From: a virus
Taxonomy: Duplodnaviria > Heunggongvirae > Uroviricota > Caudoviricetes
Length of the DNA stretch: 18,204 bases
Virus record (IMG/VR): IMGVR_UViG_2737471864_000007
Location: 1-18,204 of that record
Reading direction: 5' to 3' (one strand)
In this document: piece by piece, positions 1 through 18,204 of the stretch
How the letters are laid out: each line of letters begins with the position of its first letter
Position numbering within the stretch: position 1 is the first letter of the stretch
Made by a program: the position numbers and the translations under genes
The notes under the pieces: model-generated
Told to the model about the DNA's origin: nothing
The model's database searches: none
What the model saw: only the letters and a program-made list of their open reading frames with translations

Positions 1-1446
1 ATGAAAATTGAAGCCGTTTTATTCGATTTAGATAACACGTTAGCATCAACAAGTAAGCTAAAAGATATTAGAGAGCGTGGGGCTTATGATGAAATAACAG
101 AAGAATTACTATCAACAGTTAAACCATATAAAGGTACCAAAGAATTACTAGAAAATCTGATTTCAAAAGGTATAAAAACAGGTGTCGTAACTAATTCAAG
201 TAAACGTTATGCAGAAAAAATAATTTCACATTTAAATTTACCAAATTTCGGTACTGTGGTGACATATACTGATGTAGGTTCATCAGGGATGAAACCAAAT
301 CCTACTGGTATTAATTTAGCATTAAAAAATCTAGGAATCTCAAATCCGGAACGGGTCATTTATATTGGGGACGATTATACAGATATTATTGCTAGTTATT
401 ATGCGGGGGTTATACCGATTGTTCCATCATGGGCATCAAGGACTCCTGTTTCTCAAGTGCCAGCCGCCGTATTAAGCACTGAGTTCCTTATAGATAATAT
501 TGATGAGTATGAGAATATAATTCTCATGGCGGAAAATTGTGCACGACACAATAGCTTTGAATTTGAGCGAAAAAGATTCTACTTTGTACCTTTGGATGAG
601 TCCGCTAATGTAATTCCTTCAAGTGAAACTCTATCTACAATATGTCTTGGACGTTATTTTTCGCAAAAAAGTTTACTTACAACAAAATTACACGATTCGC
701 ATCCATTATCTATTGAGATCGCCAAGAAAGAGTATGACGATAATTATGTGCCTCCAGAGTATTGGGGCGATATTTTAGCGCATGCGGCAGATAATATTCC
801 ATCTTTTTTCCGGGCTACTAAAGGTTTTGATATTGTTACAGTAATACCAGCTAAAAAAGGAAAAAAAGAAAGATTAGAGAGAGTCTTAGAAAATGCGCGA
901 AGTAAAAGCAATTCCAATGCTGCTTTTATAGCTGATCTTTTTGTTTTTAGTGAGGGAGCAAAATCACTTAAGACCTTACCAAAGGATCAGCGTTCGATAG
1001 AAATAGAATCTAGTTTGCATATGAATCCCAAATATAAAGGTACGCTTGAAGGTAAGACCGTATTAATATTTGATGATGTCATTACCACAGGCTCAACCTT
1101 AAAAAGAGCTTATTCATTGTTGAGAGACGAAAACGTTAAACATAGTTTAGGATTATGCTTGGCTAAAACAGTCTCTATATTTGAAGAGGATAGGCTTTGT
1201 CCTGAATGCATGTGTCACATTCTTAAAATAAAGACAAACTCTCTAACGGGTATTCGATTTTGGGGGTGTTCAGGATATAATGATGAATCAGATAAGTGTG
1301 ATTACACTGAAAGTATCGTTGAGAAACAATGCCCTAGCTGTGGTAGAGATATGGTTAAAAAGTATAATAAATGGAAGAGAGTTCGTTTTTTATCCTGTAC
1401 AGGATGGAATAAAGAACCTCGATGCAATTACACTGAGAGTGAGTGA
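1..1446 (+). CDS. shosT: Three-domain protein: N-terminal HAD-family phosphatase-like domain, central type I phosphoribosyltransferase (PRTase) domain, C-terminal tandem topoisomerase-type C4 zinc ribbons; candidate ShosT-like toxin/effector
   Basis: 481-aa ORF starting at window position 1. HAD motif I FDLDNTL at residues 8-14, with later TNS, KPNP and GDDYTD motifs. PRPP-binding loop VLIFDDVITTGSTL. Two C-terminal repeats (CPEC...IRFWGCSGY...CDYTE and CPSCG...VRFLSCTGW...CNYTE) resemble Topo I zinc ribbons. Visibly AT-rich versus the prophage backbone. Symbol is by analogy to the described PRTase + DprA-like ShosTA pair, not a verified match. Confidence 0.8.
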   Translation: MKIEAVLFDLDNTLASTSKLKDIRERGAYDEITEELLSTVKPYKGTKELLENLISKGIKTGVVTNSSKRYAEKIISHLNLPNFGTVVTYTDVGSSGMKPNPTGINLALKNLGISNPERVIYIGDDYTDIIASYYAGVIPIVPSWASRTPVSQVPAAVLSTEFLIDNIDEYENIILMAENCARHNSFEFERKRFYFVPLDESANVIPSSETLSTICLGRYFSQKSLLTTKLHDSHPLSIEIAKKEYDDNYVPPEYWGDILAHAADNIPSFFRATKGFDIVTVIPAKKGKKERLERVLENARSKSNSNAAFIADLFVFSEGAKSLKTLPKDQRSIEIESSLHMNPKYKGTLEGKTVLIFDDVITTGSTLKRAYSLLRDENVKHSLGLCLAKTVSIFEEDRLCPECMCHILKIKTNSLTGIRFWGCSGYNDESDKCDYTESIVEKQCPSCGRDMVKKYNKWKRVRFLSCTGWNKEPRCNYTESE

Positions 1447-2429
1447 TGTTGACAATATCTCCAGACACAGAAAAATTGTTAACACTTAGTGCCCTTAAAG
1501 GAGTGGGTACTAAGTCGTTATCTAGTTTAGGCATGCTCAAAGACTTTTCTAGTTTATCTCTTGAGGAGTTGGTGAGATTATTGGGGGTTAAGGAATTAGC
1601 TTCCGATGATTTTTTAGTGGCTAGAGATTTCGCAAGAAAGAATATTGATATAGCTCATGCTAAAAATCATTCTATAATTTCATTTTTTGATGAATGTTAC
1701 CCTGATACATTAAAGGTTACTAGCGATAGACCTGCAATACTTTATTGTGCTGGTAACATTGATTGTCTGCGTAATAAATGTTTGGCGGTAATTGGTACCC
1801 GTGAACCCACTCTACATGGTGAAACGATTGCAAAAAATATCACCAAGTGGTTCACCAAAAAAGGTTGGACCATTGTAAGTGGCTTGGCTAAAGGTGTTGA
1901 TTCAATTGCTCATACCTCCGCTATTGAAAACCAAGGTAAAACAATAGCAGTCATGGCTCAGGGGTTGGAAAAAATTTATCCCAGAGAGAATAAAAAACTC
2001 GCAATGGATATTATTAGTACAGGAGGAGTATTAATTTCGGAATATGCCTATGGAAGTCATACATTTCGTAATAACTTTGTAGAGCGTGATAGAATACAGG
2101 CAGGATTATCAGCTGGGGTTTTAATGGTTCAATCTGACTTAAAAGGTGGTAGTCTGCATGCATCTCGCTCAGCAGTAAATTATGGAAGATATCTTGTTAT
2201 TCCCAATCAGTCCAGAAGAGATATTCTTAATAGCGAGCCTAAAATACAGGCTAATCTTGCATTTATGAGTGGTGATTATTATTTAATTAGATCATTATTG
2301 AAAGTTAATGGAGATATAAGTAAATCTTTAATAATTATGGAAAGCAGTAACGATTACCTTAAGGTTGAAGAGCAATTGTACGATGCCCTTCATTCATTAC
2401 ATAATCAGTATAATGGTTTTGATTTTTAA
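1446..2429 (+). CDS. shosA: DprA/Smf-like Rossmann-fold DNA-binding protein; candidate ShosA-like antitoxin/partner
   Basis: ATG at 1446 overlaps the upstream stop by 1 nt (TGATG); the ORF track starts at an in-frame GTG at 1443. DprA-like core AVIGTREPT...IVSGLAKGVDSIAHTSAI...TIAVMAQGLEKIYPREN...ISEYAYG...F..RDRIQAGLS...VLMVQSDLKGGSLHASRSA...GR.LVIP. N-terminal region is helix-hairpin-helix-like. AT-rich. Confidence 0.8.
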   Translation: MLTISPDTEKLLTLSALKGVGTKSLSSLGMLKDFSSLSLEELVRLLGVKELASDDFLVARDFARKNIDIAHAKNHSIISFFDECYPDTLKVTSDRPAILYCAGNIDCLRNKCLAVIGTREPTLHGETIAKNITKWFTKKGWTIVSGLAKGVDSIAHTSAIENQGKTIAVMAQGLEKIYPRENKKLAMDIISTGGVLISEYAYGSHTFRNNFVERDRIQAGLSAGVLMVQSDLKGGSLHASRSAVNYGRYLVIPNQSRRDILNSEPKIQANLAFMSGDYYLIRSLLKVNGDISKSLIIMESSNDYLKVEEQLYDALHSLHNQYNGFDF

Positions 2430-2494
2430 GATAATTATATTGGGTTAGTTGTTAATGACACATTAATACTCCTTTTTCTTCGGTAGCCTCCTTT

Positions 2495-3622
2495 TTAGAA
2501 GGTTACCGTTATCCAATTTTTACCTCGATCATCTCGATATTTAGCTGTCTGGTTTAGAGACTTGTGGCCAAGCAATTTCTGAGTATCAATACCTTGACCT
2601 CCGTAGAGACGTTCGGACAAGGAACGTTGTTCGTGGAATGTCGCTGGAGTACCATCACCCCAATCAATTCCTGCTAAATCTCTCGCTTTACTAAAATTCA
2701 TCGTCAATGTATTGGCTGTAACCTGCGCGCCACGTTCAGCCTGTGAAGTAGTACGAAAAAAATGTACAAGGTATGGGCTGACTACATAGTCACGACAGCG
2801 GGCTACTACATCGCGCAAACTCCAGTTGATCGCATTGAGACGCAGGGAAAGCGGGATGGCGATTTTGCTACCGGTTTTTTCCTGGATGACATGGAGATGA
2901 TCATCCCAAATATCGCTAAATTTCATACGCGAGATATCACCTAACCTCTGGCCGGTAACCAGTGCTAACAGCATGGCATTCCCCATATAACGATGACTGG
3001 CATCTGCGATATCAAAGATTTTTTGCCATTCTTCAAGACTTAACCGTTGTCGGGTAATTTTTCTTCTGGGCTGTTTGGTCGCTAATGCTGGATTATAGCC
3101 TGGAGGGACTTCCCCGTAGTGTTGTGCCTCCTTGAATACATCAATTAGAACGGAGCGGACTACTTGCGCCATCCTCGGTTGCCCAGCAGTGATATACTCG
3201 TCAAGCAATTGTGCGATATCCCTTACATCAACGGATGAAATTAACTTCATTCCTGCTCGCTCCCTGAGCAAGGACACTGGTTTAGCTTTCTGTTTATAGG
3301 TGTTGAGCTTTATATCACCACTTTTCAGTCTGTCATCCTGGATTGCTTGATAGCGATCTAACCAGGTTGATGTTGTGATTGCTTTTCCTTTGCTGGTTGC
3401 GATCCTGTCACTGATAGCCAGAATCTGCCGGGTTCTTTGCTCAGCCAGGCGTGTATTGGCCTCAGTGGCAATAGCAATGGCTTCCGCTTCGTTTGTGCCC
3501 AAAGAATGGAACTTCCCGGTCACTGGATGCTTATATCGCCAATAGACTTTATTTACTTTTCTGCTATAAAGCGGATACAAGTTCGGGACTGAAACATTAT
3601 TTTTACGTGGTCTGGCTGCCAT
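2495..3622 (-). CDS. int: Tyrosine site-specific integrase, lambda Int family
   Basis: 375 aa. N-terminal arm-binding-like region and C-terminal catalytic region ending HEQRSLSERLYGGQGIDTQKLLGHKSLNQTAKYRDDRG, closely resembling the lambda Int C-terminus including the catalytic Tyr context. Overlaps xis at its 5' end as in lambda. Confidence 0.9.
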   Translation of the reverse strand: MAARPRKNNVSVPNLYPLYSRKVNKVYWRYKHPVTGKFHSLGTNEAEAIAIATEANTRLAEQRTRQILAISDRIATSKGKAITTSTWLDRYQAIQDDRLKSGDIKLNTYKQKAKPVSLLRERAGMKLISSVDVRDIAQLLDEYITAGQPRMAQVVRSVLIDVFKEAQHYGEVPPGYNPALATKQPRRKITRQRLSLEEWQKIFDIADASHRYMGNAMLLALVTGQRLGDISRMKFSDIWDDHLHVIQEKTGSKIAIPLSLRLNAINWSLRDVVARCRDYVVSPYLVHFFRTTSQAERGAQVTANTLTMNFSKARDLAGIDWGDGTPATFHEQRSLSERLYGGQGIDTQKLLGHKSLNQTAKYRDDRGKNWITVTF

Positions 3623-3848
3623 TACTTAAAATCCTCTGTAGAATAATGGAATCACTTTTCTTGATGACAGGAGTAACTAACTCCCCAACTAACTCTGCGT
3701 CCTCACGCACTCGCCATAGTCGACCTTGTTTCATTGCCGGTGGACAAAATAAATTCTGCTTAGCATAACGACGCAATGTGGACACACTTGGAGGATTACT
3801 CCTAAATTTTTCCGCAGCCCATTCCTCAAGTGTCAGCATTTGAAGCAT
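3603..3848 (-). CDS. xis: Excisionase (Xis, lambda-like)
   Basis: LTLEEWAAEKF...VSTLRRYAKQNLFCPPAMKQGRLWRV parallels lambda Xis (LTLQEWNARQ...TVRRWVRE..IFPPPVKDGREY). Start taken at the ATG at 3848 (GAGGT about 10 nt upstream); alternative in-frame starts at 3863 and 3839. Overlaps int start. Confidence 0.75.
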   Translation of the reverse strand: MLQMLTLEEWAAEKFRSNPPSVSTLRRYAKQNLFCPPAMKQGRLWRVREDAELVGELVTPVIKKSDSIILQRILSNGSQTT

Positions 3849-3903
3849 TTTTGATAACCTCATTTCTTTTGCTACACAACTATTTCACTAGTTAATTTCG
3901 CTG

Positions 3904-4440
3904 TCAGGATTGCTTATGTATCTTATGCAGCTCTTTAAAACGTTCCATAAACATCCCGTAGGCATGGCCCGGAGCCAGTGGAATAACTTTGAATATCTCT
4001 GTTGCCGGGATACCTTCCAGTACTGGCCAGAAAGAGCCATCATCAAGCCCGAGATCGCGGCGTTCGGTTGCCAACATGATGAGATCGGCATATTTCACAG
4101 GTGTACTCATAACCGGGGGTAACCCGTATTTCTCACGGATTACGGCGTCTATTTTTTCTTCCATCCGTTTATAGTCGGGAAGAAGGTGTTTCAGTGGTGC
4201 GGGGATGTCCTGACAATATGCTTCTGTTGCATCATGCATTAACGCTTCAAAAGCAAATTCCTGCGGTACCAGCTGGCTGCAAAGCACCGCATGTTGGGCG
4301 ACGCTGTAGAAGTGTGAAAGATGTCCTGCAAAGCGACAGATATTTGAAAGGGAAACCGCGATATCGTTAATAACGATGTCGTCTTTATTTATCTTGTCAT
4401 AATAAAAATGCTTCCCGGAAAAAGTTTTAATAAATGACAT
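3904..4440 (-). CDS. yfdR: HD-domain phosphohydrolase, YfdR-like (prophage CPS-53/KplE1 family)
   Basis: 178 aa from the ATG at 4440 (GGAGA 6 nt upstream); the track's longer form uses an upstream GTG. HD-type H..HD metal-binding context (ALMHDATEAY). Identity to E. coli K-12 YfdR is from recollection of sequence, size and gene order; needs BLASTP. Confidence 0.75.
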   Translation of the reverse strand: MSFIKTFSGKHFYYDKINKDDIVINDIAVSLSNICRFAGHLSHFYSVAQHAVLCSQLVPQEFAFEALMHDATEAYCQDIPAPLKHLLPDYKRMEEKIDAVIREKYGLPPVMSTPVKYADLIMLATERRDLGLDDGSFWPVLEGIPATEIFKVIPLAPGHAYGMFMERFKELHKIHKQS

Positions 4441-4567
4441 TTTGTTCTCCACGTATATGCGCTGCACCGCGCTGAATTTTGGTTAAAGAAAACCCTCGCC
4501 ATCAGGTGATTATTGAGTCAATTATGTTTCCATAAATGCCCCCGCAGGGGCATTTGCAGTAATGAAA

Positions 4568-5392
4568 TCAGGCGTTGAAAGTACCAATAAAGGTTTTTAC
4601 TTTGCTGTCTTTGAATTTTTCAACTAGCAGATCACGAAATTCGTTAGCCATTTCTTCCTGTACTGCTTCCAGCTGAATAATGCGCTGAACCAGTACAGGG
4701 CGATCACCAGTGATAATGCTGAGTCGTAATTTAAACGGACGTTCTTTCAGGCCTTCAAACGGAACGCATTTAAATTCAAATGCCACTGGCATAATGTCTT
4801 TGGTCTTCGCTTCGACAGACTCCATCAGGGAGCGTTTGCCGCTGAAGTCATTGTCTTCAAAATCAGCAGTCTGGTTCGCTTCAATTGTGATTTTACGGAT
4901 CGCTGCAGCCGCTTTGGTTGCCTGAATGGCGTCACCATTAGCATCAAAGCCCACAAGGTAGTCTGCCCAGTCTTCAATCCATTCTGCCAGTGACTTCTGG
5001 GAGTTACGTTCGCCGTTAACAGACAACAGAGCAGAGAACGGGGCTGTCTTTTTCAGTTTGAGAGTGGCGGTGTTATCTGCGTGACCTGGTTCATCAATAG
5101 TACCCAGGTTAAGTACACTGACGGCACGCATATTATCAGCATCGATAAAGCAGCCGGTGCCTTTATCTGCAAGATCTTTAGAATAACGGGTAAAGTCATC
5201 GATGTTGGCAGTGGAAAGCGCACCACGGAAACGGAAGCGATTTAAATTAAATTTTTCCAGATCATGAATGCGGAAATTCTCAGGCAATGCTACAGCATCG
5301 GCACCAATCTTATTGATAATTTCATTAACACCCTGAGCAGAAATAAGGGCATGGATTTGATTAATTGCGGTTGCGTCTAAGTTCTGAGACAT
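4568..5392 (-). CDS. yfdQ: YfdQ-like protein (DUF2303 family), function unknown
   Basis: 274 aa, ATG at 5392 with GAGGA 8 nt upstream. Size and position between yfdP-like and yfdR-like genes match the K-12 CPS-53 order as I recall it; needs BLASTP. Confidence 0.75.
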
Positions 5393-5457
5393 AATAAGTC
5401 CTCACTATATAAAGATATTCAGTGATGAGATAAATAATCAGTTTATTAATAACGATA

Positions 5458-5820
5458 TTAACGACCTGCTGCGCGGAGTTTTCCGTCAGGCTCACCGGCA
5501 AGAGTCAGTAATTGTCCCTGGTCTTCCTGCAGAATAGTCAGGCGACCACCGCGATTGACATACATCGGCGTTTCTGTGGTGTCTTCTTCGGAAATTTTCC
5601 CGCGGTTAGTCGGGCGAACATATGAGAGTTTGTGTTTGATTTTCACACGGTTCTCATCAAATGGTTCGATTTCCAGGTTGAGTGAGACCTTACCTTTGGT
5701 TTTCGTGTTCATCACACCGGAAGCGACTTCACTGAGAACTGCGCCGATTTTGGTTTCAAATACGCCGCCGTCCAGCTCCCCGATAAATGCCTGCACATCA
5801 GTACTGCGTTCGCTAGCCAT
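5458..5820 (-). CDS. yfdP: YfdP-like hypothetical protein
   Basis: 120 aa starting MASERSTDVQAFIGELDGG at the ATG at 5820, with AGGAG 8 nt upstream. The track's 226-aa form extends into the GC-rich ORF-free segment with an Arg/Cys/Pro-rich, non-protein-like translation, so the extension is rejected. Confidence 0.65.
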   Translation of the reverse strand: MASERSTDVQAFIGELDGGVFETKIGAVLSEVASGVMNTKTKGKVSLNLEIEPFDENRVKIKHKLSYVRPTNRGKISEEDTTETPMYVNRGGRLTILQEDQGQLLTLAGEPDGKLRAAGR

Positions 5821-5870
5821 TTTGCTGCTCCTCATCATATCGACCCTGCAAGGCCGATTAGTTTCTCCAC

Positions 5871-6074
5871 AAAACAGAGAAGAACACCTGCGGTGGCAGC
5901 CGCCCGGATGGATTGAGTTATGAGCCCGTCGTCCGGTGATGTTCTTCTCTGTTTTGTAAAAAGGACGGTACCAGCCGGAAGCAAGGGTACAAGCTGGTAC
6001 CGCCAGGACTACACACAGCATAAAGTTGTGGTGCCGGGTGCCTCCCGGTGCCTGGCGAAGGTTGCACACCAGGC
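5871..6074. other. GC-rich ORF-free segment with multiple perfect inverted repeats; candidate structured RNA or MITE-like element
   Basis: 16-bp perfect inverted repeat AAAACAGAGAAGAACA (5871-5886) / TGTTCTTCTCTGTTTT (5940-5955) around a 53-nt GC-rich spacer. 9-bp perfect stem GGTACCAGC (5967-5975) / GCTGGTACC (5993-6001). 6-bp stem GCCTGG (6050-6055) / CCAGGC (6069-6074). No convincing ORF in any frame. Confidence 0.3.
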
Positions 6075-6219
6075 GGGTGGGTATCCACAGAAGGTCGACT
6101 GTCAGCCTCAACCTTAACCCGCGTGCGCTGAGCCGCATTCACCACAACGCTAAGGATTCTCTCTGGTTGAAAATACTTAGCTGTTATGTGCCTGCTTTTA
6201 GCCACATCAGGCGAGGTGG

Positions 6220-6272
6220 ATCTGGTTATTCCCCAACAATAAGGATTCGGTTAATCTGGTTATCCCCAACAA
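6220..6272 (+). repeat. Two direct repeats ATCTGGTTAT(T)CCCCAACAA, 34 bp apart, just upstream of the ORF at 6289
   Basis: Copies at 6220-6239 and 6254-6272. The associated motif TAAGGATTC also occurs twice (6151-6159, 6240-6248), and CTGGTTGA at 6163-6170 is a partial third copy. Confidence 0.6.
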
Positions 6273-6288
6273 CGCAAAAGGAAAAGAA

Positions 6289-6723
6289 ATGTCCGGTAAT
6301 ATCTATACGCTGTACAAATCCCACTGTGAAAATGTTGGAAAGTATCGGGGCATTGAAATCAGTGGGGTAGTGTCATCAGTCGAAATAAGCAAAGTTGAAT
6401 CAAGAGCAACATTACTTACTCTTCTGGACCTTGTCTTACATGAGCACCGGAAGAAATTCGGCACTCCCTATAATCAGTTGAATGGGAAAAAGGCTCTGGT
6501 TCACCTTATTCTGATGAAGCATCACTGGATGCCAAAACAGATTAATGAGATGAAATTTGATGAACTTCTTCTTTCAATTCAGGATGAACTCACGCTTGAT
6601 AAAATAAGCGTAACCGCCCAGAAATTTTTAGATTATCGAGACTGGAGATCACAAATTCATCACTTTGATGATTTTGACGAAAATGAATGGGATCCTAATT
6701 TGTCTGCACAATATCTAAAGTAG
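6289..6723 (+). CDS. Hypothetical protein, 144 aa, acidic C-terminus; AT-rich gene oriented against the leftward early operon
   Basis: ATG at 6289 with AAGGA 7 nt upstream. Protein-like translation with no recognisable motif. 3' end overlaps the convergent small ORF 6695-6901 by 29 nt. Confidence 0.6.
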   Translation: MSGNIYTLYKSHCENVGKYRGIEISGVVSSVEISKVESRATLLTLLDLVLHEHRKKFGTPYNQLNGKKALVHLILMKHHWMPKQINEMKFDELLLSIQDELTLDKISVTAQKFLDYRDWRSQIHHFDDFDENEWDPNLSAQYLK

Positions 6724-6901
6724 CATCCTGTGATAAAACTGTGATTTCCTGATCCAGTTTTTTTAAGGAGCCTATTGTTTCCTGTCGATAAGACAGCACT
6801 TCACGAAGCTGGTTTATAGCTGCCAGCTTCTTTGTCATCCACTCGTAAATTTCCTCATCTGTGTAGCCAGGCGCGACGATTTTTGGTTCTGTTTTGTGCA
6901 T
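6695..6901 (-). CDS. Small hypothetical protein, 68 aa; first gene of the putative leftward (pL-like) operon
   Basis: ATG at 6901 preceded by a strong GAGGAGGTG Shine-Dalgarno 5-6 nt upstream; the track's longer form starts at a TTG. Helical-looking, not Arg-rich, so not an obvious N homolog. Confidence 0.55.
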   Translation of the reverse strand: MHKTEPKIVAPGYTDEEIYEWMTKKLAAINQLREVLSYRQETIGSLKKLDQEITVLSQDATLDIVQTN

Positions 6902-6947
6902 TTCACACCTCCTCAAGTTATCAGTTACTTGTTGATGGGGACCAGAT

Positions 6948-6959
6948 TGTTAAAGAGCT
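6948..6959 (-). promoter_or_regulatory. boxA-like element GCTCTTTAACAA; candidate antitermination (nut-like) site on the leftward transcript
   Basis: Minus-strand 12-mer matches the rrn/lambdoid boxA consensus TGCTCTTTAACAA at 12 of 13 positions. Lies between the OL-like block and the first leftward ORF. No convincing boxB hairpin identified. Confidence 0.4.
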
Positions 6960-6960
6960 A

Positions 6961-6984
6961 AGCGTCCTGTAGGGCGCTTTTTTG
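6961..6984 (+). terminator. Rho-independent terminator (plus strand)
   Basis: AGCGTCC-TGTA-GGGCGCT stem (7 bp, one G-U pair) followed by TTTTTT. The same hairpin on the minus strand has a C-A mismatch and no U-tract, so it is directional. Confidence 0.55.
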
Positions 6985-7058
6985 TTGCTAACGAATCATC
7001 CTGGACTTCATATGCCCCAGGCGGCTACTTCGTGGGCGTCCTGCCTGTTCGTTGTTTT

Positions 7059-7120
7059 AACACCTTTAAGTTGTAATTTAGTTGTGGCTTTGAATATTGT
7101 CAACAACTTTATGTGGTTTG
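7059..7120. promoter_or_regulatory. OL-like operator/promoter region
   Basis: Block AACACCTTTAAGTTGTAATTTAGTTGTGG (7059-7087) plus ACAACTTTATGT (7104-7115). Both recur in the cI-cro intergenic region; contains AAGTTGT/ACAACTT inverted half-sites. Confidence 0.5.
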
Positions 7121-7166
7121 AACGAGTAGCCAAGGAGTGCAAGGATTATCAAAAAAAGGAGGTTGT

Positions 7167-8057
7167 ATGGAAGACGCGCTTTACGCTTTTAATTACACAC
7201 AGAACCGGGACAAGTTATTTGCTAACTTGATTAGCATCATTGATGGAATCATTGCAGATGGAGTTGTCCGTGAAGAGGAGGTTCTTTACTTAGATACATG
7301 GTTACTTGAAGCAAAGCAGATTATCAATAATGGAGTTATAAAAAGTCTATCAGCACGGGTGTCGGATATTCTTGCGGATGGAATAATCACATCAGAAGAA
7401 CGTGATGACCTTAAAAATAGCCTTCTCCAAATACAGAGGGAAATTCTTGATATCCCTGAAATTGATTTTTACTCCAAGGATGTAGATGTCCATTTACTTA
7501 ATGGACTATGTAAAGGATTAATTGCTGATCGGAACTTAACTCAAGAAGAAATAAGATATCTTAATTGGTGGCTTGAGCAAAATGGAGCTTTGAAGAACAA
7601 CTACCCAGGAAAAAAACTTTATGCACTTGTAAAGGAAATTCTTAAAGATGGGGTTATTACTGAAGATGAGAGTTTAACTCTACATAAGGCATTAGTAGAC
7701 TTCACAGGATGTGACTTGGAAAGTGGGGTGGTGGATGGTTTGGCGACCAGGCTGCCTATTGATGTAGGGGCTTCGATAGAGTTAGAGGGTAAAACCTATT
7801 GTCTTACAGGCACTTTTGTTGCAGGAAAGAGAGCCGTAGTTGAAAATTTGATTAAAAATGCTGGTGGGAACATCAGTAGTGGAATTACTCAAAAGTTGGA
7901 TTTTTTAGTAATTGGGACGCTTTCCTCCCGTGATTGGAAATTCTCAAGTCACGGAAGGAAGATCGAAAAAGCTATATCTTATAGGGATGATAATGGTGCA
8001 AAACTTAAAATTATTTCTGAAGAAATGCTTTTCGATGCATTACCAAGTTCGCGATGA
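7167..8057 (+). CDS. TerB-like helical-repeat protein with C-terminal BRCT domain; AT-rich cargo gene between OL and cI
   Basis: ATG at 7167 with AGGAGG 4 nt upstream; the track's form starts at a GTG at 7137. Four repeats of the pattern (A/K)DG.I(T/R).EE...L (IADGVVREEEVLYL, LADGIITSEERDDL, IADRNLTQEEIRYL, LKDGVITEDESLTL). C-terminal GKTYCLTGTF...GGNISSGITQKLDFLVIG...GRKIEKA...GAKLKIISEEMLFDAL resembles the LigA-type BRCT fold. Convergent 18-nt overlap with the cI 3' end. Confidence 0.75.
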   Translation: MEDALYAFNYTQNRDKLFANLISIIDGIIADGVVREEEVLYLDTWLLEAKQIINNGVIKSLSARVSDILADGIITSEERDDLKNSLLQIQREILDIPEIDFYSKDVDVHLLNGLCKGLIADRNLTQEEIRYLNWWLEQNGALKNNYPGKKLYALVKEILKDGVITEDESLTLHKALVDFTGCDLESGVVDGLATRLPIDVGASIELEGKTYCLTGTFVAGKRAVVENLIKNAGGNISSGITQKLDFLVIGTLSSRDWKFSSHGRKIEKAISYRDDNGAKLKIISEEMLFDALPSSR

Positions 8058-8726
8058 CCAGAATACCCTACCTATAACATGAATTCTGGCTCGTCTATCT
8101 TCAAAGGTGAGTATTTCATCTGGGTACTCATCTTTGTTGAAGCTTCTAAGAATCAAGCCACCGTCAGGTAAGTTGATAAGTATTTTAACCCTTAGCAATA
8201 CACCATCTCGTACGGCATAAAGATCGCCATCACGAATAGGAACGGTTTGAGAAATATCAACGGCAACAAGATCTCCATTATTGAGAACCGGTAATAAACT
8301 GTTCCCCCATATTTTTACGATCTTGGCATTAGATGCACATACGCCAGATTTTCTCAAATCTGCTCTTCTTAACGGAAACCAGTCAATAGCTGATTCAACT
8401 ATTTCAGCCAGACATCCGTTACCTGCCGATAACTCGACATCTAAAACAGGAATGTTTACGAAAATATCGGGGTCTAATGCGGTGCTTTCTGCTTCTTTTA
8501 CAACAAGATCAGGTATGGATGCGTTATCTTCAATACCAAGTTGTAACCACTTTTGTGATACACCTAAAACTTTTGCAATTTCTTTAATTTTGCGCGGTTG
8601 TAGAGTTTCGCCATTCTCTATTTTGGCTACAGATTGTTGTGAAAGTCCAATTTTTTCAGCTAGTTGAGCTTGGCTCATGCCAGCTTTCTCTCTACCTATC
8701 TTTAATCGTTCTGCCAGTGTTTTCAC
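8040..8726 (-). CDS. cI: CI-like prophage repressor (XRE-type HTH + LexA/S24 peptidase-like autocleavage domain)
   Basis: 228 aa. N-terminal HTH (LAERLKIGREKAGMSQAQLAEKIGLSQQSVAKIENGE) and C-terminal S24-like region (GNSLLP...). GTG start at 8726 with a GAGAGGGA SD-like sequence. Divergent from cro. Confidence 0.85.
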   Translation of the reverse strand: MKTLAERLKIGREKAGMSQAQLAEKIGLSQQSVAKIENGETLQPRKIKEIAKVLGVSQKWLQLGIEDNASIPDLVVKEAESTALDPDIFVNIPVLDVELSAGNGCLAEIVESAIDWFPLRRADLRKSGVCASNAKIVKIWGNSLLPVLNNGDLVAVDISQTVPIRDGDLYAVRDGVLLRVKILINLPDGGLILRSFNKDEYPDEILTFEDRRARIHVIGRVFWSSRTW

Positions 8727-8755
8727 AACATATCCCTCTCTTTTTTGATGAGGTT

Positions 8756-8850
8756 ACAACTTTATGTTTTAGCTTTCCAACACCTAAAAGTTGTGATAAA
8801 AGTTGTTAATGTTGTATTCTTGCAACTCGTAACAACTTAACTACCAAAAA
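8756..8850. promoter_or_regulatory. OR-like operator/promoter region between cI and cro
   Basis: ACAACTTTATGT (8756-8767) and block AACACCTAAAAGTTGTGATAAAAGTTGT (8779-8806) match the OL-like region; a further ACAACTT at 8832-8838. Divergent cI and cro starts flank it. Confidence 0.55.
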
Positions 8851-8861
8851 AGGAGAAAGCT

Positions 8862-9110
8862 ATGACACCTGAGCAATTAGCCTTATCGGAGGCAATCGCT
8901 CTGGCTGGTGGTCAATCAGAATTGGCTCGGAAGCTCACAGCCAGCAGCGGTCATTTAGTAAAGCAACAACATGTCTGGAACTGGTTGAACAGAGAAAAGC
9001 GTCCCCCTGCAAAGCTCTCGATATTCATTGAAAAGACCACTGGCATATCAAAAGAAAAATTACGTCCAGATATTTTTCAAAAGATTAAAGATTCATCAGC
9101 TGAAAAGTAA
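8862..9110 (+). CDS. cro: Cro-like HTH regulator (YdaS/Cro family)
   Basis: 82 aa, ATG at 8862 with AAGGAG upstream. HTH-like GGQSELARKLTASSGHLVKQQ. Position immediately right of OR and divergent from cI. Confidence 0.75.
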   Translation: MTPEQLALSEAIALAGGQSELARKLTASSGHLVKQQHVWNWLNREKRPPAKLSIFIEKTTGISKEKLRPDIFQKIKDSSAEK

Positions 9111-9132
9111 CCACAGTTTTAAGGAGATAGCC

Positions 9133-9690
9133 GTGGGTAAGCATCACTGGAAAATAGAAAAACAGCCTGAGTGGTACGTGAAAGCTGTCAGAAAAACTAT
9201 CGCGGCGTTGCCGGGTGGTTACGCTGAAGCCGCTGACTGGCTGGATGTAACAGAGAACGCTTTATTCAACCGCCTTCGTGCAGATGGCGATCAGATTTTT
9301 CCGCTGGGATGGGCAATGGTTTTACAGCGTGCTGGTGGCACTCACTTCATTGCTGATGCTGTGGCGCAGTCTGCAAATGGCGTATTTGTGTCTCTTCCTG
9401 ACGTCGAGGATGTGGACAACGCCGATATTAACCAGCGTCTGCTGGAAGTCATTGAACAGATCGGCAGTTATTCAAAACAGATTCGTTCAGCAATCGAAGA
9501 CGGTGTAGTGGAACCGCATGAGAAGACAGCAATTAACGACGAGCTGTATCTCTCAATTTCGAAGCTGCAGGAGCATGCAGCACTGGTCTACAAAATCTTT
9601 TGCATTTCAGAAAGTAATGACGCCCGCGAGTGTGCAGCTCCGGGCGTCGTGGCGTCGATTGCTTCTGGTTGTGGAGAAACTAACGCATGA
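9133..9690 (+). CDS. CII-like regulatory protein (YdaT-like family)
   Basis: 185 aa from the GTG at 9133 (AAGGAG 6 nt upstream). The track's longer form starts inside cro and is rejected. Position after cro matches the Rac-type racR/ydaS/ydaT arrangement as I recall it; family assignment tentative. Confidence 0.6.
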
Positions 9691-10025
9691 ACAGTTTAAC
9701 AACACACTACCGTCGCTCGCAACTGATTGCGCTTCCTGTACCGGGTGGAAAAGCGAAGGTGGAATATTGCTATGCAGTGAATGTACCAGGTGACAGGGAA
9801 ATTGTAACCCACAGCTTTGCAGAGTGGGCTGTGGGTGATTTCAACCGGCAGAAGGAGACAGTCCTTTGCGACAAGTTAACCGCTGGTTCAAAGATCACTA
9901 CGGAGTGCCCGTCAGAGTCATTCGTTGGGAGCCGGAAACACAACGGGTTATCTACCTCCGCGAAGGTTATGAGCATGAATGCTTCAGTCCGCTCGAACAG
10001 TTTCGTCGTAAATTCAGGGAAATAG
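9687..10025 (+). CDS. Hypothetical protein; possibly frameshifted or overlapped by an alternative-frame ORF (9866-10045)
   Basis: ATG overlaps the cII-like stop (ATGA). The C-terminal third of the translation looks non-protein-like, while a second frame (TTG at 9866 after AGGAG, stop at 10043-10045) reads ...[58 protein letters not shown]. Confidence 0.35.
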
Positions 10026-10034
10026 AGGTCGGTC

Positions 10035-10304
10035 ATGAGCACTAAATTAACCGGCTATGTATGGGATGGTTGCGCTGTATCAGGCATGAAGTTATCCAGT
10101 GTGGCAATTATGGCCCGCCTGGCTGATTTCAGTAATGACGAAGGTGTGTGCTGGCCATCAATTGAAACCATTGCCCGTCAGATTGGCGCGGGGATGAGTA
10201 CCGTCAGAACGGCTACCGTGGCATTTGAAGAGAAGTATGGCTCCCAGCTGGAGCTGATATTTCGTTTTATCGATCGTGCGCTGGCAATAGGCGTACTGGC
10301 GTAA
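10035..10304 (+). CDS. Short HTH protein resembling the N-terminal domain of phage/plasmid replication initiators (HTH_36-like); probable remnant of the replication module
   Basis: 89 aa. KLSSVAIMARLADFSNDEGVCWPSIETIARQIGAGMSTVRTA matches the typical pattern of this winged-helix class (...ALADHANDDG.CWPS.ETLA...G.S.RTV.RA). Ends directly before the Q-like gene. Confidence 0.55.
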   Translation: MSTKLTGYVWDGCAVSGMKLSSVAIMARLADFSNDEGVCWPSIETIARQIGAGMSTVRTATVAFEEKYGSQLELIFRFIDRALAIGVLA

Positions 10305-10317
10305 GTGGAGACGCAAA

Positions 10318-10896
10318 ATGATTAATCCTTCCGAAGTTGGTAAATCCGGGGAAATGGCACGACTACGTACACTGGAAAGTGTATGGATACAGGGCAAACT
10401 GCGTATGTGGGGGCGCTGGTCATTCATCGGCGGCGGCTCAGGCGGCAATATGTTTAACCAGTTGCTGGCCTCCGGGAAAATCACCAAGACAGCCATCAAT
10501 GACGCTTTACGTCGCATGAAGAAGTCAGGCCTGACAAAACCAGAGCTCGAAGCGTTCTTTCGTGAAATTATCGATGGCAAAAATAAGACAGGCATTTCGT
10601 TCTGCTCAGATGATGAGGGTGTATGCATTGATGGCGTTATCGCGGCTGTGCTGATCTCAAATGGTCATAACGGATTGTTTGATGTGCTACTGGACAGATA
10701 CCGCTATCGCAAGAGCAAACGTCTCATGGCAGAGCAACTTCAAAAGCGCCATCCAGAATGGTGCTACATGACCTGCCGCCGCCGAATTGATTCCTGGCTA
10801 AGTTTGGCAGAATTCATGCTTTACGCACCAATGTGTGATGCATTCGGCACAAATAGCAGCAGATTTAAGTTGCAATGTGAGCCAGGAGGTGCTTAA
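10318..10896 (+). CDS. Putative late-gene antiterminator (Q-like) with Cys pairs
   Basis: 192 aa. Position immediately upstream of a terminator and the lysis cassette. Two Cys pairs (CSDDEGVC, CYMTC) are compatible with a zinc-binding Q-type protein. Assigned by position and architecture, not by recognised homology. Confidence 0.5.
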   Translation: MINPSEVGKSGEMARLRTLESVWIQGKLRMWGRWSFIGGGSGGNMFNQLLASGKITKTAINDALRRMKKSGLTKPELEAFFREIIDGKNKTGISFCSDDEGVCIDGVIAAVLISNGHNGLFDVLLDRYRYRKSKRLMAEQLQKRHPEWCYMTCRRRIDSWLSLAEFMLYAPMCDAFGTNSSRFKLQCEPGGA

Positions 10897-10946
10897 ATTG
10901 TGTTACGCTCGGGACGCAAAAGCGAACAGAGCAACAAACATTAAGA

Positions 10947-10970
10947 ACCCGCCAGCGTGCGGGTTTTTTG
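10947..10970 (+). terminator. Rho-independent terminator downstream of the Q-like gene (tR'-like)
   Basis: ACCCGC-CAGCGT-GCGGGT stem followed by TTTTTT. Confidence 0.6.
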
Positions 10971-11009
10971 TTATCATTACCTTTTAAACTTCTAATGGAA
11001 GGTAATGAT

Positions 11010-11582
11010 ATGTGGTTAGGGATTCCTTTTATCTATGTTCAGGAACGGCTGGCAGACACAATTAGCATCAGTAAAATACCATCTATTTCTATAGAATCTT
11101 CATTCTCCTCCGAAACGATTATAGCCGCATTTATTAGTGGATTGGTTCCAGCACTGATATCTTTGTATGTGATTAGACAAAATAACGAGTCTGTCCGATA
11201 TCAACAAAAGCAAGAGAATAAAAGACATTATTCTGCGCATTTAAGGGTGGTAGTTAGCGAGTATGCATACCAACTTAATAAAGTTAAAGAGATACATGCC
11301 GAATGGGTTTCTGTTAGCACAACAATGATCCAATATAAGCTAACAAGCTTAGAAGAAAAAATGTCTGAGGCTCTATTAGAACTGGAAAGATTTAAAGTTA
11401 GCTTGTTAATTTCTATTCCTGATGATGAAGATGGTGCATTGTTTAAGAAATCAATAAATACCATCTCAGAAAAGCTATCTTCATTAATTAAGGGGAGGCA
11501 TATATCAATGGTTGATGGAATGGGATGGGCTGGCCTTTATATGTCATTCATTTCAGATGCTAATAAGTATCTAAATAAATAA
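11010..11582 (+). CDS. AT-rich moron: membrane-anchored helical protein, function unknown
   Basis: ATG at 11010 with GGAAGG about 7 nt upstream; alternative in-frame ATG at 10995; the track's form uses a TTG at 10968 inside the terminator. One predicted TM helix (IIAAFISGLVPALISLYVI) followed by a charged helical region. Flanked by terminators on both sides. Confidence 0.6.
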   Translation: MWLGIPFIYVQERLADTISISKIPSISIESSFSSETIIAAFISGLVPALISLYVIRQNNESVRYQQKQENKRHYSAHLRVVVSEYAYQLNKVKEIHAEWVSVSTTMIQYKLTSLEEKMSEALLELERFKVSLLISIPDDEDGALFKKSINTISEKLSSLIKGRHISMVDGMGWAGLYMSFISDANKYLNK

Positions 11583-11604
11583 AATATATTTTATTAAAAT
11601 ATCA

Positions 11605-11633
11605 AAAGCCACTTAATTGTGGCTTTTTGTTTT
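11605..11633 (+). terminator. Rho-independent terminator downstream of the moron
   Basis: AGCCAC-TTAATT-GTGGCT stem followed by TTTTT G TTTT. Confidence 0.6.
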
Positions 11634-11674
11634 CCCTCTTTTTGAGAGGACTCACAGCAATAAGAGGGGGCTAA

Positions 11675-12070
11675 ATGTCCGATCCTGTTTCTGGCACTAC
11701 GGTTGCCGCTGGTGGCCTTATGGGAGCCAGTGTTTTTGGTATCGCAACTGGTATTGATTATGGCGTGGTGTTTGGCGCTTTCGCAGGAGCTGTGTTCTAC
11801 GTAGCGACAGCAGCAAACATCAGTAGGATGAAGTTGGTTGGCTATTTCGTGACATCGTTTATTGTCGGCGTTCTTGGCGCTGGGCTTGTTGGTTCGTACC
11901 TTGCCAAATGGACAGGCTACAGCGACAGGCCACTTGATGCTCTCGGCGCAGTGGCAGTAGCTGCGTTGGCCATCAAACTTCTTACCTTCATCAACAGTCA
12001 GGATCTAGGAAGCCTGTTCAGTATGCTTTCGCGATTGCGTGGAGGAGGGACCAGCAATGGTAACAAGTGA
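11675..12070 (+). CDS. Putative holin (multi-TM small membrane protein)
   Basis: 131 aa, Gly/Ala-rich hydrophobic segments consistent with 3-4 TM helices. AAGAGGGGG SD upstream. First gene of the lysis cassette. Confidence 0.65.
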   Translation: MSDPVSGTTVAAGGLMGASVFGIATGIDYGVVFGAFAGAVFYVATAANISRMKLVGYFVTSFIVGVLGAGLVGSYLAKWTGYSDRPLDALGAVAVAALAIKLLTFINSQDLGSLFSMLSRLRGGGTSNGNK

Positions 12071-12338
12071 TCCTTCAGCGATGATCAATGCGGGTATTTG
12101 CGCGGTCATTGTAATTGCTCTGATGTTTTACCAACGTGGCGGTGCCAGACATCGCCCGATAGTTTCTCTTCTCGCTTATTTCACGGTGCTGGTTTATGCC
12201 AGCATCCCGTTCCGCTATCTGTTCGGCCTCTACCAGGAATCACACTGGCTGGTGGTCATCGTTAACATCCTGATATGCGCCGCCGTGCTATGGGCTCGGG
12301 GAAACGTGGCGCGTCTTATTGATGCTCTGAGGCACTAA
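12057..12338 (+). CDS. Second lysis-cassette membrane protein (holin/antiholin-like)
   Basis: About 93 aa from the ATG at 12057 (GGAGGAGGGA SD 6 nt upstream); the track's form starts at a GTG at 12039. Three hydrophobic segments. Overlaps the holin stop and the endolysin start. Confidence 0.55.
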   Translation: MVTSDPSAMINAGICAVIVIALMFYQRGGARHRPIVSLLAYFTVLVYASIPFRYLFGLYQESHWLVVIVNILICAAVLWARGNVARLIDALRH

Positions 12339-12952
12339 TGAACCAATCACAATTTCAACAGGCGGCTGTTATTAGCGCCGGGTTAGCTGCGCGCTGGTTT
12401 CCGCACATTGATGCGGCGATGAAGGAATTCGGCATTACAGCACCAGCGGATCAGGCAATGTTTATCGCTCAGGTAGGCCATGAGTCGATGGGGTTTAGCG
12501 CCGTAGTTGAAAATTTTAACTACACACCATCTGCGCTGGTGGCGACGTTCGGAAAGAGGATCACACAGCAGCAGGCTGATGCCCTTGGCAGAACATCCGG
12601 ACATGCAGCTCGTCAGGATGCTATTGCCAATCTGGTGTATAGCAACCGACTGGGTAACAAAGCACCCGGTGATGGCTGGAAATATCGTGGTAGAGGATTA
12701 ATTCAAATCACTGGCCTCCATAATTATCGCATCTGTGGCGCGGAGCTGAAGTTAGATCTGGTGACTTCACCTGAACAACTTGAACAGGAACTACAGGCCG
12801 CGCGCTCAGCTGCATGGTTCTACACCTCTAAAGGCTGCATGATCTACGGTGCCGATATTAATCGTGTTACGCGTATCATTAACGGCGGTCTGAACGGTAT
12901 TGAGGATCGTAAAGTCCGATACAACAAGGCGCGGGCGGCGCTGCTGGTATGA
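12338..12952 (+). CDS. Endolysin, glycoside hydrolase family 19 (chitinase-like lysozyme)
   Basis: 204 aa. GH19-type motifs FIAQVGHESMGF...NF.Y...YRGRGLIQITGLHNY. Start overlaps the upstream stop (TAATG). Confidence 0.8.
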   Translation: MNQSQFQQAAVISAGLAARWFPHIDAAMKEFGITAPADQAMFIAQVGHESMGFSAVVENFNYTPSALVATFGKRITQQQADALGRTSGHAARQDAIANLVYSNRLGNKAPGDGWKYRGRGLIQITGLHNYRICGAELKLDLVTSPEQLEQELQAARSAAWFYTSKGCMIYGADINRVTRIINGGLNGIEDRKVRYNKARAALLV

Positions 12953-13341
12953 AGATGAGTTATTGGGCGCTCATTTTAACGTTTATTGCTTGTGTTGCTG
13001 GTGGTCTTGTCTGGTCAGCGAATCACTATCATGGAAAGTTTCTGGAGGAGCAGAAGCGTGCTGACGCTGCGGAACAGCGAGCTGATTCTACTGAAGCTAT
13101 CACCGCGAATGTCCTGCGAACTATGGCAATAACGAACATCATTCAGGAGGCGAATCAACATGCAAAACAGCAGATCGCACTGGAGTCACAGAGAACCCAG
13201 GAAGATATCAAAGTGGCTATTGCGAATGATGATTGCGCTTCACGTCCTGTGCCTGCTACCGCTGCTGACCGGTTGCGGAAGTACGCGGACAGTTTACGTG
13301 AGCGATCCGGTGGCACCCCTGCCAGCCAGCCTGACTTCTGA
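12949..13341 (+). CDS. Rz-like inner-membrane spanin (i-spanin)
   Basis: 130 aa. N-terminal TM (WALILTFIACVAGGLVW) followed by a charged coiled-coil-like region. Start overlaps the endolysin stop (ATGA). Confidence 0.7.
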   Translation: MKMSYWALILTFIACVAGGLVWSANHYHGKFLEEQKRADAAEQRADSTEAITANVLRTMAITNIIQEANQHAKQQIALESQRTQEDIKVAIANDDCASRPVPATAADRLRKYADSLRERSGGTPASQPDF

Positions 13342-13498
13342 TACTCCAGTACCGTTTATACCCAATCCGCTGACGTATGGTACCAGTCTGGAGTTGAATG
13401 TTGCTCTATTGTCAGCCTTGGGACAATGTAATTTTGATAAAACTGGAATCAGAAATATTGAATCACGGCGCGCTATTTTGCATTCGAAAGACAAATAG
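13226..13498 (+). CDS. Rz1-like outer-membrane lipoprotein spanin (o-spanin), overlapping the 3' part of the Rz-like gene in another frame
   Basis: Lipobox LLTGC after a short signal peptide (MMIALHVLCLLPLLTGC). Pro-rich mature region. Starts inside the Rz-like gene and extends past its stop. Exact start (13226 or 13229) uncertain. Confidence 0.6.
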   Translation: MMIALHVLCLLPLLTGCGSTRTVYVSDPVAPLPASLTSDTPVPFIPNPLTYGTSLELNVALLSALGQCNFDKTGIRNIESRRAILHSKDK

Positions 13499-13866
13499 CT
13501 CGAGTTATATTTTTCATTATCGTTGCGAATGCTCCTAATAAAGCTGTGTATTATGGTAATTTTATAAAGCCTATGGGTTTAAGTTCAGATGCTAGCGTTT
13601 TTATAGCGTAATGTAGCAGCTTACATAAAATATGCATCGTGATTAACTATTAGGCCAACCTTTTGGACCAATATGAAAGTGGAAGTTTATACAAATCGTT
13701 TGTCGATGATTAAACATGTGTCTAGTAGCGCTAGTCATGAACAGGTTTATTACGTATCATTTTGTGTAGATTATCGAGAGTACAACTAGTAGAGCAGCTA
13801 ATCTTTAGATAGTGCCAGTGATGTTCACTTGCGATAAACTAACCTTTTCATTCAGTGGAGGTTATT

Positions 13867-14301
13867 ATGTGGCATACATTACTTAACTGGCCTTGGGGAA
13901 CTGTGTGGTCAGCTGTATCGGCTTTAGGTTCAATTGTAACTGTTACATTAGGTTTTTGGGCAATGAATGTTTGGCGGCGACAGGAGGCTCTGAAGGCCAA
14001 AATGGCTCTGAAAATGGCAGTGGCTGATTATTCAAATGCATTATCACAACTACCTTTATCTCTTAGTCGTAATGTTCGTATTGAAAAAAGGGCCGAGCTA
14101 CGAGAGTTAAATCATAAATTAAATGCTGTTAATAATGCTTTTTTGATATGCGAACATATGTTGGAAAAATACCCACGTGTAAACAGCGGTTGTCGTTCTT
14201 TATCTGTTGCCCACAAAGAATATATTAGAATGAGAGATAATAGTATTCAGGCGAAACATATTTGTCATAATATTCTTTCAGAGCAGTTTGTATTCAAATG
14301 A
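13867..14301 (+). CDS. AT-rich moron: membrane-anchored helical protein, function unknown
   Basis: About 144 aa from the ATG at 13867 (GGAGG 6 nt upstream). N-terminal TM (WSAVSALGSIVTVTLGFWAMNVW) then a helical, Lys/Arg-rich region. Preceded by about 360 bp of AT-rich non-coding DNA. Confidence 0.55.
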   Translation: MWHTLLNWPWGTVWSAVSALGSIVTVTLGFWAMNVWRRQEALKAKMALKMAVADYSNALSQLPLSLSRNVRIEKRAELRELNHKLNAVNNAFLICEHMLEKYPRVNSGCRSLSVAHKEYIRMRDNSIQAKHICHNILSEQFVFK

Positions 14302-14428
14302 AAATGAACGATTGGTATTTACTTGCCGTTTATTCATTGGATTGAAAAGTCTATTTAACAAACCGTGTTAAAGCGGTTTCTGATTGCAGTTATGGTTAGA
14401 TATTTAACGAAAACTACAGGGATAATAG

Positions 14429-14779
14429 ATGCCTCCACGAACCCCAAAAGCCTGCCGCGTTCGCGGCTGCCGCCATACCACGACTGACCCGTCAGGCTAT
14501 TGCGAAAGCCACAAAAGCGAAGGCTGGAAGCAATATAAGCCAGGCCAGTCCCGACACCAGCGCGGTTATGGTTCTAAGTGGGACGTTATCCGCGCGCGTG
14601 TGCTGAAGCGTGACAAAGGCCTGTGCCAGTTGTGCCTGCGTGCCGGTGTGGTGCGCGAGGCGAAAACCGTTGACCACATCATCCCTAAAGCGCATGGCGG
14701 CTCTGATGCCGACAGTAATCTGCAGAGTCTGTGCTGGCTGTGTCATAAGGCGAAGACGGCCCGTGAACGGCTGAAGTAA
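14429..14779 (+). CDS. HNH endonuclease (phage terminase-associated)
   Basis: 116 aa. Cys pairs (CRVRGC...C.SH) and the HNH core DHIIPKAHGGSDADSNLQSLCWLCH. Located immediately upstream of terS, as in HK97-like cos phages. Confidence 0.85.
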   Translation: MPPRTPKACRVRGCRHTTTDPSGYCESHKSEGWKQYKPGQSRHQRGYGSKWDVIRARVLKRDKGLCQLCLRAGVVREAKTVDHIIPKAHGGSDADSNLQSLCWLCHKAKTARERLK

Positions 14780-14805
14780 GAACCAGTTCCCACTGCCAGA
14801 GGGGA

Positions 14806-14866
14806 GGGGCGGGTCAAATCCCTGTGACCTGACGTCTTCCGGACTGCCCGCCCCATCGTTTTTTTA
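14806..14866 (+). other. GC-rich long-range stem plus T-tract between HNH and terS; candidate cos-region element or terminator
   Basis: GGGGCGGG (14806-14813) pairs with CCCGCCCC (14847-14854), followed by ATCG and a run of seven T. Confidence 0.3.
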
Positions 14867-14904
14867 TACCCGCGAAAAATGAAATTTAACCAGGAGTGCC
14901 GCAT

Positions 14905-15399
14905 ATGGCTGGAACGGCGGGGCGTTCCGGGCGTCGCCCCAAGCCAACGGCGCGCAAGGCGCTGGCCGGAAACCCCGGCAAGCGAGCCCTGAATAAAGAT
15001 GAACCTGTTTTTACGCCCATCAAAGGTGTTGAGCCACCGGAGTGGTTCGCTGAAGAAGATCTCCCTCTCGCCACGATCATGTGGCAACTGACAACCAAAG
15101 AACTCTGCGGTCAGGGCCTGCTGTGCGTGACTGACCTCGCGGTGCTTGAGCGGTGGTGCGTGGCCTACGAGTTCTGGCGACGTGCCGTGAAAAATATTGC
15201 CAGACAGGGCAACACCATCACCGGTGCAATGGGCGGTATGGTCAAAAATCCGGAGCTGACCGCCAAAAAAGAACAGGAGTCCGAGATGAGCAGTACGGGG
15301 GCAATGCTCGGACTCGACCCCAGCAGCCGCCAGCGTCTGATTGGCCTGGCGGGGAAGAAGAAAGCCACTAACCCGTTTCTGAAAATTATCGAATCATGA
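14905..15399 (+). CDS. terS: Terminase small subunit (P27-like family)
   Basis: About 164 aa from the ATG at 14905 (CAGGAG upstream); the track's form starts at a GTG at 14896. Basic N-terminus. Stop overlaps the terL start (ATGA). Confidence 0.75.
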
Positions 15400-17129
15400 G
15401 CCGGAAATCTTACCCCAACGTAAATGCTGCAAATCAGTATGCCCGGGATGTCGTGCGCGGAAAGATTATTGCCTGCCAGTTTGTGATTCAGGCCTGCCAG
15501 CGCCATCTTGATGACCTGATGGCGGAAAAAAGTAAGTCGTTTCGTTACCGCTTCGACAAGGACCTGGCTGAACGGGCCGCCAAATTTATTCAGCTGTTGC
15601 CGCACACCAAGGGTGAGTGGGCATTTAAACGGATGCCCATCACGCTGGAGCCGTGGCAGCTATTTGTGATCTGCTGTGCGTTTGGCTGGGTCAATAAAGG
15701 CACCCGGTTGCGCCGCTTCCGGGAGGTGTATACCGAAATTCCCCGTAAGAACGGCAAATCGGCAATCTCTGCCGGTGTTGCCCTGTATTGTTTTGCCTGT
15801 GATAACGAGTTCGGCGCGGAAGTGTATTCCGGTGCCACGACGGAGAAACAGGCGTGGGAAGTCTTTCGTCCGGCACGACTGATGTGTAAACGCACACCCA
15901 TGCTGACGGAAGCGTTCGGGATTGAGGTTAACGCCTCAAACATGAACCGTCCGGAGGATGGTGCGCGGTTTGAACCGCTGATCGGTAACCCCGGTGATGG
16001 TTCATCACCCCACTGTGCCGTGGTGGATGAATATCACGAGCACGCCACAGATGCGCTTTACACCACGATGCTTACCGGGATGGGGGCGCGACGCCAGCCA
16101 CTGATGTGGGCCATTACCACCGCCGGGTACAACATTGAGGGGCCGTGCTACGACAAACGGCGGGAAGTCATCGAGATGCTCAACGGCTCGGTGCCAAACG
16201 ATGAACTGTTCGGGATCATCTATACCGTTGATGAAGGTGACGACTGGACCGACCCGCAGGTGCTGGAAAAAGCCAATCCAAATATTGGCGTGTCGGTTTA
16301 TCGCGAATTTTTGTTAAGTCAGCAGCAGCGTGCGAAAAATAACGCCCGTCTGGCAAACGTCTTTAAAACAAAACACCTCAATATCTGGGTGTCGGCGCGT
16401 TCGGCGTATTTCAACCTGGTGAGCTGGCAGAGCTGCGAGGATAAATCACTGACCCTTGAGCAGTTCGAGGGGCAGCCGTGCATTCTGGCCTTTGACCTGG
16501 CGCGTAAGCTGGATATGAACAGCATGGCGCGACTTTATACCCGCGAGATTGACGGTAAAACGCATTACTACAGTGTGGCCCCGCGTTTCTGGGTACCGTA
16601 TGACACGGTGTACAGCGTCGAGAAAAATGAAGATCGCCGGACAGCCGAACGCTTTCAGAAATGGGTGGAAATGGGCGTTCTGACCGTTACCGATGGTGCG
16701 GAGGTGGATTATCGCTACATCCTCGAAGAGGCCAAAGCGGCGAACAAAATCAGCCCGGTCAGTGAGTCACCCATCGACCCCTTCGGGGCGACCGGGCTGT
16801 CACATGACCTTGCTGATGAAGACCTGAACCCCGTCACCATCATTCAGAACTACACCAACATGTCCGATCCGATGAAAGAGCTGGAAGCGGCGATTGAATC
16901 GGGGCGCTTTCATCATGACGGCAATCCCATCATGACCTGGTGTATCGGCAACGTGGTCGGCAAAACCATTCCGGGTAACGATGATGTGGTGAAGCCCGTC
17001 AAGGAGCAGGCGGAAAACAAAATCGATGGTGCAGTTGCGCTGATTATGGCGGTTGGCAGAGCCATGCTGTACGAGAAAGAAGACACGCTGTCTGATCACA
17101 TTGAGTCCTACGGGATCCGCTCGCTTTAA
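15396..17129 (+). CDS. terL: Terminase large subunit (ATPase/nuclease)
   Basis: 577 aa. Walker A-like GKS context ([12 protein letters not shown]) and Walker B-like hydrophobic-DE (AVVDEYHEH). Size and position after terS. Confidence 0.85.
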
Positions 17130-17140
17130 CTGAGGTAATT

Positions 17141-17323
17141 ATGATCATGCTGATTCTCGCGCCTCTGGTGGGCGTGCTGGGTGCGCTTTTGCTGGCGTAT
17201 GGTGCCTGGCTGATTTATCCCCCGGCGGGTTTTGTTGTTGCCGGGGCGCTGTGCCTGTTCTGGTCGTGGCTGGTGGCGCGATATCTCGACCGTACACAGT
17301 CGTCTGTCGGCGGAGGTAAATAG
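17141..17323 (+). CDS. Small two-TM membrane protein, hypothetical
   Basis: 60 aa. GAGGT SD 4 nt upstream of the ATG. Two hydrophobic helices. Sits at the apparent junction between the terminase and tail genes. Confidence 0.45.
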
Positions 17324-17389
17324 TGTTCTTTTCGGGATTATTTCAACGAAAAAGTGACGCACCGGTGACCACGCCAGCAGAGCTGGCGG

Positions 17390-17872
17390 ATGACCGAACA
17401 ACAGACCCTGCTGTCTCATGGCGTGGCAACGGCGTATGTCGAAAGCGGGGTACTGCGCATTCAGCGTGATGTCACCACGTACAGGAAAAACGCTTACGGG
17501 GTTGCGGATAACAGCTACCTCGACAGTGAGACACTGCATACCAGCGCGTATGTACTGCGCAAACTGAAATCCGTCATTACCAGTAAGTACGGGCGTCACA
17601 AGCTTGCCAGTGACGGTACCCGCTTTGGTCCCGGTCAGGCGATTGTCACCCCGGCGGTGATCAAAGGGGAACTGCTGGCAACCTACCGTCAGCTCGAGCG
17701 TGCGGGGATCGTGGAAAACTACGAACTGTTCAAGCAGTACCTGGTTGTGGAGCGTGATGCCAGCGATCCGAACCGCCTGAACACGCTGTTCCCGCCTGAC
17801 TATGTTAACCAGTTGCGTGTCTTTGCCGTGGTTAACCAGTTCCGTCTTCAGTATTCAGAGGAGTCTGCATAA
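17390..17872 (+). CDS. Phage structural protein, possibly a C-terminal fragment of a contractile-tail sheath protein
   Basis: 160 aa. No strong SD. In-frame stops upstream leave no room for the N-terminal two-thirds of a sheath. Followed directly by a tail-tube-like gene. Family assignment tentative. Confidence 0.4.
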   Translation: MTEQQTLLSHGVATAYVESGVLRIQRDVTTYRKNAYGVADNSYLDSETLHTSAYVLRKLKSVITSKYGRHKLASDGTRFGPGQAIVTPAVIKGELLATYRQLERAGIVENYELFKQYLVVERDASDPNRLNTLFPPDYVNQLRVFAVVNQFRLQYSEESA

Positions 17873-18204
17873 TGGCCCGTATCGGGGGAACCTGTTATTT
17901 CAAAATTGACGGTCAGCAGCTATCGCTGACCGGCGGCATTGAGGTGCCCATGAACAGGACGGTCAATGATGACATCATCGGCCTGGACGGTTCAGTGGAC
18001 CGCAAGGAAACTCACCGTGCGCCTTATGTCAAAGGGACCTTCAAGGTGCCGAAGAATTTTCCGGTGAGCAAAATCACCTCGTCTGATGAGATGACCATCA
18101 CTGCCGAGCTGGCGAACGGTCAGGTCTATGTACTGTCGTCTGCCTGGCTGCACGGCGAAGCGAACCATAATGCCGAAGAAGGCACGTGTAGATTCAATCT
18201 GTCA
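17873..18204 (+). CDS. Putative phage tail tube protein (5' partial; continues beyond window end)
   Basis: ATG at 17873 with GAGGAG 8 nt upstream, overlapping the upstream stop. Translation MARIGGTCYFKIDGQQLSLTGGIEVPMNRTV... is open to the window end. Tail-tube call is by pattern and position. Confidence 0.45.

Follow-up and report, generated by a model that had tools for sequence, protein, structure and literature searches.

What is encoded at positions 5840-6210, a GC-rich stretch between yfdP and the divergent ECs1072-family gene, in the 18,204-nt piece of phage DNA analyzed here (the window)? The initial annotation described this stretch as free of ORFs and rich in perfect inverted repeats, and proposed for it either a structured non-coding RNA of unspecified strand or a MITE-like insertion. 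Our analysis indicates that it is probably the core of a folded non-coding leader RNA, encoded on the minus strand in the early-left operon of a lambdoid prophage of the SfV/ST64B/e14 type. The leader is about 470 nt long and is flanked by the immunity region and yfdP; its features are collected in Table 1.

Table 1. Elements of the leader and of its surroundings in the window
Feature	Positions	Strand	Evidence and remarks
Early-left PL-like promoter, TTGACA-17-TAAATT	7075..7103	-	Flanked by ACAACTT/AAGTTGT operator-like repeats
Promoter-proximal RNA element, AACGAACAGGCAGGACGCC...CAGGAUGAUUCGUU	6990..7053	-	Conserved; candidate antitermination signal (lead only)
boxA-like sequence, AGCUCUUUAACAA	6947..6959	-	12/13 identical to the rrn-type boxA consensus; sole match in the window at one mismatch
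Conserved upstream segment, two 34-bp-spaced direct repeats and CCACCUCGCCUGAUGUGGCUAAAAGCAGGCAC	6183..6288	-	Kept in other genera
Basal hairpin, GCUAAG...CUUAGC	6149..6181	-	Fold, flank comparison; directly 5' of the tRNA-shaped domain
tRNA-shaped STnc100-like domain	6025..6148	-	Rfam match, folds of relatives, covariation
Single-stranded linker, UUUAUGCUGUGUGUAGUCCU	6005..6024	-	Corresponds in position to the 5' (seed) part of DicF; conserved, aligns with DicF
Intrinsic terminator	5958..6004	-	12-bp stem GGCGGUACCAGC/GCUGGUACCGUC, 17-nt loop, C, UUUUU
Hairpin B (16-bp repeat and spacer), three-way junction	5869..5957	-	Alignment A1, RNAalifold, covariation
Shine-Dalgarno-like motif UGUGGAGAAACUAAU, consensus UGUGGAGAAACUAAC	5857..5871	-	Conserved
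Second exact copy, TGTGGAGAAACTAAC	9670..9684	+	On the right arm, where the CII-like gene ends; the ATG of the ymfM homologue follows after 2 nt
Small hairpin, AUCGGCCU-UGCA-GGGUCGAU	5839..5858	-	Fold; between the motif and the yfdP ribosome-binding site
yfdP Shine-Dalgarno GAGGAG and ATG	5818..5832	-	Start at 5820; first gene of the leader's operon

The composition and pairing of the segment are largely as first described. The GC content is 0.52-0.58 across positions 5700-6199 and 0.35-0.47 farther out on both sides. All three perfect stems are found at their positions, two of them being longer than reported: the 16-bp repeat with a 53-nt spacer (5871-5886/5940-5955) is part of an 18-bp perfect repeat (5869-5886/5940-5957) that extends to 25 nt at 88%, and the second stem counts 10 bp (5966-5975/5993-6002) rather than 9, while the 6-bp stem is GCCTGG/CCAGGC at 6050-6055/6069-6074. 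Pairing beyond chance is confirmed for the minus strand, where the folds of 5950-6185 (-97.1 kcal/mol, z = -3.84) and 5822-5965 (-59.5 kcal/mol, z = -4.81) are each matched by 0 of 200 shuffles; on the plus strand, the z-score of 5950-6185 is only -1.90, and 6 of 200 shuffles fold equally well. A structured RNA on the minus strand is supported by the covariation of the helices, by a terminator whose stem is followed by a U-tract on the minus strand only, by the excess of G-U pairs over A-C mismatches, and by the full-length similarity to the Rfam family STnc100, found on the same strand. The RNA alternative has thereby gained a strand, boundaries, and relatives.

Among the phage neighbors, cI-, cro-, and CII-like genes were recognized by PHROG matches, and no protein of the window matched a PHROG family with an N-type antiterminator annotation. 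The interval from cI to yfdP in ST64B contains the promoter, two terminators, the cassette, and hairpin B, and no annotated gene; in e14 of E. coli K-12 the first gene after the leader is xisE, and other phages have unrelated genes at this place. The stretch upstream of yfdP in K-12 CPS-53 lacks the leader in its entirety and has GATTTTGACG-type repeats in its place. In the window, the leader would be transcribed leftward from the repressor-controlled early-left promoter (7103-7075) into yfdP-yfdQ-yfdR-xis-int. The repeats that flank this promoter recur at the right operator region. Neither inspection by eye nor a scan detected an acceptable -10/-35 pair within hairpin B or just upstream of the cassette; since the search revealed none immediately before the cassette, transcription must arrive at the leader antisense through the ECs1072-family gene. 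The conserved segment at 6183-6288 adjoins the start of the latter gene, of which it may be the promoter, and in other genera it lies beside different divergent genes. Literature searches on ECs1072, ymfH, and yfdP returned no transcript data for the locus.

A 14-mer of the promoter-proximal element is unique in the window; of 162 loci, 65 have it once, and in the copies read it precedes the leader. This element (7053-6990) shares short strings with HK022 put, a kinship that we treat as a lead only. Homology of the segment 5822-6200 itself to HK022 put was considered and rejected: BLAST against the HK022 early region yielded 10-nt chance matches, the single-sequence folds were uninformative, and the leader region lies about 900-1200 nt from the promoter, not just after it.

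The leader would consist of two separable modules, A (6181-5958) and B (5957-5869). Module A, which is likely a small-RNA cassette of the STnc100/PasD/DicF kind, begins with a basal hairpin, which is followed by a multi-helix domain of tRNA shape, a linker, and an intrinsic terminator. In other genera, the slot of the basal hairpin is occupied by AGAGCACUG...CAGUGCUCU. The tRNA-shaped domain has a 9-bp closing helix (GUUGUGGUG/CACCACAAC), after which come AAU, a small hairpin, arms that vary, and an 8-bp hairpin that includes the 6-bp stem mentioned above; CCGGG-AGGCA-CCCGG forms a hairpin of 5 bp in direct stacking contact with the closing helix, on its 3' strand. An Rfam search, suggested in the initial annotation, aligned module A with the entire STnc100 model (RF02076; 6178..5955, minus strand, model positions 1-206 of 206) with 42.4 bits and E = 8.5e-8. 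The curated gathering score is 47 bits, and at this threshold the window contains no match; the copies of SfV, ST64B, phiES15, e14, and the other leader-type copies all fall below the cut-off as well, and canonical copies score 56-179 bits. The alignment shares the core strings GGUGAAU and CACCGGGAGGCACCCGGCACCA, which are invariant in 13 of 13 sequences. Independent minimum-energy folds of the 13 leader-type and canonical STnc100 sequences converge on the same architecture, with the closing helix, the AAU joint, the small hairpin, and CCGGG-AGGCA-CCCGG against the 3' strand in common. In helices P1, P2, and P5 (19 pairs), 93.4% of the positions are paired and the covariation is 0.418 versus 0.150, with 0 of 500 shuffles as high.

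The 3' part of module A resembles DicF. The linker, in which GCUGUGUGUAGUC is conserved across genera, is by analogy a candidate seed and a candidate RNase E entry site. An RNAduplex scan of both strands of the phage for linker targets returned only the trivial antisense match and unremarkable weaker ones. The terminator has a GC-rich stem, which includes the 9-bp stem of the initial annotation, and is followed by C and U5 on the minus strand; in other genera the stems are GCGGCGUC/GGGCGCCGC, GCGGCACC/GGUGCCGC, and GCGGCAUC/GAUGCCGC, so that the sequence varies and both the pairing and the U-tract (U5-8) are kept. A consensus terminator scan missed it, because the scan allows loops of up to 8 nt and this loop has 17. 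A possible ops/RfaH site in GGCGGUACCAGC was dismissed, as just the first 7 of 12 positions fit the ops consensus. Linker and terminator together align with 47 of the 58 DicF positions, and the window also has the DicF layout, that is, a structured domain, a single-stranded 5' part, and a terminator as the 3' end, placed in an early-operon leader. The DicF model (RF00039) matches 5963-6017 on the minus strand with 15.9 bits (E = 1.2), far below its gathering score of 48 bits; it also gives weak matches in three other genera, with relatives at 22.7-28.4 bits and genuine DicF at 76.7 bits. The lack of a match to a known RNA family, noted in the initial annotation, thus stands for the large hairpin and is to be revised for module A, a sub-threshold relative of STnc100 and DicF.

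Hairpin B adjoins the terminator U-tract and is followed by the Shine-Dalgarno-like motif, the small hairpin, and the yfdP ribosome-binding site. It is formed by a long basal stem P1, by P2 (CCGGA...UCCGG, with an inner GGG-CUCAUAA-C(C/U)C), and by P3 (GCGG-loop-CCGC). The loop of hairpin B is CUCAUAACUCAAUCC. In alignment A1, which includes 25 non-redundant sequences from about 10 genera, 97.6% of the cells are paired and 13 of the 35 pairs show compensatory changes, compared with 5.8 +/- 1.5 in shuffles (0 of 500 as many) and 1-5 in slid controls; about 43 cells are G-U and 7 are A-C. The basal helix predicted by RNAalifold has 23 pairs, 98.8% paired, of which about 18 constitute the stem proper and 5 are invariant pairs that join the U-tract to GGAGA. 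P1 shows neither indels nor length variation in this alignment, and the basal helix has the length of RNase III hairpins (about 20 bp or more). Hairpin B is present in strain CFT073 and is missing from phiES15, Qin, and the relatives L018 and L010. Its only overlap with Rfam 15 is a chance-level plant microRNA precursor (21.3 bits, cut-off 80), and its counterparts in five other genera have no Rfam match at E <= 1. Hairpin B is a new, well-supported conserved RNA structure that is present in no RNA family library.

Past hairpin B, the small hairpin varies in its stem between relatives, for instance as CGGCGGUGGCAGCCGCC, CGCCCCUACGGGGGC, and GCGCCUGUGCAGAGGCGC, with the pairing kept and the loop usually being (U/G)(U/G)GCAG. 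A leader peptide or a split ribosome-binding site, in which the small hairpin would bridge GGAG to an AUG at 5838, was rejected, as this AUG is not conserved outside the E. coli-type copies.

Several other explanations have to be weighed against a structured leader RNA. The segment could encode protein: the 226-aa ORF 5458-6138 would extend YfdP at its N terminus, or a small protein of the YmfH type would be made. Indeed, the frame upstream of the yfdP ATG is open for 106 codons in the window as in SfV and further close relatives from E. coli, and for 126 codons in ST64B, the long ORF was called by the annotators of phage Kati, PGAP reports a "frameshifted hypothetical protein" here, and the CDS ymfH (b1142) is annotated on the homologous stretch of K-12 e14. 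However, 105 stop-free codons are reached in 63 of 500 shuffles of the GC-rich stretch, and in the other genera with the same hairpin the frame is stopped 1-67 codons before the start. The sites that vary between close relatives (7, 10, and 18 by codon position) lean slightly to the third position, but single-base insertions are found at two sites in 11 and 7 of 21 unique close homologues, the substitutions preserve the RNA pairing, G-U pairs included, and the gene downstream of the leader changes from phage to phage. We therefore consider a coding role very improbable. The segment is not ORF-free in the mechanical sense, being crossed by ORFs of 226, 95, 65, and 114 aa, but these frames are not conserved; RNA has probably been mis-annotated as protein in ymfH, and likewise in the other records read, where the stretch is called "hypothetical protein" or "frameshifted". 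The MITE-like reading, in which an 85-95-bp unit is a mobile insertion with the 16-18-bp arms as terminal inverted repeats, is the least plausible of all and deserves almost no credence. Its arms are perfect over 18 bp, as terminal repeats should be, and the 95-nt unit is present in some related leaders and missing from others, but it has no multiplicity of its own: it occurs at 3655 places and the whole leader at 3627, with a median of one and a maximum of five copies per genome. Every copy read lies between the terminator U-tract and the GGAG motif, with no flanking target-site duplication visible, and no copies with such duplications were seen in unrelated non-prophage contexts. Moreover, some changes in the arms produce G-U pairs, which are strand-specific, and covariation extends to the internal helices P2 and P3. 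The extra genomic copies by which the initial annotation proposed to recognize a MITE were not found apart from those of the leader itself, and the covariation analysis that it also proposed favored RNA structure in both modules.

The tRNA-shaped domain might alternatively be a decayed phage tRNA gene, functionless and kept only through its youth. In L020, L025, and L141 the slot is filled by a real tRNA, whose acceptor sequence and flanks are the same: ARAGORN predicts tRNA-Ile(aat) in L020 and L025, and the Rfam tRNA model scores 52.8 bits in L020 and 43.9 bits in L141, so that genuine tRNAs share this position in Phytobacter prophages and L141. More generally, the slot has conserved flanks and interchangeable, highly diverse bodies across genera, and the T-like hairpin is broken in the e14 copy of K-12. 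In the window, neither ARAGORN nor the Rfam tRNA model detected a tRNA or tmRNA. Decay is hard to reconcile with helices that are kept by compensatory changes between leader-type and canonical STnc100 copies, with the invariant core strings, with canonical copies at another genomic position in other phages, and with the abundance of the related Hfq-bound PasD RNAs (Pearl Mizrahi et al. 2021; Zhu et al. 2026), and we regard it as unlikely. For hairpin B, our best guess and the most likely role is that of an RNase III processing element that would also stabilize the 5' end or control the translation of the first gene. The main text of one RNase III target paper does not mention the homologous e14 locus. 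The near-invariant apical loops suggest something beyond a plain RNase III site. Instead of such a site, hairpin B could be a dedicated sensor or binding platform within the 5' UTR that responds to a ligand, to polymerase, or to a protein of phage or host and controls early-left translation or elongation. In favor of this role, the junction and loop bases CAUCACC, GACGGGCUCAUAACCCAAUCC, and GCAGGUG are near-invariant across genera while the stems covary. Hairpin B also lies directly upstream of the Shine-Dalgarno-like GGAG, which RNAalifold pairs with the U-tract, and before first genes of different families, so that it would serve the operon rather than one gene. On the other hand, hairpin B matches no riboswitch or cis-regulatory family of Rfam and has no sequence similarity to the HK022 put RNAs, the true yfdP ribosome-binding site is 25-35 nt farther on behind another hairpin, and hairpin B is downstream, not upstream, of the terminator that would need to be overcome. 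Such a sensor is a tentative proposal, which we consider less likely than not.

Returning to the leader RNA with its two modules, we infer its processing steps, trans-acting role, and read-through control, as well as the function of hairpin B, and the biogenesis is drawn wholly by analogy. Polymerases stopping at the terminator would release small RNAs, which RNase III (at the basal hairpin) and RNase E (at the linker) would trim to species of about 190 nt and about 60 nt, as in Qin; RNase P may act at the acceptor-like helix. In the predicted fold the basal hairpin of the window has only about 12 bp with bulges, which is short for an RNase III substrate and counts against this scheme for module A. 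The linker would then be the seed that pairs with mRNAs of the host or the phage. The terminator would hold back the downstream operon until polymerase becomes termination-resistant, candidate signals for which lie just past the promoter, and hairpin B would form only in read-through transcripts.

One shared leader architecture ties together STnc100, PasD, and DicF, which are listed separately, and suggests a tRNA-like scaffold for all of them, with a testable biogenesis via RNase P, RNase III, and RNase E. The leader unit is present once per prophage and is carried by 2806 of 5426 complete E. coli genomes, each with a candidate small RNA in the DicF position that has a different seed; in the records read, this region is unannotated or labeled "hypothetical protein". 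DicF itself controls cell division and metabolism. The operon for excision and integration is entered through hairpin B, where control of prophage induction could act. A bolder synthesis, which we consider possible though rather doubtful, is that STnc100, PasD, and long DicF form one tRNA-derived, slot-swapped sRNA family, whose acceptor/T-arm-like scaffold recruits tRNA-processing enzymes and which occupies a swappable slot of the early leader, and that hairpin B represents a new cis-regulatory class. If the slot part is true, lambdoid prophages exchange regulatory RNA cargo, real tRNAs included, as cassettes; if the hairpin B part is true, the early-left operon (recombination, excision, integration) is gated by it in prophages carried by roughly one in two of the complete E. 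coli genomes searched.

Among known systems, canonical STnc100 has the same helices as the window domain, with compensatory changes, and a 3' terminator, but its closing helix is CAUGGUG where the window has GUUGUGGUG. It also differs in location. Most of the 367 phage records that match canonical STnc100 are Stx-converting phages, and these copies belong to the late region, the H-19B copy lying just downstream of the stx B-subunit gene, whereas the window copy is in the early-left leader upstream of yfdP and is not downstream of stx or Q. PasD, already linked with STnc100 as one prophage small-RNA lineage, is likewise located near Q (Zhu, Shabalina and Storz, bioRxiv 10.64898/2026.05.13.724894). 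In comparison with tRNA genes, the window domain shares the acceptor-like closing helix of 7-9 bp, the joint of 2-3 nt, and the T-arm-like 5-bp hairpin on the 3' strand, but has a 5-nt T-like loop (AGGCA), no anticodon arm, and a length of 124 nt.

The closest parallel in layout is the dicBF operon of the Qin prophage in E. coli K-12, as both RNAs belong to the leader or early part of a repressor-controlled early operon in a lambdoid prophage. The order of elements is common to both: they begin with a basal hairpin, continue with a domain whose closing strands are GUUGUGG../..CAAC and then with a single-stranded stretch, and end in a GGCGGUAnCAG... terminator with U5. In Qin, DicF occurs as a 190-nt RNase III-dependent and a 53-nt RNase E-dependent species, and the RNase III cut that yields the former falls in the equivalent basal hairpin (Ragunathan et al., bioRxiv 10.1101/2023.04.14.536235). 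From P1 to the U-tract, the window RNA measures 191 nt. The body of the slot domain differs between the two, and Qin has an STnc100-like domain after the terminator, between dicF and dicB, where the window has hairpin B. The seed stretch of the window differs from DicF by insertions and substitutions, so that targeting of ftsZ or manX cannot be assumed.

Other leader RNAs offer looser analogies. The C4 RNA of P1 and P7 and the CI RNA of P4 are leader-embedded immunity RNAs cut out by RNase P. The Rfam C4 model has no match in the window, although it has matches in SfV and L105, and the window RNA shows neither sequence relation to C4 and CI nor complementarity to its own transcript. It nevertheless resembles them as a small structured RNA in an early-operon leader, upstream of genes that it could limit, and by analogy might be released by processing as they are. 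The leader of lambda N contains an RNase III-sensitive hairpin directly upstream of the first early-left gene. Hairpin B is likewise long and directly precedes the first gene of its early-left operon, and its basal helix of about two turns, conserved in length, can be likened to that of lambda; the two are unrelated in sequence, and hairpin B is distinguished by the conserved three-way junction at its top.

The window comes from an SfV/ST64B/e14-type lambdoid prophage. Synteny with a prophage of 98.9% identity places the excisionase and integrase on the minus strand, with yfdP, yfdQ and yfdR. The region studied here is the 467-nt gap between yfdP and the ECs1072-family gene. It encodes a genuine and conserved structured leader RNA on the minus strand. 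One part (module A, a putative small-RNA cassette) is related, at a distance, to known small RNAs of prophages; the other (module B, or hairpin B) is a new, well-supported RNA structure.

Features of the window, with the slot tRNAs of related loci
Feature	Position	Strand	Remarks
yfdP	5461-5820	-
yfdQ, yfdR		-
15-mer TGTGGAGAAACTAAC, left copy	5871-5857	-	1 mismatch; after hairpin B
Hairpin B	5957-5869	-
Large inverted repeat	5869-5886 / 5940-5957		18 bp perfect; 25 nt at 88%
Second stem	5966-5975 / 5993-6002		10 bp perfect
Third stem	6050-6055 / 6069-6074		GCCTGG/CCAGGC
Module A, terminator	6004-5958	-
Module A, linker	6024-6005	-
Module A, slot domain	6148-6025	-
Module A, basal hairpin	6181-6149	-
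ECs1072-family gene	6289-6723	+	opposes the left operon
PHROG-1744 gene, small	6698-6904	-
Candidate antitermination signals	6947-7103	-	promoter-proximal element, small hairpin, AGCUCUUUAACAA
Early-left promoter	7103-7075	-	TTGACA-17-TAAATT
LexA/CI-type repressor gene	8043-8726	-
15-mer TGTGGAGAAACTAAC, right copy	9670-9684	+	exact; end of CII-like gene, 2 nt before ATG of ymfM homologue
Cro-like and CII-like (YmfL) genes, ymfM homologue		+
Slot tRNA, 77 nt (Phytobacter ursingii prophages)	L020 2722-2800; L025 1186-1264	-	ARAGORN tRNA-Ile(aat); 52.8 bits in L020, Rfam tRNA model
Slot tRNA with ~50-nt insertion (IMG/VR phage)	L141 1077-1203	-	43.9 bits

Several neighbouring elements were also observed. 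A 306-aa gene (7137-8057, +; PHROG 3989) with weak partial matches to ligase-like and regulator-like proteins sits between the repressor gene, whose 3' end it overlaps by 18 bp, and the early-left promoter; it is possibly a moron or defence gene. Direct repeats GGTGGATCTGGTTATTCCC and GGTTAATCTGGTTATCCCC, 34 bp apart, and a conserved plus-strand string GTGCCTGCTTTTAGCCACATCAGGCGAGGTGG (6183-6288) adjoin the start of the divergent ECs1072-family gene. In phiES15, Mangrovibacter, Atlantibacter, Kosakonia and Providencia this string lies next to divergent genes from other families and resembles a -35/-10 pair (GGTGGTATACT / GGTGGTATCTT). At Rfam threshold, the isrK and C4 antisense RNA genes lie side by side in the right operons of SfV (L001 8986-9174) and an IMG/VR contig (L105 7039-7227), and isrK is present in the stretch fetched for ST64B (L159 5231-5307); both are absent from the window, where the gathering-threshold scan gave zero matches.

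The segment is GC-rich, as described earlier (0.52-0.58 over 5700-6199 vs 0.35-0.47 further out), and all three inverted repeats of the initial annotation are present, the two larger being slightly longer than reported. Minus-strand folds of 5950-6185 (-97.1 kcal/mol, z = -3.84) and 5822-5965 (-59.5 kcal/mol, z = -4.81) were each equalled by 0 of 200 shuffles, whereas the plus strand of 5950-6185 reached z = -1.90 only. These z-scores, the minus-strand location of the Rfam match, a U5 tract following a 12-bp stem on that strand only, and the non-Watson-Crick cells in hairpin B, which there are mostly G-U (~43 vs 7 A-C), point to the minus strand, the same as for yfdP, as the transcribed sense. 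The proposed structured non-coding RNA, of either strand, thus becomes a conserved minus-strand leader, supported by fold z-scores, covariation and Rfam relatives.

The other reading of the repeats, a MITE-like insertion, was rejected. The 95-nt hairpin unit is found at 3655 places vs 3627 for the whole 467-nt leader, so that its copy number matches that of the leader, and its position is fixed, flanked by the terminator U-tract and the GGAG motif in all copies read. Of the 5426 complete E. coli genomes searched, 2806 carry the unit (median 1, maximum 5 per genome). Nor is the segment literally ORF-free, as mechanical ORFs cross it and annotators called them, but it is non-coding: frames are broken or closed across relatives and the first genes are unrelated, which led us to reject a protein-coding reading. 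In E. coli-type copies the frame leading into yfdP has no stop for 106 codons, but it closes after 1-67 codons in other genera retaining the same hairpin. Shuffling this GC-rich stretch gave a 105-aa stop-free run in 63 of 500 trials, and single-base insertions at two sites affect 11 and 7 of the 21 unique close homologues. What follows the leader varies: the first gene is kil in phiES15 and xisE in e14, and IMG/VR contigs have several others.

The leader is widespread and often annotated as protein, including ymfH in K-12. The e14 prophage has a complete leader (slot domain, DicF-like terminator, hairpin B and motif) upstream of xisE, over which the ymfH CDS is drawn (b1142; MG1655 1201069-1201380; L163 2570-2881, -). 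Likely, ymfH is an RNA rather than a protein, and this annotation is probably the origin of the 'frameshifted hypothetical protein' that PGAP calls in other strains. In K-12 CPS-53 (L003 7248-7604), a run of GATTTTGACG-type direct repeats replaces the entire leader upstream of yfdP; therefore K-12 yfdP is without this control region.

Hairpin B comprises the 16-bp repeat of the initial annotation together with the spacer it encloses. Non-redundant copies of hairpin B (25, from ~10 genera) were drawn from upstream regions of yfdP homologues and IMG/VR contigs, the sources including Mangrovibacter, Enterobacter, Atlantibacter, Leclercia, Superficieibacter, Phytobacter, Kosakonia, Scandinavium, and E. 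coli/Shigella phages. The fold is a three-way junction with ~18 pairs in the basal stem proper; RNAalifold lengthens the basal helix to 23 pairs by adding predicted pairs between the invariant U-tract and GGAGA, in columns that never vary. In the alignment of the copies 97.6% of cells are paired, the basal helix has zero indels, and 13 of 35 pairs carry compensatory changes, compared with 5.8 +/- 1.5 after shuffling (0 of 500 as high) and 1-5 with partners slid. Almost no variation is seen in the junction or in one loop (CUCAUAACCCAAUCC). Hairpin B always adjoins the terminator U-tract; after it come the motif UGUGGAGAA(A)CUAAC, a small hairpin that stays paired as its stem sequence varies, and the ribosome-binding site of the first gene. 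Rfam searches of the window and of other genera gave no family match for hairpin B.

Standing first in the early-left operon, the constant two-turn helix of hairpin B is reminiscent of the lambda N leader, which has an RNase III hairpin. By this analogy we lean slightly towards hairpin B being an RNase III or 5'-end element; its conserved top favours a more specific partner instead.

For module A, a permissive Rfam scan aligned STnc100 (RF02076) end to end to 6178-5955 (-) with 42.4 bits (E = 8.5e-8), short of the curated cut-off of 47 bits. The leader-type copies of SfV, ST64B, phiES15 and e14 all fall below this cut-off, whereas canonical copies score 56-179 bits; in H-19B the canonical STnc100 lies in the late region, directly downstream of the stx B-subunit gene. 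Independent folds of 13 sequences of both types gave one architecture: a closing helix of 7-10 bp followed by AAU; next a small hairpin plus variable arms; a hairpin of 8-9 bp; and a 5-bp hairpin with an AGGCA loop that stacks straight onto the closing helix's 3' strand. This is the geometry of the tRNA acceptor/T-arm stack. The alignment of slot domains is 93.4% paired over 19 placeable pairs, with a covariation score of 0.418 vs 0.150 in shuffles (0 of 500 as high); for instance, CCGGG/CCCGG becomes GGUGG/CCACC in three loci.

The slot behaves like a cassette. Conserved flanks (..GUGCUCUnUCC before GUUGUGG ... CCACAAC; ..GCUGUGUGUAGUC..GGCGG-terminator after) enclose very different bodies: an STnc100-like domain of 124 nt, a variant of 128 nt, a mini-domain of 59 nt, a body of 106 nt and two kinds of tRNA. 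The slot tRNAs have the same acceptor-stem sequence and flanks as the STnc100-like slot in E. coli phages. The anticodon AAU of the Phytobacter ursingii tRNA is unusual.

The early-left promoter is flanked by ACAACTT/AAGTTGT repeats, the same as the right operator region, and its transcript starts with a conserved 64-nt promoter-proximal element. Among 162 fetched loci, 65 have a single copy of a 14-mer from this element; in those copies that were read, it is located upstream of the leader. AGCUCUUUAACAA, which follows a small hairpin past the element, matches the rrn-type boxA consensus at 12 of 13 positions. From cI to yfdP, ST64B contains the promoter, the 64-nt element, a first terminator, the cassette with its own terminator, and hairpin B, with no annotated gene between. 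The presence of two terminators before the first gene implies that the early-left operon would be read by processive antitermination. Short strings (CGAAC.GGC ... CAGGAUGA) are common to the promoter-proximal element and HK022 putL/putR, with no relationship established. Divergently oriented copies of the 15-mer TGTGGAGAAACTAAC lie on either side of the immunity region, and both are retained in many IMG/VR contigs and other-genus prophages; a related unit (a GUGCAG-loop hairpin with AUGGAGAACCAAC) recurs within the left operon of other genera.

The linker and terminator of module A (6024-5958) weakly match DicF (RF00039), the window copy at 15.9 bits and those of three other genera at 22.7-28.4 bits; 47 of 58 DicF positions align to the window copy. 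In the dicBF operon of K-12 Qin the elements are ordered alike: the basal hairpin AAGCGCAUGG..CCGUGCGCUU comes first, a domain with the closing strands GUUGUGGC../..GCUGCAAC second, and DicF (76.7 bits), including its GGCGGUAUCAG... terminator, third. Directly after it, the Qin dicF-dicB spacer (L164 2433-2642, +) is filled by an unannotated STnc100-like domain (34.4 bits, E = 1.8e-5) containing GAUGUGGUGAAUGCGGCUGAGCGC ... CACCUGGAGGCACCAGGCACUGCAUC. STnc100 is related to the Hfq-bound PasD RNAs (Zhu, Shabalina and Storz, bioRxiv 10.64898/2026.05.13.724894). Because of these STnc100, DicF, Qin-layout and PasD links, we read module A as a putative member of the wider STnc100/PasD/DicF kind, at the DicF position and with a different seed stretch.

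Two DicF species come from the operon transcript, a 190-nt one with an RNase III-dependent 5' end and a 53-nt one requiring RNase E (Ragunathan et al., bioRxiv 10.1101/2023.04.14.536235, confirming Faubladier et al. 1990). In our own reading of the Qin sequence, 190 nt back from the DicF 3' end falls in the 3' half of the basal hairpin; therefore the long species corresponds to the slot domain plus DicF, and the domain closed by GUUGUGGC../..GCUGCAAC just upstream of dicF would form its body. The equivalent in the window would extend from G6148 to U5958 (191 nt), and module A may be processed by the same steps as DicF.

Follow-up and report, generated by a model that had tools for sequence, protein, structure and literature searches.

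Why should a prophage keep a pair of near-identical short repeats immediately upstream of a gene that runs against its own early operon? In the window analysed here (the whole stretch of 18,204 nt), two near-identical copies of ATCTGGTTAT(T)CCCCAACAA stand directly 5' of a rightward gene for a 144-aa protein (ORF144), which is enclosed by the PL operon, the leftward early operon, of an SfV/SfIV-like prophage. The layout given in the initial annotation was recovered, with small corrections; the repeats are spaced by 34 bp (6220-6239 and 6254-6272) and directly precede the ORF (6289-6723, plus strand; C-terminus ...HHFDDFDENEWDPNLSAQYLK). As described there, the ORF opposes the leftward genes (int, xis, yfdQ and yfdP, all on the minus strand), is richer in AT (GC 0.38-0.41, against 0.40-0.54 in the leftward genes and leader), overlaps a small convergent ORF by 29 nt (6695-6723; this 68-aa ORF runs 6901-6695), and is separated from the repeats by no terminator-like site on the plus strand. 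The association of TAAGGATTC with each copy stood for the second site (6240-6248), which lies between the repeats, and failed for the first (6151-6159), which lies 61 nt upstream of copy 1. Overlooked there was a third copy of the repeat (6929-6947), which is inverted and degenerate. The parts of the locus are as follows:

6176-6291, minus strand: putative sas-like antisense RNA region, homolog of P22 sas (covariance model R2)
6186-6219, minus strand: conserved block (TGTGCCTGCTTTTAGCCACATCAGGCGAGGTGG in plus-strand reading), candidate H-type pseudoknot
6220-6239, plus strand: distal repeat (copy 1), ATCTGGTTATTCCCCAACAA, overlapping the putative -35 at 6226-6231
6226-6231, plus strand: putative -35, TTATTC, from alignment with the annotated P22 sieB promoter
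6250-6255, plus strand: putative -10, GTTAAT, at the same position as GATAAA of P22
6254-6272, plus strand: proximal repeat (copy 2), ATCTGGTTATCCCCAACAA, its C-rich half being the putative 5' end of the cargo mRNA
6289-6723, plus strand: cargo gene, 144-aa ECs1072-family protein, with ribosome site AAGGA at 6277-6281
6695-6901, minus strand: 68-aa ORF (phrog_1744), first gene of the PL transcript, with a strong GAGGAGG ribosome site
6929-6947, minus strand: third, inverted copy (TTGTTGATGGGGACCAGAT; ATCTGGTCCCCATCAACAA in minus-strand reading), directly 3' of boxA
6947-6958, minus strand: boxA, GCTCTTTAACAA, on the PL strand, 12/12 match to the rrn type
6960-6985, plus strand: intrinsic terminator, AAGCGTCCTGTAGGGCGCTT followed by TTTTTT, for rightward (cargo) transcription
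7075-7103, minus strand: PL-like promoter, TTGACA, 17 nt, TAAATT, with operator-like ACAACTTTATGT-type sites

The two direct copies differ solely by one extra T, and their start-to-start distance is 34 nt. By our own estimate, a 19-mer pair of this kind (one indel, at most 60 nt apart, within 1 kb) would be expected by chance about 1e-5 times. The retention of the pair across dozens of phage contigs is strong evidence for it; the shuffle test is weak evidence, 16% of shuffles holding at least one exact 9-mer that recurs within 60 nt. The 9-mer TAAGGATTC stays within chance expectation (4 matches with at most one mismatch, against 4.6 expected), and CsrA/GGA sites were rejected here, as the 9-mer is not above chance and is conserved only in part. 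DnaA boxes were also rejected: TTATCCCCA is one mismatch off TTATCCACA, but the other repeat families have unrelated words. The repeats were also rejected as cI operators: the operator-like ACAACTTTATGT-type sites near PL and between cI and cro bear no relation to them, and the repeats recur beside other immunity regions. Measured against iterons, taken as at least three direct repeats of 17-22 bp at an origin that are bound by a linked Rep protein, the locus has two direct copies only, with neither a rep gene nor an origin nearby. In this phage group, the true origin-type repeats are found within the O gene region.

Sequence comparison identifies 6176-6291 as homologous to the sieB promoter region of lambda and P22, with the repeats as parts of that module and not iterons. 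The sieB/esc/sas system of P22 was reportedly described by Ranade and Poteete in 1993, and it is for P22 only that the sieB promoter, its start site, the existence of sas and a translational switch are said to have been shown by others. In the P22 record (sieB promoter 29690-29720, RNA start 29727, CDS 29758), the distal repeat lies over the -35, and the proximal ACCCCTACAG begins at the mapped start of the sieB RNA. Lambda and P22 have in common the block TGTGCCTG(T)CTTTTAACCAC(A/G)TCAGGC(TC/GA)GGTGG and, after it, a pair of ACCCCTACAG copies at a spacing of exactly 34 nt; the same spacing is found in a Hafnia phage. A covariance model (R2) built from 19 sequences of other repeat families, with the P22 sas region included and the family of the window excluded, matched the window once, over its full length at 6291-6176 on the minus strand (77.8 bits, E 2.3e-16); it also matched the relatives L002, L004 and SfV. 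Read in that direction, the region holds the complement of the start codon and Shine-Dalgarno sequence, the reverse complements of the proximal repeat and of the -10, the distal-repeat hairpin and the conserved block. Both copies lie inside the minus-strand homolog of P22 sas, and the earlier alternative that the repeats belong to an RNA had pointed in the right direction. P22 sas has been re-detected by small-RNA sequencing, and its published 127-nt sequence (PMC13397905) is the minus strand of exactly the homologous P22 segment. At gathering thresholds Rfam gave no match in the window and none in the P22 region either, and hence sas is not an Rfam family.

The locus thus resembles that of P22 in its block, in the repeats 34 nt apart that flank the -10, in the ribosome site and start codon, and in a rightward cargo embedded in opposite orientation inside the PL operon. 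It differs from it in several respects. The cargo is an ECs1072-family protein and not SieB (it lacks PF14163), and the internal second start (esc) of the P22 sas target has no evident counterpart in ORF144; the repeat word is CCCCAACAA instead of CCCCTACAG; no N-type gene lies between PL and the cargo; the cassette is adjoined by a boxA, an inverted third copy and a rightward terminator; and P22 sas was shown experimentally, whereas the window's family is known from sequence. In lambda, sieB (git) occupies the same slot as a plus-strand gene convergent with N, the first PL gene, and has the block and the 34-nt spacing, but N and nutL lie upstream and there is no inverted copy. We know of no antisense RNA described at lambda sieB. 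The whole module is lost from CPS-53 of E. coli K-12, and K-12 transcript maps are therefore uninformative. Judged by this homology, a sieB/sas-type module, already known from P22, would here drive an uncharacterised cargo in place of sieB and probably also switch it off.

By alignment with P22, rightward cargo transcription would start at about 6262-6264. The relatives carry TATAAT, GATAAT or GATAAA at the -10 position; in the window both hexamers are poor, and a consensus promoter scan detected neither GTTAAT, owing to T for A at the second position of the hexamer, nor TTATTC.

Lambda, P22, the Hafnia phage, SfV-like phages and over 100 IMG/VR sequences carry the block in near-identical form. 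Its minus strand could form a pseudoknot from CCAC:GUGG and GCCUG:CAGGC, the pairs of which hold in 99.5% of cells, with two minus-strand U.G pairs and two double compensatory changes; both of the latter come from a single divergent sequence (L155), the covariation being thin because the block hardly varies. After the block, a direct repeat of at least 10/12 identity at 32-36 nt (mostly 33-34) is present in 59 of 108 distinct sequences. The repeat words fall into at least six families (CCCCAACAAC, ACCCCTACAG, TTCCACAGTCAA, CCCCCACAA, CCCCAATGCAA and CCCCAACGA); within each, both copies change in step, the 33-34 nt spacing is kept, and a -10-like hexamer (GTTAAT, TATAAT, GATAAA or similar) stands between the copies. 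Read on the minus strand, the distal repeat usually supplies the 5' arm and the G loop of a hairpin. Folded sequence by sequence, this hairpin is more stable on the minus than on the plus strand in 29 of 35 distinct sequences (means -8.9 and -6.1 kcal/mol, Wilcoxon p 2e-5), although the compared sequences are related, so that counts and p-values overstate their independence. The hairpin of the window itself is weak (-5.2 on the minus and -4.6 kcal/mol on the plus strand), and when the region is folded as a single sequence, neither strand is unusually stable (z +1.4 and +2.2). From the mixed families, RNAalifold yielded no consensus with the hairpins, because their register shifts between families.

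These observations bear on the possibility that the repeats are DNA operators, at which a dimeric phage or host regulator bound to the -35, the +1 and the inverted copy would repress or activate the cargo promoter, possibly by looping. The copies do lie exactly over the putative -35 and +1, a palindromic core, TGGATATCCA, is present in the proximal and inverted copies of relatives, and the iteron-like regulator sites proposed in the initial annotation are an idea of the same type. However, the word varies by phage family, both copies together, and no regulator gene in the slot co-varies with it; one and the same word is found alongside different immunity regions (the operators of the window are unlike those of SfV and PhiR29_1); the variant ATCTGGATGACT in L167 and L202 is not palindromic; and where paired positions differ, minus-strand G.U is preferred over C.A, a bias that favours a minus-strand RNA and that a DNA site does not need. 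Operators thus appear quite unlikely, and the iteron-like reading did not hold up, the repeats flanking the -10 of a sieB-type promoter.

What the promoter serves differs from phage to phage. ORF144 matches NCBIfam NF033230 (ECs1072 family phage-associated protein; residues 4-144) at 157.8 bits, with a cut-off of 70. The family comprises 65 clusters at 50% identity, mostly of 143-157 aa. The structure is confidently modelled as all-alpha, with no known fold relative. NF033230, a hypothetical family, was the only one matched. The view of ORF144 as an uncharacterised cargo (moron) gene set against the PL operon is upheld, and neither outcome named as refuting in the initial annotation was seen: the protein has no match to a well-known early-protein family, and the repeat does recur upstream of homologs, at 72% and 56% identity. 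It is not specific to ORF144, for at least five unrelated cargos occupy this slot behind it; behind the block, at least 35 unrelated plus-strand proteins are encoded, including SieB (PF14163) in P22, lambda and L265. Morons, said by Hendrix and colleagues to be promoter-gene-terminator units inserted into phage operons, resemble the cassette in their own promoter and terminator, lower GC, opposite orientation and variable content. The cassette differs on its promoter side, where many unrelated cargos share a conserved and structured regulatory module of two strands.

Such diversity could also mean that the repeats, with the inverted copy, mark the ends of the cassette as conserved flanks or as recombinase sites for cargo swapping, with no role in expression. 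In agreement with this, homology between phages breaks at the repeats (at 6222 with SfV and at 6273 with PhiR29_1), at least five unrelated cargos have the same elements to their left and right, and in the distant phage L005 the motif lies on both flanks of an ECs1072 homolog. Yet the slot has no linked recombinase, the direct repeats of lambda and P22 come with no inverted copy, and no inverted or empty cassette was noticed in an unsystematic look among the loci examined. Moreover, boundaries would leave unexplained both the fixed 33-34 nt spacing around the -10 and the place of the P22 repeats in a detected RNA (PMC13397905). We regard this explanation as very unlikely; homologous recombination in the conserved flanks is likely a by-product of the module and not a rival function.

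On the PL side, the 68-aa ORF is kept beside the 72%-identical ORF144 homolog in E. albertii and is missing from the cassettes with other cargos. Some 110 nt beyond the PL-like promoter in the downstream direction, 6958-6947 on the minus strand matches the rrn-type boxA at 12/12 positions, as a putative NusB/NusE site; the annotated nutL of P22 has a boxA with CGCTCTTTAAC. The motif and its adjoining hairpin recur in many phage contigs, and the rightward terminator is kept beside boxA in relatives, with changes in the stem; the SfV class is without repeats and without this terminator. HK022 put antiterminator RNA was rejected as a relative, BLAST of 7075-6985 (minus strand) against HK022 24.5-36 kb having found no similarity to putL at the sequence level.

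For the third copy, a duplex with the reverse complement of the repeat region is predicted at -25.3 kcal/mol (shuffles -13.5). Among 38 loci, 33 show such pairing between the antisense repeat region and the 35 nt that follow boxA, with energies of -24 to -35 kcal/mol (shuffles about -13). No such long-range pairing was found in the same run for the Hafnia phage, L213 and L262, which belong to other repeat-word families, and downstream of sieB in lambda and P22 there is no inverted copy of their own repeat word. Of 35 loci, which again are related, 32 have the stronger duplex on the minus strand (p 6.5e-7), whereas that of the window is slightly better on the plus strand (-26.8 vs -25.3 kcal/mol).

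In the third alternative, the functional RNA is the rightward cargo mRNA: its C/A-rich 5' end would act as a translational enhancer or as a GcvB target or decoy, and the inverted copy in its 3' UTR would pair with the 5' end, so that the mRNA is stabilised or silenced. The marginally stronger plus-strand duplex of the window agrees with it, as does the likeness of CCCCAACAAC to CACAACA, the C/A-rich consensus of GcvB targets that the prophage anti-sRNA AgvB mimics (PMC4104026). Against it, the minus-strand duplex is favoured in those 32 of 35 loci, the words of other families (CCCCTACAG and TTCCACAGTCAA) are not C/A-rich and GcvB-like, and the similarity between the proximal and inverted copies takes in ATCTGGATAT, which by P22 homology lies 5' of the rightward start and is therefore not in the cargo mRNA. 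Little probability attaches, in our view, to this explanation. AgvB and AsxR anti-sRNAs and Pas sRNAs were rejected as candidates for the repeats themselves, since they are located in the late region. A type III toxin-antitoxin pair, with a repeat RNA as antitoxin and ORF144 as toxin, is suggested by direct repeats of about 34-nt period upstream of a small ORF but was already judged poorly backed in the initial annotation and is now effectively refuted and extremely improbable, given that the copies are only two and not head to tail, that no terminator separates them from the ORF, that ORF144 has no ToxN/AbiQ-like or other PADLOC match, and that the same repeats precede many unrelated genes.

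Hence, we consider it reasonably probable that the repeats are parts of a two-strand expression module made up of a cargo promoter and a PL-derived, sas-like antisense RNA. On the plus strand, a weak sigma-70 promoter (TTATTC, GTTAAT) would express the cargo in the lysogen and, since the proximal repeat spans the start site, its C-rich CCCCAACAA would form the 5' end of the cargo mRNA; the terminator at 6960-6985 would end this transcript ahead of PL. When PL fires, on induction or from a superinfecting relative, the leftward transcript would run antisense through the cargo gene and then yield a sas-like RNA (6291 to 6176) covering the ribosome site and start codon of the cargo, two UUGUUGGGGA copies and, at its end, the block. 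By analogy with P22 sas, this RNA would pair with the cargo mRNA and turn its translation off or re-program it, and we propose that the phage thereby escapes its own cargo protein. The upstream copy, held in a hairpin with a G-rich loop, could kiss the C-rich mRNA 5' end as a second, structured recognition site; the constant joint change of the two copies would then have an explanation.

In IS10 RNA-OUT/RNA-IN and similar systems, the loop of an antisense hairpin makes its first pairs at the very 5' end of the mRNA that it targets. The likeness is a mechanistic analogy with no sequence relationship; unlike in IS10, the hairpin here is encoded 5' of the mRNA start, so that a direct repeat would have to keep the complementarity. 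In the N-less family, the third copy 3' of boxA would form a duplex of 17-25 bp with the antisense repeat region, which lies about 0.7 kb further downstream in the same PL transcript, and this would loop out the antisense cargo segment. The leaders of rrn operons likewise carry boxA, and long-range stems flanking 16S rRNA are cut by RNase III. The cassette is similar to them in its boxA (GCTCTTTAACAA), in the hairpin before it and in the segment that follows, complementary to one hundreds of nucleotides downstream; it differs in that it belongs to the PL operon of a phage and that its loop contains an antisense cargo gene (0.45-0.8 kb), and roles of Nus factors and RNase III here are putative.

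A wider reading, tentative and rather unlikely as a whole, is that the sieB/sas region is a general lambdoid cargo dock with PL antisense shut-off and an rrn-like device, and that ECs1072 is a SieB-like exclusion factor. Any prophage-expressed gene placed there would be silenced automatically by the PL-derived antisense RNA, as the co-evolving direct repeat would keep the G-loop hairpin complementary to the mRNA 5' end. Phages without N may have gained the rrn-like device, a boxA followed by a mimic of the mRNA 5' end, which would pair across 0.45-0.8 kb of antisense cargo RNA and lead to processing (e.g., by RNase III) or to protection from Rho. In that case, the exclusion factor formed by the ECs1072 protein would be new, and the PL-encoded 68-aa ORF would possibly be its antidote.

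An anonymous repeat is in this way turned into a testable regulatory module, and the P22 sas observation of 1993, made in a single phage, is now tied to a module in well over a hundred phage contigs from hosts such as Escherichia, Shigella, Salmonella, Klebsiella, Hafnia and Cronobacter, among others. The block could serve in the search for prophage cargos whose silencing a phage may require while it grows; should this be the case, these cargos, the widespread ECs1072 family among them, would be good candidates for exclusion or abortive infection. The co-varying repeat and the boxA-side duplex are simple and mutable, and lend themselves to direct tests of antisense target finding and of how N-less lambdoid phages transcribe across a long untranslated antisense segment. 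Next to the module, 5955-6178 on the minus strand matches STnc100 (RF02076) over the full model length at 42.4 bits (E 1.6e-7; gathering threshold 47), and four relatives match the same model at 38-46 bits, under the same threshold.

The window is a lambdoid prophage of the SfV/SfIV/CPS-53-like type, in which a conserved non-coding stretch is followed by the repeats, ORF144, ORF68, a rightward terminator and a PL-like promoter, with a BRCT-domain ORF (+), cI (-) and cro (+) lying beyond. Given this gene order, ORF144 is an oppositely oriented gene within the PL operon, whose first gene is ORF68.

Left part of the window, all leftward: gtr-like genes, then int, xis, yfdT/S/R-like genes, yfdQ and yfdP
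5830-6219: conserved non-coding stretch, about 390 nt
6220-6239 (+): repeat copy 1 (distal), ATCTGGTTATTCCCCAACAA
6254-6272 (+): repeat copy 2 (proximal), ATCTGGTTATCCCCAACAA
6289-6723 (+): ORF144, 144 aa, acidic tail, GC 0.38-0.41
6901-6695 (-): ORF68, 68 aa, strong ribosome site, convergent with ORF144
6960-6985 (+): rightward terminator
7103-7075 (-): PL-like promoter with operators
7167-8057 (+): BRCT ORF, 296 aa, AT-rich; C-terminal BRCT domain (PF00533, E 1e-6), phrog_3989, weak PADLOC match to PDC-S48

Re-examination bore out how the initial annotation had described the repeats (34 nt apart start to start and differing solely by one T), ORF144, its 29-nt convergent overlap with ORF68, and the absence of a terminator, none of which was found between the repeats and ORF144. 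The annotation had also tied TAAGGATTC to each repeat; this stands for the occurrence at 6240, between the copies, but not for that at 6151, and the 9-mer by itself is no more frequent than expected by chance. A third copy, inverted and degenerate, had been overlooked at 6929-6947; the window's family has this copy, and neither lambda nor P22 carries it downstream of sieB. A possible further degenerate unit at 6137-6167 (CACCACAACGC-TAAGGATTC-TCTCTGGTT, compared with CCCCAACAA-TAAGGATTC-GGTTAATCTGGTT), within an STnc100-like region, hints at the trace of an old duplication.

The left side of the window is homologous to the sequence preceding sieB in lambda and P22. Both phages carry the conserved block TGTGCCTGTCTTTTAACCAC(A/G)TCAGGCTCGGTGG (6186-6219 in the window), followed by two copies of ACCCCTACAG exactly 34 nt apart. 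The P22 record places the sieB promoter at 29690-29720 (-35 TGTACC, -10 GATAAA), the mapped RNA start at 29727 and the CDS from 29758; the distal copy overlaps the -35 element, and the mapped start is the beginning of the proximal copy. Moreover, the P22 sas RNA, a 127-nt minus-strand species listed in a 2026 small-RNA sequencing study (PMC13397905), is the reverse complement of exactly this segment: it starts barely within the sieB start codon and extends across both repeats as far as the block end. Reviews describe it as redirecting translation from SieB to Esc, an internal product. When 19 sequences from other repeat families (P22 among them) were used to build a covariance model, the model matched the window at 6291-6176 (-) over the full model length (77.8 bits, E 2.3e-16), gave no other match there, and also matched relatives, SfV included. 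Judged by sequence and position, the window's module is of the P22/lambda sieB-promoter/sas kind. Unlike those of P22 and lambda, its cargo is not SieB, its repeat word is different, it is without an N-type gene, and it has an added inverted copy, boxA and terminator. We found no description of the module's generality, the repeat co-variation or the boxA-adjacent duplex in the literature searched, the 1993 primary papers lying outside its scope.

Among 108 distinct sequences following the block, 59 contain a direct repeat (at least 10/12) at a spacing of 32-36 nt, mostly 33-34, belonging to at least six word families (CCCCAACAAC, ACCCCTACAG, TTCCACAGTCAA, CCCCCACAA, CCCCAATGCAA and CCCCAACGA). 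Both copies change together across these families, and between them lie -10-like hexamers (GTTAAT, TATAAT, GATAAA, GATATA and similar). Operator sites for a regulator, which the initial annotation had offered as one option in the form of iteron-like sites, are the likeliest alternative reading of the repeats, though we consider them unlikely. A second locus class, comprising SfV and many others, has the block, TATNCT, a single hairpin with covarying stems, a ribosome site and a start codon, and is without repeats.

Two families of unknown function include ORF144, NCBIfam NF033230 ('ECs1072 family phage-associated protein') and phrog_5286; the ECs1072 family comprises 65 clusters at 50% identity, mostly stand-alone and of 143-157 aa, with invariant H72 and W134. 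In other phages the position after the block is taken by at least 35 unrelated proteins, and the cargo is SieB (PF14163) in P22, lambda and contig L265. ORF68 (phrog_1744) occurs together with ORF144 only in SfIV-type and E. albertii cassettes. Across 80 IMG/VR contigs carrying yfdP, rightward genes differ from phage to phage in a slot bounded by the conserved leader on the left and the anchor AACGAATCATCCTGGAC (6990 onward) on the right. At least five unrelated cargos retain three features: both repeats, the rightward terminator, and an inverted copy with TGTTAAAGAGC after it (classes including the window's own, PhiR29_1, L041, L079 and L037); the SfV class has none of these features. The repeats are also conserved upstream of ORF144 homologs, the point on which the initial annotation had let its reading depend: both are nearly unchanged in E. 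albertii (72% identity), and the left and right motifs are still recognisable around a 56% homolog in a quite different phage. Since unrelated cargos also share these edges, the repeats are a property of the slot and not of the ORF144 gene. That they are pure cassette boundaries at such a slot seems to us improbable, given a somewhat lower rank than operators.

Contig L145 has two block copies about 790 nt apart (2916-3043 and 3703-3830), one with repeats and the other belonging to the single-hairpin class, so that tandem arrays of such docks are possible. In E. coli K-12 CPS-53 (L206, 7248-7604) module, cargo and immunity region are all deleted, and origin-type repeats from a replication gene fragment now lie directly upstream of yfdP. 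An unannotated ORF of ST64B (L312, 2501-2776 (+)), antisense and flanked by sb50 and the holin gene sb51, is distantly ECs1072-like, with 32% identity across the C-terminal two thirds. PMC7067206 describes an independently transcribed moron, STMMW_20121, with which this ORF might be identical.

On the minus strand the block can form a predicted H-type pseudoknot (CCAC:GUGG and GCCUG:CAGGC, with an A-rich third loop). Its stems pair in 99.5% of cells. Compensatory changes occur in both stems of L155, the only divergent sequence, and in two sequences a minus-strand U.G corresponds to what would be C.A on the plus strand; because the block varies so little, these pairings are weak evidence. The distal repeat folds in prediction into a minus-strand hairpin with a GGGG loop, e.g., UCCUUGUUGUU-GGGG-AAUAACGGGGA, the minus strand being favoured in 29 of 35 distinct sequences when each was folded separately (means -8.9 vs -6.1 kcal/mol, p 2e-5; the sequences are related and the counts not independent). 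The window's own hairpin is weak (-5.2 kcal/mol), and single-sequence folding of its region was unremarkable.

A motif scan found GCTCTTTAACAATCTGG, the reverse complement of the right-hand motif, to be widespread among phage contigs. GCTCTTTAACAA is the classical boxA of rrn/P22 type, and CGCTCTTTAAC is labelled nutL boxA in the P22 record. The 35 nt after boxA on the PL strand can pair with the antisense repeat region, which follows 0.45-0.8 kb further along that transcript. In 33 of 38 loci the predicted duplexes reach -24 to -35 kcal/mol, shuffled sequences giving about -13; the loci are related, so that counts are not independent. Loci of the other word families scored alongside them (Hafnia phage, L213, L262) gave no such pairing. 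The L167/L202 lineage has ATCTGGATGACT in both pairing partners. The third-copy similarity takes in ATCTGGATAT, and since this lies, by P22 homology, upstream of the rightward start, the pairing is more consistent with the PL transcript than with the cargo mRNA. Of 35 loci, again related and not independent, 32 have the stabler duplex on the minus strand (p 6.5e-7), the window being an exception (-25.3 vs -26.8). That the repeats act within the rightward mRNA, for instance in GcvB targeting or by 5'-3' pairing, is about as improbable as pure boundaries, and a type III toxin-antitoxin system we regard as scarcely credible.

Homology, anatomy and comparative patterns are observed in the window; its transcripts and their effects we infer from P22. 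We lean toward a sieB/sas-type expression module as a whole, and are less sure of its details. In the lysogen, a weak sieB-type promoter (-10 at 6250-6255, start near 6262) would express ORF144, and the terminator at 6960-6985 would protect PL from cargo transcription. When PL fires, the leftward transcript would run antisense through the cargo and yield a sas-like RNA masking the cargo's ribosome site and start codon. Displayed in the G-loop hairpin, the upstream copy would offer a structured site for the C-rich mRNA 5' end, which would account for the co-variation of the copies. The boxA-adjacent copy would close the long-range duplex, which may aid processing or help RNA polymerase to cross the untranslated antisense segment.

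The segment that follows the sas-like region on the PL strand, 5955-6178 (-), is a full-length match to Rfam STnc100 slightly below the threshold (RF02076; 42.4 bits, E 1.6e-7, threshold 47; 38-46 bits in four relatives), ending at a terminator-like hairpin (6002-5966) and a U run. Between it and the yfdP start lies an inverted repeat (5869-5957; 25-nt arms, 88% complementary, 39 nt apart), in a non-coding stretch annotated in some records as a YfdP N-terminal extension or separate ORF (SfIV_34, SfIV_35). Many N-less lambdoid phages, among them SfV, SfII, ST64B, mEp237, SEN34, ZF40 and Yersinia YeP2, share a conserved stretch of about 65 nt that immediately follows the PL-like promoter (6990-7057, -); the stretch looks highly structured, could be a cis-acting antiterminator, and has no similarity to HK022 by BLAST. 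Neither isrK nor C4 antisense RNA reached the Rfam gathering threshold in the window; both are strong matches (64 and 82 bits) in the rightward early region of relatives (SfV, L003, 5978-6166 (+); contig L004, 3464-3652 (+)). The BRCT ORF, which SfIV does not have, is convergent with cI and is located in the interval from PL/OL to cI; because its position is rex-like, it may be a defence candidate.

Follow-up and report, generated by a model that had tools for sequence, protein, structure and literature searches.

A consensus boxA joined to a reverse-strand terminator at a convergent cargo slot in the leftward early operon of enterobacterial prophages

BoxA sequences and the Nus factors were long thought to be limited to rRNA operons and N-dependent phages, and suhB and the CRISPR arrays were added only recently. 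The boxA of phage lambda reads CGCUCUUA. In the nutL sites of lambda, P22 and phage 21, boxA lies just downstream of the leftward early promoter (PL) and ahead of the first early-left gene, as does the sequence described here; these sites also have a boxB 3' of boxA, an N protein and a partner site, nutR, which set them apart from our locus. On two kinds of long untranslated RNA, rRNA and CRISPR arrays, boxA alone recruits Nus factors and blocks Rho (PMC7665894, PMC6614797). According to Baniulyte et al. (2017, PMC5725501), functional gamma-proteobacterial boxA (NusB/NusE) follows the consensus GYTCTTTAANA. Stand-alone boxA sequences fitting it are found in the suhB 5' UTR and in Salmonella CRISPR leaders (PMC5725501, PMC7665894), and our locus resembles these in the consensus and in its position between a promoter and RNA otherwise subject to termination by Rho. 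In the N-less lambdoid phage HK022, the structured put RNA also suppresses Rho-dependent termination (PMC9378689).

The window analysed here, the whole stretch of 18,204 nt from a Caudoviricetes record, contains a lambdoid prophage of the SfIV/SfV/e14 type with integrase, excisionase and yfdR/Q/P-like early-left genes. Annotation of the window placed an S24-type repressor gene at 8040-8726 on the minus strand and a cro-like gene at 8862-9110 on the plus strand. The predicted leftward early promoter, which is PL-like, lies at 7075-7103 on the minus strand (TTGACA-17-TAAATT, 10/12 matches) and overlaps an operator-like AAGTTGTNA motif at 7068. This motif was found six times in the window versus 0.76 expected, four of the matches lying at 8754-8838 in the cI/cro intergenic region. 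On the leftward side, a convergent gene of the ECs1072 family (phrog_5286, 144 aa) occupies 6289-6723 on the plus strand according to the ORF list and PHROGs; we refer to it as the cargo gene. Its GC content is 0.36-0.43 versus 0.49-0.55 in the adjoining genes. It is orf36 of SfIV, which is reported as unique to SfIV among the Shigella serotype-converting phages, and SfIV, SfII and SfV are all reported to be without N, cII and cIII (PMC3851460). No function was assigned to the cargo proteins by Pfam or PHROGs.

The first leftward ORF (6695-6901, minus strand, 68 aa, phrog_1744, ATG at 6901) stands between the cargo gene and the module that is the subject of this work, and its 3' end overlaps that of the cargo gene by 29 bp. 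A homologous small ORF was found at the same position in one further locus (L102). As a translated ORF after boxA, it shortens the untranslated stretch in the window, which speaks against the function that we favor below. A terminator scan revealed no strong minus-strand intrinsic terminator in the PL operon of the window. The RNA antisense to the cargo gene contains a stretch with more C than G at 6418-6289, where the C/G profile only hints at a Rho loading site.

A pattern search of the window placed an exact GCTCTTTAACAA on the minus strand at 6947-6958, in the sense of the PL transcript. The sequence-only reading had already pointed to this 12-mer, which it located between an OL-like block and the first leftward ORF. 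Both the sequence and the placement held, with the promoter and operator motif on one side and ATG 6901 on the other, while the coordinates then given, 6948-6959, were one base off. The 12-mer is the sole exact copy in the window (both strands, 36,408 strand positions), for which our own arithmetic gives a chance expectation of about 0.002. The consensus GYTCTTTAANA was matched twice in the window versus 0.12 expected, by GCTCTTTAACA at 6948-6958 on the minus strand and, as the only other match, at 3930-3940 on the plus strand. All 12 positions are identical to positions 2-13 of the rrnB boxA. At about 110 nt from the start of the predicted PL transcript, boxA would lie on the strand transcribed from the predicted sigma-70 promoter at 7103-7075; ATG 6901 follows 45 nt further on. 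The same order of repressor gene, promoter, leader and module was observed in the loci L004, L005-L010 and L178.

Similarity to other phages was piecewise in BLAST searches, and the 42 bp at 6985-6944, which comprise a hairpin and the 12-mer, stand alone in Klebsiella phages. With an 86-nt query over the module, a search gave matches in 1041 of 5426 complete E. coli genomes; the module was also found in Shigella, Klebsiella and Buttiauxella prophages. Two scans of sequence collections were performed with complementary anchors, one with the 12-mer (TAGCTCTTTAACAA) and one with the hairpin (AAAGCGCCC-loop-GGACGCTTAG). In the 12-mer-anchored scan about 45 of 120 viral contigs belonged to the family, and these had a near-invariant stem GCGCCC...GGACGC that the pattern did not force. 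In the hairpin-anchored scan, CTCTTTAA-N-AA directly followed ...GGACGCTTAG in 45 of 48 viral matches. When the hairpin anchor was applied to a collection with one genome per species, 5 of 15 matches were prophage members of the family, all with a boxA-like sequence, and the remaining 10 were chance terminators.

The only variants of the 12-mer among the hairpin-anchored copies were of the form GCTCTTTAA(C/A/T/G)AA. Among 37 distinct copies, position 10 was C in 30, A in five, T in one and G in one, and positions 9, 11 and 12 were invariant; positions 2-8 had defined membership of the family and hence provide no independent test of conservation. Information content dropped immediately after position 12. 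The hairpin loop, by comparison, was present in 16 different sequences, and the module therefore had time to diverge. Its copies are related by descent, and the conservation counts are not independent events. We accepted the 12-mer as a real boxA mainly because its sole variable position is the N of GYTCTTTAANA. Judged by this pattern, seen in scans that were independent of boxA, and by its fit to the consensus, the 12-mer qualifies as a genuine boxA of the leftward transcript, as had been supposed, and not as a chance resemblance. On the comparative data the feature as a whole is more than chance, and hairpin and boxA together are one conserved module of about 45 bp.

The hairpin differs between the two strands. 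On the plus strand, 6960-6979 reads AAGCGTCC-TGTA-GGGCGCTT, with eight pairs (five G-C and one G.U), and continues into TTTTTTGTT with six T; the fold has a predicted energy of -11.5 kcal/mol. This stretch (6960-6985, plus strand) has a G+C-rich stem and a U-run and lies 3' of a gene on the same strand, as expected of a rightward, cargo-sense intrinsic terminator. In the minus sense, the G.U pair turns into a C.A mismatch, the energy is only -7.5 kcal/mol and the U-run is broken (tail UUAGCUCUUU), and the terminator scan called no minus-strand terminator at the hairpin. The terminator had been described beforehand as directional, and these values agree with that description. Because the C.A/G.U asymmetry is kept in nearly all copies, with the mismatch on the PL strand and the loop free to vary, the comparison indicates selection for strong rightward and weak leftward termination.

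In the window 236 nt separate the cargo stop codon at 6723 from the hairpin. The nearest substantial ORF downstream was convergent in each of the 31 distinct contexts and ended 3-224 nt from the module; for this reason the hairpin is, on comparative grounds, the terminator of the convergent cargo gene, in line with the role in stopping rightward transcripts of the 6289 gene that the sequence-only reading had given it. A promoter scan of the window found no plus-strand promoter for a small antisense RNA ending at the hairpin. The convergent cargo ORFs belong to at least five unrelated protein families. As these families share one terminator sequence, which is joined to boxA and bracketed by an inverted repeat (see below), the hairpin belongs to the slot and not to any single cargo.

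At least three different PL leaders precede the module. The first is the SfV-type leader RNA, which may or may not come with a second small hairpin (AAACGTTCCGCTGGCCAGCG); the second, in Klebsiella, consists of this small hairpin only and has no leader RNA; the third is unrelated and about 200 nt long. The constant partner of the module is therefore the PL position together with the convergent gene, and not one particular leader. Downstream, the sequence is mosaic from a few bases past the 12-mer. A homologous leader without the 12-mer was observed in SfV, e14, ST64B, YeP1, mEp237 and SPN3UB, and in SfV, YeP1, mEp237, SPN3UB and e14 (of E. coli K-12) the first gene has the same direction as PL. 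Absence of the 12-mer from homologous prophages had been named in advance as evidence against a functional site. It was indeed found in some relatives, but the absence is not random because it tracks the lack of a convergent cargo gene. Without any boxA, the PL transcript of e14 passes through the convergent gene ymfI; boxA would therefore be helpful rather than indispensable.

In the window, the PL transcript is predicted to start with a conserved structured leader RNA of the SfV/e14/ST64B type (6985-7062, minus strand, 78 nt). A block of about 68 bp within it (7057-6990) was found by BLAST in SfV, SfII, ST64B, mEp460 and mEp237, and also in Yersinia, Pantoea, Pectobacterium, Citrobacter and Klebsiella phages. 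RNAalifold analysis of 24 distinct leader members gave 13 predicted pairs, eight of them with compensatory double changes. The closing helix occurs as AACGAA/UUCGUU, GUCAUC/GAUGAC or CCACC/GGUGG around the invariant core AGGCAGGACGCCCACGAAGUAGCC. A covariance model, R1, built from the 24 family members scored the window leader with 95 bits. Rfam searches of the whole window at gathering thresholds gave no match for the leader, and with permissive E-values on 6800-7200 they returned only terminator-driven noise. No second copy of the leader was found with the covariance model after cro, nor elsewhere in the window or in the SfV, ST64B and PhiR29_1 loci.

The leader sits right after PL in N-less phages. 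In this the leader, rather than the 12-mer, resembles put of HK022, likewise a structured RNA (~70-78 nt) right after PL in an N-less lambdoid phage. We considered the leader as a put homologue on account of shared CGAAC.G and GGATGA motifs. This was dropped because the covariance model failed on putL and putR of HK022 and HK75 (no match to HK022 putL/putR by R1 with E up to 10 and filters off) and because, by covariation, CGAAC is just one version of the variable closing helix; by eye, only short motifs are shared with HK022 put. The architecture is different as well, put having two stems and the leader a closing helix and one hairpin around the invariant core, and no consensus boxA follows putL in HK022, where the best match has three mismatches. 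Put-like RNAs were reportedly surveyed by King et al. in 2011 (J Bacteriol). A recent paper offers no more than the speculation that put may be used by an ST64B-like phage (PMC12315714). According to the covariance model, the leader is probably a distinct RNA family, not detectably related to HK022 put and with a function that is probably related to antitermination. A put-like processive antiterminator in the leader would make boxA partly redundant, which weighs against the main reading given below.

The other neighbor of boxA is an inverted repeat; neither this repeat, which starts inside boxA, nor the 78-nt leader RNA upstream was part of the sequence-only reading. The left arm, IR-L (AATCTGGTCCCCATCAACAAG; 6929-6949, minus strand), starts at boxA position 11. 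The right arm is present in two direct copies, 6215-6233 and 6249-6272 (GTTAATCTGGTTATCCCCAACAA), on the plus strand just upstream of the cargo start codon (6215-6272 in total). A repeat search of the window found 6929-6948 and 6253-6272 to be 75% complementary. For the comparison of loci we used an ungapped inverted-repeat search with a sliding-window control, because folding whole segments as duplexes against mononucleotide shuffles gave excessive noise. In the window, the duplex of the arms (-25.3 kcal/mol, z -4.7) was the best long-range pairing. In every context with an SfV-type leader, and in the Klebsiella Kp4882-1 type (L004), which has no such leader, the sequence from boxA position 11 onward (AATCTGGATATCC...) is inversely repeated at a distance of 520-800 nt, immediately before the cargo start codon; frequently, another copy follows 34 nt further on. 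Most contexts retain the block GTTAATCTGGATATCCCCAACAAC at the end of the cargo gene that faces away from the module. The arms covary, since AATCTGGATATCCC, AATCTGGATGACT, AATCTGGATACCCC and AATCAGTTTGGTGA each occur with a matching partner.

In the contexts with the repeat, RNA pairing of the arms was the best partner within 1.2 kb (-19 to -31 kcal/mol, z -4.3 to -8.6). The repeat is absent in the third leader context, the one with the leader of about 200 nt. Strand asymmetry of the duplex was weak: the PL-sense version was more stable in 11 contexts and the cargo-sense version in five, with a mean of -1.4 kcal/mol. Comparison of G.U against C.A pairs in the arms did not clearly favor the RNA of one strand either. 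The repeat may act as a helix in the PL RNA, by pairing the two UTRs of the cargo mRNA with each other, or as a cassette end in the DNA. The 12-mer itself is located in the cargo 3' UTR and beside this DNA repeat, so that selection on the other strand or on DNA is possible; this also speaks against the main reading.

From the sequence, its conservation, the strand asymmetry and the association with convergent cargo, all of which were observed, we infer that the boxA binds Nus factors and counteracts Rho. In our analysis the reading with somewhat better than even prospects is that boxA functions as an rrn-type, N-independent Nus-factor site that helps PL transcription to cross the antisense cargo. 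In N-less lambdoid prophages, the module would mark an end of the conserved boundary of a cassette within the early-left operon. On the plus strand, the terminator would end the transcript of the convergent, horizontally acquired cargo before it reaches PL/OL and the immunity region. The PL transcript would meet only a weak hairpin with its C.A mismatch and broken U-run, followed by the consensus boxA 3 nt after the GC core of this hairpin. The boxA RNA UUAGCUCUUUAACAAUCUGG would bind NusB-NusE(S10), for which it is the candidate ligand, and an rrn-type complex with NusA, NusG and SuhB would assemble on RNA polymerase without N or boxB. PL transcription would then cross about 450-800 nt of untranslated antisense-cargo RNA, an ideal substrate for Rho, and reach the downstream early genes (yfdP/Q/R-like, xis, int). 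We prefer Nus loading of the rrn type because the antisense cargo presents such an untranslated Rho substrate with a C>G region and because there is no strong leftward terminator.

The alternatives were weighed against the same data. The boxA match could be incidental, the 12-mer being kept for a role in the 3' UTR or terminator of the cargo mRNA (where it reads UUGUUAAAGAGC) or as a recombination boundary in the DNA; we regard this as unlikely. The 12-mer always lies between the cargo stop codon and the cargo terminator, the stop codon being only 2-4 nt away in the third leader context; the mosaic sequence beyond the module has the character of a recombination junction, and the inverted repeat starts inside the 12-mer. 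However, an incidental match would have to agree by accident with the rrn boxA at 12 of 12 positions, in the PL sense and after an early promoter, with only the N varying. The 16 loop variants are at odds with homogenisation by recombination, and the third context keeps hairpin and boxA although it lacks the inverted repeat. We further counted against this explanation that, to our knowledge, there is no known terminator or 3' UTR element with the sequence of the 12-mer.

The hairpin could also be a weak bidirectional terminator or attenuator ('tL0'), with the boxA-like stretch as its imperfect U-tract (UUAGCUCUUU). The PL-sense hairpin still folds with -7.5 kcal/mol and is followed by six U in 10 nt, and HK022 likewise has a hairpin and T-runs just downstream of putL. 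But a U-tract would need no invariant GCUCUUUAA-N-AA, the retention of the C.A mismatch in nearly all copies suggests selection to weaken leftward termination, and the scan did not call a minus-strand terminator. We therefore consider this reading improbable, and equally improbable its further part, that such a terminator filters out PL transcripts that lack modification by the leader RNA.

Rather than protecting transcription, the boxA could act negatively as in suhB, a Nus complex repressing translation of the small ORF and promoting Rho so that the early-left operon stays quiet. Repression mediated by boxA is documented for suhB (PMC5725501). In the window, boxA is within 50 nt of the start codon (45 nt) and can pair with the Shine-Dalgarno sequence of the small ORF (CUCUUUAA with UUGAGGAG). 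This predicted pairing was no better than in shuffled controls, however, and most contexts have no ORF in the PL direction after boxA, which makes a negative boxA very unlikely.

The sequence-only reading had interpreted the boxA as part of a nut-like site for the leftward operon, with the caveat that the mechanism may differ from lambda; the caveat was right, and the nut site itself did not stand up. Compared with the weaker lambda sequence, the boxA of the module is of the full rrn-consensus type. No boxB was found 3' of it, where segments of 44-66 nt fold no better than shuffles (z +0.6 and +0.7) and the mosaic sequence differs completely between module copies. The adjacent hairpin sits 5' of boxA, has a loop with 16 variants and is tuned for the other strand. 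Neither Pfam nor PHROGs revealed an arginine-rich antiterminator of the N family among the leftward ORFs, and the translations of the remaining small ORFs are not N-like; the SfIV/SfII/SfV group is also reported to be without N (PMC3851460). A search of 8860-9700, after cro, found no boxA with up to two mismatches that could be the partner site nutR. A lambda-type nut site, with the hairpin as a boxB-like element and an N-like protein that escaped recognition, agrees with the boxA downstream of a PL-like promoter and with the adjoining hairpin, but was rejected on three of four defining features (boxB, N and partner site) and is extremely unlikely. What remains, judged from sequence features, is a stand-alone consensus boxA, as in rRNA operons, the suhB leader and Salmonella CRISPR arrays.

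In layout the module resembles the rrn leader. In rrnB of E. coli K-12 a hairpin ends 3 nt before boxA, and a duplex of -57.9 kcal/mol begins at the last nucleotide of boxA, where the 5' strand of the 16S RNase III stem pairs with sequence 5 nt past the 16S end. The module has an identical boxA core (GCUCUUUAACAA, positions 2-13 of rrnB UGCUCUUUAACAA), a hairpin that likewise ends 3 nt before boxA, and a strand of a predicted long-range helix that starts at the boxA 3' end and brackets a long untranslated RNA; both do without an N protein. In its predicted elements the module is thus laid out in the order and spacing of the rrn leader: hairpin, boxA, strand of the long-range repeat. The two also differ. 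The module brackets RNA antisense to a cargo gene of 0.5-0.8 kb instead of rRNA, its helix is much weaker (-19 to -31 versus -58 kcal/mol), its hairpin doubles as a terminator on the opposite strand, and it has no GU-rich boxC and begins with A instead of the U of rrn.

We tentatively put forward, while thinking it unlikely, that the module is a miniature copy of the rrn leader which prophages reuse for backwards-facing cargo in the PL operon. In such a miniature rrn leader, boxA would tether the nascent PL RNA to the Nus-modified polymerase, and the left arm would be held until its complement emerges 0.5-0.8 kb later. The arms would then pair and the antisense-cargo RNA be looped out, possibly with excision by RNase III as for 16S rRNA. 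If this were true, PL transcription would be shielded against Rho, as would the cargo mRNA against its antisense RNA, and the 78-nt leader would represent a second, previously undescribed class of phage antiterminator RNA. The parallel to the rrn leader also leads to a model, open to direct test, in which the Nus complex loops RNA in a setting other than ribosome biogenesis.

Returning to the rrn-type Nus site that we favor, its confirmation would add a further widespread Nus target, in N-less prophages of about one in five complete E. coli genomes. This boxA would, in addition, be the first tied to one specific problem, namely a phage operon tolerating cargo of opposite direction. The module would be like a two-way insulator, at which cargo transcription is stopped before the immunity region and phage transcription presumably passes. 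This bears on how prophages gain or swap genes expressed in lysogeny, among them candidate defence or exclusion genes, without breaking early expression. As far as we found, the module is common in enterobacterial prophages and apparently unannotated: no feature was annotated at it in the database records examined, and its boxA is not among the entries in the accessible part of the published Wade-lab list of boxA within 50 bp of a start codon.

The moron concept, which has been applied to another region of SfIV (PMC3851460), describes comparable cassettes, with low-GC, independently transcribed cargo and a strong intrinsic terminator inside a phage operon. Unlike in morons, one terminator sequence, joined to an opposite-strand boxA and bracketed by an inverted repeat whose arms covary, here serves at least five unrelated cargo families. 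Unlike the boxA of suhB and the CRISPR arrays, that of the module lies within the early operon of a prophage, forms one physical unit with a terminator of the opposite strand and goes together with convergent cargo. The element thus combines an rrn-type boxA with a terminator of the other strand at the boundary of a slot for convergent cargo.

The predicted transcript of PL, the leftward early promoter, starts with a structured, conserved leader RNA of 78 nt (minus strand, 6985-7062), which is common to SfV, SfII, SfIV, the E. coli K-12 prophage e14, ST64B, mEp237, mEp460, and SPN3UB, and was also found in Yersinia, Pantoea, Pectobacterium, Klebsiella, and Buttiauxella phages. Compensatory changes were observed at 8 of its 13 predicted pairs. 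The leader RNA matches no Rfam family, the put sites of HK022 were not detected with a covariance model of the leader RNA family, and no second copy was found 3' of cro.

Other elements can also stand ahead of the module, i.e., the boxA 12-mer and the terminator hairpin back to back with it. Between the leader RNA and the module, mEp237/SPN3UB-like and Klebsiella prophages have a further small hairpin that is conserved, AAACGTTCCGC(T/C)(G/A)GCC(A/T/G)GCG (2972-2996 in the Klebsiella locus L004; also in L008, L010, L054, L149, and L173); its stem shows a compensatory change (CGCCA-GCC-TGGCG vs. CGCT-GGCC-AGCG). A third leader of about 200 nt, unrelated to the others, was identified in locus L178 (7215-7430), where it follows a cI-like gene and a promoter, contains the hairpin CCUCG-GAAGAGA-CGAGG and precedes the same hairpin-plus-boxA module. 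The cargo of this locus is a 163-aa membrane protein, and boxA is located 4 nt from its stop codon.

Sequences resembling boxA were also observed outside the module. The boxA consensus is matched perfectly a second time in the window (GCTCTTTAAAA), at 3930-3940 on the plus strand, in antisense orientation to a yfdR-like gene at its 3' end; because two consensus matches arise in 3 of 200 shuffles, this second match is probably due to chance. In a boxA-anchored viral scan, TAGCTCTTTAACAA was found within approximately 10–20 nt after a strong promoter-like sequence in unrelated phage contigs (L055/L088, L082, L076, L040, and L066), and some of these sites are positioned immediately upstream of tRNA genes. 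Phage operons for untranslated RNA may commonly contain stand-alone boxA elements.

Downstream of the module, the leftward small ORF (68 aa, phrog_1744) starts 45 nt from boxA, and its 3' end overlaps that of the convergent cargo gene by 29 bp (window 6695-6723). The same arrangement was found in locus L102, where a homologous small ORF is combined with a different cargo. On the PL transcript boxA (CUCUUUAA, 6947-6958) is complementary to the Shine-Dalgarno region of the small ORF (UUGAGGAG, minus strand, 6908-6915); the predicted fold between the two did not exceed shuffled controls.

A rightward gene encoding a BRCT-domain protein (phrog_3989; plus strand, window 7168-8057) is located between PL/OL and the repressor gene cI, on which it converges; the two genes overlap by 18 bp at their 3' ends. 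Of the E. coli genomes sharing the neighbouring region, only about a dozen carry this gene. It represents a second insertion of the cargo or defence-like kind, located at the immunity region.

An inverted repeat encloses the small ORF together with the convergent cargo gene; its left arm (minus strand, 6929-6949) begins at position 11 of boxA, and its right arm (plus strand, 6215-6272) consists of two direct copies directly upstream of the cargo start codon. Upstream of the right arm, about 85 nt form a conserved block (GCCTGCTTTTAGCCACATCAGGCGAGGTGGATCCTGGTTATTCCCCAACAACAAGGATTCGG; plus strand, window 6190-6250), which is also present in L004, L009, L045, L051, and other loci with differing cargo genes; e14, lacking the cassette, still carries part of it. 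This block could be the site of the cargo promoter, but the promoter scan identified no consensus promoter in it. Across the compared loci the arms of the inverted repeat covary; the repeat is absent from the third-leader context of L178. The order of elements in the module together with the inverted repeat is the same as in the rrnB leader.

Follow-up and report, generated by a model that had tools for sequence, protein, structure and literature searches.

Predicted CI operators in the OL and OR regions of an e14/SfV-type prophage of E. coli

The window analysed here is a stretch of viral DNA of 18,204 nt, and the prophage is of the E. coli e14/SfV type. Its repressor gene, cI (8040–8726, minus strand), encodes a 228-aa protein with a helix-turn-helix domain (Pfam HTH_3, 1.4e-15) and a LexA-like S24 autocleavage domain (Pfam Peptidase_S24, 6e-15). 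Transcribed divergently from cI is a cro-like gene (8862–9110, plus strand; 82 aa) of the YdaS/Cro family (Pfam PF15943, 7.8e-15). Downstream of it, at 9133–9690, lies the gene for YmfL, a protein of the CP76/CII family (Phage_CP76). On the other side of cI there is an accessory gene of 296 aa (7167–8057, plus strand), which is convergent with cI and overlaps it by 18 bp. It belongs to phrog_3989, of unknown function. The initial annotation had named it TerB/BRCT; the BRCT domain is confirmed by Pfam, and no TerB family is found in it at E<=0.001.

Two intergenic segments, 7040–7166 and 8727–8861, share a long block and a 12-mer. The first block copy, AACACCTTTAAGTTGTAATTTAGTTGT, was read directly at 7059–7085 and is 27 nt long, so that 7087, the end first given for it, overshoots by 2 nt. 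The second copy, AACACCTAAAAGTTGTGATAAAAGTTGT, does occupy 8779–8806 (28 nt) as claimed, and the consensus proposed for the pair fits it only with a 1-nt insertion, one additional base separating its two AGTTGT. Both copies of the 12-mer ACAACTTTATGT are likewise real, at 7103–7114 (1 nt to the left of the 7104–7115 originally given) and 8756–8767. A repeat search of the window recovers both pairs, the block as 19 nt at 84% and the 12-mer as 12 nt at 100%. The AAGTTGT/ACAACTT half-sites that had been pointed out are found in both orientations in both regions.

The block and the 12-mer were at first taken as two elements. Instead, both are one 15-bp dyad, ACA(A/C)C-N5-G(T/G)TGT, to which the block adds a lone half-site. 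All four operator sites fit this 15-bp form. With up to 2 mismatches allowed, two full dyads are all that either region contains; a third over pR or pL is absent at this threshold, and a by-eye check of all registers around 8796–8846 found no dyad there either. Nor is the swapped order of the two elements out of the ordinary, as had been suggested. Outward from each lytic promoter, a block-type site is followed by a 12-mer-type site in both regions, and since the sites are dyads, their strand orientation is immaterial. The layout, i.e., lytic promoter, block, 12-mer ... 12-mer, block, lytic promoter, is the classical mirror arrangement OL1-2-3 ... OR3-2-1.

The repeats are rarely matched by chance. 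When the two intergenic segments were dinucleotide-shuffled 2000 times, an exact match of at least 12 nt arose in 7 shuffles, a match of at least 16/19 in 11, and both together in 2. The half-site AGTTGT/ACAACT occurs 17 times in the whole 18.2-kb window, where shuffling predicts 9.3, and 7 of these occurrences lie within the 262 bp of the two segments. The pattern ACAAC-N5-GTTGT, with at most one mismatch, has 5 sites in the window against 0.69 expected (0/200 shuffles reach 5), and four of the five fall inside the two regulatory gaps. The fifth dyad-like site, at 6015–6029, does not recur in relatives, whose left arms differ, and is probably a chance match.

On the left, the early promoter pL (7075–7103, minus strand) has a -35 TTGACA (7103 to 7098), a 17-bp spacer, a -10 TAAATT (7080 to 7075) and a predicted start near 7068; it is the only 10/12 promoter match found by a consensus scan of 6600–9200. 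Two dyads flank and overlap it. OLa, ACACC TTTAA GTTGT (7060–7074), has one mismatch to ACAAC-N5-GTTGT and is centered at about +2 of pL. OLb, ACAAC TTTAT GTGGT (7103–7117), is centered at about -42. The lone half-site AGTTGT at 7080–7085 sits in the pL spacer beside the -10, at about -15. OLb is also centered at about -43 of a candidate promoter for the BRCT gene (7118–7146, plus strand), with a -35 TTGAAC (7118–7123), a 17-bp spacer, an extended -10 TGc-AAGGAT (7138–7146) and a predicted start near 7153. This promoter scores below the threshold of the consensus scan and is hence put forward as a candidate. The left set thus lies, as had been proposed, in a divergent promoter region common to the leftward early operon and the rightward BRCT gene.

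On the right, ORa, ACAAC TTTAT GTTTT (8756–8770), lies over the core of a candidate pRM at about -19, and ORb, ACACC TAAAA GTTGT (8780–8794), lies between the -35 elements of the two promoters, its center at about -43 of pRM and about -40 of pR. These predicted positions match those of OR3 and OR2 of λ, respectively. Candidate pRM (8751–8779, minus strand) consists of a -35 TGGAAA (8779 to 8774), a 17-bp spacer and a -10 TAACCT (8756 to 8751), with a predicted start near 8744; a weak consensus match is to be expected of an activated promoter. Candidate pR (8791–8820, plus strand) consists of a -35 TTGTGA (8791–8796), an 18-bp spacer and a -10 TATTCT (8815–8820), with a predicted start near 8827. 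Like the BRCT-gene promoter, pRM and pR are weaker consensus matches than pL, which alone passes the promoter scan, and were picked with the help of conservation. Over the -10 and the start of pR there is no full dyad. Conserved lone half-sites are found there instead: AGTTGT (8801–8806) and TGTTGT (8810–8815), a direct repeat in the pR spacer and at the edge of the -10, and ACAACTT (8832–8838), at about +6 to +12 of pR.

Relatives of the prophage were compared at 17 representative loci; these come from Escherichia, Proteus, Providencia and Serratia, from IMG/VR contigs and from a contig carrying the label Pseudomonas. The four dyads are present with identical spacing in 17/17, while the CIs range from 57 to 100% identity and the flanking DNA varies freely. 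The gaps between dyads, 28 bp from OLa to OLb and 9 bp from ORa to ORb, are invariant, and further dyad matches in these loci are sporadic only. Alignment of 41 unique OR and 46 unique OL sequences shows near-invariant operator and promoter blocks amid freely varying leaders and spacers. Variation in OLa is limited to the symmetric positions 4 and 12 (ACACC..GTTGT vs ACAAC..GGTGT), and the inverted form, ACAAC TTTAA GGTGT, is that of about half of the relatives. In relatives with about 60% CI identity, OLb is the perfect dyad ACAAC TTTAT GTTGT.

The promoters are conserved too. The pL hexamers and the 17-bp length of its spacer are kept, the spacer sequence being variable, and the BRCT-gene promoter keeps TTGA(A/T)n and TG(C/T)AAGGAT 17 bp apart with a spacer sequence that is free to vary. 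pR, pRM and the BRCT-gene promoter all retain their hexamers at a constant distance; in most relatives the pR -10 is TATAAT. The lone half-sites behave similarly. Of the 16 representative relatives for which OL was aligned, 14 keep the one at 7080–7085 as TTTAGTTGT, the exceptions being L003 and L086. The pair at 8801–8815 is kept without forming a dyad, and CAACT at 8833–8837 is a 100% conserved island amid unconserved flanks. In L003 and L086, the cro ribosome-binding site is overlain by a full dyad, ACAAC TAGGG GGTGT, of which the 8832–8838 half-site makes up the left half. Conservation in OR extends beyond the half-sites to the entire 8754–8820 stretch, and part of this footprint must therefore reflect promoter rather than operator.

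The two regions might, instead of carrying protein-binding sites, resemble each other through common promoter sequence, A+T-rich composition or a recent duplication: they are A+T-rich with A-runs, 12-mers arise in 7/2000 shuffles, and the stretches between half-sites are conserved as well. Against this, the two repeats occur jointly in only 2/2000 shuffles, the dyad pattern has its 5 sites where 0.69 are expected, and the sites persist at 57% CI identity, where the neighbouring non-coding DNA is randomised. The symmetric variation at positions 4 and 12, moreover, suits a dyad site and not a promoter. We consider that the conservation, the dyad counts and the relatives' sites have already largely refuted such an origin, and we give it next to no credence.

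The CI protein points to what may bind these sites. By sequence, the closest solved structure to its N-terminal domain is that of the phage 434 repressor (1PER/2OR1; E=4.2e-13), ungapped over 65 residues. CI SQQSVAK aligns with TQQSIEQ of 434, so that Gln-Gln is kept at the start of the recognition helix. In the 434 complex, this Gln-Gln pair reads the outer ACA. Since the 434-like recognition residues are retained, an ACA half-site fits CI, and the operator reading agrees with the half-site expected from such a helix. The dyads and the CI recognition helix are conserved jointly at 57–100% CI identity, and the recognition helices of both CI and Cro are kept in every relative that keeps the half-site. 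No relative departs from the Cro helix VKQQ(H/Q)(V/I)WNW, which begins with Gln-Gln as well; the cro-like protein matches the Xylella Cro structure 3BD1 weakly (E=0.08).

The likeness to 434 goes further. Phage 434 has OL and OR operator sets made up of dyads, in which contacts are made to the outer 5+5 bp (PMC1636474). The present prophage shares the OL and OR sets, half-sites starting with ACA, A+T-rich site centers, a homologous CI N-terminal domain and, besides Gln-Gln, an Arg aligned to Arg43. It differs in having Lys in place of Gln33, two full dyads per region plus lone half-sites rather than three dyads, and a partner Cro of the YdaS family rather than the 434-Cro type. The spacing also differs, 15 bp here (ACAA-N7-TTGT) and 14 bp in 434 (ACAA-N6-TTGT), because of which the 434 structure is not simply transferable. 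The 434-type pattern ACAA-N6-TTGT itself was rejected: its matches in the window are at chance level and none lies within the operator blocks, the lone match between pL and the BRCT start codon (7153–7166) being the ribosome-binding site. IHF-type and λ-CII-type (TTGC-N6-TTGC) readings were also set aside, as the motifs misfit by eye and the half-site equals that of the dyads.

We conclude that the repeats are very likely operators of the prophage CI at the early promoters of a λ-style switch. The initial annotation had read them as the two operator sets of a CI-like repressor, and this holds up: judged from the sequence, they lie on both sides of cI and overlap the promoters predicted for early transcription and for repressor maintenance, with footprints recognizable down to 57% CI identity. 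A CI dimer is proposed to bind the 15-bp dyad with one helix-turn-helix on each ACA-type half-site. In each region, two divergent promoters would be served by one dyad between their -35 elements and a second over the core of the leftward promoter. That is, OLa would cover the pL start, with OLb at about -42 of pL, and ORa would cover the pRM core, with ORb overlapping the pR -35. In a lysogen, CI at OLa and OLb would shut off pL. pR would be silenced by CI at ORb and at the lone half-sites over its spacer, -10 and start; from ORb, at about -43 of pRM, CI may also activate cI transcription, as λ CI does at OR2. ORa, the weakest dyad, may serve negative autoregulation and be the preferred Cro target.

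Conceptually, this is an ordinary lambdoid switch, the operator specificity of which is previously uncharacterised. A full-text literature search for the half-site as a repressor operator found only unrelated primer matches. As in λ, cI and cro are divergent, the repressor has an S24 autocleavage domain, and OL and OR are mirror images; a distance of about 83 bp separates the predicted starts of pRM and pR, and one of 24 bp the OR dyads, center to center, both as in λ. The operator sequence is unrelated to that of λ, however, the OL dyads are 43 bp apart rather than 24 bp, and the accessory gene is convergent with cI and has its own predicted promoter, unlike λ rexAB, which is co-transcribed from pRM.

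The nearest repressors among isolated phages are the CIs of Stx1 phage SH2026Stx1 and Salmonella phage S.Kent 1-2-1, at 41–44% identity. No isolated phage in the collection is a member of the present immunity group, the best CI match being 44.5%. These two phages share the protein architecture and the gene order cI then cro, cII, a similar half-site form (ATAAC there, ACAAC here) and a lone extra half-site after the last dyad. They differ in their recognition helix, SQPAIQK, in their 14-bp dyads, ATAAC-N4-GTTAT, in having three full OR dyads, and in lacking a BRCT gene beside cI. Thus, at 41–44% identity a different helix goes with different dyads. These relatives, λ and 434 all place a third site over the pR -10 or start. 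Here there is none, nor any OR1-type dyad, and pR repression would accordingly depend on the lone half-sites.

It is possible, if doubtful, that CI occupies the four dyads only and that the lone half-sites at 7080–7085, 8801–8806, 8810–8815 and 8832–8838 serve another protein or geometry, most likely Cro-like, so that two codes overlap. The Cro helix VKQQ(H/Q)VWNW, conserved throughout the relatives, starts with Gln-Gln and could read the ACA core in another arrangement, and the lone half-sites are conserved yet unpairable at the N5 spacing of the dyads. They do pair two turns apart, at 21–22 bp (7083 to 7105, 8813 to 8834), and in the group with about 60% CI identity they form, at the start of pR, a dyad with the polarity reversed, AAGTTGT-N3-5-ACAACTT. 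In the characterised lambdoid switches (λ, 434 and P22), however, Cro and CI use the same operators, which speaks against separate codes. Furthermore, the match of the cro-like protein to 3BD1 has only E=0.08, and the variable spacing of the half-sites (4, 5 and 16 bp) is hard to fit with a rigid dimer. The same operators, we suggest, probably serve Cro as well as CI.

The two-turn spacing invites a comparison with phage 186, whose CII recognizes inverted half-sites that lie some 20 bp from each other around a -35. By this analogy, the spaced half-sites would be targets of YmfL, the product of 9133–9690 and a member of the CP76/CII family, and half-site pairs at 21–22 bp do occur in both regions. 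The OR DNA between the paired half-sites (8816–8831), however, is unconserved and without a conserved leftward -35, and the half-site is the same as in the CI dyads and matches the CI helix. CII-dependent promoters, moreover, normally lie downstream of cro; OR would be an atypical place for them. We regard a role of YmfL at these sites as very improbable.

The left set raises a further question, the control of the BRCT gene. This gene lies inside the immunity region and points away from the early operons. It is invariably linked to CIs of this type, and the two diverge in parallel. The operator and the predicted promoter are retained even where the gene has decayed. The predicted -10 of its promoter has its first base 31 bp downstream of the center of OLb, the same distance as that of ORb from the -10 of the predicted pRM, and this distance is invariant in relatives. 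In the window the two promoters show an in-register similarity of 26/52 (p ~8e-4), which is not significant in most relatives; homology of the promoter sequences was therefore rejected, and only the geometry is shared. This position at about -43 suggests CI-activated expression of the BRCT gene in the lysogen.

Taken together, these features make it conceivable, though we hold it only tentatively, that OLb doubles as an activator site from which CI drives a second lysogenic promoter on the pRM plan (center at about -43, 17-bp spacer), expressing the BRCT/TerB-like gene, and that pR is controlled via lone half-sites and not an OR1 dyad. If so, control of pR through lone half-sites would imply non-canonical binding by a 434-like repressor, or a Cro with a site grammar of its own. 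A competing view of OLb, to which we also assign a rather low probability, is that it serves pL only and that CI does not activate the BRCT promoter, which would be constitutive, or repressed by CI at OLb and thus active early after induction. OLb abuts the candidate -35 (7117/7118), where repressors can occlude RNA polymerase, and the extended -10, TGnAAGGAT, could permit initiation without an activator. The shared 31-bp geometry of OLb/BRCT and ORb/pRM speaks for activation, as does the gene's position within the immunity region, co-diverging with cI and directed away from the early operons.

A third argument for activation comes from Vibrio phage K139, whose orf2 is homologous to the BRCT gene, with 32.6% identity across 95% of the query. 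According to its annotation, K139 orf2 belongs to a lysogenic operon, cI-orf2-glo-int. In both phages the homologue directly adjoins the repressor gene. In K139, a P2-like phage, orf2 is co-directional and co-transcribed with cI, whereas here the gene converges on cI, overlapping its 3′ end, and has a predicted promoter of its own that is flanked by operators. Based on the OLb geometry, which matches that of ORb at pRM, the BRCT gene is probably expressed in the lysogen, either CI-activated or at least unrepressed by CI. A literature search on BRCT, prophage and defense returned nothing relevant, and PADLOC gave only a weak partial match to the candidate system PDC-S48 (2.4e-7), insufficient to call the protein a defence gene. 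As a CI-linked gene that is likely lysogen-expressed, it is a candidate for a superinfection-exclusion or defence function.

The immunity group is found in 48 of 5426 complete E. coli genomes (~1%), with relatives in Proteus, Providencia and Serratia. An operator sequence and a promoter layout are now defined for this uncharacterised group, which may be of use in immunity typing. The CI and its predicted 15-bp site would also offer a ready-made orthogonal repressor-operator pair related to that of 434.

A separate feature is found in the pL leader. A structured RNA element runs from 7056 to 6987, beginning about 12 nt after the predicted pL start, and beyond it there is a hairpin at 6960–6979. 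An Rfam scan of the whole window returned no family at threshold, for this element or any other part, and a covariance-model search found no second copy in the window. The same model finds nothing in HK022 26000–37000, and homology to HK022 put was therefore rejected. The put antiterminator RNA of HK022 is structured, about 70 nt long and located just downstream of PL (PMC9378689). The present element resembles it in being a structured RNA of about 70 nt just past the early-left promoter, and covariation supports its stems.

The window represents a lambdoid E. coli prophage of the e14/SfV type. Of 5426 complete E. coli genomes, 48 carry chromosomal prophage DNA 99–100% identical to positions 6900–9150, and in the one annotated E. 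coli example inspected the prophage adjoins icd and carries intE/xisE and ymfL. The gene order, from left to right, is as follows: the first leftward gene (6695–6916, minus strand, 68–73 aa, phrog_1744); a BRCT-domain gene (7167–8057, plus strand, phrog_3989, of unknown function); cI (8040–8726, minus strand), whose product combines HTH_3 with Peptidase_S24; a Cro-like gene of the YdaS family (8862–9110, plus strand); and the CII-like ymfL (9133–9690, plus strand). No phage in the collection of isolated phages has this immunity, the top CI match being 44.5% identical, and matches to other phages in that collection are confined to the leader left of 7062.

The initial annotation described two repeated elements, a block and a 12-mer, each with one copy in the early-left (OL) and one in the early-right (OR) region. 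Both are present, 1–2 nt from where they were first placed: the block is at 7059–7085 and 8779–8806, the second copy being 1 nt longer, and the 12-mer is at 7103–7114 and 8756–8767. When the two intergenic segments were dinucleotide-shuffled 2000 times, the 12-mer recurred in 7 shuffles, the 16/19 block in 11, and both in 2. These segments, totaling 262 bp, hold 7 of the window's 17 AGTTGT/ACAACT hexamers. Block and 12-mer are both copies of a single 15-bp dyad, ACA(A/C)C-N5-G(T/G)TGT, and the block is this dyad followed 11–12 bp downstream by a lone extra half-site. The four dyads are OLa (7060–7074, ACACC TTTAA GTTGT), OLb (7103–7117, ACAAC TTTAT GTGGT), ORa (8756–8770, ACAAC TTTAT GTTTT) and ORb (8780–8794, ACACC TAAAA GTTGT). 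At ≤1 mismatch, the 18.2 kb contains five matches to the pattern, four of them these sites, against 0.69 expected, and none of 200 shuffles reached five. The fifth, ACAGCATAAAGTTGT (6015–6029, one mismatch), lies within a leftward ORF (5458–6138) about 1 kb left of OL. It was not found again in relatives, whose left arms differ from that of the window; it is either a chance match or an auxiliary operator.

Relatives came from a scan of species genomes, which gave four with CI 57–71% identical (Proteus, Providencia, Serratia and a contig labelled Pseudomonas), and from a scan of IMG/VR, which gave 80 more (CI 61–100%). The footprint alignments drew on 41 unique sequences for OR and 46 for OL. 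In these, the dyads, lone half-sites and promoter hexamers are nearly invariant, forming sharp footprints, while the cI leader, the promoter spacers, 8819–8831 and the cro leader vary freely. Among 17 representative loci, dyad matches with ≤1 mismatch are the same four sites plus sporadic extras; two relatives with CI about 60% identical have three sites at this threshold, their ORa having two mismatches. The gap separating OLa from OLb is always 28 bp, and the one separating ORa from ORb is always 9 bp. OLa varies at the symmetric positions 4 and 12, reading ACACC..GTTGT or ACAAC..GGTGT by lineage. OLb is a perfect dyad in the 60% group (ACAAC TTTAT GTTGT). A protein site with two-fold symmetry would be expected to vary in this way. 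The retention of the four dyads in the 17 loci, together with the 434-like helix of CI, supports the proposal that OL and OR are probable CI operators.

The N-terminal domain of CI and the phage 434 repressor align without gaps (E = 4.2e-13). Gln30-Gln31 of CI, inside SQQSVAK, correspond to Gln28-Gln29 of 434; CI also has an Arg opposite Arg43 and a Lys in place of Gln33. In 434 complexes, the outer A-C-A of the half-site is recognized by the Gln-Gln pair, and the ACA core of the window sites fits this contact picture. Every relative that has retained the half-site also conserves the CI helix, (S/T)QQS(V/I)(A/Q)K, and the Cro helix, VKQQ(H/Q)(V/I)WNW. 434, with 14-bp dyads at OL and OR contacted at the outer 5+5 bp (PMC1636474), is the closest known system. 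The window differs in that its sites are 15 bp long, each region has two dyads and lone half-sites are conserved, and the 14-bp 434 pattern has no match in its OL or OR. CIs at 41–44% identity carry the helix SQPAIQK and have three 14-bp dyads, ATAAC-N4-GTTAT, unlike the window sites. The dyads are clear at OR of Stx1 phage SH2026Stx1 (L089) and Salmonella phage S.Kent 1-2-1 (L090), where a lone GGTTAT half-site immediately follows the last dyad (both 1900–2000); therefore, extra half-sites may be common in this repressor family. The window has a new immunity specificity of the well-known lambdoid type.

The early-left promoter pL (7103→7075, minus strand, TTGACA-17-TAAATT) is the sole strong consensus match in the region, and it is conserved. 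Its predicted start, ~7068, is covered by OLa, and OLb is centered at ~−42. From sequence we infer three further promoters: pR, the early-right promoter (8791–8820, TTGTGA-18-TATTCT, with a −10 of TATAAT in most relatives); pRM, for cI maintenance (8779→8751, TGGAAA-17-TAACCT); and one for the BRCT gene (7118–7146, TTGAAC-17-TGcAAGGAT). These are weaker consensus matches, yet they are conserved, with hexamers at fixed spacing across variable spacers. The suggestion of a bidirectional promoter region at OL is supported by the pL match and the conserved BRCT-gene candidate. Under these assignments, ORb is at ~−43 of pRM and ~−40 of pR, ORa is at ~−19 of pRM, and the predicted pRM and pR starts are ~83 bp apart, which is the geometry of λ OR2 and OR3. 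OLb is at ~−43 of the candidate BRCT-gene promoter, and in both this promoter and pRM the operator center lies 31 bp upstream of where the −10 begins. Within the window, the two modules also resemble each other in register (26/52 past the operator, p ~8e-4). This similarity is absent in most relatives, so we claim shared geometry and not homology.

The element order had been considered swapped, and unusual. Outward from the lytic promoters, the elements run pL, OLa (block type), OLb (12-mer type), then ORa (12-mer type), ORb (block type), pR, a layout in which OL and OR mirror each other as usual. It is only the near-palindromic nature of the sites that makes the copies seem direct rather than inverted, and in roughly half of the relatives OLa is the mirror image of ORb.

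Unusually, no full dyad lies over the pR −10 or start in the dyad scan of the window. Conserved lone half-sites are found at 8801–8806, 8810–8815 and 8832–8838 at OR and at 7080–7085 at OL. Within 8832–8838, CAACT is 100% conserved between unconserved flanks. In two Proteus-type loci (L003 and L086), this downstream half-site belongs to a full dyad, ACAAC TAGGG GGTGT, which corresponds to window positions 8832–8846, covers the cro Shine-Dalgarno sequence and lies ~120 nt upstream of the cI start; this dyad may be an ancestral OR1 or a site coupling repression to translation. The 60% group has an opposite-polarity pair, AAGTTGT-N3-5-ACAACTT, at the pR start. The lone half-sites might be bound by CI, through a non-canonical or cooperative mode, or by Cro.

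All relatives have cI followed by a convergent, overlapping BRCT gene or its decayed remnant. The overlap is 18 bp in the window (8040–8057) and 9–18 bp in relatives (L002–L005). No terminator is predicted between the two genes, and transcripts should therefore run antisense into each other. The BRCT gene, which has only a weak partial PADLOC hit, is invariably next to a cI of this type, is inherited together with it and has diverged in parallel (CI/BRCT identities of 93/92, 85/82, 80/74, 72/69 and 60/56%). The 93%-CI lineage (L035–L049 and L071; L040 3200–3330) has a large internal deletion of the gene that leaves the start and the last ~47 codons, with OLa, OLb, the upstream promoter and the ribosome-binding site intact. 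In the P2-like Vibrio phage K139 (L091 1780–4808), a 33%-identical homologue, orf2, sits beside the exclusion gene glo in the annotated lysogenic operon cI-orf2-glo-int; the repressor–BRCT linkage spans very different phage types. Given this operon, the CI linkage and the pRM-like geometry at OLb, the BRCT gene is most likely expressed in the lysogen. Its activation by CI specifically is a more tentative proposal, somewhat less likely than not.

A structured RNA candidate of ~62 nt, CGAACAGGCAGGACGCCCACGAAGUAGCCGCCUGGGGCAUAUGAAGUCCAGGAUGAUUCG (7056→6987, minus strand), begins ~12 nt past the predicted pL start. Its proposed fold, a closing stem plus two hairpins, is supported by compensatory changes at four base pairs in 12 variants. 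It is common to 51 phage records, including SfV, SfII, SfIV, ST64B, ZF40, mEp237, mEp460 and SPN3UB, is annotated in none of them, and has no Rfam match. It is similar in place and size to HK022 putL; homology to HK022 put was rejected, as a covariance model built from the leader RNA finds no match in HK022 26000–37000. The model finds no second copy in the window. The RNA may act in cis, as a new leader or antitermination element. A 760-kb contig labelled Pseudomonas lundensis (JAWQUI010000002.1, L002) has it too, along with the same operators, in an immunity region of enterobacterial type (CI 71%); horizontal transfer, mislabelling or contamination could account for this. A G+C-rich hairpin (6960–6979) separates the leader RNA from the first leftward gene and lies 3′ of the RNA on the pL transcript. 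On the pL transcript it lacks a good U-tract; on the plus strand, AAGCGTCCTGTAGGGCGCTT and the TTTTTTG after it read as a clean intrinsic terminator. The hairpin could block antisense or read-in transcription, or could be a terminator overridden by the leader RNA.

What the first reader, a model, noticed from the sequence alone, without database searches (positions are those of the whole stretch)
7167..8057. TerB-like repeat / BRCT-domain protein in the rex-equivalent position, converging on cI
Seen in sequence: an AT-rich gene with a strong AGGAGG Shine-Dalgarno encodes four helical repeats of the pattern (A/K)DG.I(T/R).EE...L and a C-terminal BRCT-like domain. It lies between the OL-like operator and cI, on the opposite strand to cI, and the two genes' stop codons overlap by 18 nt. 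Established knowledge: the slot next to the repressor gene in lambdoid phages commonly holds exclusion or defence cargo (rexAB in lambda); BRCT domains bind phosphorylated or nicked DNA and protein partners; TerB-like domains recur in stress and defence-associated contexts. Inference: a single-gene cargo or defence factor. I do not recall a described defence system with this TerB-repeat + BRCT architecture.
Basis: partly seen in the sequence, partly recalled or inferred. Interest (0 to 1): 0.8.

Follow-up and report, generated by a model that had tools for sequence, protein, structure and literature searches.

The report
Repressor-linked BRCT protein of prophages
A prophage gene wedged between the left operator and the cI repressor gene encodes an uncharacterised, non-enzymatic protein, two duplicated helical bundles plus a DNA-ligase-type BRCT domain, that belongs to a very large family which sits next to phage repressor genes again and again and next to the DNA ligase gene in some bacteria; its function has never been tested.

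Summary
The ORF 7167-8057 (+) has a strong Shine-Dalgarno site, 38% GC, four DG-x-[IV]-x3-E motifs and a C-terminal BRCT domain. It converges on cI with an 18-nt overlap.

The gene is not a core phage gene:
- It occurs in 47 of 5,426 complete E. coli genomes.
- It is inherited strictly with its cI allele as an OL-brct-cI-OR cassette.
- A conserved weak promoter abuts a cI operator.

Relatives (over 1,500 clusters at 50% identity) lie directly downstream of unrelated S24-type cI genes in many phages, including Vibrio phage K139 orf2 in the cI-orf2-glo-int lysogenic operon. In several bacterial phyla they lie downstream of ligA. Others are fused to DEDDh exonucleases (PADLOC candidate PDC-S48) or to helicase-nucleases.

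Best reading (about 0.4): a lysogen-expressed binder of nicks or 5'-phosphate ends that acts on foreign DNA. Rivals are an induction modulator and an aid to establishing lysogeny. No paper I could find reports a function.

The parts
7167..8057 (+). brct gene: 296-aa cytoplasmic protein made of two helical units plus a BRCT domain. RefSeq annotates it as WP_000389078.1, 'BRCT domain-containing protein'.
   Evidence: AlphaFold2 gives pLDDT 94.3 and pTM 0.91.
7188..7460 (+). Helical unit 1 (about residues 8-98): a four-helix bundle carrying two DG-x-[IV]-x3-E helix-loop-helix motifs (D31/E38 and D71/E78).
7464..7736 (+). Helical unit 2 (about residues 100-190), a duplicate of unit 1. This is the unit kept in the ~210-aa short forms of the family.
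   Evidence: hhalign 99.7%, E 1.3e-26. Short forms match query residues ~100-290.
7764..8042 (+). BRCT domain (about residues 200-292) of the LigA/RFC1 type. T214-G215 and R222 align with the TG and R of the RFC1 and LigA BRCT domains. It also carries a family-specific, near-invariant loop, SRDW-x3-S-x-GRK.
7157..7163 (+). Shine-Dalgarno site AAGGAGG
   Evidence: conserved in related loci
7118..7146 (+). Predicted brct promoter: -35 TTGAAC (7118-7123), a 17-nt spacer, and TGc-AAGGAT (7138-7146) as an extended -10. It is weak by consensus and the standard scan did not call it.
   Evidence: Read by eye. TTGA and TGnAAGGAT and their 17-nt spacing are conserved while the spacer sequence varies. 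Not detected.
7103..7117 (.). Operator OL-a, ACAACTTTATGTGGT. It abuts the -35 of PL on one side and the predicted -35 of the brct promoter on the other.
7060..7074 (.). Operator OL-b, ACACCTTTAAGTTGT, over the predicted PL start site
7075..7103 (-). PL-like leftward early promoter (TTGACA, 17 nt, TAAATT)
8040..8726 (-). cI-type repressor (HTH_3 + Peptidase_S24, 228 aa). Its 3' end overlaps brct by 18 nt.
   Evidence: This cI allele is in 48 E. coli genomes and brct in 47.
8756..8794 (.). OR operators ACAACTTTATGTTTT (8756-8770) and ACACCTAAAAGTTGT (8780-8794), between cI and cro
8862..9110 (+). cro-position gene (YdaS-type HTH). It marks the right end of the immunity cassette.

Best explanation
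brct is an accessory gene of the prophage's immunity cassette (OL-brct-cI-OR). It encodes a non-catalytic DNA-lesion or DNA-end reader.

Shown here:
- Two duplicated acidic four-helix bundles are packed rigidly on a LigA/RFC1-class BRCT domain that keeps the T-G...R phosphate-pocket residues.
- The gene travels strictly with its cI allele.
- Its weak promoter sits against a cI operator.
- Relatives in other phages are co-oriented with cI across gaps of 5-30 nt, and relatives elsewhere sit beside ligA or are fused to nucleases.

Inferred:
- The protein is made in the lysogen together with cI.
- It recognises 5'-phosphorylated discontinuities, meaning nicks, gaps or ends such as the annealed cos ends or replication intermediates of an incoming phage.
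- By occupying these sites, or by engaging host ligase or nuclease machinery through the helical units, it blocks sealing, circularisation or replication of foreign DNA. That would be a superinfection-exclusion or defence function additional to repressor immunity.
For: Domain and structure:
- The family profile hits the RFC1 BRCT at 2e-08 and LigA BRCT domains at about 1e-06, with TG and R aligned.

Position:
- It lies in the immunity region between OL/PL and cI. This is the slot that holds rexAB in lambda and bstA in BTP1, described as a hotspot of mosaic diversity next to a highly transcribed promoter (PMC8585504).

Linkage to the repressor:
- 122 of the 132 enterobacterial-clade loci are convergent with cI within 150 nt.
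- This cI allele is in 48 E. coli genomes and brct in 47.
- 33 of 58 non-redundant distant viral-contig members with enough flank lie downstream of an S24 cI on the same strand.
- K139 orf2 lies in the annotated lysogenic PL operon cI-orf2-glo-int, directly before the exclusion gene glo. Pseudomonas phage phi1 has repressor followed by BRCT.

Conservation pattern:
- BRCT is more conserved than its neighbouring cI. Relatives 50-54% identical sit beside cI proteins with no BLAST similarity to the window cI. This fits a conserved target, such as a DNA structure or host machinery, rather than a phage-specific partner.

Module use elsewhere:
- DEDDh exonuclease + unit + BRCT is the PADLOC defence candidate PDC-S48.
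- The module also ends a 2,042-aa SF1 helicase / REase protein.
- Short forms lie downstream of ligA.

Accessory status:
- It is present in 0.9% of E. coli genomes and absent from sibling phages.

Promoter:
- The promoter and operator geometry is conserved across diverged loci.
Against: - No experiment exists, and the paper searches found none.
- The PADLOC hit is partial and is to an untested candidate. The protein has no effector domain.
- In species-representative genomes most members (65 of 96) have no detectable cI or integrase nearby, so the family is not intrinsically a phage-defence family.
- In this clade the gene is convergent with cI and its promoter is only a weak consensus match that the scan did not call. 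cI bound at OL-a could repress it rather than activate it, which would make it an early lytic gene.
- No intrinsic terminator was recognised between the converging genes, so antisense interference could keep expression low in the lysogen.
Confidence: 0.4

Rival explanations
1. Modulator of the lysis-lysogeny switch. The protein senses DNA damage (nicks, gaps, 5'-phosphate junctions) and tunes RecA-dependent self-cleavage of the adjacent S24-type cI, either raising or lowering the induction threshold. It would not act on other phages.
For: - The association with LexA-like (S24) repressors recurs across lambdoid, P2-like and D3-like phages.
- It is inherited strictly with cI in E. coli.
- BRCT domains are classic DNA-damage-response modules.
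- A 2026 preprint lists cI- and BRCT-encoding modules in Roseobacter prophages as presumed DNA-damage-responsive regulators, without testing this (PMC13345283).
- In Sulfurimonas phage SNW-1 the gene sits divergent from cII, where a repressor would be expected.
Against: - BRCT and cI do not co-evolve closely. Conserved BRCT proteins sit beside unrelated cI lineages, and hybrids exist such as L080 (BRCT 72%, cI 50%).
- Most family members in bacterial genomes have no cI nearby.
- The same module is fused to nucleases and linked to ligA, which points to DNA transactions rather than repressor control.
- Sibling phages with S24 repressors do without it.
Confidence: 0.25
2. Aid to the phage's own DNA transactions while lysogeny is being established. 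The protein would be made with cI and Int after infection. It would bind the phage genome's nicks or ends and recruit or stimulate host LigA, or protect the ends from RecBCD, so that the genome circularises and integrates.
For: - Short forms lie directly downstream of ligA on the same strand in several phyla: L293, L244, L326, L321, L249 (Phycisphaeraceae) and L252 (Akkermansia).
- Some variants fuse the module to a LigA-type HhH-BRCT tail.
- cI-brct-int operons occur in K139 and in L268, L305 and L329. Such operons serve establishment as well as maintenance.
Against: - Close relatives of this prophage lack the gene and are viable phages, so any such help is dispensable.
- An establishment function does not explain a promoter embedded in OL and facing cI.
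- Injected lambda-type DNA circularises before phage proteins accumulate (established knowledge).
Confidence: 0.2
3. One reading: a TerB-type stress or metal-sensing domain fused to BRCT, that is, a member of the Ter-like stress/defence domain family.
For: - 17 of 79 family members give sub-threshold Pfam TerB hits and 7 give DUF533 hits.
- The DG-x-[IV]-x3-E motif resembles the TerB and EF-hand loop motif. EF-hand_5 hits appear in 5 members.
Against: - The window protein gives no TerB hit at E<=1.
- The best family hit covers 39 residues at 23.1 bits, below the 24.4 cutoff.
- hhalign against DjlA gives probability 0.7%.
Confidence: 0.05

Closest known systems
Vibrio phage K139 Orf2 (NP_536630), with identical copies in Kappa, VPUSM 8, 919TP and VcP032
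   Same: True homologue: 32.6% identity over 95% of the protein, with the same architecture of two units plus BRCT. It lies next to cI in the lysogeny module, inside the annotated lysogenic PL operon cI-orf2-glo-int.
   Different: K139 is a P2-like myovirus, and there the gene is co-directional with cI and co-transcribed with it, not convergent. The records and papers I could read give it no function. The original 1999 and 2002 K139 papers are not held in the library.
Lambda RexAB and Salmonella BTP1 BstA (abortive-infection genes next to cI)
   Same: They occupy the same slot, between the repressor gene and the leftward early promoter. They are accessory, expressed in the lysogen, and frequently found downstream of prophage repressors (PMC8585504).
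   Different: There is no sequence or domain relationship: PADLOC gives no Rex or BstA hit. RexAB is a two-gene sensor plus membrane channel, and BstA has a KilA-N domain. Both share cI's strand, whereas this gene is convergent with its own promoter. Defence activity is untested here.
BRCT domains of NAD-dependent DNA ligase LigA and of replication factor C subunit 1
   Same: These are the best sequence matches among solved structures (RFC1 2e-08; LigA 6e-07 to 3e-06), with TG and R aligned, and they share the fold. From my own knowledge, the RFC1 BRCT binds 5'-phosphorylated dsDNA ends and the LigA BRCT contributes to binding nicked DNA.
   Different: The protein has no adenylation, OB, Zn or HhH domains, so the 'NAD-dependent DNA ligase' labels on some homologues are misannotations. 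It has an extra near-invariant loop, SRDW-x3-S-x-GRK, and an N-terminal twin helical bundle that neither LigA nor RFC1 has.
PADLOC candidate system PDC-S48
   Same: It shares the C-terminal module of one helical unit plus BRCT. The window protein matches model positions 239-377 of 411 at E 2.4e-07.
   Different: PDC-S48 proteins carry an N-terminal DEDDh (RNase_T) exonuclease (P0189 and P0221), which the window protein lacks. PDC-S48 is itself only a candidate, and no paper in the library mentions it.
TerB / DjlA-N domain (Pfam PF05099)
   Same: Both are helical and carry the repeated acidic motif aDG-x-[ilv]-x3-E. A minority of family members give sub-threshold hits.
   Different: No domain-level similarity appears by HMM, profile-profile comparison or structure search.

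Membership tests
BRCT domain (Pfam PF00533) | Sequence match above the curated gathering score | tested here: met
   29.0 bits against a cutoff of 21.3, residues 206-290. 76 of 79 family members hit BRCT.
BRCT domain (Pfam PF00533) | Alpha/beta fold with a four-stranded parallel sheet flanked by helices | tested here: met
BRCT domain (phosphate-binding subclass: LigA, RFC1, tandem BRCTs) | Conserved S/T-G after strand 1, and basic residues that form the phosphate pocket | tested here: met
   T214, G215, R222 and K265 are invariant or at least 90% conserved. TG and R align with the RFC1 and LigA TG and R. The equivalence of K265 is inferred from its place at the start of the helix at 264-276.
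BRCT domain (phosphate-binding subclass) | Actual binding of 5'-phosphorylated DNA or a phosphopeptide | not testable with these tools
   Needs EMSA or anisotropy with purified protein.
TerB (Pfam PF05099) | Sequence match above the gathering score (24.4 bits) across the ~118-residue domain | tested here: not met
   The window protein gives no hit at E<=1. The best family member reaches 23.1 bits and covers only profile positions 9-47. 17 of 79 members give sub-threshold hits.
TerB (Pfam PF05099) | Profile-level homology to a genuine TerB-domain protein | tested here: not met
   hhalign of the N-terminal alignment A2 against E. coli DjlA (Pfam TerB 2.1e-08) gives probability 0.7% over 21 aligned columns.
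TerB (Pfam PF05099) | Fold similarity to solved TerB-like structures | tested here: inconclusive
PADLOC candidate PDC-S48 | Full-length architecture of DEDDh exonuclease + helical linker + BRCT | tested here: not met
   Only model positions 239-377 of 411 are matched. The exonuclease is present in P0189 and P0221 but absent here.
NAD-dependent DNA ligase LigA (a label carried by some homologues) | Adenylation, OB-fold, Zn-finger and HhH domains | tested here: not met
   NCBIfam LigA models score 20-28 bits against cutoffs of 369-1051 and match only the BRCT part. Pfam finds no ligase domains.
Repressor-adjacent prophage defence genes (RexAB, BstA) | Location between the cI gene and the leftward early promoter/operator | tested here: met
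   the placement is conserved in related loci.
Repressor-adjacent prophage defence genes (RexAB, BstA) | Sequence homology to RexA, RexB or BstA | tested here: not met
   PADLOC returns only the partial PDC-S48 hit. Pfam finds no KilA-N or Rex domains.
Repressor-adjacent prophage defence genes (RexAB, BstA) | Expression in the lysogen and protection against other phages | not testable with these tools
   Needs a transcriptome of a lysogen and plaque assays. Only promoter geometry and operon membership in relatives can be offered.
PHROG 3989 | Full-length profile match | tested here: met
   E 1.5e-128, residues 2-295 on profile positions 2-295 of 296. The family is annotated 'unknown function'.

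The most novel reading that the evidence does not exclude
Temperate phages of many lineages may have wired a conserved bacterial nick or 5'-phosphate-end reader, a LigA-associated BRCT adaptor with twin acidic helical bundles, into the cI switch. There it would act as a new kind of sensor coupling the state of DNA (foreign ends, or damage) to immunity or induction, through host ligase or repair machinery and without any enzymatic domain of its own.
Probability: 0.25. Interest if true: 0.8.

Novelty: new variant of a known kind. Interest (0 to 1): 0.6.

Why it matters
- Genes that ride next to the prophage repressor (rexAB, bstA) have repeatedly turned out to be immunity functions. This one is widespread (over 1,500 clusters at 50% identity) and has never been tested.
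- It is tied to repressor genes of unrelated sequence in lambdoid, P2-like and Pseudomonas phages.
- It also turns up in operons with the essential ligase gene in several bacterial phyla, which gives a concrete biochemical handle: nick or 5'-phosphate recognition and LigA.
- Working out its role would either add a mechanistically new single-protein prophage defence or reveal an unrecognised input into the SOS/cI decision.
- It would also correct many database labels that call these proteins DNA ligases or DNA polymerases.

Tried and rejected
Ideas tested and rejected:
- Ligase or DNA polymerase III epsilon identity, as some homologues are annotated. Only the BRCT region matches, far below the cutoffs.
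- Membership of PDC-S48. The exonuclease half is missing.
- Simple co-inheritance of one cI-brct pair as the reason for the adjacency. BRCT proteins 50-54% identical sit beside cI proteins with no detectable similarity to the window's cI.
- A conserved partner gene. Upstream and downstream neighbours in genomes are heterogeneous apart from ligA, cI and a group of closely related SAR86-type loci (TonB receptor upstream, Band_7 downstream).

Searches that led nowhere:
- Literature. Eight searches touching BRCT, prophage, defence, K139 orf2, PDC-S48 and TerB found no functional study. The 1999 and 2002 K139 papers are not held.
- The search for related loci with broad alignments failed because no stretch was conserved enough. 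I replaced it with a degenerate DNA pattern for DW-x5-GRKIE-x-A.
- The AFDB Foldseek library was unavailable.
- The standard sigma-70 scan found no rightward promoter upstream of the gene. The promoter I propose is a by-eye call supported only by conservation.
Full report
**Observation.** The ORF runs from ATG 7167 to the stop ending at 8057 (296 aa). AAGGAGG at 7157-7163 precedes it. The gene is 38.0% GC against 45.3% for the window. The gene ends inside the 3' end of a minus-strand HTH_3 + Peptidase_S24 repressor gene (8040-8726), with an 18-nt overlap.

A 15-bp operator-like pattern, ACAMC-N5-GTKKT, occurs four times in the window and nowhere else. Two copies lie upstream of the gene (7060, 7103) and two lie between cI and the cro-position gene (8756, 8780). 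Shuffles give a mean of 0.27, and none of 200 reach four. I defined this pattern after inspecting the sequence. A leftward TTGACA-17-TAAATT promoter lies between the two left sites. The description 'between OL and cI, converging on cI' is therefore correct.

**Where the window comes from.** It is an e14-like lambdoid prophage integrated next to icd in E. coli. In strain PS1Thumoskin9 the same stretch is annotated intE, xisE..., 'BRCT domain-containing protein' (WP_000389078.1), 'XRE family transcriptional regulator', ymfL and so on.

**What the protein is.**
- Pfam calls a BRCT domain above threshold at residues 206-290. PHROGs gives a full-length match to phrog_3989, annotated 'unknown function'.
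- An AlphaFold2 model built on 79 diverse relatives is confident (pLDDT 94.3, pTM 0.91). It shows nine helices followed by a beta-alpha BRCT fold.
- By profile search, the closest solved sequences are the RFC1 BRCT (2e-08) and LigA BRCT domains (6e-07 to 3e-06). The family's invariant T214-G215 and R222 align with the TG and R of those domains. K265 is also invariant and starts the following helix. These are the positions that form the phosphate pocket in RFC1 and tandem BRCTs (my own knowledge).
- A near-invariant loop, SRDW-x3-S-x-GRK, is specific to the family.

**The N-terminal region.** It is a tandem duplication. Unit 1 against unit 2 gives hhalign probability 99.7%, E 1.3e-26. Each unit is a four-helix bundle with two DG-x-[IV]-x3-E helix-loop-helix motifs. 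'TerB-like' does not survive testing:
- The window protein gives no Pfam TerB hit at E<=1.
- Only 17 of 79 relatives give sub-threshold hits, the best at 23.1 bits over 39 residues against a cutoff of 24.4.
- hhalign against E. coli DjlA, which does score as TerB, gives probability 0.7%.

The motif equals the second half of an EF-hand loop, so metal binding is conceivable but untested.

**How common and how linked.**
- The gene is in 47 of 5,426 complete E. coli genomes. Its cI allele is in 48.
- Phages that share the flanks (SfIV, SfII, SfV and others) lack both genes. No sequenced phage in the collection has a cI more than 45% identical to this one.
- Relatives 56-83% identical occur in Citrobacter, Serratia, Klebsiella, Enterobacter, Salmonella and others. 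They sit in prophages with different integrases and replication modules, but always with the convergent 228-aa cI overlapping by 9-18 nt.
- Of the 132 loci of this clade scanned, 122 have a convergent cI-like gene within 150 nt. In the other 10, none was detected or it lay further away.
- The conserved block starts about 100 nt left of OL. It includes both operators, the leader and the Shine-Dalgarno site.

The unit of inheritance is therefore an immunity cassette: OL-brct-cI-OR-cro.

**Regulation (predicted).**
- The standard scan finds no rightward promoter.
- Across diverged loci three elements are kept at fixed spacing while the spacer sequence varies. They are TTGA(A/T)N directly after operator OL-a, a 17-nt spacer, and TGnAAGGAT.
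- This reads as a weak promoter with an extended -10 and a start near 7153.
- A repressor dimer on OL-a would be centred at about -43 and would touch the -35. That is the geometry of lambda cI at OR2 relative to PRM (established knowledge).
- I infer that the gene is expressed under cI control in the lysogen. The same geometry could instead give repression.
- No intrinsic terminator is recognisable between the converging genes, so mutual interference is possible.

**The wider family.**
- A search of 1.84 billion representative proteins finds 2,857 clusters at E<=1e-3 and 1,596 at E<=1e-10.
- Architectures are two units + BRCT (~295 aa) and one unit + BRCT (~210 aa), plus three kinds of fusion. 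These are DEDDh exonuclease + unit + BRCT, unit + BRCT + HhH + BRCT, and the module at the C-terminus of a 2,042-aa SF1 helicase / MTES_1575 nuclease / DUF3320 protein.
- The exonuclease fusion corresponds to the PADLOC candidate PDC-S48. The window protein matches only its C-terminal third.

**Context in phages.**
- Vibrio phage K139 orf2 (32.6% identity over 95%) lies in the annotated lysogenic PL operon cI-orf2-glo-int, just before the exclusion gene glo.
- Pseudomonas phage phi1 has repressor followed by BRCT. A 45%-identical metagenomic relative and a short form show cI-brct and cI-orf-brct-int.
- There are 64 non-redundant relatives below 55% identity in viral contigs, 58 of them with enough upstream flank. 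Of these, 33 lie downstream of an S24 cI on the same strand within 1 kb, often 5-30 nt away. Four lie convergent with one within 1 kb, and five more have a different HTH protein within 1 kb, four of them upstream on the same strand. K139 counts as a miss in that tally although its cI is annotated, so the tally is conservative.
- The neighbouring cI proteins are not one lineage. BRCT proteins 50-54% identical to the window protein sit beside cI proteins with no BLAST similarity to the window cI. Hybrids exist, such as L080 (BRCT 72%, cI 50%).

The adjacency has therefore been re-created or kept across repressor lineages, and BRCT evolves more slowly than cI.

**Context outside phages.** A degenerate-pattern scan of one genome per species returned members from many phyla. 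They include Gamma-, Beta-, Delta- and Epsilonproteobacteria, Bacteroidota, Verrucomicrobiota, Planctomycetota, Nitrospirota, Chlorobiota, Fibrobacterota and others.
- Of 96 loci with a unit + BRCT gene, 16 have a cI-like gene within 500 nt, 3 have an integrase within 3 kb, and 12 have too little flank to judge.
- The remaining 65 have neither. My repressor models were trained on proteobacterial cI proteins, so 65 is an upper bound.
- Six upstream neighbours are NAD-dependent DNA ligases. In L293, L244, L326, L321, L249 (Phycisphaeraceae) and L252 (Akkermansia) the short form follows ligA on the same strand with a gap of -8 to 42 nt.
- Downstream neighbours are otherwise heterogeneous.

**Interpretation.** The parts shown are:
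- a non-enzymatic protein with a LigA/RFC1-type BRCT that keeps the phosphate-pocket residues;
- rigid twin helical bundles of unknown ligand;
- strict membership of an immunity cassette, with a conserved promoter-like element against a cI operator;
- recurrent placement beside repressors, beside ligA, or on nucleases.

The common denominator is recognition of DNA discontinuities.

For this prophage I favour a lysogen-expressed function against foreign DNA, that is, exclusion or defence by occupying nicks or 5'-phosphate ends, or by diverting ligase or nuclease machinery. The reasons are that the slot is the rexAB/bstA hotspot (PMC8585504), the gene is dispensable and patchy, its relative K139 orf2 sits directly before the exclusion gene glo in K139, and a fused relative is a defence candidate. 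I put this at about 0.4.

A role in tuning cI inactivation after DNA damage (0.25) fits the S24 association and a passing suggestion in a 2026 preprint. The lack of cI-BRCT co-evolution and the many cI-free members weaken it. A role in sealing or protecting the phage's own DNA during establishment (0.2) fits the ligA and cI-brct-int operons but not the gene's dispensability. The TerB stress-domain reading is essentially excluded (0.05).

**Novelty.** The gene is annotated only generically. Some homologues are mislabelled 'NAD-dependent DNA ligase' or 'DNA polymerase'. I found no functional study. It is best described as a new variant within a known kind, the repressor-adjacent prophage accessory genes, built on an uncharacterised and very widespread domain combination.

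Noticed in passing
window 1-2429 (+): A ShosTA defence pair sits just outside int. ShosA (DprA-like, 1443-2429) hits at 5e-80 and ShosT (PRTase) at 1.8e-14 in PADLOC. This ShosT carries an extra N-terminal HAD-phosphatase domain and a C-terminal Top1-type zinc ribbon. GC is 35%. The sibling prophage in strain PS1Thumoskin9 has a HEPN/Toprim-associated gene at the same int-proximal spot, so this looks like a cargo hotspot.
   Followed up: partly
L293 154-3016; L244 4053-7658; L326 5629-8847; L321 3271-6431; L249 3892-6639; L252 7-1988: In several phyla (Planctomycetota, Verrucomicrobiota, Pseudomonadota) the one-unit + BRCT short form lies immediately downstream of ligA on the same strand, with gaps of -8 to 42 nt. 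This looks like a ligA operon partner that I have not seen described.
   Followed up: partly
window 7015-7050: A ~35-nt block just downstream of PL on the leftward transcript is conserved between the E. coli and Citrobacter koseri cassettes and partly in Serratia. It contains a terminator-like hairpin at 7032-7048. Its role is unknown; it could be a nut-like site, an attenuator or an sRNA.
   Followed up: no
window 8811-8826: The palindrome GTTGTATTCTTGCAAC overlaps the predicted PR -10. Its half-sites are in the opposite order to the ACAAC-N5-GTTGT operators. It may be a site for Cro or another regulator (read by eye).
   Followed up: no
window 7141-7146 and the same position in L003-L008, L039-L094: The hexamer AAGGAT, about 20 nt upstream of the brct start codon, is kept in nearly all enterobacterial loci examined (AAAGAT, AAATAT or GAGGAT in three), although neighbouring bases vary. 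I read it as an extended -10 (TGnAAGGAT), but it could be another kind of signal.
   Followed up: partly
L080 and L079 (IMG/VR contigs 2585427967_000001 and 2882168469_000002): These are hybrid cassettes. The BRCT protein is 71-72% identical to the window's but the adjacent cI only 50-57%, and in L080 the genes are separated by 28 nt instead of overlapping. This is evidence of recombination between brct and cI.
   Followed up: no
L014 3429-4486 (Sulfurimonas phage SNW-1): A short-form homologue annotated 'DNA polymerase' sits divergent from cII, where a repressor would be expected, and is followed by a thermonuclease gene.
   Followed up: no
window 3904-4467 (-) and 5458-6138 (-): The 187-aa ORF gives a borderline YfbR-like 5'-deoxynucleotidase hit (25.6 bits against a cutoff of 25.9). 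The 226-aa ORF at 5458-6138 looks over-extended, because related loci call a 120-184-aa YfdP-family gene in the corresponding position, next to the DUF2303 gene.
   Followed up: no

Follow-up and report, generated by a model that had tools for sequence, protein, structure and literature searches.

Gene content between ymfL and the Q-like gene

The locus described here lies in the central part of the window, by which we mean the whole 18,204-nucleotide stretch of DNA that was analysed. It is an E. coli prophage of the e14/SfV-like lambdoid type. It carries an intE/xisE-type integration module together with the early-left genes yfdP, yfdQ and yfdR, and its genes follow the order repressor, cro-like gene, ymfL, ymfM/DUF4222 and O-like gene, the last as a 181-nt remnant only. 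The intact references were L002 (the prophage in CP062211), L001 (CP180607), L008 (vB_EcoM-689R6, ON470584) and the Shigella phages SfII, SfIV and SfV. As to integration in the 3' end of icd, expected of such prophages, the relatives L001, L006 and L008 adjoin icd, and the window begins within cargo genes. The locus holds the following features:

8040-8726, minus strand: cI-like repressor with HTH_3 and Peptidase_S24 domains (Pfam), an XRE family regulator in relatives
8862-9110, plus strand: HTH gene at the Cro position, YdaS family (Pfam YdaS_toxin, E 8e-15)
9133-9690, plus strand: ymfL, cII-like (Pfam Phage_CP76, E 1e-13; PHROG 101 'CII-like')
9687-10025, plus strand: ymfM homologue, identical to K-12 YmfM at 111/112 aa
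9866-10045, plus strand: DUF4222 ORF, inside ymfM in another frame (Pfam DUF4222, E 9e-19)
10035-10215, plus strand: 5' remnant of an O-like replication initiator gene, nt 1-181 with codons 1-60, (near-)identical to L001 and L002
10214-10215, no strand: deletion junction 1, a shared TA (three-way alignment, blast map against L008, recurrence in prophage L259)
10216-10304, plus strand: 3' remnant of a DUF968/YdfU HNH-type gene, last 29 codons plus stop, 100% identical to L002 9007-9095
10318-10896, plus strand: Q-like antiterminator (DUF1133), intact (Pfam DUF1133, E 2e-97; PHROG 753, E 2e-70)
10943-10968, plus strand: intrinsic terminator-like hairpin just 3' of the Q-like gene, a 10-pair stem followed by a T run

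The gap of about 630 bp between the cII-like stop and the Q-like start, pointed out in the first-pass annotation, was confirmed (9690 to 10318, 627 bp). The ORF within it that had been called questionable is the ymfM homologue; YmfM of K-12 e14 is an SOS-inducible division inhibitor (bioRxiv 10.1101/2020.11.19.390815). The overlapping DUF4222 ORF is also annotated in relatives (NCBI PGAP). Judged by its domains, the cI-like repressor is presumably cleavable in the SOS response. The Q-like gene additionally matches Pfam Phage_antitermQ at 35.6 bits (cut-off 26), is 99.9% identical to that of L002, and follows the DUF968 stop at normal spacing. The hairpin downstream of it occupies the same position as tR' of phage lambda, and no consensus promoter was detected near it.

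The 89-aa reading frame is a fusion of two genes

The 89-aa ORF at 10035-10304 is an in-frame chimera with Pfam matches to both of its parents. Residues 1-60 cover only positions 7-45 of the 55 in the HTH_36 profile, and residues 61-89 match positions 143-171 of 171 in the DUF968 profile. Against PHROG 391 ('replication initiation O-like'), the chimera aligns with profile positions 1-63 of 298 only. At full length, the parents are an O-like initiator of 313 aa and a DUF968 protein of 329 aa, whose gene normally precedes the Q-like gene. The winged-helix N-terminal DNA-binding domain is thus incomplete in the window, with 60 of approximately 78-90 residues left, and the C-terminal domain of the initiator, recognizable by DnaD-like and replisome-organizer matches, was not found in the 89-aa ORF. 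The earlier reading of this ORF as the N-terminal domain of an initiator applies to residues 1-60 only; the remainder, residues 61-89, derives from the C-terminus of DUF968. For annotation purposes, this 'HTH protein' is a fusion scar and not a regulator.

A single deletion removed the replication origin and the nin-like region

In the intact relatives, the replication module consists of one O-like gene with an internal origin. The full-length initiator matches PHROG 391 at E 1e-135, with HTH_36 at its N-terminus and DnaD-like and replisome-organizer PHROG matches in its C-terminal half. The iteron origin lies inside the initiator gene and is made up of 5-7 copies of a 15-bp iteron and an A-rich tract at gene nt ~303-450; the iterons are present in L002.

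Alignment of the window with intact relatives, the check proposed in the first-pass annotation, revealed one clean deletion of 4.35 kb. At the base level, homology to the initiator side of L001 and L002 ends at window position 10215, and homology to the DUF968 3' end and DUF1133 of L002 (99.9%) restarts at 10214/10216. The absent stretch corresponds to L002 4656-9006 (4351 bp), or to 4342 bp in the blast map against L008. More specifically, the junction joins initiator nt 181 to the last 89 nt of the DUF968/YdfU gene, and the shared TA sits within an imperfect repeat, CGGcTAtCG in the initiator and CGGaTAcCG in DUF968 (7/9 identical, CGGnTAnCG).

The missing DNA includes the 15-bp iteron origin and the replisome-recruiting C-terminal domain of the initiator, the whole nin-like region, yfdN/PerC, dam, a LexA-like gene, rusA, kilA-N and most of DUF968. 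The proposal that a deletion took the replication genes is supported by breakpoints that match the intact L001, L002 and L008, and the absence of nin-region genes upstream of Q is borne out by the same alignments. The statement that there are no O/P-like or helicase-loader genes needs qualification: the O-like gene is truncated, but the intact relatives also have no P-like or helicase-loader gene. Across the whole window, no iterons were found at up to 3 mismatches, no tandem array was detected, and an Rfam search returned no match. Furthermore, no replication gene or Pfam family that could represent a relocated module was found anywhere in the window. The contig ends 59 bp past the window, short of the right part of the prophage; in intact relatives, this right part holds no replication function.

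The window is situated at the end of a draft contig, which would favor reading junction 1 as an assembly artefact. However, to collapse the two parents, an assembler would need much more than the 2 bp over which they are exactly identical. The junction is also present in independent assemblies: the identical 89-aa product occurs on contigs of both NCBI and Logan run assemblies, and a one-residue variant occurs in another prophage from another sample. We consider an artefact highly improbable.

Integration module, cargo and a second deletion

The rest of the window was also compared with L008. The left and right parts hold the following features:

1-1446, plus strand: ShosT-like gene with HAD, PRTase and Zn-ribbon parts (PADLOC ShosT, E 2e-14)
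1446-2429, plus strand: ShosA-like gene, DprA-like (PADLOC ShosA, E 1e-79)
2495-3622, minus strand: intE-type tyrosine integrase, 375 aa, apparently intact (Pfam Arm-DNA-bind_1 and Phage_integrase; length as K-12 intE)
3603-3848, minus strand: xisE-type excisionase, 81 aa (Pfam Exc; length as K-12 xisE)
17389-17392, no strand: deletion junction 2, with GATG microhomology (blast map against L008; junction alignment)

The ShosTA anti-phage defence pair adjoins the integrase and is low in G+C (34-37%). As in known ShosTA systems, a PRTase-type ShosT stands beside a DprA-like ShosA, but the ShosT of the window has additional HAD and Zn-ribbon parts. Window positions 2511-7053 are 95.8% identical to L008. 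On the right, HNH, a P27-type small terminase (Terminase_4) and TerL are followed by Mu-type contractile tail genes, at 96-99% identity to L008, and the Pfam families Phage_sheath_1C and Tail_tube are present in the window.

Junction 2 fuses the portal gene, at codon ~23, with the Mu-type tail sheath gene, at nt ~1010. The loss amounts to 6.2 kb (6212 bp against L008) and covers the portal, protease, capsid and head-completion genes as well as two thirds of the sheath gene. Because this second deletion removes everything from the portal through most of the sheath gene, the element is clearly defective, in agreement with its first description as a defective prophage.

A naturally compact lineage that never underwent deletion, for example a helper-dependent satellite-like element, would fit the coherent operon and the in-frame ORF that are kept. 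Such a history can be given hardly any credence, as the ORF opens with precisely the 5' end of a 313-aa gene and closes with precisely the 3' end of a 329-aa gene, both at 99-100% identity to intact phages, the gene stumps at junction 2 are out of frame, and 1577 of the 2002 E. coli genomes that have the region show the intact site.

We conclude, with a probability of roughly 0.93, that the window is an e14/SfV-like prophage with an internal deletion made by illegitimate recombination. The first deletion, probably a single crossover at TA, joined initiator nt 181 to the 3' part of DUF968/YdfU, removing 4.35 kb and leaving the in-frame 89-aa chimera, and a second deletion took the head genes and most of the sheath gene. 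Going by its gene content, the element should now be unable to replicate or to form particles. It still possesses int/xis, the repressor of S24 type, the operon on the pR side (cro-like gene, ymfL, ymfM and chimera), the Q-like gene, the lysis cassette and ShosTA, with the Q-like gene brought to only 0.6 kb downstream of ymfL. From the genes kept and lost, SOS induction would be expected to cause division inhibition, and possibly lysis, in the absence of phage production; in practical terms, the forecast for induction is no phage, with possible filamentation or lysis. It is plausible that the prophage is kept for its cargo and regulatory functions, as it has intact ShosTA, Q-like and lysis genes, ymfM and a repressor that the SOS response presumably cleaves.

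Recurrent breakpoints in related prophages

An unexpected finding was that initiator truncation recurs at particular sites among related prophages. In a protein census, about 50 distinct chimeric tails break the initiator gene at nt 234/235 (GGGTA|ACC); this census required the initiator N-terminus and is biased towards long retained N-termini. At the DNA level, 11 distinct 5'-retaining alleles end in GGGTA and 5 distinct 3'-retaining alleles begin with TAACCGC, with no 3'-retaining alleles beginning one or two bases after that start. A 16-nt pattern scan of IMG/VR gave mostly chance matches in unrelated contigs and was filtered by requiring matching flanks. A literature search for a described hot spot found nothing.

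The window does not break at this major hot spot, GGGTA|ACC, but at nt 181 (GGCTA|TCG). Positions nt 181-185 also serve as the left breakpoint in L221, L156 and L257, each with other partners. The exact junction of the window was found again in L259, a prophage that differs from the window in integration site, immunity region and Q gene; the SNPs flanking its junction match different intact parents, one of them only 7 nt from the junction.

Both parent sites of the window fit the pattern G-N-T-A-N-C (GCTATC in the initiator, GATACC in DUF968). The same pattern emerged from 28 TA-containing partner sites. Of these, 18 have G at -3 (p 3e-4 against a background of 31%), 18 have C at +2 (p 2e-4 against 30%) and 11 have both (p 3e-5 against 10%); positions -2 and +1 are at background. 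Two partners are in inverted orientation, and in one allele the fusion partner is an internal part of IS3 orfA.

These observations raise the possibility, which we rate at somewhat below even chances, that the deletion was made by a sequence-preferring break-and-rejoin activity (a dimeric nuclease plus ligase, a recombinase or a transposase-like enzyme) rather than by random microhomology. The exchanges would take place at TA, with an overlap of 2 bp and a preference for the interrupted palindrome G-N-T-A-N-C, and the activity would account for the recurrent initiator truncation in e14/SfV-like prophages. The fit of both parent sites, the identical junction in L259, the reuse of nt 181-185, the tails at nt 234/235 with agreeing DNA-level alleles, the G/C enrichment at partner sites and the inverted partners all argue for it. 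Against it, the enzyme is hypothetical, a third copy of the motif (GGTTAAC, initiator nt 205-211) is never a breakpoint, and junction 2 of the window (GATG) and one junction of L003 (AA) cross away from TA. In addition, the census bias inflates long N-termini, imperfect microhomology (GG.TA) could give part of the left-side signal, and the att core, pix sites, cos and GGTNACC sites fail to account for the breakpoints.

Several known sources of breakage were considered and rejected. The e14 att region (icd/icdC alignment) is unlike the breakpoint sites; the Pin crossover sites of K-12 e14 (AAACC-AA/TT-GGTTT) have another core and other flanks; and the cos region (~window 14838, from the SfIV/SfV record starts) shows no similarity to the breakpoints. 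For IS-mediated adjacent deletion, an IS end is found at none of the junctions. Rpn (YhgA-like) nucleases were set aside as a cause, being reported to lack sequence specificity (PMC5350276). BstEII-type restriction at GGTNACC fits the major hot spot, but of the 32 independent partner sites that were mapped, a single one coincides with such a site. Two more partners lie 9-25 nt downstream of a GGTNACC site.

Microhomology-driven illegitimate deletion, including the form in which one end is fixed at an arrested fork or nick, resembles the present case in its 2-5 bp of shared sequence, its one recurrent endpoint and its many partners. Contiguous pairing alone, however, predicts neither an interrupted-palindrome consensus with -2 and +1 free nor a TA that is kept in both halves.

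The junction could also have formed in two steps, in which a hot-spot deletion joining nt 235 to the same DUF968 site first gave a 107-aa chimera, as in L005, L012, L013 and L028, and slippage between GGCTA (nt 177-181) and GGGTA (nt 231-235) then removed 54 bp in frame to produce the 89-aa form. The right breakpoint of the window is the same as in the 107-aa alleles, the DUF968 tail of L013 equals that of the window over its first 60 nt, the pentamers agree at 4 of 5 positions, and 54 is divisible by three. We nevertheless regard this path as unlikely. A direct event is sufficient because nt 181 itself serves as the left breakpoint for three other partners, the DUF1133 (Q-like) background of the window yielded no 107-aa allele, and the occurrence of the 89-aa junction in two prophage backgrounds would require the path to be taken twice or the junction to spread by very short recombination tracts.

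Returning to the break-and-rejoin account, its broader form can be proposed only tentatively: the deletion of the window might be the product of an undescribed sequence-preferring process that repeatedly disables replication, with this junction having arisen independently in at least two prophages. The best sites of such a process would be GGNTANCC, with the major cut at nt 235 and a minor one at nt 181, the one used in the window, and the cut initiator would be joined to sites scattered through the prophage. If enzyme-made, the TA-centred breakpoints would represent a mechanism that fixes a common E. coli prophage family as non-replicating residents.

Comparison with known systems

Among the closest systems are the intact e14/SfV-like relatives, which are 95-100% identical at the nucleotide level to all segments retained in the window and supply both parents of each junction. 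The replication/nin segment of 4.35 kb and the head segment of 6.2 kb are present in them and absent from the window.

In phage lambda, ori-lambda lies inside the O gene. The initiator of the intact relatives resembles lambda O in its winged-helix N-terminus, the iterons and A/T-rich tract within the coding sequence, its C-terminal domain and the position of its gene directly after a cII-like gene. It differs in matching Pfam HTH_36 only, in its 15-bp iterons and in having no adjacent P-like gene, and the window keeps no part of the origin.

A known precedent for the fusion is ymfN (oweE'-'aaaE) of K-12 e14, a chimeric replication protein/terminase. The loss described here represents an ordinary step of prophage decay, leaving an SOS-responsive, immunity-conferring and defence-carrying remnant without origin and head genes, like K-12 e14. 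That prophage has the same gene order (intE, xisE, repressor, cro-like gene, ymfL, ymfM and initiator remnant). In both elements, an internal deletion fuses the initiator N-terminus to a downstream gene, structural genes are deleted as well, and defence or restriction cargo is located at the ends. In K-12 e14, the initiator breaks at nt 234 and is joined to the terminase large subunit, with the Q and lysis genes lost too; in the window, nt 181 is joined to the DUF968 3' end, and the Q-like, lysis, HNH and terminase genes are retained. The two elements also carry different cargo, ShosTA in the window as opposed to lit, mcrA and ymfD/E in K-12 e14.

Organization of the prophage

The window holds an e14/SfV-like lambdoid prophage, as established by an ORF listing, by Pfam, PHROG and PADLOC scans, and by BLAST against complete E. 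coli genomes. It lies on contig NLII01000013.1 of NCBI assembly GCA_002226905.1; this contig extends only 59 bp beyond the window. Its features are as follows:

1-2429, ShosTA defence pair, low G+C, between the prophage end and the integrase
2495-3848, minus strand, intE-type integrase and xis
early-left genes, yfdR/yfdQ/yfdP
8040-8726, minus strand, S24-type repressor
8862-9110, HTH gene in the cro position
9133-9690, ymfL, the cII-like gene
9687-10045, ymfM with an embedded DUF4222 ORF
10035-10304, 89-aa ORF
10318-10896, DUF1133 Q-like gene
10943-10968, terminator-like hairpin directly after the Q-like gene
10968-11627, low-G+C (35%) gene, 190-204 aa, PHROG 18859, between the Q-like gene and the holins
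downstream of the low-G+C gene, two holins, GH19 endolysin and spanins
right part of the window, HNH, small and large terminase genes, then tail-sheath fragment and tail tube

In the ShosT-like protein (481 aa), an additional HAD hydrolase domain precedes the PRTase core and Top1-type zinc ribbons follow it at the C-terminus; the ShosA-like protein resembles DprA. Between yfdP and an ECs1072-family gene, a G+C-rich stretch of about 470 bp (5821-6288) contains only implausible ORFs, is conserved in the intact relative L008 (vB_EcoM-689R6), and had no match in Rfam. The PHROG 18859 gene, flanked by hairpins at 10943-10968 and 11604-11627, occupies the classic moron position, that of an independently transcribed add-on gene.

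The interval from the ymfL stop to the Q-like start measures 627 bp. Its contents are as the first-pass annotation described them, while the identity of both ORFs needed correcting. The ORF considered questionable is a ymfM homologue, identical to K-12 YmfM at 111 of 112 aa; in K-12, YmfM is SfiC, an SOS-inducible division inhibitor (bioRxiv 10.1101/2020.11.19.390815). Family support exists for each of the ORFs that overlap in different frames across 9687-10045, ymfM (112 aa, PHROG 1170) and DUF4222 (59 aa, Pfam E 9e-19); PGAP annotates the latter. The 89-aa ORF does begin with an initiator-like HTH, but it is a chimera with a DUF968 end and not an initiator N-terminal domain alone. More specifically, Pfam places HTH_36 at residues 22-60 and the last 29 DUF968 profile positions at residues 58-86, and PHROG assigns residues 1-66 to 'replication initiation O-like' and residues 57-89 to an HNH family.

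A deletion removed the initiator gene and its origin

No complete E. coli genome spanned the whole of window 8000-11600 by megablast; left matches end at ~10215-10218 and right matches begin at ~10210. Both flanks are present in one intact prophage, L002 (CP062211), 4.35 kb apart. Base-level alignment places the crossover at the TA at 10214-10215. At the junction (slash), the initiator parent reads ...ACGGCTA/TCGCACGG, the DUF968 parent ...GCGGATA/CCGTGGCA, and the window ...ACGGCTA/CCGTGGCA. The fusion is in frame and joins 60 initiator codons to 29 DUF968 codons. Absent relative to L002 is 4656-9006, comprising the remainder of the 313-aa initiator gene, yfdN/PerC, dam, a LexA-like gene, rusA, kilA-N and most of DUF968.

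The full-length initiator protein matches PHROG 391 (E 1e-135); matches to DnaD-like and replisome-organizer families fall in its C-terminal half. At nt ~303-450 the intact gene has a 15-bp iteron, GTCAAAATCTGACSC, in 5-7 copies, with an A-rich tract after it. This arrangement marks an origin within the initiator gene; the origin of phage lambda likewise lies inside its initiator gene. Since the intact relatives lack a separate P-like gene, the replication 'module' is the initiator gene alone. A search of the window for the iteron, a tandem array or other replication families found none. The earlier claim that a deletion removed the replication genes is secure for origin and initiator.

The iteron array (L002 4777-4925) differs in copy number among prophages, many database 'proteins' are frameshifted there, and the IMG/VR sample shows ungapped divergence points at nt 325-390.

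A second deletion renders the prophage defective

Compared with L008, homology stops at window 17392, 69 nt into the portal gene (codon ~23), and restarts at 17389, ~1010 nt into the 1494-nt Mu-type sheath gene. The junction (17389-17392) is a GATG microhomology common to both parents. The 6.2 kb lost here held the portal, protease, capsid and head-completion genes, and the gene stumps are out of frame; particle formation is therefore also impossible. This second deletion puts the proposal of a defective prophage on secure ground. On induction, the SOS-inducible pR operon with ymfM would be expressed, the Q-like gene would be expressed early, lysis may occur, and no progeny would be expected.

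Breakpoints in the initiator gene recur

Other prophages with deletions share one breakpoint position in the initiator gene. K-12 e14 (oweE/ymfN), ETEC4073, PCN061, S3 and EC556 keep nt 1-234/235 with different partners (terminase, kilA-N, two DUF968 sites and a tail-fibre assembly gene), and K-12 CPS-53 (oweS) and NCTC9038 keep the opposite half, from nt ~234 onward. Searching proteins with initiator residues 1-100 returned 120 clusters, of which 75, with ~50 distinct tails, part directly after ...RKARRQG (aa 78); at aa 79-100 there is almost no divergence besides frameshifts. Among the tails are RusA, DUF968, terminase, capsid, sheath, methyltransferase, PerC, internal IS3 orfA sequence, the C-terminus of the initiator itself and sequence read out of frame.

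Pattern scans of IMG/VR gave 11 distinct DNA alleles ending ...GGGTA plus a non-A base, in addition to the K-12 type, and 5 starting TAACCGC, with none starting one or two bases later; TA is therefore kept by both halves. The bond GGGTA/ACC (L002 4707-4712, nt 233-238), a major hot spot of deletion, is common to the ~50 chimeric tails and at least 16 distinct DNA junctions, in both directions (loci L003-L006, L009-L011, L014-L019, L022-L035 and L210). Of 2002 complete E. coli genomes carrying the region, 1577 have an intact site, and partial matches in rows sampled from complete genomes end only at ~nt 183 or ~nt 234-240. Among 118 IMG/VR contigs, picked by a 24-nt pattern that lies 5' of the hot spot and thus independently of the junction, 97 are intact through the gene.

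The window's own left site, GGCTATC (nt 177-183), is a minor recurrent breakpoint, also broken with other partners in prophages L221, L156 and that of strain 2-101 (L257; partner, a minor tail gene).

We mapped 34 partner sites back to reference phages; motif counts rest on the 28 with TA at the junction. G at -3 and C at +2 each occur in 18/28 (backgrounds among TA sites 31%, p 3e-4, and 30%, p 2e-4) and together in 11/28 (10%, p 3e-5), with -2 and +1 at background level; the resulting pattern, G-N-T-A-N-C, is an interrupted palindrome. The sequence is GGGTAACC at the major site and GGATAACC at the most frequent partner, which lies in rusA. Four junctions in these prophages lie outside the hot spot; three of them also cross at or within TA, and the window's second junction does not. 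With their central TA and palindromic flanks, the recurrent breakpoints look more like targets chosen by a dimeric enzyme than like products of contiguous microhomology. Against this, the census is conditioned on the initiator N-terminus, no enzyme is known, and one motif copy in the gene, at nt 205-211, was never seen broken; for these reasons we keep this reading as a side observation. Att, pix, cos and GGTNACC sites, Rpn nucleases and IS ends did not fit the breakpoints.

Origin of the window allele

The identical 89-aa product is recorded on a handful of contigs (NCBI and Logan), and the window junction occurs in 0 of 5426 complete genomes. A one-residue variant (P0123) was found in another deleted prophage, L259 (10001-10270; Logan ERR7420663 contig 105), which adjoins proBA and differs from the window's in integrase, repressor/cro pair and Q gene (PF03589-type). 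It has the same junction (ACGGCTA/CCGTGG, 89-aa chimera), with mismatches at 5/181 nt to the left and 3/89 nt to the right (~3% on both sides). One of these, A/G at nt 174 (7 nt from the junction), also segregates among intact genes. These differences suggest that the junction arose more than once, by recurrence rather than descent, with very short recombination tracts as the alternative.

The window's right site, GATACC, is also that of the 107-aa hot-spot alleles, from one of which the window allele may have derived by a 54-bp slip. We favour direct formation over this two-step route, because nt 181 has been joined to other partners.

The non-random breakpoints add somewhat to what is otherwise an ordinary, well-precedented deletion, for which K-12 e14 ymfN is the model: ymfN/oweE is also an initiator remnant, although it breaks at the hot spot and the window at nt 181.

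Follow-up and report, generated by a model that had tools for sequence, protein, structure and literature searches.

Organization of the Q-to-Lysis Junction

The window, i.e., the whole 18,204-nt stretch of viral DNA analyzed here, carries a single AT-rich gene (the cargo gene) placed between a Q-like antiterminator gene and a lysis cassette, with a terminator hairpin on each side. The features of the region are listed below.

10318–10896, + strand: Q-like antiterminator gene (DUF1133/AntQ family), the upstream scaffold gene (PF06576, E = 1.8e-97)
10870–10909, + strand: promoter-like late leader that runs over the stop codon of Q (sequence conserved across DUF1133 loci)
10943–10969, + strand: terminator 1, a tR'-like scaffold element, hairpin and T6 (RNA fold, conservation)
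10969–10977, + strand: extended -10-like motif (TGnTATnAT), TGTTATCAT, at the left end of the cargo module (conserved position)
10972–11010, + strand: leader stem-loop (fold and covariation)
11010–11582, + strand: cargo gene, encoding a predicted 190-aa bitopic inner-membrane protein (translation, PHROG 18859)
11604–11633, + strand: terminator 2, a bidirectional scaffold element with A-run and T-run flanks (fold, conservation)
11634–12070, + strand: holin leader (CCCTC...GAGAGGACTCAC...AAGAGGGGG) and the first holin gene (11675–12070), the downstream scaffold (PF16931, E = 2.4e-39)
11675–12070: Phage_holin_8 (Pfam)
12039–12338: Phage_holin_3_7, the second holin-family gene
12338–12952: GH19 endolysin, downstream of both holins

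Besides its main Pfam assignment, the Q-like gene gave a weaker second match to PF06530 (Phage_antitermQ, 1e-8), and its product matched PHROG 753, 'anti-termination protein Q-like' (1.8e-70). The late leader is composed of TTGCAA (10870–10875), a 17-nt spacer, and TGcTTAAAT (10890–10898), with a second -10-like hexamer, TACGCT, at 10904–10909. Its TTG, GTGCTT(A/G)AATTGTG, and TAnGCTCGGGACG segments were invariant or nearly so among DUF1133 loci whose proteins are mutually only 57–75% identical. The stretch 10870–10909 may thus act as a pR'-like promoter with a promoter-proximal -10-like repeat. At the sequence level, the features expected of a pR'-tR' type leader, namely a promoter-like overlap of the Q end, a -10-like repeat, and intrinsic terminators ahead of the late genes, were present and conserved. 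A sub-threshold Rfam match to isrJ extended over 10893–10968 (21 bits vs. the gathering score of 37). The isrK sRNA, scoring above its Rfam gathering score, was found 33 nt after the DUF1133 homologue in two other loci (L029 and L034), as has been published for AntQ of Gifsy-1 (PMC4825925), which offers a precedent for a late leader of this kind.

The first-pass annotation, made from the sequence alone, had placed a GC stem with a T6 run after the Q-like gene and a second terminator before the holin, and both were recovered. The stem of terminator 1 (10943–10952/10959–10968) has the GC core AACCCGC/GCGGGTT and ends in T6 at 10964–10969; its predicted RNA fold of -15.6 kcal/mol (z = -4.1) was equalled by none of the 200 shuffles. 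The stem of terminator 2 (11604–11612/11619–11627, with the T-rich 11623–11633) folded at -13.8 kcal/mol (z = -5.8), again with 0/200 shuffles matching it. In the region, six terminator-like sites were observed vs. 2.3 +/- 1.4 in shuffles. Both hairpins are kept with compensatory changes in related loci. The stem of terminator 1 appears as AACCCGC/GCGGGTT, AGCCTGC/GCGGGCT, or AGCCCAC/GTGGGTT, and the hairpin found at the same position before the holin in slots that are empty or hold other cargos reads GGCTGCC..GGCGGCC or GGCTACC..GGTGGCC. Terminator 1 was found in empty slots and alongside every cargo type. Since both terminators are present in empty slots and are kept whatever the cargo, they are assigned to the phage scaffold and were not brought by the cargo. 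The comparison indicates that the hairpins are resident tandem terminators downstream of the promoter-like leader of the Q-like gene, with the cargo lying between them.

On the lysis side, the neighbors of the cargo gene match holin, endolysin, and spanin-like families. The holin leader was invariant in all holin_8 loci irrespective of the cargo, and similarity to the lysis modules of mEp390 and Klebsiella phages begins at about position 11619.

A Slot That Is Empty or Variably Filled

In two sibling loci (L011 and L014), the same Q-like gene and holin cassette enclose an empty slot. The DUF1133-to-holin gap amounts there to 156–158 nt vs. 778 nt in the window, the two terminators lie approximately 10 nt apart, and the GC content of the whole interval is 0.48–0.49 vs. 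0.35 here. The same holin_8 cassette occurs without the cargo gene in mEp390, in Klebsiella phages, and in seven loci (L011, L013, L014, L016, L019, L021, and L026). Other occupants of the slot comprise a TIR-TM protein (gp47 of mEp390, PADLOC E = 1.6e-57), an AbiJ_NTD4 protein with the RxxxxH motif, HicA/HicB, an AAA_16/STAND-like ATPase, and an SDH-type protease; some of these cargos are defence genes on the reverse strand. The cargo gene itself is carried by only 5 of the 5426 complete E. coli genomes, and the carrier strains came from humans, river water, and pond water.

The comparison across related prophages bore out the proposal of an accessory cargo in a variable Q-to-lysis slot and indicates that the cargo gene is accessory, horizontally swapped, and rare. 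The gene is dispensable for lysis, since sibling phages with the same cassette are devoid of it. The further proposal that it forms an autonomous unit stood only in part. The terminator flanks belong to the scaffold, being present in empty slots, whereas the -10-like motif and the hairpin over the Shine-Dalgarno sequence described below may confer autonomy.

The Cargo Gene and Its Protein Family

The AT-rich ORF with its own Shine-Dalgarno sequence, reported in the first pass, was found to start with ATG at 11010 and to end with the stop codon at 11580–11582 (190 aa), with GGAAGG at 10997–11002. The GC content drops to 0.31–0.36 over 11050–11650 vs. about 0.47–0.53 on either side. With its AT-rich surroundings and no Pfam family to its name, the ORF could be seen as a chance frame in a spacer, the hairpins being merely the ends of the flanking operons, but this reading deserves hardly any credence. 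The full-length 190-aa frame is kept in Escherichia, Klebsiella, Enterobacter, and Citrobacter at 46–69% identity. The product matched the HMM of PHROG 18859, a family with no annotated function, at E = 1.9e-56 (residues 1–190 on profile positions 2–195 of 198), and AlphaFold2 returned a confident helical model. Purifying selection is visible in pS of 0.73–0.98 vs. pN of 0.07–0.45; dN/dS is uninterpretable because the synonymous sites are saturated, and hence only pN and pS are given. The constraint was strongest in the N-terminal tail and the transmembrane (TM) helix (pN 0.07–0.17) and weakest at the C-terminus (0.28–0.45). The conservation among homologues together with pN and pS rules out a chance frame and indicates that the ORF is a real gene, conserved as coding in related prophages.

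The search for relatives of the cargo protein yielded 24 close homologues and 66 representatives at the 50% clustering level. The family, i.e., PHROG 18859 with its distant relatives, was found in Escherichia, Klebsiella, Enterobacter, Citrobacter, Proteus, Morganella, Providencia, Pectobacterium, and Yersinia, and no chromosomal non-prophage homologue was encountered among the contexts inspected. It is an uncharacterised prophage family confined to Enterobacterales. In all family contexts examined, the gene immediately precedes the lysis cassette and points the same way as the late operon; all of them except L066 and L068 also have a Q-like gene upstream. The same placement is found with Q genes of the DUF1133, PF06530, and PF03589 types and with four or more holin types. 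The cargo of another locus, L012, gave a probability of 13.6% when compared with the family. The window contains a second AT-rich ORF with one TM helix (13867–14301), whose relationship to PHROG 18859 was rejected (hhalign probability 0.4%).

Searches of Pfam, NCBIfam, and PADLOC with the cargo protein and 47 family members assigned no family. A 14.6-bit PADLOC match to KwaA of the Kiwa system (E = 0.0067) was absent from the other 46 family members and was discarded, the architecture also being wrong (one TM helix vs. a multi-pass protein, and no KwaB partner gene at the locus). No match to lysis families and no similarity to holins or antiholins was detected in Pfam, PHROG, and NCBIfam, nor was there homology to late-regulatory families in these three collections, so the protein does not turn out to be a standard lysis or late regulatory component. 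None of the annotated PHROGs matched at E <= 0.1, and there was no homology to HK97 gp15/YebO; likewise, P22 SieA/SieB, T4 Imm/Sp, and Cor gave no homology (PHROG at E <= 0.1 and tblastn against phage genomes). The tblastn search of 50,697 deposited phage genomes gave no match, and Foldseek against the BFVD viral structures returned nothing at E <= 0.001. The profile search of PDB sequences retrieved nothing beyond coiled coils and helical bundles, designed or generic. Literature searches on DUF1133, on fold-back inhibition, and on hotspots of defence genes between Q and the lysis genes turned up no paper on the family.

The single TM helix and the helical domain postulated in the first pass were both recovered. 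A single hydrophobic span covers residues 36–55 (mean of 2.40 in the 19-residue Kyte-Doolittle window), and the AlphaFold2 model (pLDDT 78.6) contains helices 34–105, 108–135, 140–161, and 167–189. The layout thus comprises a conserved N-terminal tail (1–35), the TM helix (36–55), and a bundle at approximately 56–189, which is modelled as a generic four-helix bundle. The 15 residues beside the TM helix contain on average 0.81 Lys+Arg on the N side vs. 2.94 on the C side (53 members). By the positive-inside rule, taken as the sole criterion of topology, the protein is predicted to be N-out/C-in, with the short, conserved, acidic tail facing the periplasm and the variable four-helix bundle in the cytoplasm. 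No signal peptide, lipobox, or secreted-domain signature was found. The 4HB_MCP-like sensor domains of chemoreceptors and histidine kinases share 3–11% identity with the bundle, but de novo designed bundles score equally; moreover, those domains are periplasmic and lie between two TM helices, whereas the cargo bundle is predicted to be cytoplasmic and to follow a single one. This match reflects the fold class and is no evidence of homology.

The Cargo Leader

The extended -10-like motif TGnTATnAT at 10969–10977 is a candidate for the cargo's own promoter. At this leader position, TTTTTTGYTATNAT was found in 13 fetched loci carrying family members or the L012 cargo, and the motif was kept in 13/13 distinct leaders while the remaining leader varies. 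It directly adjoins terminator 1 in all family loci with the DUF1133 scaffold, and it was absent from empty slots and from loci with reverse-strand cargos. Within the window, TGNTATNAT was found once vs. 3.1 expected; as this count is not significant, the weight of TGNTATNAT comes only from its positional conservation across loci. A scan for consensus sigma-70 -35/-10 promoters found none upstream of the cargo ORF and one weak site in its interior (11049–11077).

The motif overlaps the leader stem-loop, in which the 5' arm (10972–10986) pairs with the 3' arm (10996–11010). The latter contains GGAAGG (10997–11002) and reaches the A of the ATG. The predicted fold of -15.7 kcal/mol (z = -4.97) was as good in 0/200 shuffles. 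In RNAalifold analysis of the 13 distinct leaders, all six consensus pairs showed double compensatory changes. Paired cells made up 88.5% of the alignment vs. 71.6% in shuffles (0/500), and the covariation score was 0.622 vs. 0.286, with all slid registers scoring lower. The G-U pairs in the stem point to a structure acting at the RNA rather than the DNA level. The stem occluding the Shine-Dalgarno sequence is predicted at -9 to -16 kcal/mol. RNA begun 7 nt past the -10 motif, hence without the 5' arm, folds at just -3.2 kcal/mol.

Not all relatives share this arrangement. In two Morganella-type loci (L043 and L060), the family gene starts approximately 20 nt after the terminator, with neither TGnTATnAT nor the Shine-Dalgarno hairpin. 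In L066, the motif comes first and the stem follows it, so the hairpin would sit within the transcript from the own promoter. The Morganella-type loci and L066 rule out a promoter-in-stem design for all family members and, because they differ, any lysogen-only wiring is not family-wide.

Discussion

The Q-to-lysis junction is a classic moron slot in lambdoid phages, occupied, for example, by stx in Stx phages. As such morons are textbook knowledge, the present finding is unsurprising in kind. New here are the invariant -10-like motif abutting terminator 1 and the covarying leader hairpin that occludes the Shine-Dalgarno sequence. The moron concept is said to go back to Juhala and colleagues in 2000, and HK97 gene 15 was reportedly studied by Cumby and colleagues in 2012. 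PMC3594210 defines morons and describes the membrane exclusion protein gp15 of HK97. The cargo gene resembles morons in its absence from sibling phages, its low GC content relative to the surroundings, and its being one gene bracketed by transcription signals; however, the flanking terminators of morons are part of the insert, and here they are scaffold elements. Like the cargo protein, HK97 gp15 is a small inner-membrane protein; it excludes superinfecting phages, but there is no sequence relation to gp15/YebO, and morons of the gene 15 type lie in the tail operon, whereas the cargo gene stands at the head of the lysis cassette.

A positional counterpart is SfIV orf47-49, described as a moron of low GC content that separates Q from the lysis cassette (PMC3851460). 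SfIV and stx cargos occupy the same slot, after the antiterminator and terminator and before the holin, but their gene content differs; here, in addition, the insertion point is exact, between the tandem terminators, and the cargo has a covarying, Shine-Dalgarno-occluding leader. The gene gp47 of mEp390 is likewise a single accessory gene in the same slot of a phage with a shared holin module. It lies on the opposite strand and encodes a TIR domain, whereas the cargo protein has no TIR or enzymatic domain, only the four-helix bundle.

Two known systems offer parallels for the expression of the cargo. In Gifsy-1, transcription from a promoter immediately after antQ yields a short RNA that ends at a terminator; when this terminator is read through, the resulting mRNA is translationally inactive (Hershko-Shalev et al. 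2016, PMC4825925). Its antQ-isrK-orf45-anrP-isrJ region has the order of DUF1133/AntQ gene, promoter, short terminated RNA, cargo, and second terminated RNA, to which the window corresponds with a candidate promoter and predicted terminated RNAs. The read-through mRNA of Gifsy-1 is inactive through RNA structure, and the same logic is proposed here. The leader RNA is isrK in Gifsy-1, whereas here it is not isrK and has only the sub-threshold isrJ-like match of 21 bits; the Gifsy-1 cargo is an antirepressor and not a membrane protein. Inspection by eye revealed no pairing by which the short RNA could trans-activate the cargo leader. In fold-back inhibition of IS10/Tn10, transcripts entering from outside include, on their 5' side, a stretch pairing with the ribosome-binding site of the transposase, and transcripts from the own promoter start inside the stem and are devoid of the pairing stretch. 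The logic proposed for the cargo is the same, but this is an analogy only, as the element, gene, and sequence differ and the start site here is predicted.

On balance, we consider it somewhat probable that the cassette is a moron placed between the tandem intrinsic terminators of a lambdoid prophage of the AntQ/DUF1133 type, with boxed-in expression and a plausible anti-phage use. Terminator 1 would end a constitutive short leader RNA. In transcripts reading through it, the leader hairpin would bury the Shine-Dalgarno sequence, which may protect translation of the cargo against late read-through. The -10-like motif inside the 5' arm of the hairpin would give transcripts without that arm, hence translatable, and terminator 2 would keep them out of the holin genes. 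The outcome would be a modest level of the cargo protein in the lysogen, protected from the very strong late transcription that depends on Q; too much of a membrane protein made beside the holin could set off lysis prematurely.

As to the role of the protein, a prophage function against other phages, by exclusion or abortive infection, is the most likely of those considered, although we would not yet call it probable; it is favored by the nature of the other cargos in the slot. The conserved tail and TM helix might then act on the membrane, with the variable cytoplasmic bundle conferring specificity. The constant co-orientation and the adjacency to lysis genes, retained by every member examined, whichever of the three Q types or the four or more holin types is present, are equally well explained by a late, lysis-linked role. 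The cargo gene would then come first in the Q-dependent late operon, and its product would act at the inner membrane during the lytic cycle of the phage itself, for example in antiholin-like lysis timing or in a late block of superinfection or re-adsorption, and the Shine-Dalgarno hairpin would merely lower translation. The Morganella-type loci speak for such a role, as the gene follows the terminator by approximately 20 nt with no promoter-like motif, which leaves read-through as the one evident way of transcribing it there, and so does the encoding of a membrane protein beside the holins. However, the same holin/endolysin cassette is found elsewhere without the gene or with unrelated cargo, including reverse-strand defence genes, it already has two holin-family genes, and the protein bears no likeness to the holin/antiholin families of Pfam and PHROGs. 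A late role also leaves the invariant TGnTATnAT unexplained, and the stem of -9 to -16 kcal/mol over the Shine-Dalgarno sequence sits on exactly the read-through RNA, which speaks against dependence on it. We regard a late, lysis-linked role, the main rival, as rather unlikely.

Still more improbable is a lysogenic-conversion factor carried like stx, lom, or bor and serving host physiology or the interaction with the host animal, e.g., through envelope stress tolerance, colonisation, or an effect on membrane transport. The Q-to-lysis junction is known for conversion genes (PMC3851460), and the origin of carrier strains from humans and from river and pond water as well as the predicted membrane location of the protein would suit such a factor. 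Nevertheless, the other identified cargos of the slot are of the defence or toxin-antitoxin type and not virulence genes, the family was seen in prophage contexts only among those inspected, and the protein has neither a signal peptide, lipobox, nor secreted-domain signature, its large domain being predicted to be cytoplasmic.

The anti-phage reading can be extended to a bolder scheme, which we consider doubtful as a whole: a single-gene, membrane-anchored anti-phage family, tied to the lysogenic state through a promoter inside the hairpin's 5' arm, with translation from Q-dependent late read-through silenced and self-immunity thus given by RNA structure, and with AntQ-type tandem late terminators as a general docking site for defence genes (TIR-TM, AbiJ-like, HicAB, STAND ATPase, and the cargo family).

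The practical value of these results lies in the exact anatomy of the locus and in an expression logic that is testable. If the proposed interpretation is true, PHROG 18859 and its distant relatives would be worth cloning as candidates for a defence or exclusion factor of the membrane that is encoded by one gene. The gap between the tandem terminators after DUF1133/AntQ antiterminators would be a precise, recognisable cargo site in which further accessory and defence genes could be sought. The nested arrangement of motif and hairpin would offer a prophage a simple way to avoid late-promoter over-production of a lysogen-expressed membrane protein beside the holin.

Anatomy of the Q-to-lysis region

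The first-pass annotation had read 10947-11633 as a terminator-flanked, AT-rich moron between the Q-like gene and the lysis cassette. All structural elements of that reading were recovered: a hairpin with a T6 run after the Q-like gene, an AT-rich ORF with its own Shine–Dalgarno (SD) sequence, a product with one TM helix and a helical domain, and a second terminator before the holin.

Features of the region in the window
10318-10896, + strand: Q-like gene, DUF1133 end to end (PF06576, E 1.8e-97)
10870-10968: promoter-like leader lying within this interval and overlapping the Q-like stop codon; conserved TTGCAA (10870-10875), 17-nt spacer and TGcTTAAAT (10890-10898)
10904-10909: second -10-like hexamer, conserved form TAnGCT (TACGCT in the window), then CGGGACG
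10943-10969: hairpin 1, GC core AACCCGC/GCGGGTT and T6 run, 47 nt past the Q-like stop codon
10969-10977: extended -10-like motif TGTTATCAT, abutting the T-run of hairpin 1 and fitting the extended -10 consensus
10972-10986 paired with 10996-11010: leader stem in the RNA between motif and start codon, its 3' arm being the SD
11010 (ATG) to 11580-11582 (stop), + strand: cargo ORF, 190 aa, GGAAGG at 10997-11002
11604-11633: hairpin 2 with A- and T-runs, -13.8 kcal/mol, z -5.8
11675 (start): Phage_holin_8 gene, next after hairpin 2
12039 (start): Phage_holin_3_7 gene of the lysis cassette
12338 (start): GH19 endolysin gene of the lysis cassette, then spanin-like genes

The Q-like gene also had a weaker match to Phage_antitermQ (PF06530, 1e-8) and a match to PHROG 753, 'anti-termination protein Q-like'. 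Hairpin 1 folded at -15.6 kcal/mol (z -4.1), and the GC content over the cargo ORF was 0.31-0.36 vs. about 0.5 on both sides.

The holin leader (11634-11674), CCCTC-N5-GAGAGGACTCAC-N-AAGAGGGGG, was invariant across all holin_8 loci, and its CCCTCTT may pair with either of two partners, the neighbouring GAGAGG or the SD of the holin gene, AAGAGGG. Since the fold z-score of this leader (-0.29) was not significant, control of holin translation is no more than suspected. A second AT-rich island (13450-14350, GC 0.33-0.41) separates the spanin genes from the HNH/terminase genes. The ORF in it (13867-14301, + strand) encodes a product of 144 aa that has a TM helix at its N-terminus, a helical domain and no Pfam family; it looks like a second moron of similar architecture, and its homology with the cargo family was ruled out (hhalign probability 0.4%).

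The cargo gene and its protein family

The cargo ORF is a real gene. Among 5.8 billion proteins searched, 24 homologue clusters had E <= 0.001, nearly all full-length and 23 of them at E 2e-113 to 9e-46, from Escherichia, Klebsiella, Enterobacter and Citrobacter, and all annotated 'hypothetical'. In a codon-level comparison with three homologues, synonymous sites were saturated (pS 0.73-0.98) and replacement changes far less frequent; pN was 0.07-0.17 over residues 1-66 and 0.28-0.45 over the remainder, hence the N-terminal tail and TM helix are the most constrained and the helical domain the most variable parts. Homology did not show the gene to be a standard lysis or late regulatory component, and it is conserved as coding sequence.

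The protein has one hydrophobic span (residues 36-55) and is helical elsewhere. A profile search of 1.8 billion representative proteins gave 66 relatives and a second indexed search 81, the latter from Morganella, Providencia, Proteus, Klebsiella, Citrobacter, Pectobacterium, Yersinia and E. coli, all 'hypothetical' and none with a Pfam domain. The family signature (W2, G4, P6, K22, P24, F32, W34, P47, Q65, R79) maps to the tail, the TM helix and the first cytoplasmic turn. In the AlphaFold2 model (53 sequences, pLDDT 78.6, residues 1-30 of low confidence) helix 34-105 extends from the membrane into a four-helix bundle, for which fold searches found generic four-helix bundles only. The family mean of Lys+Arg flanking the TM helix was 0.81 on the N side vs. 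2.94 on the C side and the tail is acidic, so an N-out/C-in topology is predicted. In one IMG/VR contig (L057, 3001-3372) the reading frame of the family gene ends prematurely after 123 codons, with further coding-like sequence behind the stop; it is likely a pseudogene copy.

A docking site between tandem terminators

The holin was located in 30 loci with relatives of the Q-like protein, taken from species-representative genomes. The close family was found in none of these 30 DUF1133 loci, and in two of them the slot between the Q-like gene and the holin was empty, with 156-158 nt from stop codon to holin start.

Empty slots, each with two intrinsic terminators about 10 nt apart
L011 (Kluyvera), 4580-4737: Q-like gene to holin
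L014 (Enterobacter), 4580-4735: Q-like gene to holin

In both gaps the conserved leader came first, then hairpin 1 and hairpin 2, each with its T-run and about 10 nt apart, and last the conserved holin leader; therefore, the cargo in the window sits exactly between two tandem terminators that also occur in its absence. Alignments showed both hairpins retained with compensatory stem changes whatever lies between them, and homology to the mEp390 and Klebsiella phage lysis modules starts at about 11619, within hairpin 2. The cargo was present in 5 of 5426 complete E. coli genomes, at 99.9% identity. The gap between the tandem terminators is a recognisable docking site. The moron reading consequently holds as to the accessory nature of the gene, but the terminators are the scaffold's and not the cargo's own. 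In the related Shigella phage SfIV, an insert of low GC content between Q and the lysis cassette has been called a 'moron' (PMC3851460).

The window itself is a mosaic, covered to no more than 62% by any complete E. coli genome. Its 99.7% match to the L3Cip3 prophage is confined to 10210-15532, which starts at the end of the DUF968 gene and takes in the lysis genes and HNH; the early region matches in scattered pieces of 94-97%.

Candidate regulatory signals upstream of the cargo

Conservation across the final 30 nt of the Q-like gene and the next 45 nt exceeded that of the Q-like protein itself. With its promoter-proximal -10-like repeat this leader looks like a lambdoid late promoter, putatively active in the window; it would give an approximately 65-nt RNA ending at hairpin 1. 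An Rfam isrJ-like match covered exactly 10893-10968, at a sub-threshold 21 bits vs. the gathering score of 37. In two DUF1133 loci the sRNA isrK (RF01394) scored above gathering and lay 33 nt past the stop codon of the DUF1133 homologue.

isrK in DUF1133 loci, followed by a C4 antisense RNA
L029 (E. coli), 4588-4664: isrK
L034 (Salmonella), 4588-4661 and also 1290-1366: isrK

This placement connects the DUF1133 family with the Gifsy-1 AntQ/IsrK locus, which has been studied by experiment. There, the gene for AntQ, a Q-like protein shown to have antitermination activity, is followed directly by isrK, whose promoter yields a 77-nt terminated RNA or, by read-through, a translationally inactive mRNA (PMC4825925). 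The Gifsy-1 arrangement is a characterised precedent for the one in the window.

The cargo has a leader with candidate expression signals of its own. TTTTTTGYTATNAT was found at the same position in 13 fetched loci, including distant family members of about 20% protein identity (L002, L045, L047) and the L012 cargo; TGnTATnAT was kept in all 13 distinct leaders, and the sequence beyond it diverges. The motif was absent from the empty slots and the reverse-strand cargo loci, and on its own its count was not significant. The leader stem folded at -15.7 kcal/mol (z -4.97) in the window and at z -2.6 to -3.5 in five other leaders. RNAalifold gave six consensus pairs, each with double compensatory changes; 88.5% of cells paired vs. 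71.6% in shuffles (0/500), and the covariation score was 0.622 vs. 0.286, with G-U pairs used and all slid registers lower. If transcription began 7 nt past the -10-like hexamer, the RNA would be without the 5' arm and would have almost no structure (0 to -3.2 kcal/mol). Transcripts entering from outside would be untranslatable and those from the candidate own promoter, with the predicted start, translatable. In IS10 fold-back inhibition, outside transcripts are untranslatable and own-promoter transcripts translatable, and by analogy the cargo leader would follow the same logic. In one IMG/VR contig (L066) the stem falls within the putative own transcript, and the Morganella-type loci had neither the -10-like motif nor the stem.

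Slot companions, family position and possible role

The genes listed next occupy the slot in other loci, together with several unannotated proteins; its occupancy resembles that of a hotspot for defence and toxin-antitoxin genes.

Genes in the slot at other loci
L003, 1997-2815, - strand: TIR-TM protein (mEp390 gp47; PADLOC E 1.6e-57)
L019, 4652-5683, - strand: AbiJ_NTD4 protein with RxxxxH motif
L017, 4664-5388, + strand: HicA/HicB
L022, 4721-6109, + strand: AAA_16/STAND-like ATPase
L024, 5294-6202, + strand: SDH-type ClpP-like protease

The family gene lay immediately upstream of the lysis cassette, on the same strand, in every context examined: DUF1133 with holin_8, DUF1133 with a different lysis module (Pectobacterium), PF06530 Q with a Proteus-type holin, lambda-type PF03589 Q with holin_2 (Morganella), and further IMG/VR contigs, in two of which (L066, L068) no Q-like gene was evident upstream. 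Three loci with other scaffolds carried a second cargo gene in the interval, and none of these three genes matched PADLOC.

Second cargo genes in the Q-to-lysis interval
L043 (Morganella), 3089-3847: DUF726
L041 (Proteus), 2917-3819, - strand: 300-aa ORF
L047 (Pectobacterium), 5097-5972: Endonuclease_NS

Just past the lysis cassette of a prophage carrying a 213-aa family member (P0021) lies an Acb2_Tad1_hairpin gene (L008, 3182-3475; PF24729, an anti-CBASS/anti-Thoeris sponge family). A gene with a Cap4_nuclease domain, a CBASS-type effector domain, follows the lysis genes about 3 kb downstream of the Proteus family member (L041, 7666-8594; L042, 7698-8594).

The strict position may fit a cassette adapted to that transcriptional niche or a function bound up with lysis or late expression. 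In the main rival reading, the protein would have an accessory role that is late and linked to lysis; both this position and the Morganella-type loci point to it. A candidate role in defence, as exclusion or abortive infection, is favoured because the slot companions include TIR-TM, AbiJ-like, HicAB and STAND genes, and because a conserved membrane part joined to a variable cytoplasmic part, as well as the apparent shielding from late translation, would fit it. Altogether, the best-supported reading is that of an accessory cassette docked between the tandem terminators of the scaffold and encoding a bitopic membrane protein. A moron at the Q-to-lysis slot is classical; the protein family is uncharacterised, and the regulatory anatomy is testable.

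What the first reader, a model, noticed from the sequence alone, without database searches (positions are those of the whole stretch)
13499..14301. Second AT-rich moron, with a long AT-rich leader, between Rz/Rz1 and the packaging genes
Seen in sequence: about 360 bp of AT-rich non-coding DNA followed by an ORF with a GGAGG SD encoding an N-terminal TM helix plus a helical domain. This architecture resembles the Q-to-lysis moron, although the sequences look unrelated. The locus sits between the lysis and packaging modules. Inference: independently acquired cargo, possibly silenced by a nucleoid-associated protein given the AT-rich leader; candidate exclusion or defence factor.
Basis: partly seen in the sequence, partly recalled or inferred. 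Interest (0 to 1): 0.55.

Follow-up and report, generated by a model that had tools for sequence, protein, structure and literature searches.

The report
Prophage cargo gene with masked ribosome site
This is a real piece of add-on cargo (a "moron") in an E. coli prophage: it encodes an uncharacterised membrane protein, and its start signal is folded into a hairpin so that probably only the gene's own short transcript can be translated.

Summary
Window 13499-14428 is an AT-rich island (GC 0.31-0.43, flanks 0.50-0.59). It holds 368 bp of non-coding DNA, a GGAGG (13857-13861) and a 144-aa ORF (13867-14301).

The ORF is a real gene: dN/dS is 0.09-0.21 against relatives. It belongs to a small Enterobacterales prophage family (PHROG 6169; no Pfam, PADLOC or PDB match). 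The protein is predicted to have one N-terminal membrane helix (N-out/C-in) and a cytoplasmic four-helix bundle.

It is cargo. About 1334 E. coli genomes carry the Rz1/HNH flanks and only 27 carry this insert. One relative has a bare 26-bp junction, and others hold different cargo there.

The "long leader" is lineage-specific filler. Only the last ~85 nt are conserved. They contain a -10-like hexamer at about -32, directly before an anti-SD arm that pairs with the SD. The Q-to-lysis moron in the same window (11010-11582) has the same layout.

The best reading is T4 gene e-like logic. Late read-through transcripts would be translationally silent and own-promoter transcripts translatable. This is inferred, because no transcription start site (TSS) has been mapped.

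The protein's function is unknown. Membrane-level phage exclusion is the leading guess. H-NS silencing is untested.

The parts
13499..14410 (.). AT-rich cargo insert between the Rz1 stop codon and the short native spacer before the HNH gene
   Evidence: GC is 0.31-0.43 against 0.50-0.59 in the flanks. The empty-site relative L102 has only 26 bp between Rz1 and HNH, and that spacer resembles window ~14405-14428. The flanks occur in 1334 E. coli genomes and the insert in 27.
13499..13781 (+). Lineage-specific non-coding filler (the distal part of the 'leader')
   Evidence: It is found only in the E. coli clade, at 94-100% identity in close relatives and 75% in the L003 clade. It is absent from all other family loci and shows no coding pattern. 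There is no Rfam match.
13782..13866 (+). Conserved regulatory block that travels with the gene
   Evidence: It aligns across loci whose proteins are only 49-69% identical. The covariance model built on its proximal 41 nt found only family members at E <= 0.05.
13817..13825 (+). Degenerate copy (AGTGATGTT) of an extended -10-like element that reads TGTGATAAT in relatives
   Evidence: Alignment of upstream regions. Promoter function is inferred only.
13835..13840 (+). -10-like hexamer TAAACT (TAAAAT, TAGAAT, TACAAT or TATAAT in relatives), starting at -32 from the ATG
   Evidence: A strict -10 hexamer starts at -36..-28 (mode -32) in 30 of 50 distinct family upstream regions, against 11 of 510 control genes. 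The window copy matches only 4 of 6 positions. With GTGCCA (13812-17) at a 17-nt spacing it scores 8 of 12, below the scanner's threshold.
13840..13864 (+). SD-sequestering hairpin: 5' arm UAACCUUUUC (13840-49), loop 13850-54, 3' arm GUGGAGGUUA (13855-64)
   Evidence: The MFE is -7.0 kcal/mol and the SD pairing probability is 0.97. This window copy is weak (z -1.2). Relatives have 9-bp perfect stems of -11.8 to -13.7 kcal/mol (z -3.4).
13857..13861 (+). Shine-Dalgarno GGAGG
   Evidence: Read directly from the sequence.
13867..14301 (+). ORF of 144 aa: N-terminal TM helix (about residues 10-34, N-out/C-in) plus a cytoplasmic helical bundle; PHROG 6169
   Evidence: (E 5.4e-57).
14360..14379 (+). 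Weak terminator-like hairpin (AAACCG...CGGUUU followed by CUGAUU)
   Evidence: The fold energy is -8.4 kcal/mol with z -1.8, and the terminator scan did not call it. The L003 clade has UUUUUGAUU after the same stem, and most other family members have strong GC-rich terminators here.
10948..11628 (+). Sister cassette (the Q-to-lysis moron): tR'-like terminator 10948-10969, TATCAT 10972-10977, 15-bp SD-sequestering hairpin 10972-11010, ORF 11010-11582, terminator 11606-11628
   Evidence: -15.7 kcal/mol, z -5.05; phrog_18859; hhalign probability 84% to the target family.

Best explanation
The locus is a self-contained moron cassette, dropped between the spanin genes and the HNH/terminase genes of a lambdoid E. 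coli prophage. Its working parts are the last ~85 nt before the ATG, the ORF, and a weak terminator.

The ORF encodes a bitopic inner-membrane protein. It has a short acidic or neutral N-tail outside the membrane and one small-residue-rich TM helix. A strongly basic juxtamembrane helix (W-R/K-x-Q-E/D-x-L-K-A-K-x-x-F-K) and a four-helix bundle lie in the cytoplasm.

Proposed expression logic (inferred): an anti-SD arm lying about 20-28 nt upstream of the ATG pairs with the SD. Long transcripts that read through from upstream would therefore carry a masked ribosome-binding site. In an induced prophage these are the Q-antiterminated late transcript. A -10-like hexamer sits immediately 5' of that arm. 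A sigma-70 start about 7 nt downstream of it would fall inside or after the anti-SD arm and give a ~20-nt leader with a free SD. The protein would then be made from the moron's own transcript, for example in the lysogen. It would not be made in bulk from late mRNA. This is the logic established for T4 genes e, soc, 49 and I-TevI.

Proposed protein role (the weakest step): a lysogen-expressed membrane factor that interferes with superinfecting phages at the inner membrane, by exclusion or abortive infection. Overproduction late in the phage's own cycle would presumably be harmful.
For: Moron status:
- The GC drop in the window is seen in every relative, with gene GC 0.37-0.44 against flanks 0.47-0.57.
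- The same gene follows holin/endolysin/spanin sets of different families. It precedes either HNH+P27 TerS or Nu1-like+GpA.
- It also sits between TerL and portal in the temperate lambdoid phage CobraSix and its relatives.
- An empty site and alternative cargo exist at the same junction.
- Strong intrinsic terminators follow most family members.

Real gene: dN/dS is 0.09-0.21.

Topology: the N-tail has net charge -0.76. The 18 residues after the TM helix have net charge +3.1, across 42 members.

Fold: pLDDT 81.

SD masking:
- The median probability that the SD core pairs with upstream bases is 0.85 in 49 distinct family upstream regions. It is 0.41 in 260 control genes from the same loci (MWU p 4e-12).
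- Removing the sequence upstream of -20 lowers the RBS opening energy by a median 4.3 kcal/mol. For 510 control genes the drop is 1.1 (p 2e-11). After truncation the targets look like ordinary genes, at 6.6 against 6.8 kcal/mol.
- Divergent members use different complementary arms: CCUCCUU/AAGGAGG, CACCUC/GAGGUG, GCCUC/GAGGC, UCACC/GGUGA and UCUCC/GGAGA.

-10 element: it is at a fixed distance (mode -32) in 30 of 50 family upstream regions, against 11 of 510 controls.

Same design elsewhere: the window's other moron and its 10 relatives have the same layout, with compensatory arm changes.

Precedents: the T4 logic is described in PMC3014915. The moron definition and HK97 gp15, an inner-membrane exclusion protein encoded by a moron, are described in PMC3594210.
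Against: - No transcription start has been mapped, so the promoter is only a consensus match.
- There is no convincing -35 or TGn next to the proximal hexamer.
- In one group of relatives the hexamer overlaps the end of an upstream gene and part of an extended stem, either of which could explain its conservation.
- Formal covariation on the aligned stem is no better than column shuffles: 82% of cells are paired, but the covariation score equals the shuffle mean. The SD arm is sequence-constrained, so the structural case rests on conserved complementarity and on controls.
- The family upstream regions are phylogenetically related, so the p-values overstate independence.
- In this window all three signals are the weakest in the family: TAAACT matches 4 of 6, the hairpin is -7 kcal/mol with z -1.2, and the terminator is poor.
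- Several members (L053/55, L084-88, and some CobraSix-like loci) have no clear proximal hexamer or only a long-loop hairpin.
- Nothing links the protein to any known exclusion or defence family.
Confidence: 0.5

Rival explanations
1. The cassette is still a moron, but the hairpin is simply a constitutive translational attenuator, a 5' stabiliser or a thermosensor. The TAnAAT box is not the working promoter. Transcription would start further upstream, for example at the TGTGATAAT-type element or the 13732-13760 promoter-like site. Every transcript would then carry the hairpin, and the protein would be made at a low, possibly temperature-dependent, level in both lysogenic and lytic states.
For: An extended -10-like TGTGATAAT lies about 20 nt upstream of the proximal hexamer in several relatives, and it is the only -10-like element in L084-88. 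The scanner calls TAGTCA-17-TATCAT at 13732-13760. The window's stem (UUUU opposite GGAG, G-U pairs, one mismatch, -7 kcal/mol) resembles fourU-type thermometers (the resemblance is from memory). SD masking is common for toxic membrane proteins.
Against: This reading does not explain why a near-consensus -10 hexamer is held at -32 +/- 3, directly abutting the anti-SD arm, in 30 of 50 distinct upstream regions against 2% of controls. It also does not explain why the unrelated-looking moron 1 repeats that geometry. Most relatives have perfect 9-bp G+C-rich stems (-12 to -14 kcal/mol) that would not melt at 37-42 C. The upstream promoter-like sites lie in DNA that is not conserved across the family.
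Confidence: 0.25
2. The gene is an accessory of the lysis cassette, such as an antiholin or a holin/spanin modulator. It would be co-expressed with the lysis genes and tune lysis timing, and would not be lysogen-expressed cargo.
For: In most loci it lies directly after the spanin genes on the same strand. It has a single small-residue-rich TM helix (47% A/G/S/T), as many holin-associated proteins do. The holin gene of this window also has a masked SD.
Against: The gene is absent from about 98% of E. coli prophages that share the same Rz1/HNH flanks, and the junction can be empty. Family members also sit between TerL and portal, or between a methyltransferase and ParB-N/TAGT genes, away from lysis genes. 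It is combined with at least four different holin/endolysin/spanin sets. It has no Pfam or PHROG lysis annotation. Its predicted topology is the opposite of i-spanins. SD masking on late transcripts would work against co-expression with the lysis genes.
Confidence: 0.1
3. In this particular prophage the cassette is decaying or silent cargo. Its regulatory signals have degenerated and the AT-rich island is H-NS-bound, so the gene contributes little or nothing here.
For: The window clade has the weakest -10 (TAAACT), the weakest hairpin and the weakest terminator of the family. About 280 bp of fast-evolving AT-rich filler is attached. One relative has an IS5 inserted in the leader. The closest pair has dN/dS of 0.44. 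At 31-38% GC the island is typical H-NS target composition (established knowledge).
Against: The ORF is intact in all 27 E. coli genomes and in IMG/VR copies at 97-100% protein identity. A dN/dS of 0.44 on 3% divergence is noisy. The H-NS high-affinity motif is not enriched. Silencing by H-NS and having a function are not mutually exclusive.
Confidence: 0.1

Closest known systems
Phage morons as defined for HK97/HK022 (Juhala et al.; reviewed in PMC3594210), e.g. HK97 gene 15
   Same: It is extra DNA relative to syntenic relatives, with deviant (low) GC. It is a single gene inside a late operon on the same strand. It has a promoter-like element upstream and, in most family members, an intrinsic terminator downstream. 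The product is a small inner-membrane protein.
   Different: There is no sequence or fold relation to gp15. Expression from the prophage and any exclusion phenotype are untested. The conserved SD-masking hairpin abutting the -10 is not part of the classical moron description.
T4 gene e / soc / 49 / I-TevI transcript-specific translational control (PMC3014915)
   Same: The SD is buried in a hairpin on long read-through transcripts. A promoter element lies in or next to the DNA encoding the 5' arm, so that its transcripts lack the inhibitory strand.
   Different: Here the host would be a temperate lambdoid phage, with a sigma-70-type -10 rather than the gp55 late promoter TATAAATA. The temporal sense would also be reversed: long late transcripts silent, and the short and presumably lysogenic transcript active. 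No TSS or translation data exist.
PHROG 6169 (unknown function) and the sister family PHROG 18859
   Same: The ORF matches phrog_6169 end to end (E 5.4e-57). The window's other moron matches phrog_18859 (E 1.9e-56).
   Different: Neither PHROG has any annotation, so membership says nothing about function.
Lambda bor/lom-type lysogenic-conversion genes at the Rz-cos junction
   Same: It occupies the same genomic niche (after Rz/Rz1, before the packaging genes) and is cargo-like.
   Different: Bor is an outer-membrane lipoprotein encoded on the opposite strand. There is no homology.

Membership tests
Moron (Juhala/Hendrix definition) | Extra DNA compared with otherwise syntenic relatives | tested here: met
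   The flanks occur in 1334 E. coli genomes and the insert in 27. The empty site has a 26-bp spacer (L102), and alternative cargo occurs at the same junction.
Moron (Juhala/Hendrix definition) | Base composition different from neighbouring phage genes | tested here: met
   GC is 0.31-0.43 against 0.50-0.59 in the window. Gene GC is 0.37-0.44 against flanks of 0.47-0.57 in all relatives.
Moron (Juhala/Hendrix definition) | Own promoter | tested here: inconclusive
   A conserved -10-like hexamer lies at -32 (30 of 50 against 11 of 510 controls). There is no clear -35. The window copy matches 4 of 6 and the scanner does not call it. No TSS data exist.
Moron (Juhala/Hendrix definition) | Own terminator | tested here: inconclusive
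   Strong terminators follow most family members. The window has only a weak hairpin at 14360-14379.
Moron (Juhala/Hendrix definition) | Expressed from the repressed prophage | not testable with these tools
   This needs RNA or protein data from a lysogen.
PHROG 6169 | Full-length profile match | tested here: met
   E 5.4e-57, residues 3-144 on profile positions 2-164 of 165.
T4 gene e-type transcript-specific translation | SD or AUG sequestered by an upstream complementary strand in long transcripts | tested here: met
   Met by prediction only. The median SD pairing probability is 0.85 against 0.41 in controls. The upstream-dependent opening cost is 4.3 against 1.1 kcal/mol. Covariation is not significant.
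T4 gene e-type transcript-specific translation | Promoter placed so that its transcripts lack the 5' strand of the hairpin | tested here: inconclusive
   The geometry fits: the hexamer ends 0-4 nt before the arm, so a start 7 nt downstream falls inside or after the anti-SD. Promoter activity and the TSS are unmeasured.
T4 gene e-type transcript-specific translation | Measured difference in translation between long and short transcripts | not testable with these tools
   This needs reporter fusions or ribosome profiling.
Known superinfection-exclusion membrane proteins (HK97 gp15, P22 SieA, T4 Imm/Sp) | Sequence or fold relationship | tested here: not met
Known superinfection-exclusion membrane proteins (HK97 gp15, P22 SieA, T4 Imm/Sp) | Inner-membrane location | tested here: met
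   Met by prediction only: a single TM helix and the positive-inside charge pattern across 42 members.
Known superinfection-exclusion membrane proteins (HK97 gp15, P22 SieA, T4 Imm/Sp) | Blocks infection by other phages | not testable with these tools
   This needs phage challenge assays.
Catalogued anti-phage defence systems (PADLOC-DB 2.0) | Match to a defence-protein model | tested here: not met
   The query has no hit. Among 42 members there are only scattered single hits at E 0.002-0.012.
Lysis proteins (holin / antiholin / spanin) | Family match, i-spanin-like N-in/C-out topology, obligatory linkage to a lysis cassette | tested here: not met
   There is no lysis Pfam or PHROG match. The predicted topology is N-out/C-in. 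The gene also occurs between TerL and portal and in a DNA-modification region.
RNA thermometer (fourU/ROSE-like) | A weak, mismatch-containing SD stem that melts near 37-42 C, conserved as such | tested here: not met
   The window stem is weak and U-rich (-7 kcal/mol). Most relatives have perfect 9-bp stems of -12 to -14 kcal/mol.
H-NS-silenced xenogeneic DNA | AT-rich tract; enrichment of high-affinity sites; H-NS occupancy | tested here: inconclusive
   The AT-richness criterion is met. The TCGATAAATT-like motif is not enriched (31 against 24 +/- 5). Occupancy cannot be tested here.

The most novel reading that the evidence does not exclude
The -10-inside-a-hairpin layout could be a reusable "translational insulator" for cargo genes embedded in the late operons of temperate lambdoid phages. 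It would let a gene be translated from its own short transcript, probably in the lysogen. The same gene would stay silent on the abundant Q-antiterminated late mRNA that must pass through it. The two TM-plus-helical-bundle families that carry the layout (PHROG 6169 and PHROG 18859) flank the lysis cassette in this window. They would then be distant relatives forming a new class of lysogen-expressed inner-membrane phage-exclusion or abortive-infection proteins.
Probability: 0.3. Interest if true: 0.65.

Novelty: new variant of a known kind. Interest (0 to 1): 0.45.

Why it matters
Morons are where prophages keep genes that change their host. Most of them, like this one, encode unannotated small membrane proteins.

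Two results make this one worth an experiment. First, the family is small and confined to lambdoid prophages of Enterobacterales. It is under purifying selection and swaps in and out of a defined hot spot, which is the signature of a conflict gene. Second, it carries a conserved regulatory layout that is easy to test. If that layout is real, it explains how a gene sitting in the path of massive late transcription can be kept out of the lytic programme.

The same layout on a second cargo gene in the same prophage suggests a general solution and not an accident. If the promoter prediction fails, the locus is an ordinary moron with an attenuated ribosome-binding site.

Tried and rejected
- Searches of Pfam, NCBIfam, PADLOC and PDB sequences, with the single protein and with 42 family members, found nothing meaningful.
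- Rfam scanning of 10500-15200 gave no hit in the island. The only hit is a sub-threshold STnc350 match over the moron-1 terminator.
- I looked for a small protein or sRNA in the 13499-13866 leader. ORF 13673-13789 has no SD and no coding conservation. The leader has no relatives outside the E. coli clade by blastn or tblastx.
- Formal covariation of the stem is not distinguishable from shuffles, so I do not claim covariation support.
- A covariance model of the motif found no further copies in front of other genes in 85 loci. It did find a second, tandem family paralog in L035/L036.
- The H-NS high-affinity motif is not enriched.
- The hairpin could be read as a terminator of upstream transcription. 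Only some members have a U-run after it, and those between TerL and portal have none, so this is not general.
- I sampled other cargo at the Rz1-HNH hot spot for the same layout. Most lie on the opposite strand or lack the hairpin, so the layout is not universal among morons.
- Literature searches for the protein accessions, the PHROG number, or a described SD-masking design in morons found nothing.
Full report
**What is there**

The window is a lambdoid E. coli prophage. It contains the following genes:
- an integrase (2495-3622, minus strand)
- a cI-like repressor (8040-8726, minus strand)
- a CII-like gene
- a Q-like antiterminator (10318-10896)
- two holins, a GH19 endolysin and embedded Rz/Rz1
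- an HNH endonuclease, a P27-family TerS and a TerL

Between the Rz1 stop (13498) and the HNH start (14429) GC falls to 0.31-0.43, against 0.50-0.59 on both sides. The first 368 bp are non-coding. GGAGG lies at 13857-13861 and the ATG at 13867. The ORF runs to 14301 and encodes 144 aa.

**The ORF is a gene**

It matches PHROG 6169 end to end (E 5.4e-57, unknown function). It has 21 clusters of 145-aa homologues at 62-69% identity without indels, in Escherichia, Salmonella, Enterobacter and Hafnia. An exhaustive profile search of 1.8 billion representatives found only 66 clusters. Those with names are "hypothetical protein" from Enterobacter, Klebsiella, Pectobacterium and Pantoea.

Pairwise dN/dS is 0.09-0.21 at saturating dS, and 0.44 for a pair only 3% apart. 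No member hits Pfam, NCBIfam, PADLOC or any PDB sequence convincingly.

Across 42 members the N-tail carries net charge -0.76 with almost no K/R. The 18 residues after the TM helix carry +3.1, with five K/R. The positive-inside rule therefore predicts N-out/C-in. The best-conserved stretch of the family is the juxtamembrane motif W-(R/K)-x-Q-(E/D)-x-L-K-A-K-x-x-F-K.

**It is cargo**

In about 30 loci the gene sits on the late strand, directly after spanin genes and before packaging genes. The flanking modules differ between loci:
- Holins belong to Holin_2_1, holin_8 or holin_3_7.
- Endolysins are GH19, GH24 or GH108.
- Spanins are Rz/Rz1 or DUF2514.
- Packaging genes are HNH+P27 TerS or Nu1-like+GpA.

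More distant members lie between TerL and portal, or between a methyltransferase and ParB-N/TAGT genes. One lies downstream of an Acb2/Tad1-like gene. The only cultured phage carrying a TerL-portal copy, CobraSix, is itself a temperate lambdoid phage with integrase, excisionase and Q.

In complete E. coli genomes the Rz1/HNH flanks occur in 1334 genomes, but the insert occurs in only 27 (28 counting one copy truncated by an IS5). One relative has a bare 26-bp Rz1-HNH spacer. Others hold a GrlR-family gene, unrelated small genes (often on the opposite strand), or a very divergent member of this same family. That member is L105, scoring 107 bits against the family HMM. The junction is a cargo hot spot and this gene is one of its alleles.

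**The "long leader" is not the regulatory unit**

Positions 13499 to about 13780 exist only in the E. coli lineage. They are 75% identical to the L003 clade, which is more diverged than the gene, and they carry no coding pattern or Rfam match. In other family members the distance from the preceding gene ranges from about 25 to about 900 bp.

What is conserved is the last ~85 nt. It has two features. First, the SD is the 3' arm of a hairpin whose 5' arm is an anti-SD. In many relatives the hairpin is AACCUCCUU-loop-AAGGAGGUU, at -11.8 to -13.7 kcal/mol with z about -3.4. In the window it is UAACCUUUUC-AUUCA-GUGGAGGUUA (13840-13864), at -7 kcal/mol with z -1.2. Second, a -10-like hexamer (TAAAAT, TAGAAT, TACAAT or TATAAT; TAAACT at 13835-13840 in the window) ends 0-4 nt before that arm.

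**Is this more than chance?**

- The probability that the SD core pairs with upstream bases has a median of 0.85 in 49 distinct family upstream regions. It is 0.41 in 260 other genes of the same loci (57% against 12% above 0.8; MWU p 4e-12).
- The cost of opening -16..+5 is 11.2 kcal/mol on a -60..+35 transcript, against 8.5 for 510 control genes. Starting the RNA at -20 lowers it by a median 4.3 kcal/mol in the family. The drop is 1.1 in controls (p 2e-11). After truncation the family looks ordinary, at 6.6 against 6.8.
- A strict -10 hexamer starts at -36..-28 (mode -32) in 30 of 50 distinct upstream regions, against 11 of 510 controls.

There are caveats. The sequences are related, so the p-values are inflated. 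Formal covariation on an aligned 9-bp stem is no better than column shuffles (82% paired), because the SD arm cannot vary freely. What does vary is informative: divergent members use different complementary arms (CACCUC/GAGGUG, GCCUC/GAGGC, UCACC/GGUGA, UCUCC/GGAGA).

**The same layout on the other moron**

The Q-to-lysis ORF (11010-11582, PHROG 18859) follows a tR'-like terminator (10948-10969). It begins with TATCAT (10972-10977), which overlaps the 5' arm of a 15-bp hairpin. That hairpin buries its SD and AUG (-15.7 kcal/mol, z -5.05), and the ORF ends with a strong terminator. Ten relatives keep the layout with compensatory arm changes.

A profile-profile comparison of the two protein families gives 84% probability (E 8e-6) over the TM and juxtamembrane helix. 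This is suggestive of distant homology, not proof. BLASTP sees nothing.

**Most likely mechanism**

A sigma-70 start about 7 nt after the hexamer (established promoter geometry) would fall inside or just after the anti-SD arm. That is about 13845-13849 in the window, and it would give a ~20-nt leader with a free SD. Transcripts arriving from upstream carry both arms and a masked SD. After induction, these are the Q-antiterminated late RNA that must cross both morons and their terminators.

This is the logic documented for T4 genes e, soc, 49 and I-TevI (PMC3014915). Here it would be applied with the opposite temporal sense: own-promoter transcripts translated, late read-through RNA silent. It fits the classical moron picture of own promoter, own terminator and expression from the repressed prophage (PMC3594210). 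It adds a way to keep the product out of the lytic programme.

Shown: the conserved complementarity, the position of the hexamer and the predicted energetics. Inferred: promoter activity, the TSS and the differential translation.

**Protein function**

Nothing ties the protein to a known family. Four properties point to a lysogen-expressed membrane-level exclusion or abortive-infection factor, by analogy with HK97 gp15 (PMC3594210):
- it is a bitopic inner-membrane protein;
- it is swapped as alleles at a hot spot;
- it is restricted to temperate phages;
- it is apparently shielded from late overexpression.

I put this at roughly one in three. A lysis-timing role is less likely, for three reasons. 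The gene is dispensable in 98% of prophages with the same flanks. It occurs away from lysis genes. It combines freely with unrelated lysis cassettes.

H-NS silencing is plausible from composition only, and a high-affinity motif is not enriched.

**Weak points in this window**

The window clade has the poorest versions of all three signals: a hexamer matching 4 of 6, a -7 kcal/mol stem and a weak terminator at 14360-14379. One relative has an IS5 in the leader. The cassette here may be attenuated relative to its relatives, although the ORF is intact in every copy.

**Verdict**

This is a genuine moron encoding a member of a small, uncharacterised prophage membrane-protein family. The "long leader" and H-NS ideas are not supported by comparison with relatives. 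The defence idea is untested.

The added value is a conserved layout, shared by two cassettes, in which a -10 hexamer abuts an SD-masking hairpin. It predicts transcript-specific translation and can be tested with simple 5'-end mapping and reporter fusions.

Noticed in passing
window 10948-11628: The Q-to-lysis moron (ORF 11010-11582, phrog_18859) has the same layout as the target. TATCAT overlaps the 5' arm of a 15-bp hairpin that buries its SD and AUG (-15.7 kcal/mol, z -5). The cassette is flanked by a tR'-like terminator and its own terminator. The layout is conserved with compensatory changes in 10 relatives. hhalign gives 84% probability to the target family, and there is a faint KwaA hit (E 0.007).
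   Followed up: partly
window 11634-11677: The first holin gene (ATG at 11675) also has a masked SD. CCCUCU (11634-39) can pair either with the SD AGAGGGGG (11663-70) or with a nearby decoy GAGAGG (11644-49). The segment is conserved in all moron-1 relatives. It looks like an sdi-type switch for holin translation.
   Followed up: no
window 1-2429: Two AT-rich genes (GC 0.35) lie next to the integrase end of the prophage. One is a HAD phosphatase-PRTase-Zn-ribbon fusion (it starts at window position 1, so its N-terminus may be cut). The other is a DprA/SLOG-like protein. They look like a conflict or defence-type pair at the attachment-site edge. This left end differs from the otherwise near-identical prophage in strain L3Cip3 (L001).
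   Followed up: no
E. coli genomes, Rz1-HNH junction (L102-L109): The junction is a cargo hot spot. It can be empty (26 bp), or hold a GrlR-family regulator with a strong terminator, pairs of small genes on either strand, a 197-aa TM protein, or a very divergent paralogue of the target family (L105:1038-1529). That paralogue has its own TAATAT plus CGCUCC/GGGAGGC hairpin.
   Followed up: partly
L035-L038, 3964-5010: These viral contigs carry two tandem paralogues of the family (about 4001-4435 and 4573-5010). Each is preceded by its own copy of the -10/hairpin motif (covariance-model hits of 38 and 45 bits).
   Followed up: no
L084-L088, about 1079-2368: A distant family member (141 aa) lies two genes downstream of an Acb2/Tad1-like anti-CBASS/Thoeris sponge gene and upstream of TerS/TerL. 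Here only the upstream TGTGATAAT element is present and the hairpin is different (UCAAG/CUUGA).
   Followed up: no
L002 (E. coli 1506), 4332-5518: The AT-rich leader (equivalent to window 13400-13789, 95% identical) occurs behind a different lysis cassette (lambda-type holin, GH24). It is cut by an ISKpn26 (IS5-family) insertion exactly where the conserved regulatory block would begin.
   Followed up: no
window 11597-11660 (minus strand): There is a sub-threshold Rfam match to the Salmonella sRNA STnc350 (26.9 bits against a gathering score of 60, E 0.067). It overlaps the moron-1 terminator and is probably a chance match.
   Followed up: no
L104:1317-1547: An unrelated 76-aa acidic cargo protein at the same hot spot also has its SD (UGAGG) paired with an upstream CCUCA (-9.8 kcal/mol). 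The masking idea may therefore extend beyond the two TM families. Other sampled cargo lacks it.
   Followed up: partly

Follow-up and report, generated by a model that had tools for sequence, protein, structure and literature searches.

A portal-to-sheath deletion junction in a probably defective e14/SfV-type prophage

Phages of the SfV type constitute a natural hybrid, in which an HK97-type terminase, portal, protease and capsid (Peptidase_S78, Phage_capsid) are combined with a Mu-type tail, the genes of which encode Tail_tube (PF10618), Mu Gp45/Gp46/Gp48 and Baseplate_J. The late genes of this family are arranged in the order HNH, terS, terL, ymfR, portal, protease, capsid, connector, closure, terminator, sheath and tube. 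Members of the serotype-converting SfV group of Shigella/E. coli, as well as Salmonella ST64B and 118970_sal3, possess the complete head and neck module, together with a sheath of ~498 residues. The cryptic prophage e14 of E. coli K-12, which resides at the icd locus, harbours intE, xisE, ymfK, ymfL, ymfM, oweE/aaaE (ymfN), ymfR, beeE and jayE.

The DNA analyzed here, referred to as the window, is a stretch of 18,204 nucleotides (positions 1 to 18,204 of IMG/VR record IMGVR_UViG_2737471864_000007), which belongs to this family based on nucleotide similarity and on colinearity on both flanks (97-99% to E. coli prophages). The window lacks both the full head and neck module and the ~498-aa sheath, while outside the absent block its gene order is the same as that of SfV, SfI, SfII, SfIV, ST64B and 118970_sal3. 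To the left of this block, ST64B and 118970_sal3 exhibit 94-99% nucleotide identity to the window's terL-ymfR-portal start, and to the right SfI, SfII, SfIV, SfV and vB_EcoM-720R4 exhibit 97.5-99.4% identity to its sheath 3' part and tube gene.

On the left flank HNH, terS, terL and ymfR are all present in the canonical order of the family, and the region from the portal to sheath codon 338 is absent. The terminase small subunit, of the P27/Terminase_4 family (14896..15399, + strand; Pfam PF05119, E=2.4e-21; phrog_83, E=2.2e-60), is intact, as is the 577-aa large subunit TerL (15396..17129, +; Pfam TerL_ATPase and TerL_nuclease; phrog_9, E=1.5e-197). The next gene (17141..17323, +) encodes a 60-aa two-TM membrane protein of the ymfR family, as indicated by phrog_502 'membrane protein' (E=2.5e-28) and by a hydropathy profile with two hydrophobic segments, at residues ~2-24 and ~29-46; intact relatives and K-12 e14 have a gene labelled ymfR at this position. 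Coordinates, profile match and hydropathy agree with the first-pass annotation, which had described terL as ending at 17129 and being followed by a 60-aa ORF with two TM segments. NCBIfam, at the thresholds used, returned no family matches for ymfR, nor for the sheath fragment and partial tube protein described below.

The ymfR gene is followed by a portal gene remnant (17323..17392, +), consisting of a GTG start and the first 22 codons (17323-17388), which is colinear with the portal start of the relative L003 (25562-25631) up to window position 17392. In this family terL is naturally followed by ymfR and the portal start, and ymfR lies outside the scar. Beyond these 22 portal codons no portal, protease, scaffold or capsid gene was found in the window, in keeping with the earlier observation that terL is not followed by portal or capsid genes, save for this stump. 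A protein identical to the window's TerL occurs in 769 blocks of the assembly collection, and the order terL, ymfR, portal, protease and capsid, through to sheath and tube, was encountered in all ten of the contexts listed among these 769 blocks. At least 80% of the left flank was found in 1,092 of 5,426 complete E. coli genomes, among which the end of terL lies near the start of the tube gene in a single genome, with a different junction. An 'attR' is annotated by the portal start in KU927493.2; this record aligns there with the intact relative colinearly and without gaps, and the label is no evidence of a recombination site.

The deletion junction is located at 17389..17392 and consists of a 4-bp microhomology, GATG, which occurs in the portal as well as in the sheath parental sequence. 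For every relative compared across it (SfI/SfII/SfIV/SfV, ST64B, 118970_sal3 and phiP27, and E. coli 2c3, XH993, L015, L017 and L018), the left alignment stops at 17392 while the right one begins at 17389, and in a three-way alignment the identity switches exactly at GATG. The flanks are colinear with those of intact relatives, at 97-99% nucleotide identity on both sides, and the block absent from the window corresponds to L003 positions 25632-31850, i.e., 6,219 bp. The first-pass annotation had favoured an internal deletion, with a junction somewhere between about 17130 and 17390; the colinear flanks and the missing 6,219 bp uphold the deletion, and a junction is indeed present, though it is not spread over that interval but confined to four positions at its extreme right edge.

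In intact relatives ten genes lie between the two flanks, from the portal to the full sheath. According to the L003 annotation, the window has lost the portal beyond 22 codons, together with the prohead protease and the major capsid protein. Also gone are a 66-aa gene, the genes for the head-tail connector, for head closure and for a 168-aa protein of the neck, the tail terminator, DUF2635 and residues 1-338 of the sheath. The joint connects portal codon 23 to sheath codon 338/339 out of frame, both genes being cut internally, and the translation across it yields a 48-aa chimeric ORF (17323-17469, +), in which the portal frame continues out of frame into sheath DNA. An exact look-up of this junction-specific ORF returned no record, and those of the 160-aa ORF described below and of TerL yielded other contexts only. 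A 157-aa ORF on the opposite strand (17126-17599, -), which also spans the joint, had no PHROG match and was dismissed as an antisense artefact.

To the right of the joint, a tail sheath remnant (17390..17872, +) encodes 160 residues that correspond to residues 339-498 of an intact 498-aa Mu/SfV-type tail sheath with 99% identity, and thus to codons 339-498 of 498. The Phage_sheath_1C profile (PF17482) is matched at positions 2-104 of 104 (E=1.1e-22), the C-terminal domain therefore being present, while only the last 30 positions of Phage_sheath_1 are matched, below threshold. Matches to phrog_165 (positions 340-493 of 493, E=1.4e-76) and to a solved 495-aa tail sheath (PDB 9khy, residues 343-494, E=5e-37) cover the same C-terminal part. 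Sheaths of this lineage (~498 aa) possess a subtilisin-like domain, a domain II and a C-terminal domain (PF04984, PF17481 and PF17482), a set which is not complete in the 160-aa ORF. Profile search and alignment thus corroborate the initial suggestion that only the C-terminal part of a sheath is encoded, and alignment to the full sheath places the truncation point at residue 339 of 498. The adjoining tail tube gene (17872..18204, +), of which the first 111 codons are present before it is cut by the window end, matches PF10618 (positions 1-110 of 117, E=6.9e-30) and phrog_185 (E=1e-39) and is gap-free relative to the tube genes of the relatives, in agreement with its earlier, tentative identification as tail-tube-like.

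The 160-aa ORF also matches phrog_11048, a 157-position 'tail sheath' family. It was nevertheless rejected as a true short family, because, where the identical ORF occurs elsewhere, it is the part of a full-length sheath gene downstream of an A5-to-A4 frameshift, an IS insertion or a deletion; full-length membership of a small family, which the first-pass annotation had named as an argument against truncation, is thus only seemingly borne out. Sheath proteins of ~157 aa would also suit a natural mosaic joint, previously considered equally likely, according to which a functional phage has siphovirus-like packaging genes beside a myovirus-like tail, with its head genes elsewhere or provided in trans, and the family is truly an HK97-type head/Mu-type tail hybrid. 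However, the head module is located between terL and the sheath in every intact relative, and head genes lie 3' of terL in the ten listed contexts of the identical TerL. Furthermore, the joint leaves 22 codons of the portal and resumes, out of frame, at codon 339 of the sheath, the neck genes and the tail terminator have been lost as well, and the short 'sheath' ORFs elsewhere stem from the disruptions listed above. The joint itself, located inside two unrelated genes with 4 bp in common and without recurrence in the collections searched, does not have the characteristics of a mosaic boundary, and a functional mosaic phage is accordingly extremely unlikely.

The start of the 160-aa ORF is the internal Met339 of the sheath, and its ATG has a weak Shine-Dalgarno sequence (-4.2 kcal/mol), while that of the portal start is strong (duplex energy -10.8 kcal/mol). 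The ORF is probably a pseudogene fragment, and is most likely silent and not expressed. The strong ribosome-binding site of the portal has been retained and, with the sheath DNA joined out of frame, should drive the synthesis of a 48-aa nonsense peptide. Neither the sheath fragment nor terL carries inactivating mutations, which suggests that the deletion is recent or that some constraint acts on the remnants. Sheath C-termini identical to the 160-aa sequence occur elsewhere, and identical 160-aa ORFs are found in many genomes.

The C-terminal domain of the sheath bears a C-terminal arm that normally inserts into neighbouring subunits. Conceivably, the retained domain, or the strongly initiated 48-aa portal-derived peptide, might be produced from the late operon and, as a poison subunit, interfere with the tail or portal assembly of superinfecting SfV-like phages, in which case the remnant would be kept as an anti-phage device beside the Shosta cargo of the element. 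The absence of inactivating mutations from the fragment and the many genomes with identical 160-aa ORFs are compatible with such a role, while the weak ribosome-binding site, the uniqueness of the joint and the varied nature of the other disruptions argue against it and for plain decay; a poison subunit is thus regarded as very doubtful.

A second deletion scar is present in the same element as an 89-aa in-frame chimera (10035..10304, +), which blastn and junction alignment resolved into the N-terminus of a replication initiator (~60 codons) and the last 29 codons of a DUF968/HNH gene. PHROG matches concur, residues 1-66 corresponding to replication-initiator N-termini and residues 57-89 to an HNH/DUF968 C-terminus. 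The junction of this scar, a microhomology-type deletion, lies at 10210-10215, and, compared with L003, 4,339 bp of the replication region are absent. The element still carries an integrase with a lambda-type arm-binding domain (2495-3622), a repressor, the Q antiterminator, a lysis cassette (two holins, an endolysin and a spanin) and the terminase, and the Shosta defence cargo adjoins the integrase.

Retention of the lysis cassette, the terminase and at least the tube gene, with head genes absent, is also what a domesticated tail machine without a head (an R-type tailocin) or a helper-dependent satellite keeping terminase and tail genes might display. Yet a contractile tailocin needs an intact sheath, tube, terminator and baseplate; of these, the terminator is deleted here and the sheath begins only at residue 339, while the baseplate region is located beyond the window. 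The replication genes are deleted as well, and no satellite architecture with terminase and tail genes but no capsid-related genes is known. Such a tail machine or satellite is the least probable of the alternatives considered, with next to no likelihood.

Comparison with e14, taken from the MG1655 record, revealed 99.93% identity over 1.4 kb (window 15993-17392, i.e., the 3' part of terL, ymfR and the portal start) and 98.9% identity over the ymfL-ymfM-replication start region, while the integrases are of the same intE type with 87% nucleotide identity. Window positions 1-6222 are 99.8% identical to a segment of strain 2c3 beginning 150 bp past icd, which suggests that the first 6.2 kb of the window share the chromosomal neighbourhood of e14, icd itself being outside the window. 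In both elements defence cargo lies between attachment site and integrase, namely Shosta in the window and ymfD, ymfE and lit in e14. Furthermore, both are defective by two internal deletions, one of which begins in the replication-initiator gene and the other in the portal gene, with distinct endpoints: in e14 the deletions extend from the replication gene to the middle of terL and from portal nucleotide ~408 to baseplate J, whereas in the window they extend from the replication gene to the 3' end of DUF968 and from portal nucleotide 70 to sheath codon 339. The window consequently keeps Q, the lysis cassette, HNH, terS, the full terL, the C-terminus of the sheath and the tube, none of which is present in e14.

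An independent portal-into-sheath deletion in the same family, which likewise brought terL-ymfR beside the tube gene, is found in the prophage of E. coli XH993 (NZ_CP019361.1). There, an in-frame joint between portal residue ~137 and sheath residue ~241 has created a 393-aa fusion annotated as 'phage portal protein', and the microhomology is TGGT, within a 10-bp stretch that is identical between the XH993 and L003 sheaths. Analogous scars are found in e14, XH993, G4/9 and 160-11H1; terL-to-baseplate-J joints occur in further strains, as do independent head-module deletions in other E. coli genomes. A portal-side deletion site, ...GTGTGGTA, is common to e14 and XH993.

The exact junction 30-mer, CAGCAGAGCTGGCGGATGACCGAACAACAG, had no match in GTDB representative genomes, JGI metagenomes or IMG/VR, its 18-mer core had none in the 21 loci examined, and no contiguous match across the joint was found in the 5,426 complete E. 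coli genomes. The deletion allele itself is therefore new, its exact junction being found in none of the collections searched, while the kind of event is already known. Absence from these collections would also be expected of an assembly artefact, i.e., a collapsed or chimeric contig derived from a real genome with an intact head module. Assemblers, however, join on long overlaps rather than on a 4-bp GATG between unrelated genes, and the second, independent scar in the same element, as well as the analogous scars elsewhere, fit real decay; an artefact is thus very unlikely.

The deletion may alternatively have arisen by illegitimate recombination between two SfV-like prophage copies (on the same chromosome, on sister chromosomes or involving a superinfecting phage), possibly as part of a larger rearrangement and not as a simple intramolecular deletion. 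Carrier E. coli genomes hold this sequence at a median of 2 places and up to 8, and the best flank matches are in different records, K-12 e14 on the left (99.93%) and, e.g., Res13-Sevr-PER07-33 on the right (99.8%). No single record matches both flanks that well, and no database prophage matching both at >99.5% was found. The family is, however, highly mosaic, so that differing best matches 6 kb apart are expected within one phage, and on either side of the joint the genes are ordered and oriented as in a single prophage. Exchange between copies is considered unlikely, though not to the degree of an artefact, and the outcome would be the same either way, namely a head-less element with a truncated sheath.

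The junction, the absence of the genes, their truncation at the joint and the second scar are direct observations, and colinear flanks, a missing internal block and truncated genes at the joint are the features by which a prophage that became defective through internal deletion is recognized. The window very probably represents such an e14/SfV-type prophage, from which the head-module block was lost by internal deletion in the course of ordinary decay. Under this interpretation it would constitute the left two thirds of a temperate element resident at the icd integration locus of an E. coli-type chromosome, in which a single illegitimate, homology-independent recombination joined GATG at portal codon 23 to GATG at sheath codons 338/339, likely through replication slippage or microhomology-mediated end joining. 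This event would have removed 6,219 bp, encompassing the head, neck and tail-terminator genes and two thirds of the sheath, and a separate 4.3-kb deletion would have removed the replication region. The two deletions together are predicted to leave the element unable to replicate, to build capsids or to assemble a contractile tail. Given the loss of the portal, protease and capsid genes, of those for neck and terminator, of most of the sheath and of the replication genes, infectious particles would not be expected from it. As the late-gene order of the family is broken by the deletion, the element is a defective derivative and not a complete member of the family.

For annotation purposes, the 160-aa ORF should be labelled as a sheath pseudogene fragment without its N-terminus and the 48-aa ORF as a portal fragment without its C-terminus, while the element as a whole is to be called a defective e14-like prophage and not a phage with an unusual gene order. 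The deletion scar opens no new biological question; it is a further example of how microhomology-mediated deletion erodes prophages, dated-looking in that its scars are clean and its remnants unmutated. The element represents a less eroded and independently decayed relative of K-12 e14, probably at the same locus and with a different defence cargo, and as such it could help in reconstructing how e14-type elements decay yet keep their defence genes.

The terminase pair in the right-hand part of the window is complete: terS (14896-15399, + strand) matches Terminase_4 and phrog_83, while terL (15396-17129, +) matches the TerL_ATPase and TerL_nuclease profiles as well as phrog_9 (E = 1.5e-197). 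These genes are followed by a 60-residue ORF with two hydrophobic segments (17141-17323, +), which matches the ‘membrane protein’ profile phrog_502 (E = 2.5e-28) and represents ymfR, by a 160-residue ORF (17390-17872, +) with a Phage_sheath_1C domain (E = 1.1e-22), and by a tail-tube ORF (+), which matches positions 1-110 of the 117 of Tail_tube PF10618 (E = 6.9e-30) and runs past the window end. The start of the tube ORF at 17872 overlaps the end of the preceding ORF as taATG, as read from the ORF map and sequence. Of the 493 positions in the tail-sheath profile phrog_165, the 160-residue protein covers only 340-493 (E = 1.4e-76), and only residues 343-494 of the solved 495-residue tail sheath 9khy align to it. 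The first-pass annotation had reported a packaging module running directly into tail genes, with what looked like only the C-terminal part of a sheath ahead of a tube-like gene; the Pfam and PHROG searches and the 9khy alignment agree with this, the packaging pair being complete and the sheath reduced to its C-terminal third, and the profile matches support the family assignments of both tail proteins, which had been tentative. Alignment to a full sheath places the truncation point at residue 339 of 498, the ATG at 17390 being the internal Met339 and the ORF corresponding to sheath residues 339-498 with 99% identity.

When positions 16600-18204 were compared with phage genomes by megablast, the matches fell into two clean halves. 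Salmonella phages ST64B and 118970_sal3 and E. coli phage phiP27 match until position 17392 (terL, membrane protein and portal start), while from position 17389 (3' part of the sheath gene, and tube) the matches are to SfI, SfII, SfIV, SfV and several myoviruses of E. coli; the identical break was observed against every E. coli prophage compared. The joint was defined relative to the icd-linked prophage of E. coli strain 2c3 (L003), the best overall relative, with 99.8% identity over the first 6.2 kb of the window. The left flank stops at L003 position 25631, within the portal gene and 70 nt past its start, and the right flank begins at position 31847, within the sheath gene; in a three-way alignment the switch from portal to sheath identity falls within the tetranucleotide GATG (17389-17392), common to both parents. 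An internal deletion, which had been proposed from the sequence, is thus confirmed, with 6,219 bp absent relative to the intact relative. According to the L003 annotation, the lost block comprises the portal gene except for 22 codons, the HK97-family prohead protease, the major capsid protein, a 66-residue protein, the head-tail connector, the head-closure protein, a 168-residue protein, the tail terminator, DUF2635 and sheath codons 1-338.

The other origin proposed, a mosaic joint between siphovirus and myovirus modules, did not hold. The Pfam content of relatives shows that the family naturally combines an HK97-like head module with a Mu-like tail module, which explains the earlier impression; this hybridity is ancestral and is not the source of the joint.

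A joint that lies inside two unrelated genes with 4 bp in common is the mark of illegitimate, microhomology-mediated recombination, which usually proceeds by replication slippage or by end joining following a break. Judging from the junction anatomy, such recombination at GATG would have formed the present joint, and the microhomology is probably meaningful, since the usual chance-overlap formula predicts that no more than about 1-2% of blunt joints formed at random would show an overlap of at least 4 bp. The joint contains no IS element, att site or long repeat. The 118970_sal3 record marks an ‘attR’ close to the portal start, which is irrelevant, the region aligning colinearly and without gaps to the intact relative. 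Recombination between two prophage copies would fit the observation that no single record exceeds 99.5% identity to both flanks, and genomes often carry two or more copies, but its end product would be identical to that of a simple deletion, and we consider this route very improbable. Of note, the portal-derived side carries a quasi-palindrome, CCAGC-AGA-GCTGG (17374-17386), 3 nt upstream of the joint, which might favour slippage or occlude the ATG at 17390.

The 60-residue ymfR gene does not belong to the scar, as it is conserved between terL and portal in intact relatives and in the cryptic prophage e14 of E. coli K-12. The assembly collection lists a protein identical to the window TerL in 769 blocks, and all ten contexts shown continue with the 60-residue gene, portal, Peptidase_S78 protease, Phage_capsid, connector, head-closure, tail terminator, DUF2635 and tail genes. 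A full 498-residue sheath followed by the tube is present in eight of the ten, the exceptions being L020, which has no sheath gene call, and L012, in which a sheath cut to 383 residues (17201-18352) directly precedes a DNA-circularisation gene, the deletion having taken out the sheath C-terminus, tube, assembly chaperone and tape measure. Of 5,426 complete E. coli genomes, 1,092 cover the left flank to 80% or more, yet only strain XH993 among these 5,426 has the terL end and tube start within ~1 kb, and its joint differs from that of the window, being an in-frame fusion of portal (residues 1-~137) to sheath (~241-498). The window therefore shows a rare derivative of an arrangement that is very common in its intact form. 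The junction 30-mer had no match in GTDB representative genomes, JGI metagenomes or IMG/VR.

At the scar, the GTG start of the portal gene (17323) and 22 codons are retained, and translation of this stump continues out of frame into sheath DNA, yielding a 48-residue chimeric ORF, for which a look-up found none on record. The portal start is preceded by GGAGG, a strong Shine-Dalgarno sequence (-10.8 kcal/mol against the anti-SD), while that of the sheath ATG is weak (-4.2 on the same scale) and badly spaced, so that the 48-residue nonsense peptide is the likely product, with the sheath fragment probably not expressed. Having lost the genes for portal, protease, capsid, neck and terminator along with two thirds of the sheath, the element is predicted to be unable to make heads or contractile tails.

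It had been envisaged that the 160-residue protein might be a full-length member of a small family, and phrog_11048 was considered as such a short-sheath family; the identical ORFs in other genomes are instead gene calls downstream of a frameshift, IS insertion or N-terminal deletion. In those genomes the sheath gene of these prophages has been disrupted repeatedly: by an A5-to-A4 frameshift at sheath nt 869, common to three assemblies (L004, L005 and L006, at ~9856), by an IS3-type insertion at sheath nt 988-991 (L008, 8765-10000) and by an N-terminal deletion (L007, 9907-10000). Each leaves the identical ORF from Met339, which accounts for its separate protein entry in 120 assembly-collection blocks, and phrog_11048 is probably derived from such fragments.

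A second scar, at 10210-10215, jumps from L003 position 12127 to 16461, deleting 4,339 bp of the replication and nin-like region. The lost segment held perC-like yfdN, dam, a lexA-family gene, rusA and kilA-N, as well as the bulk of the replication-initiator gene and almost the whole of DUF968. It lies in an in-frame chimeric ORF of 89 residues (10035-10304, +) that joins ~60 initial replication-initiator codons to the DUF968/HNH gene at its final 29 codons; its residues 1-66 give matches to the N-termini of replication initiators, and its residues 57-89 to the HNH/DUF968 C-terminus. An assembly artefact at the first joint is unlikely, as the overlap is only 4 bp and two clean deletions in one element argue for real prophage decay. 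A tailocin and a satellite were also considered; both fail, as sheath and terminator are destroyed and replication genes lost.

Two genes ahead of the integrase (1-2429), probably on its icd side, match the Shosta anti-phage system, namely ShosA (DprA-like, E = 5e-80) and ShosT (PRTase region, E = 1.8e-14), the latter in this case having a HAD domain at its N-terminus and a zinc ribbon at its C-terminus. They fill the cargo slot in which e14 has ymfD, ymfE and lit, and are a possible reason for the remnant's retention. Separately, a mosaic segment absent from strain 2c3 (~6222-9122) holds a 306-residue ORF (7137-8057, +) that ends in a BRCT domain (Pfam, E = 1.4e-6) and weakly matches the PADLOC candidate PDC-S48 (E = 2.7e-7). 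It lies tail-to-tail with a CI-like repressor gene, whose 3' end it overlaps by 18 bp.

Prophage e14 lies at what is probably also the locus of the window element, with 99.93% identity to the window over 15993-17392 and 98.9% over 9132-10218, and likewise has two scars: oweE/aaaE, annotated as ‘chimeric replication protein/phage terminase YmfN’, and beeE/jayE, which joins portal to baseplate J. Their endpoints differ from those of the window, which is thus an e14-type element eroded independently and less extensively. The independent deletions of e14 (L022 12136-12139) and the XH993 prophage (L002 ~8827-8836) have left ends 1-4 nt apart in the portal gene, corresponding to L003 ~25966-25973 at ...GTGTGGT(A), and unlike right ends (baseplate J and sheath nt ~719, respectively); the proximity of the left ends may reflect a deletion hotspot or mere chance. 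Furthermore, in a spread sample of E. coli genomes, strains G4/9 and 160-11H1 have terL joined directly to baseplate J, and this assortment of joints shows that head-module loss is recurrent in the e14-like family. The element is a case of ordinary prophage decay; e14-like cryptic prophages are already known, and what is added here is a deletion allele of that kind.
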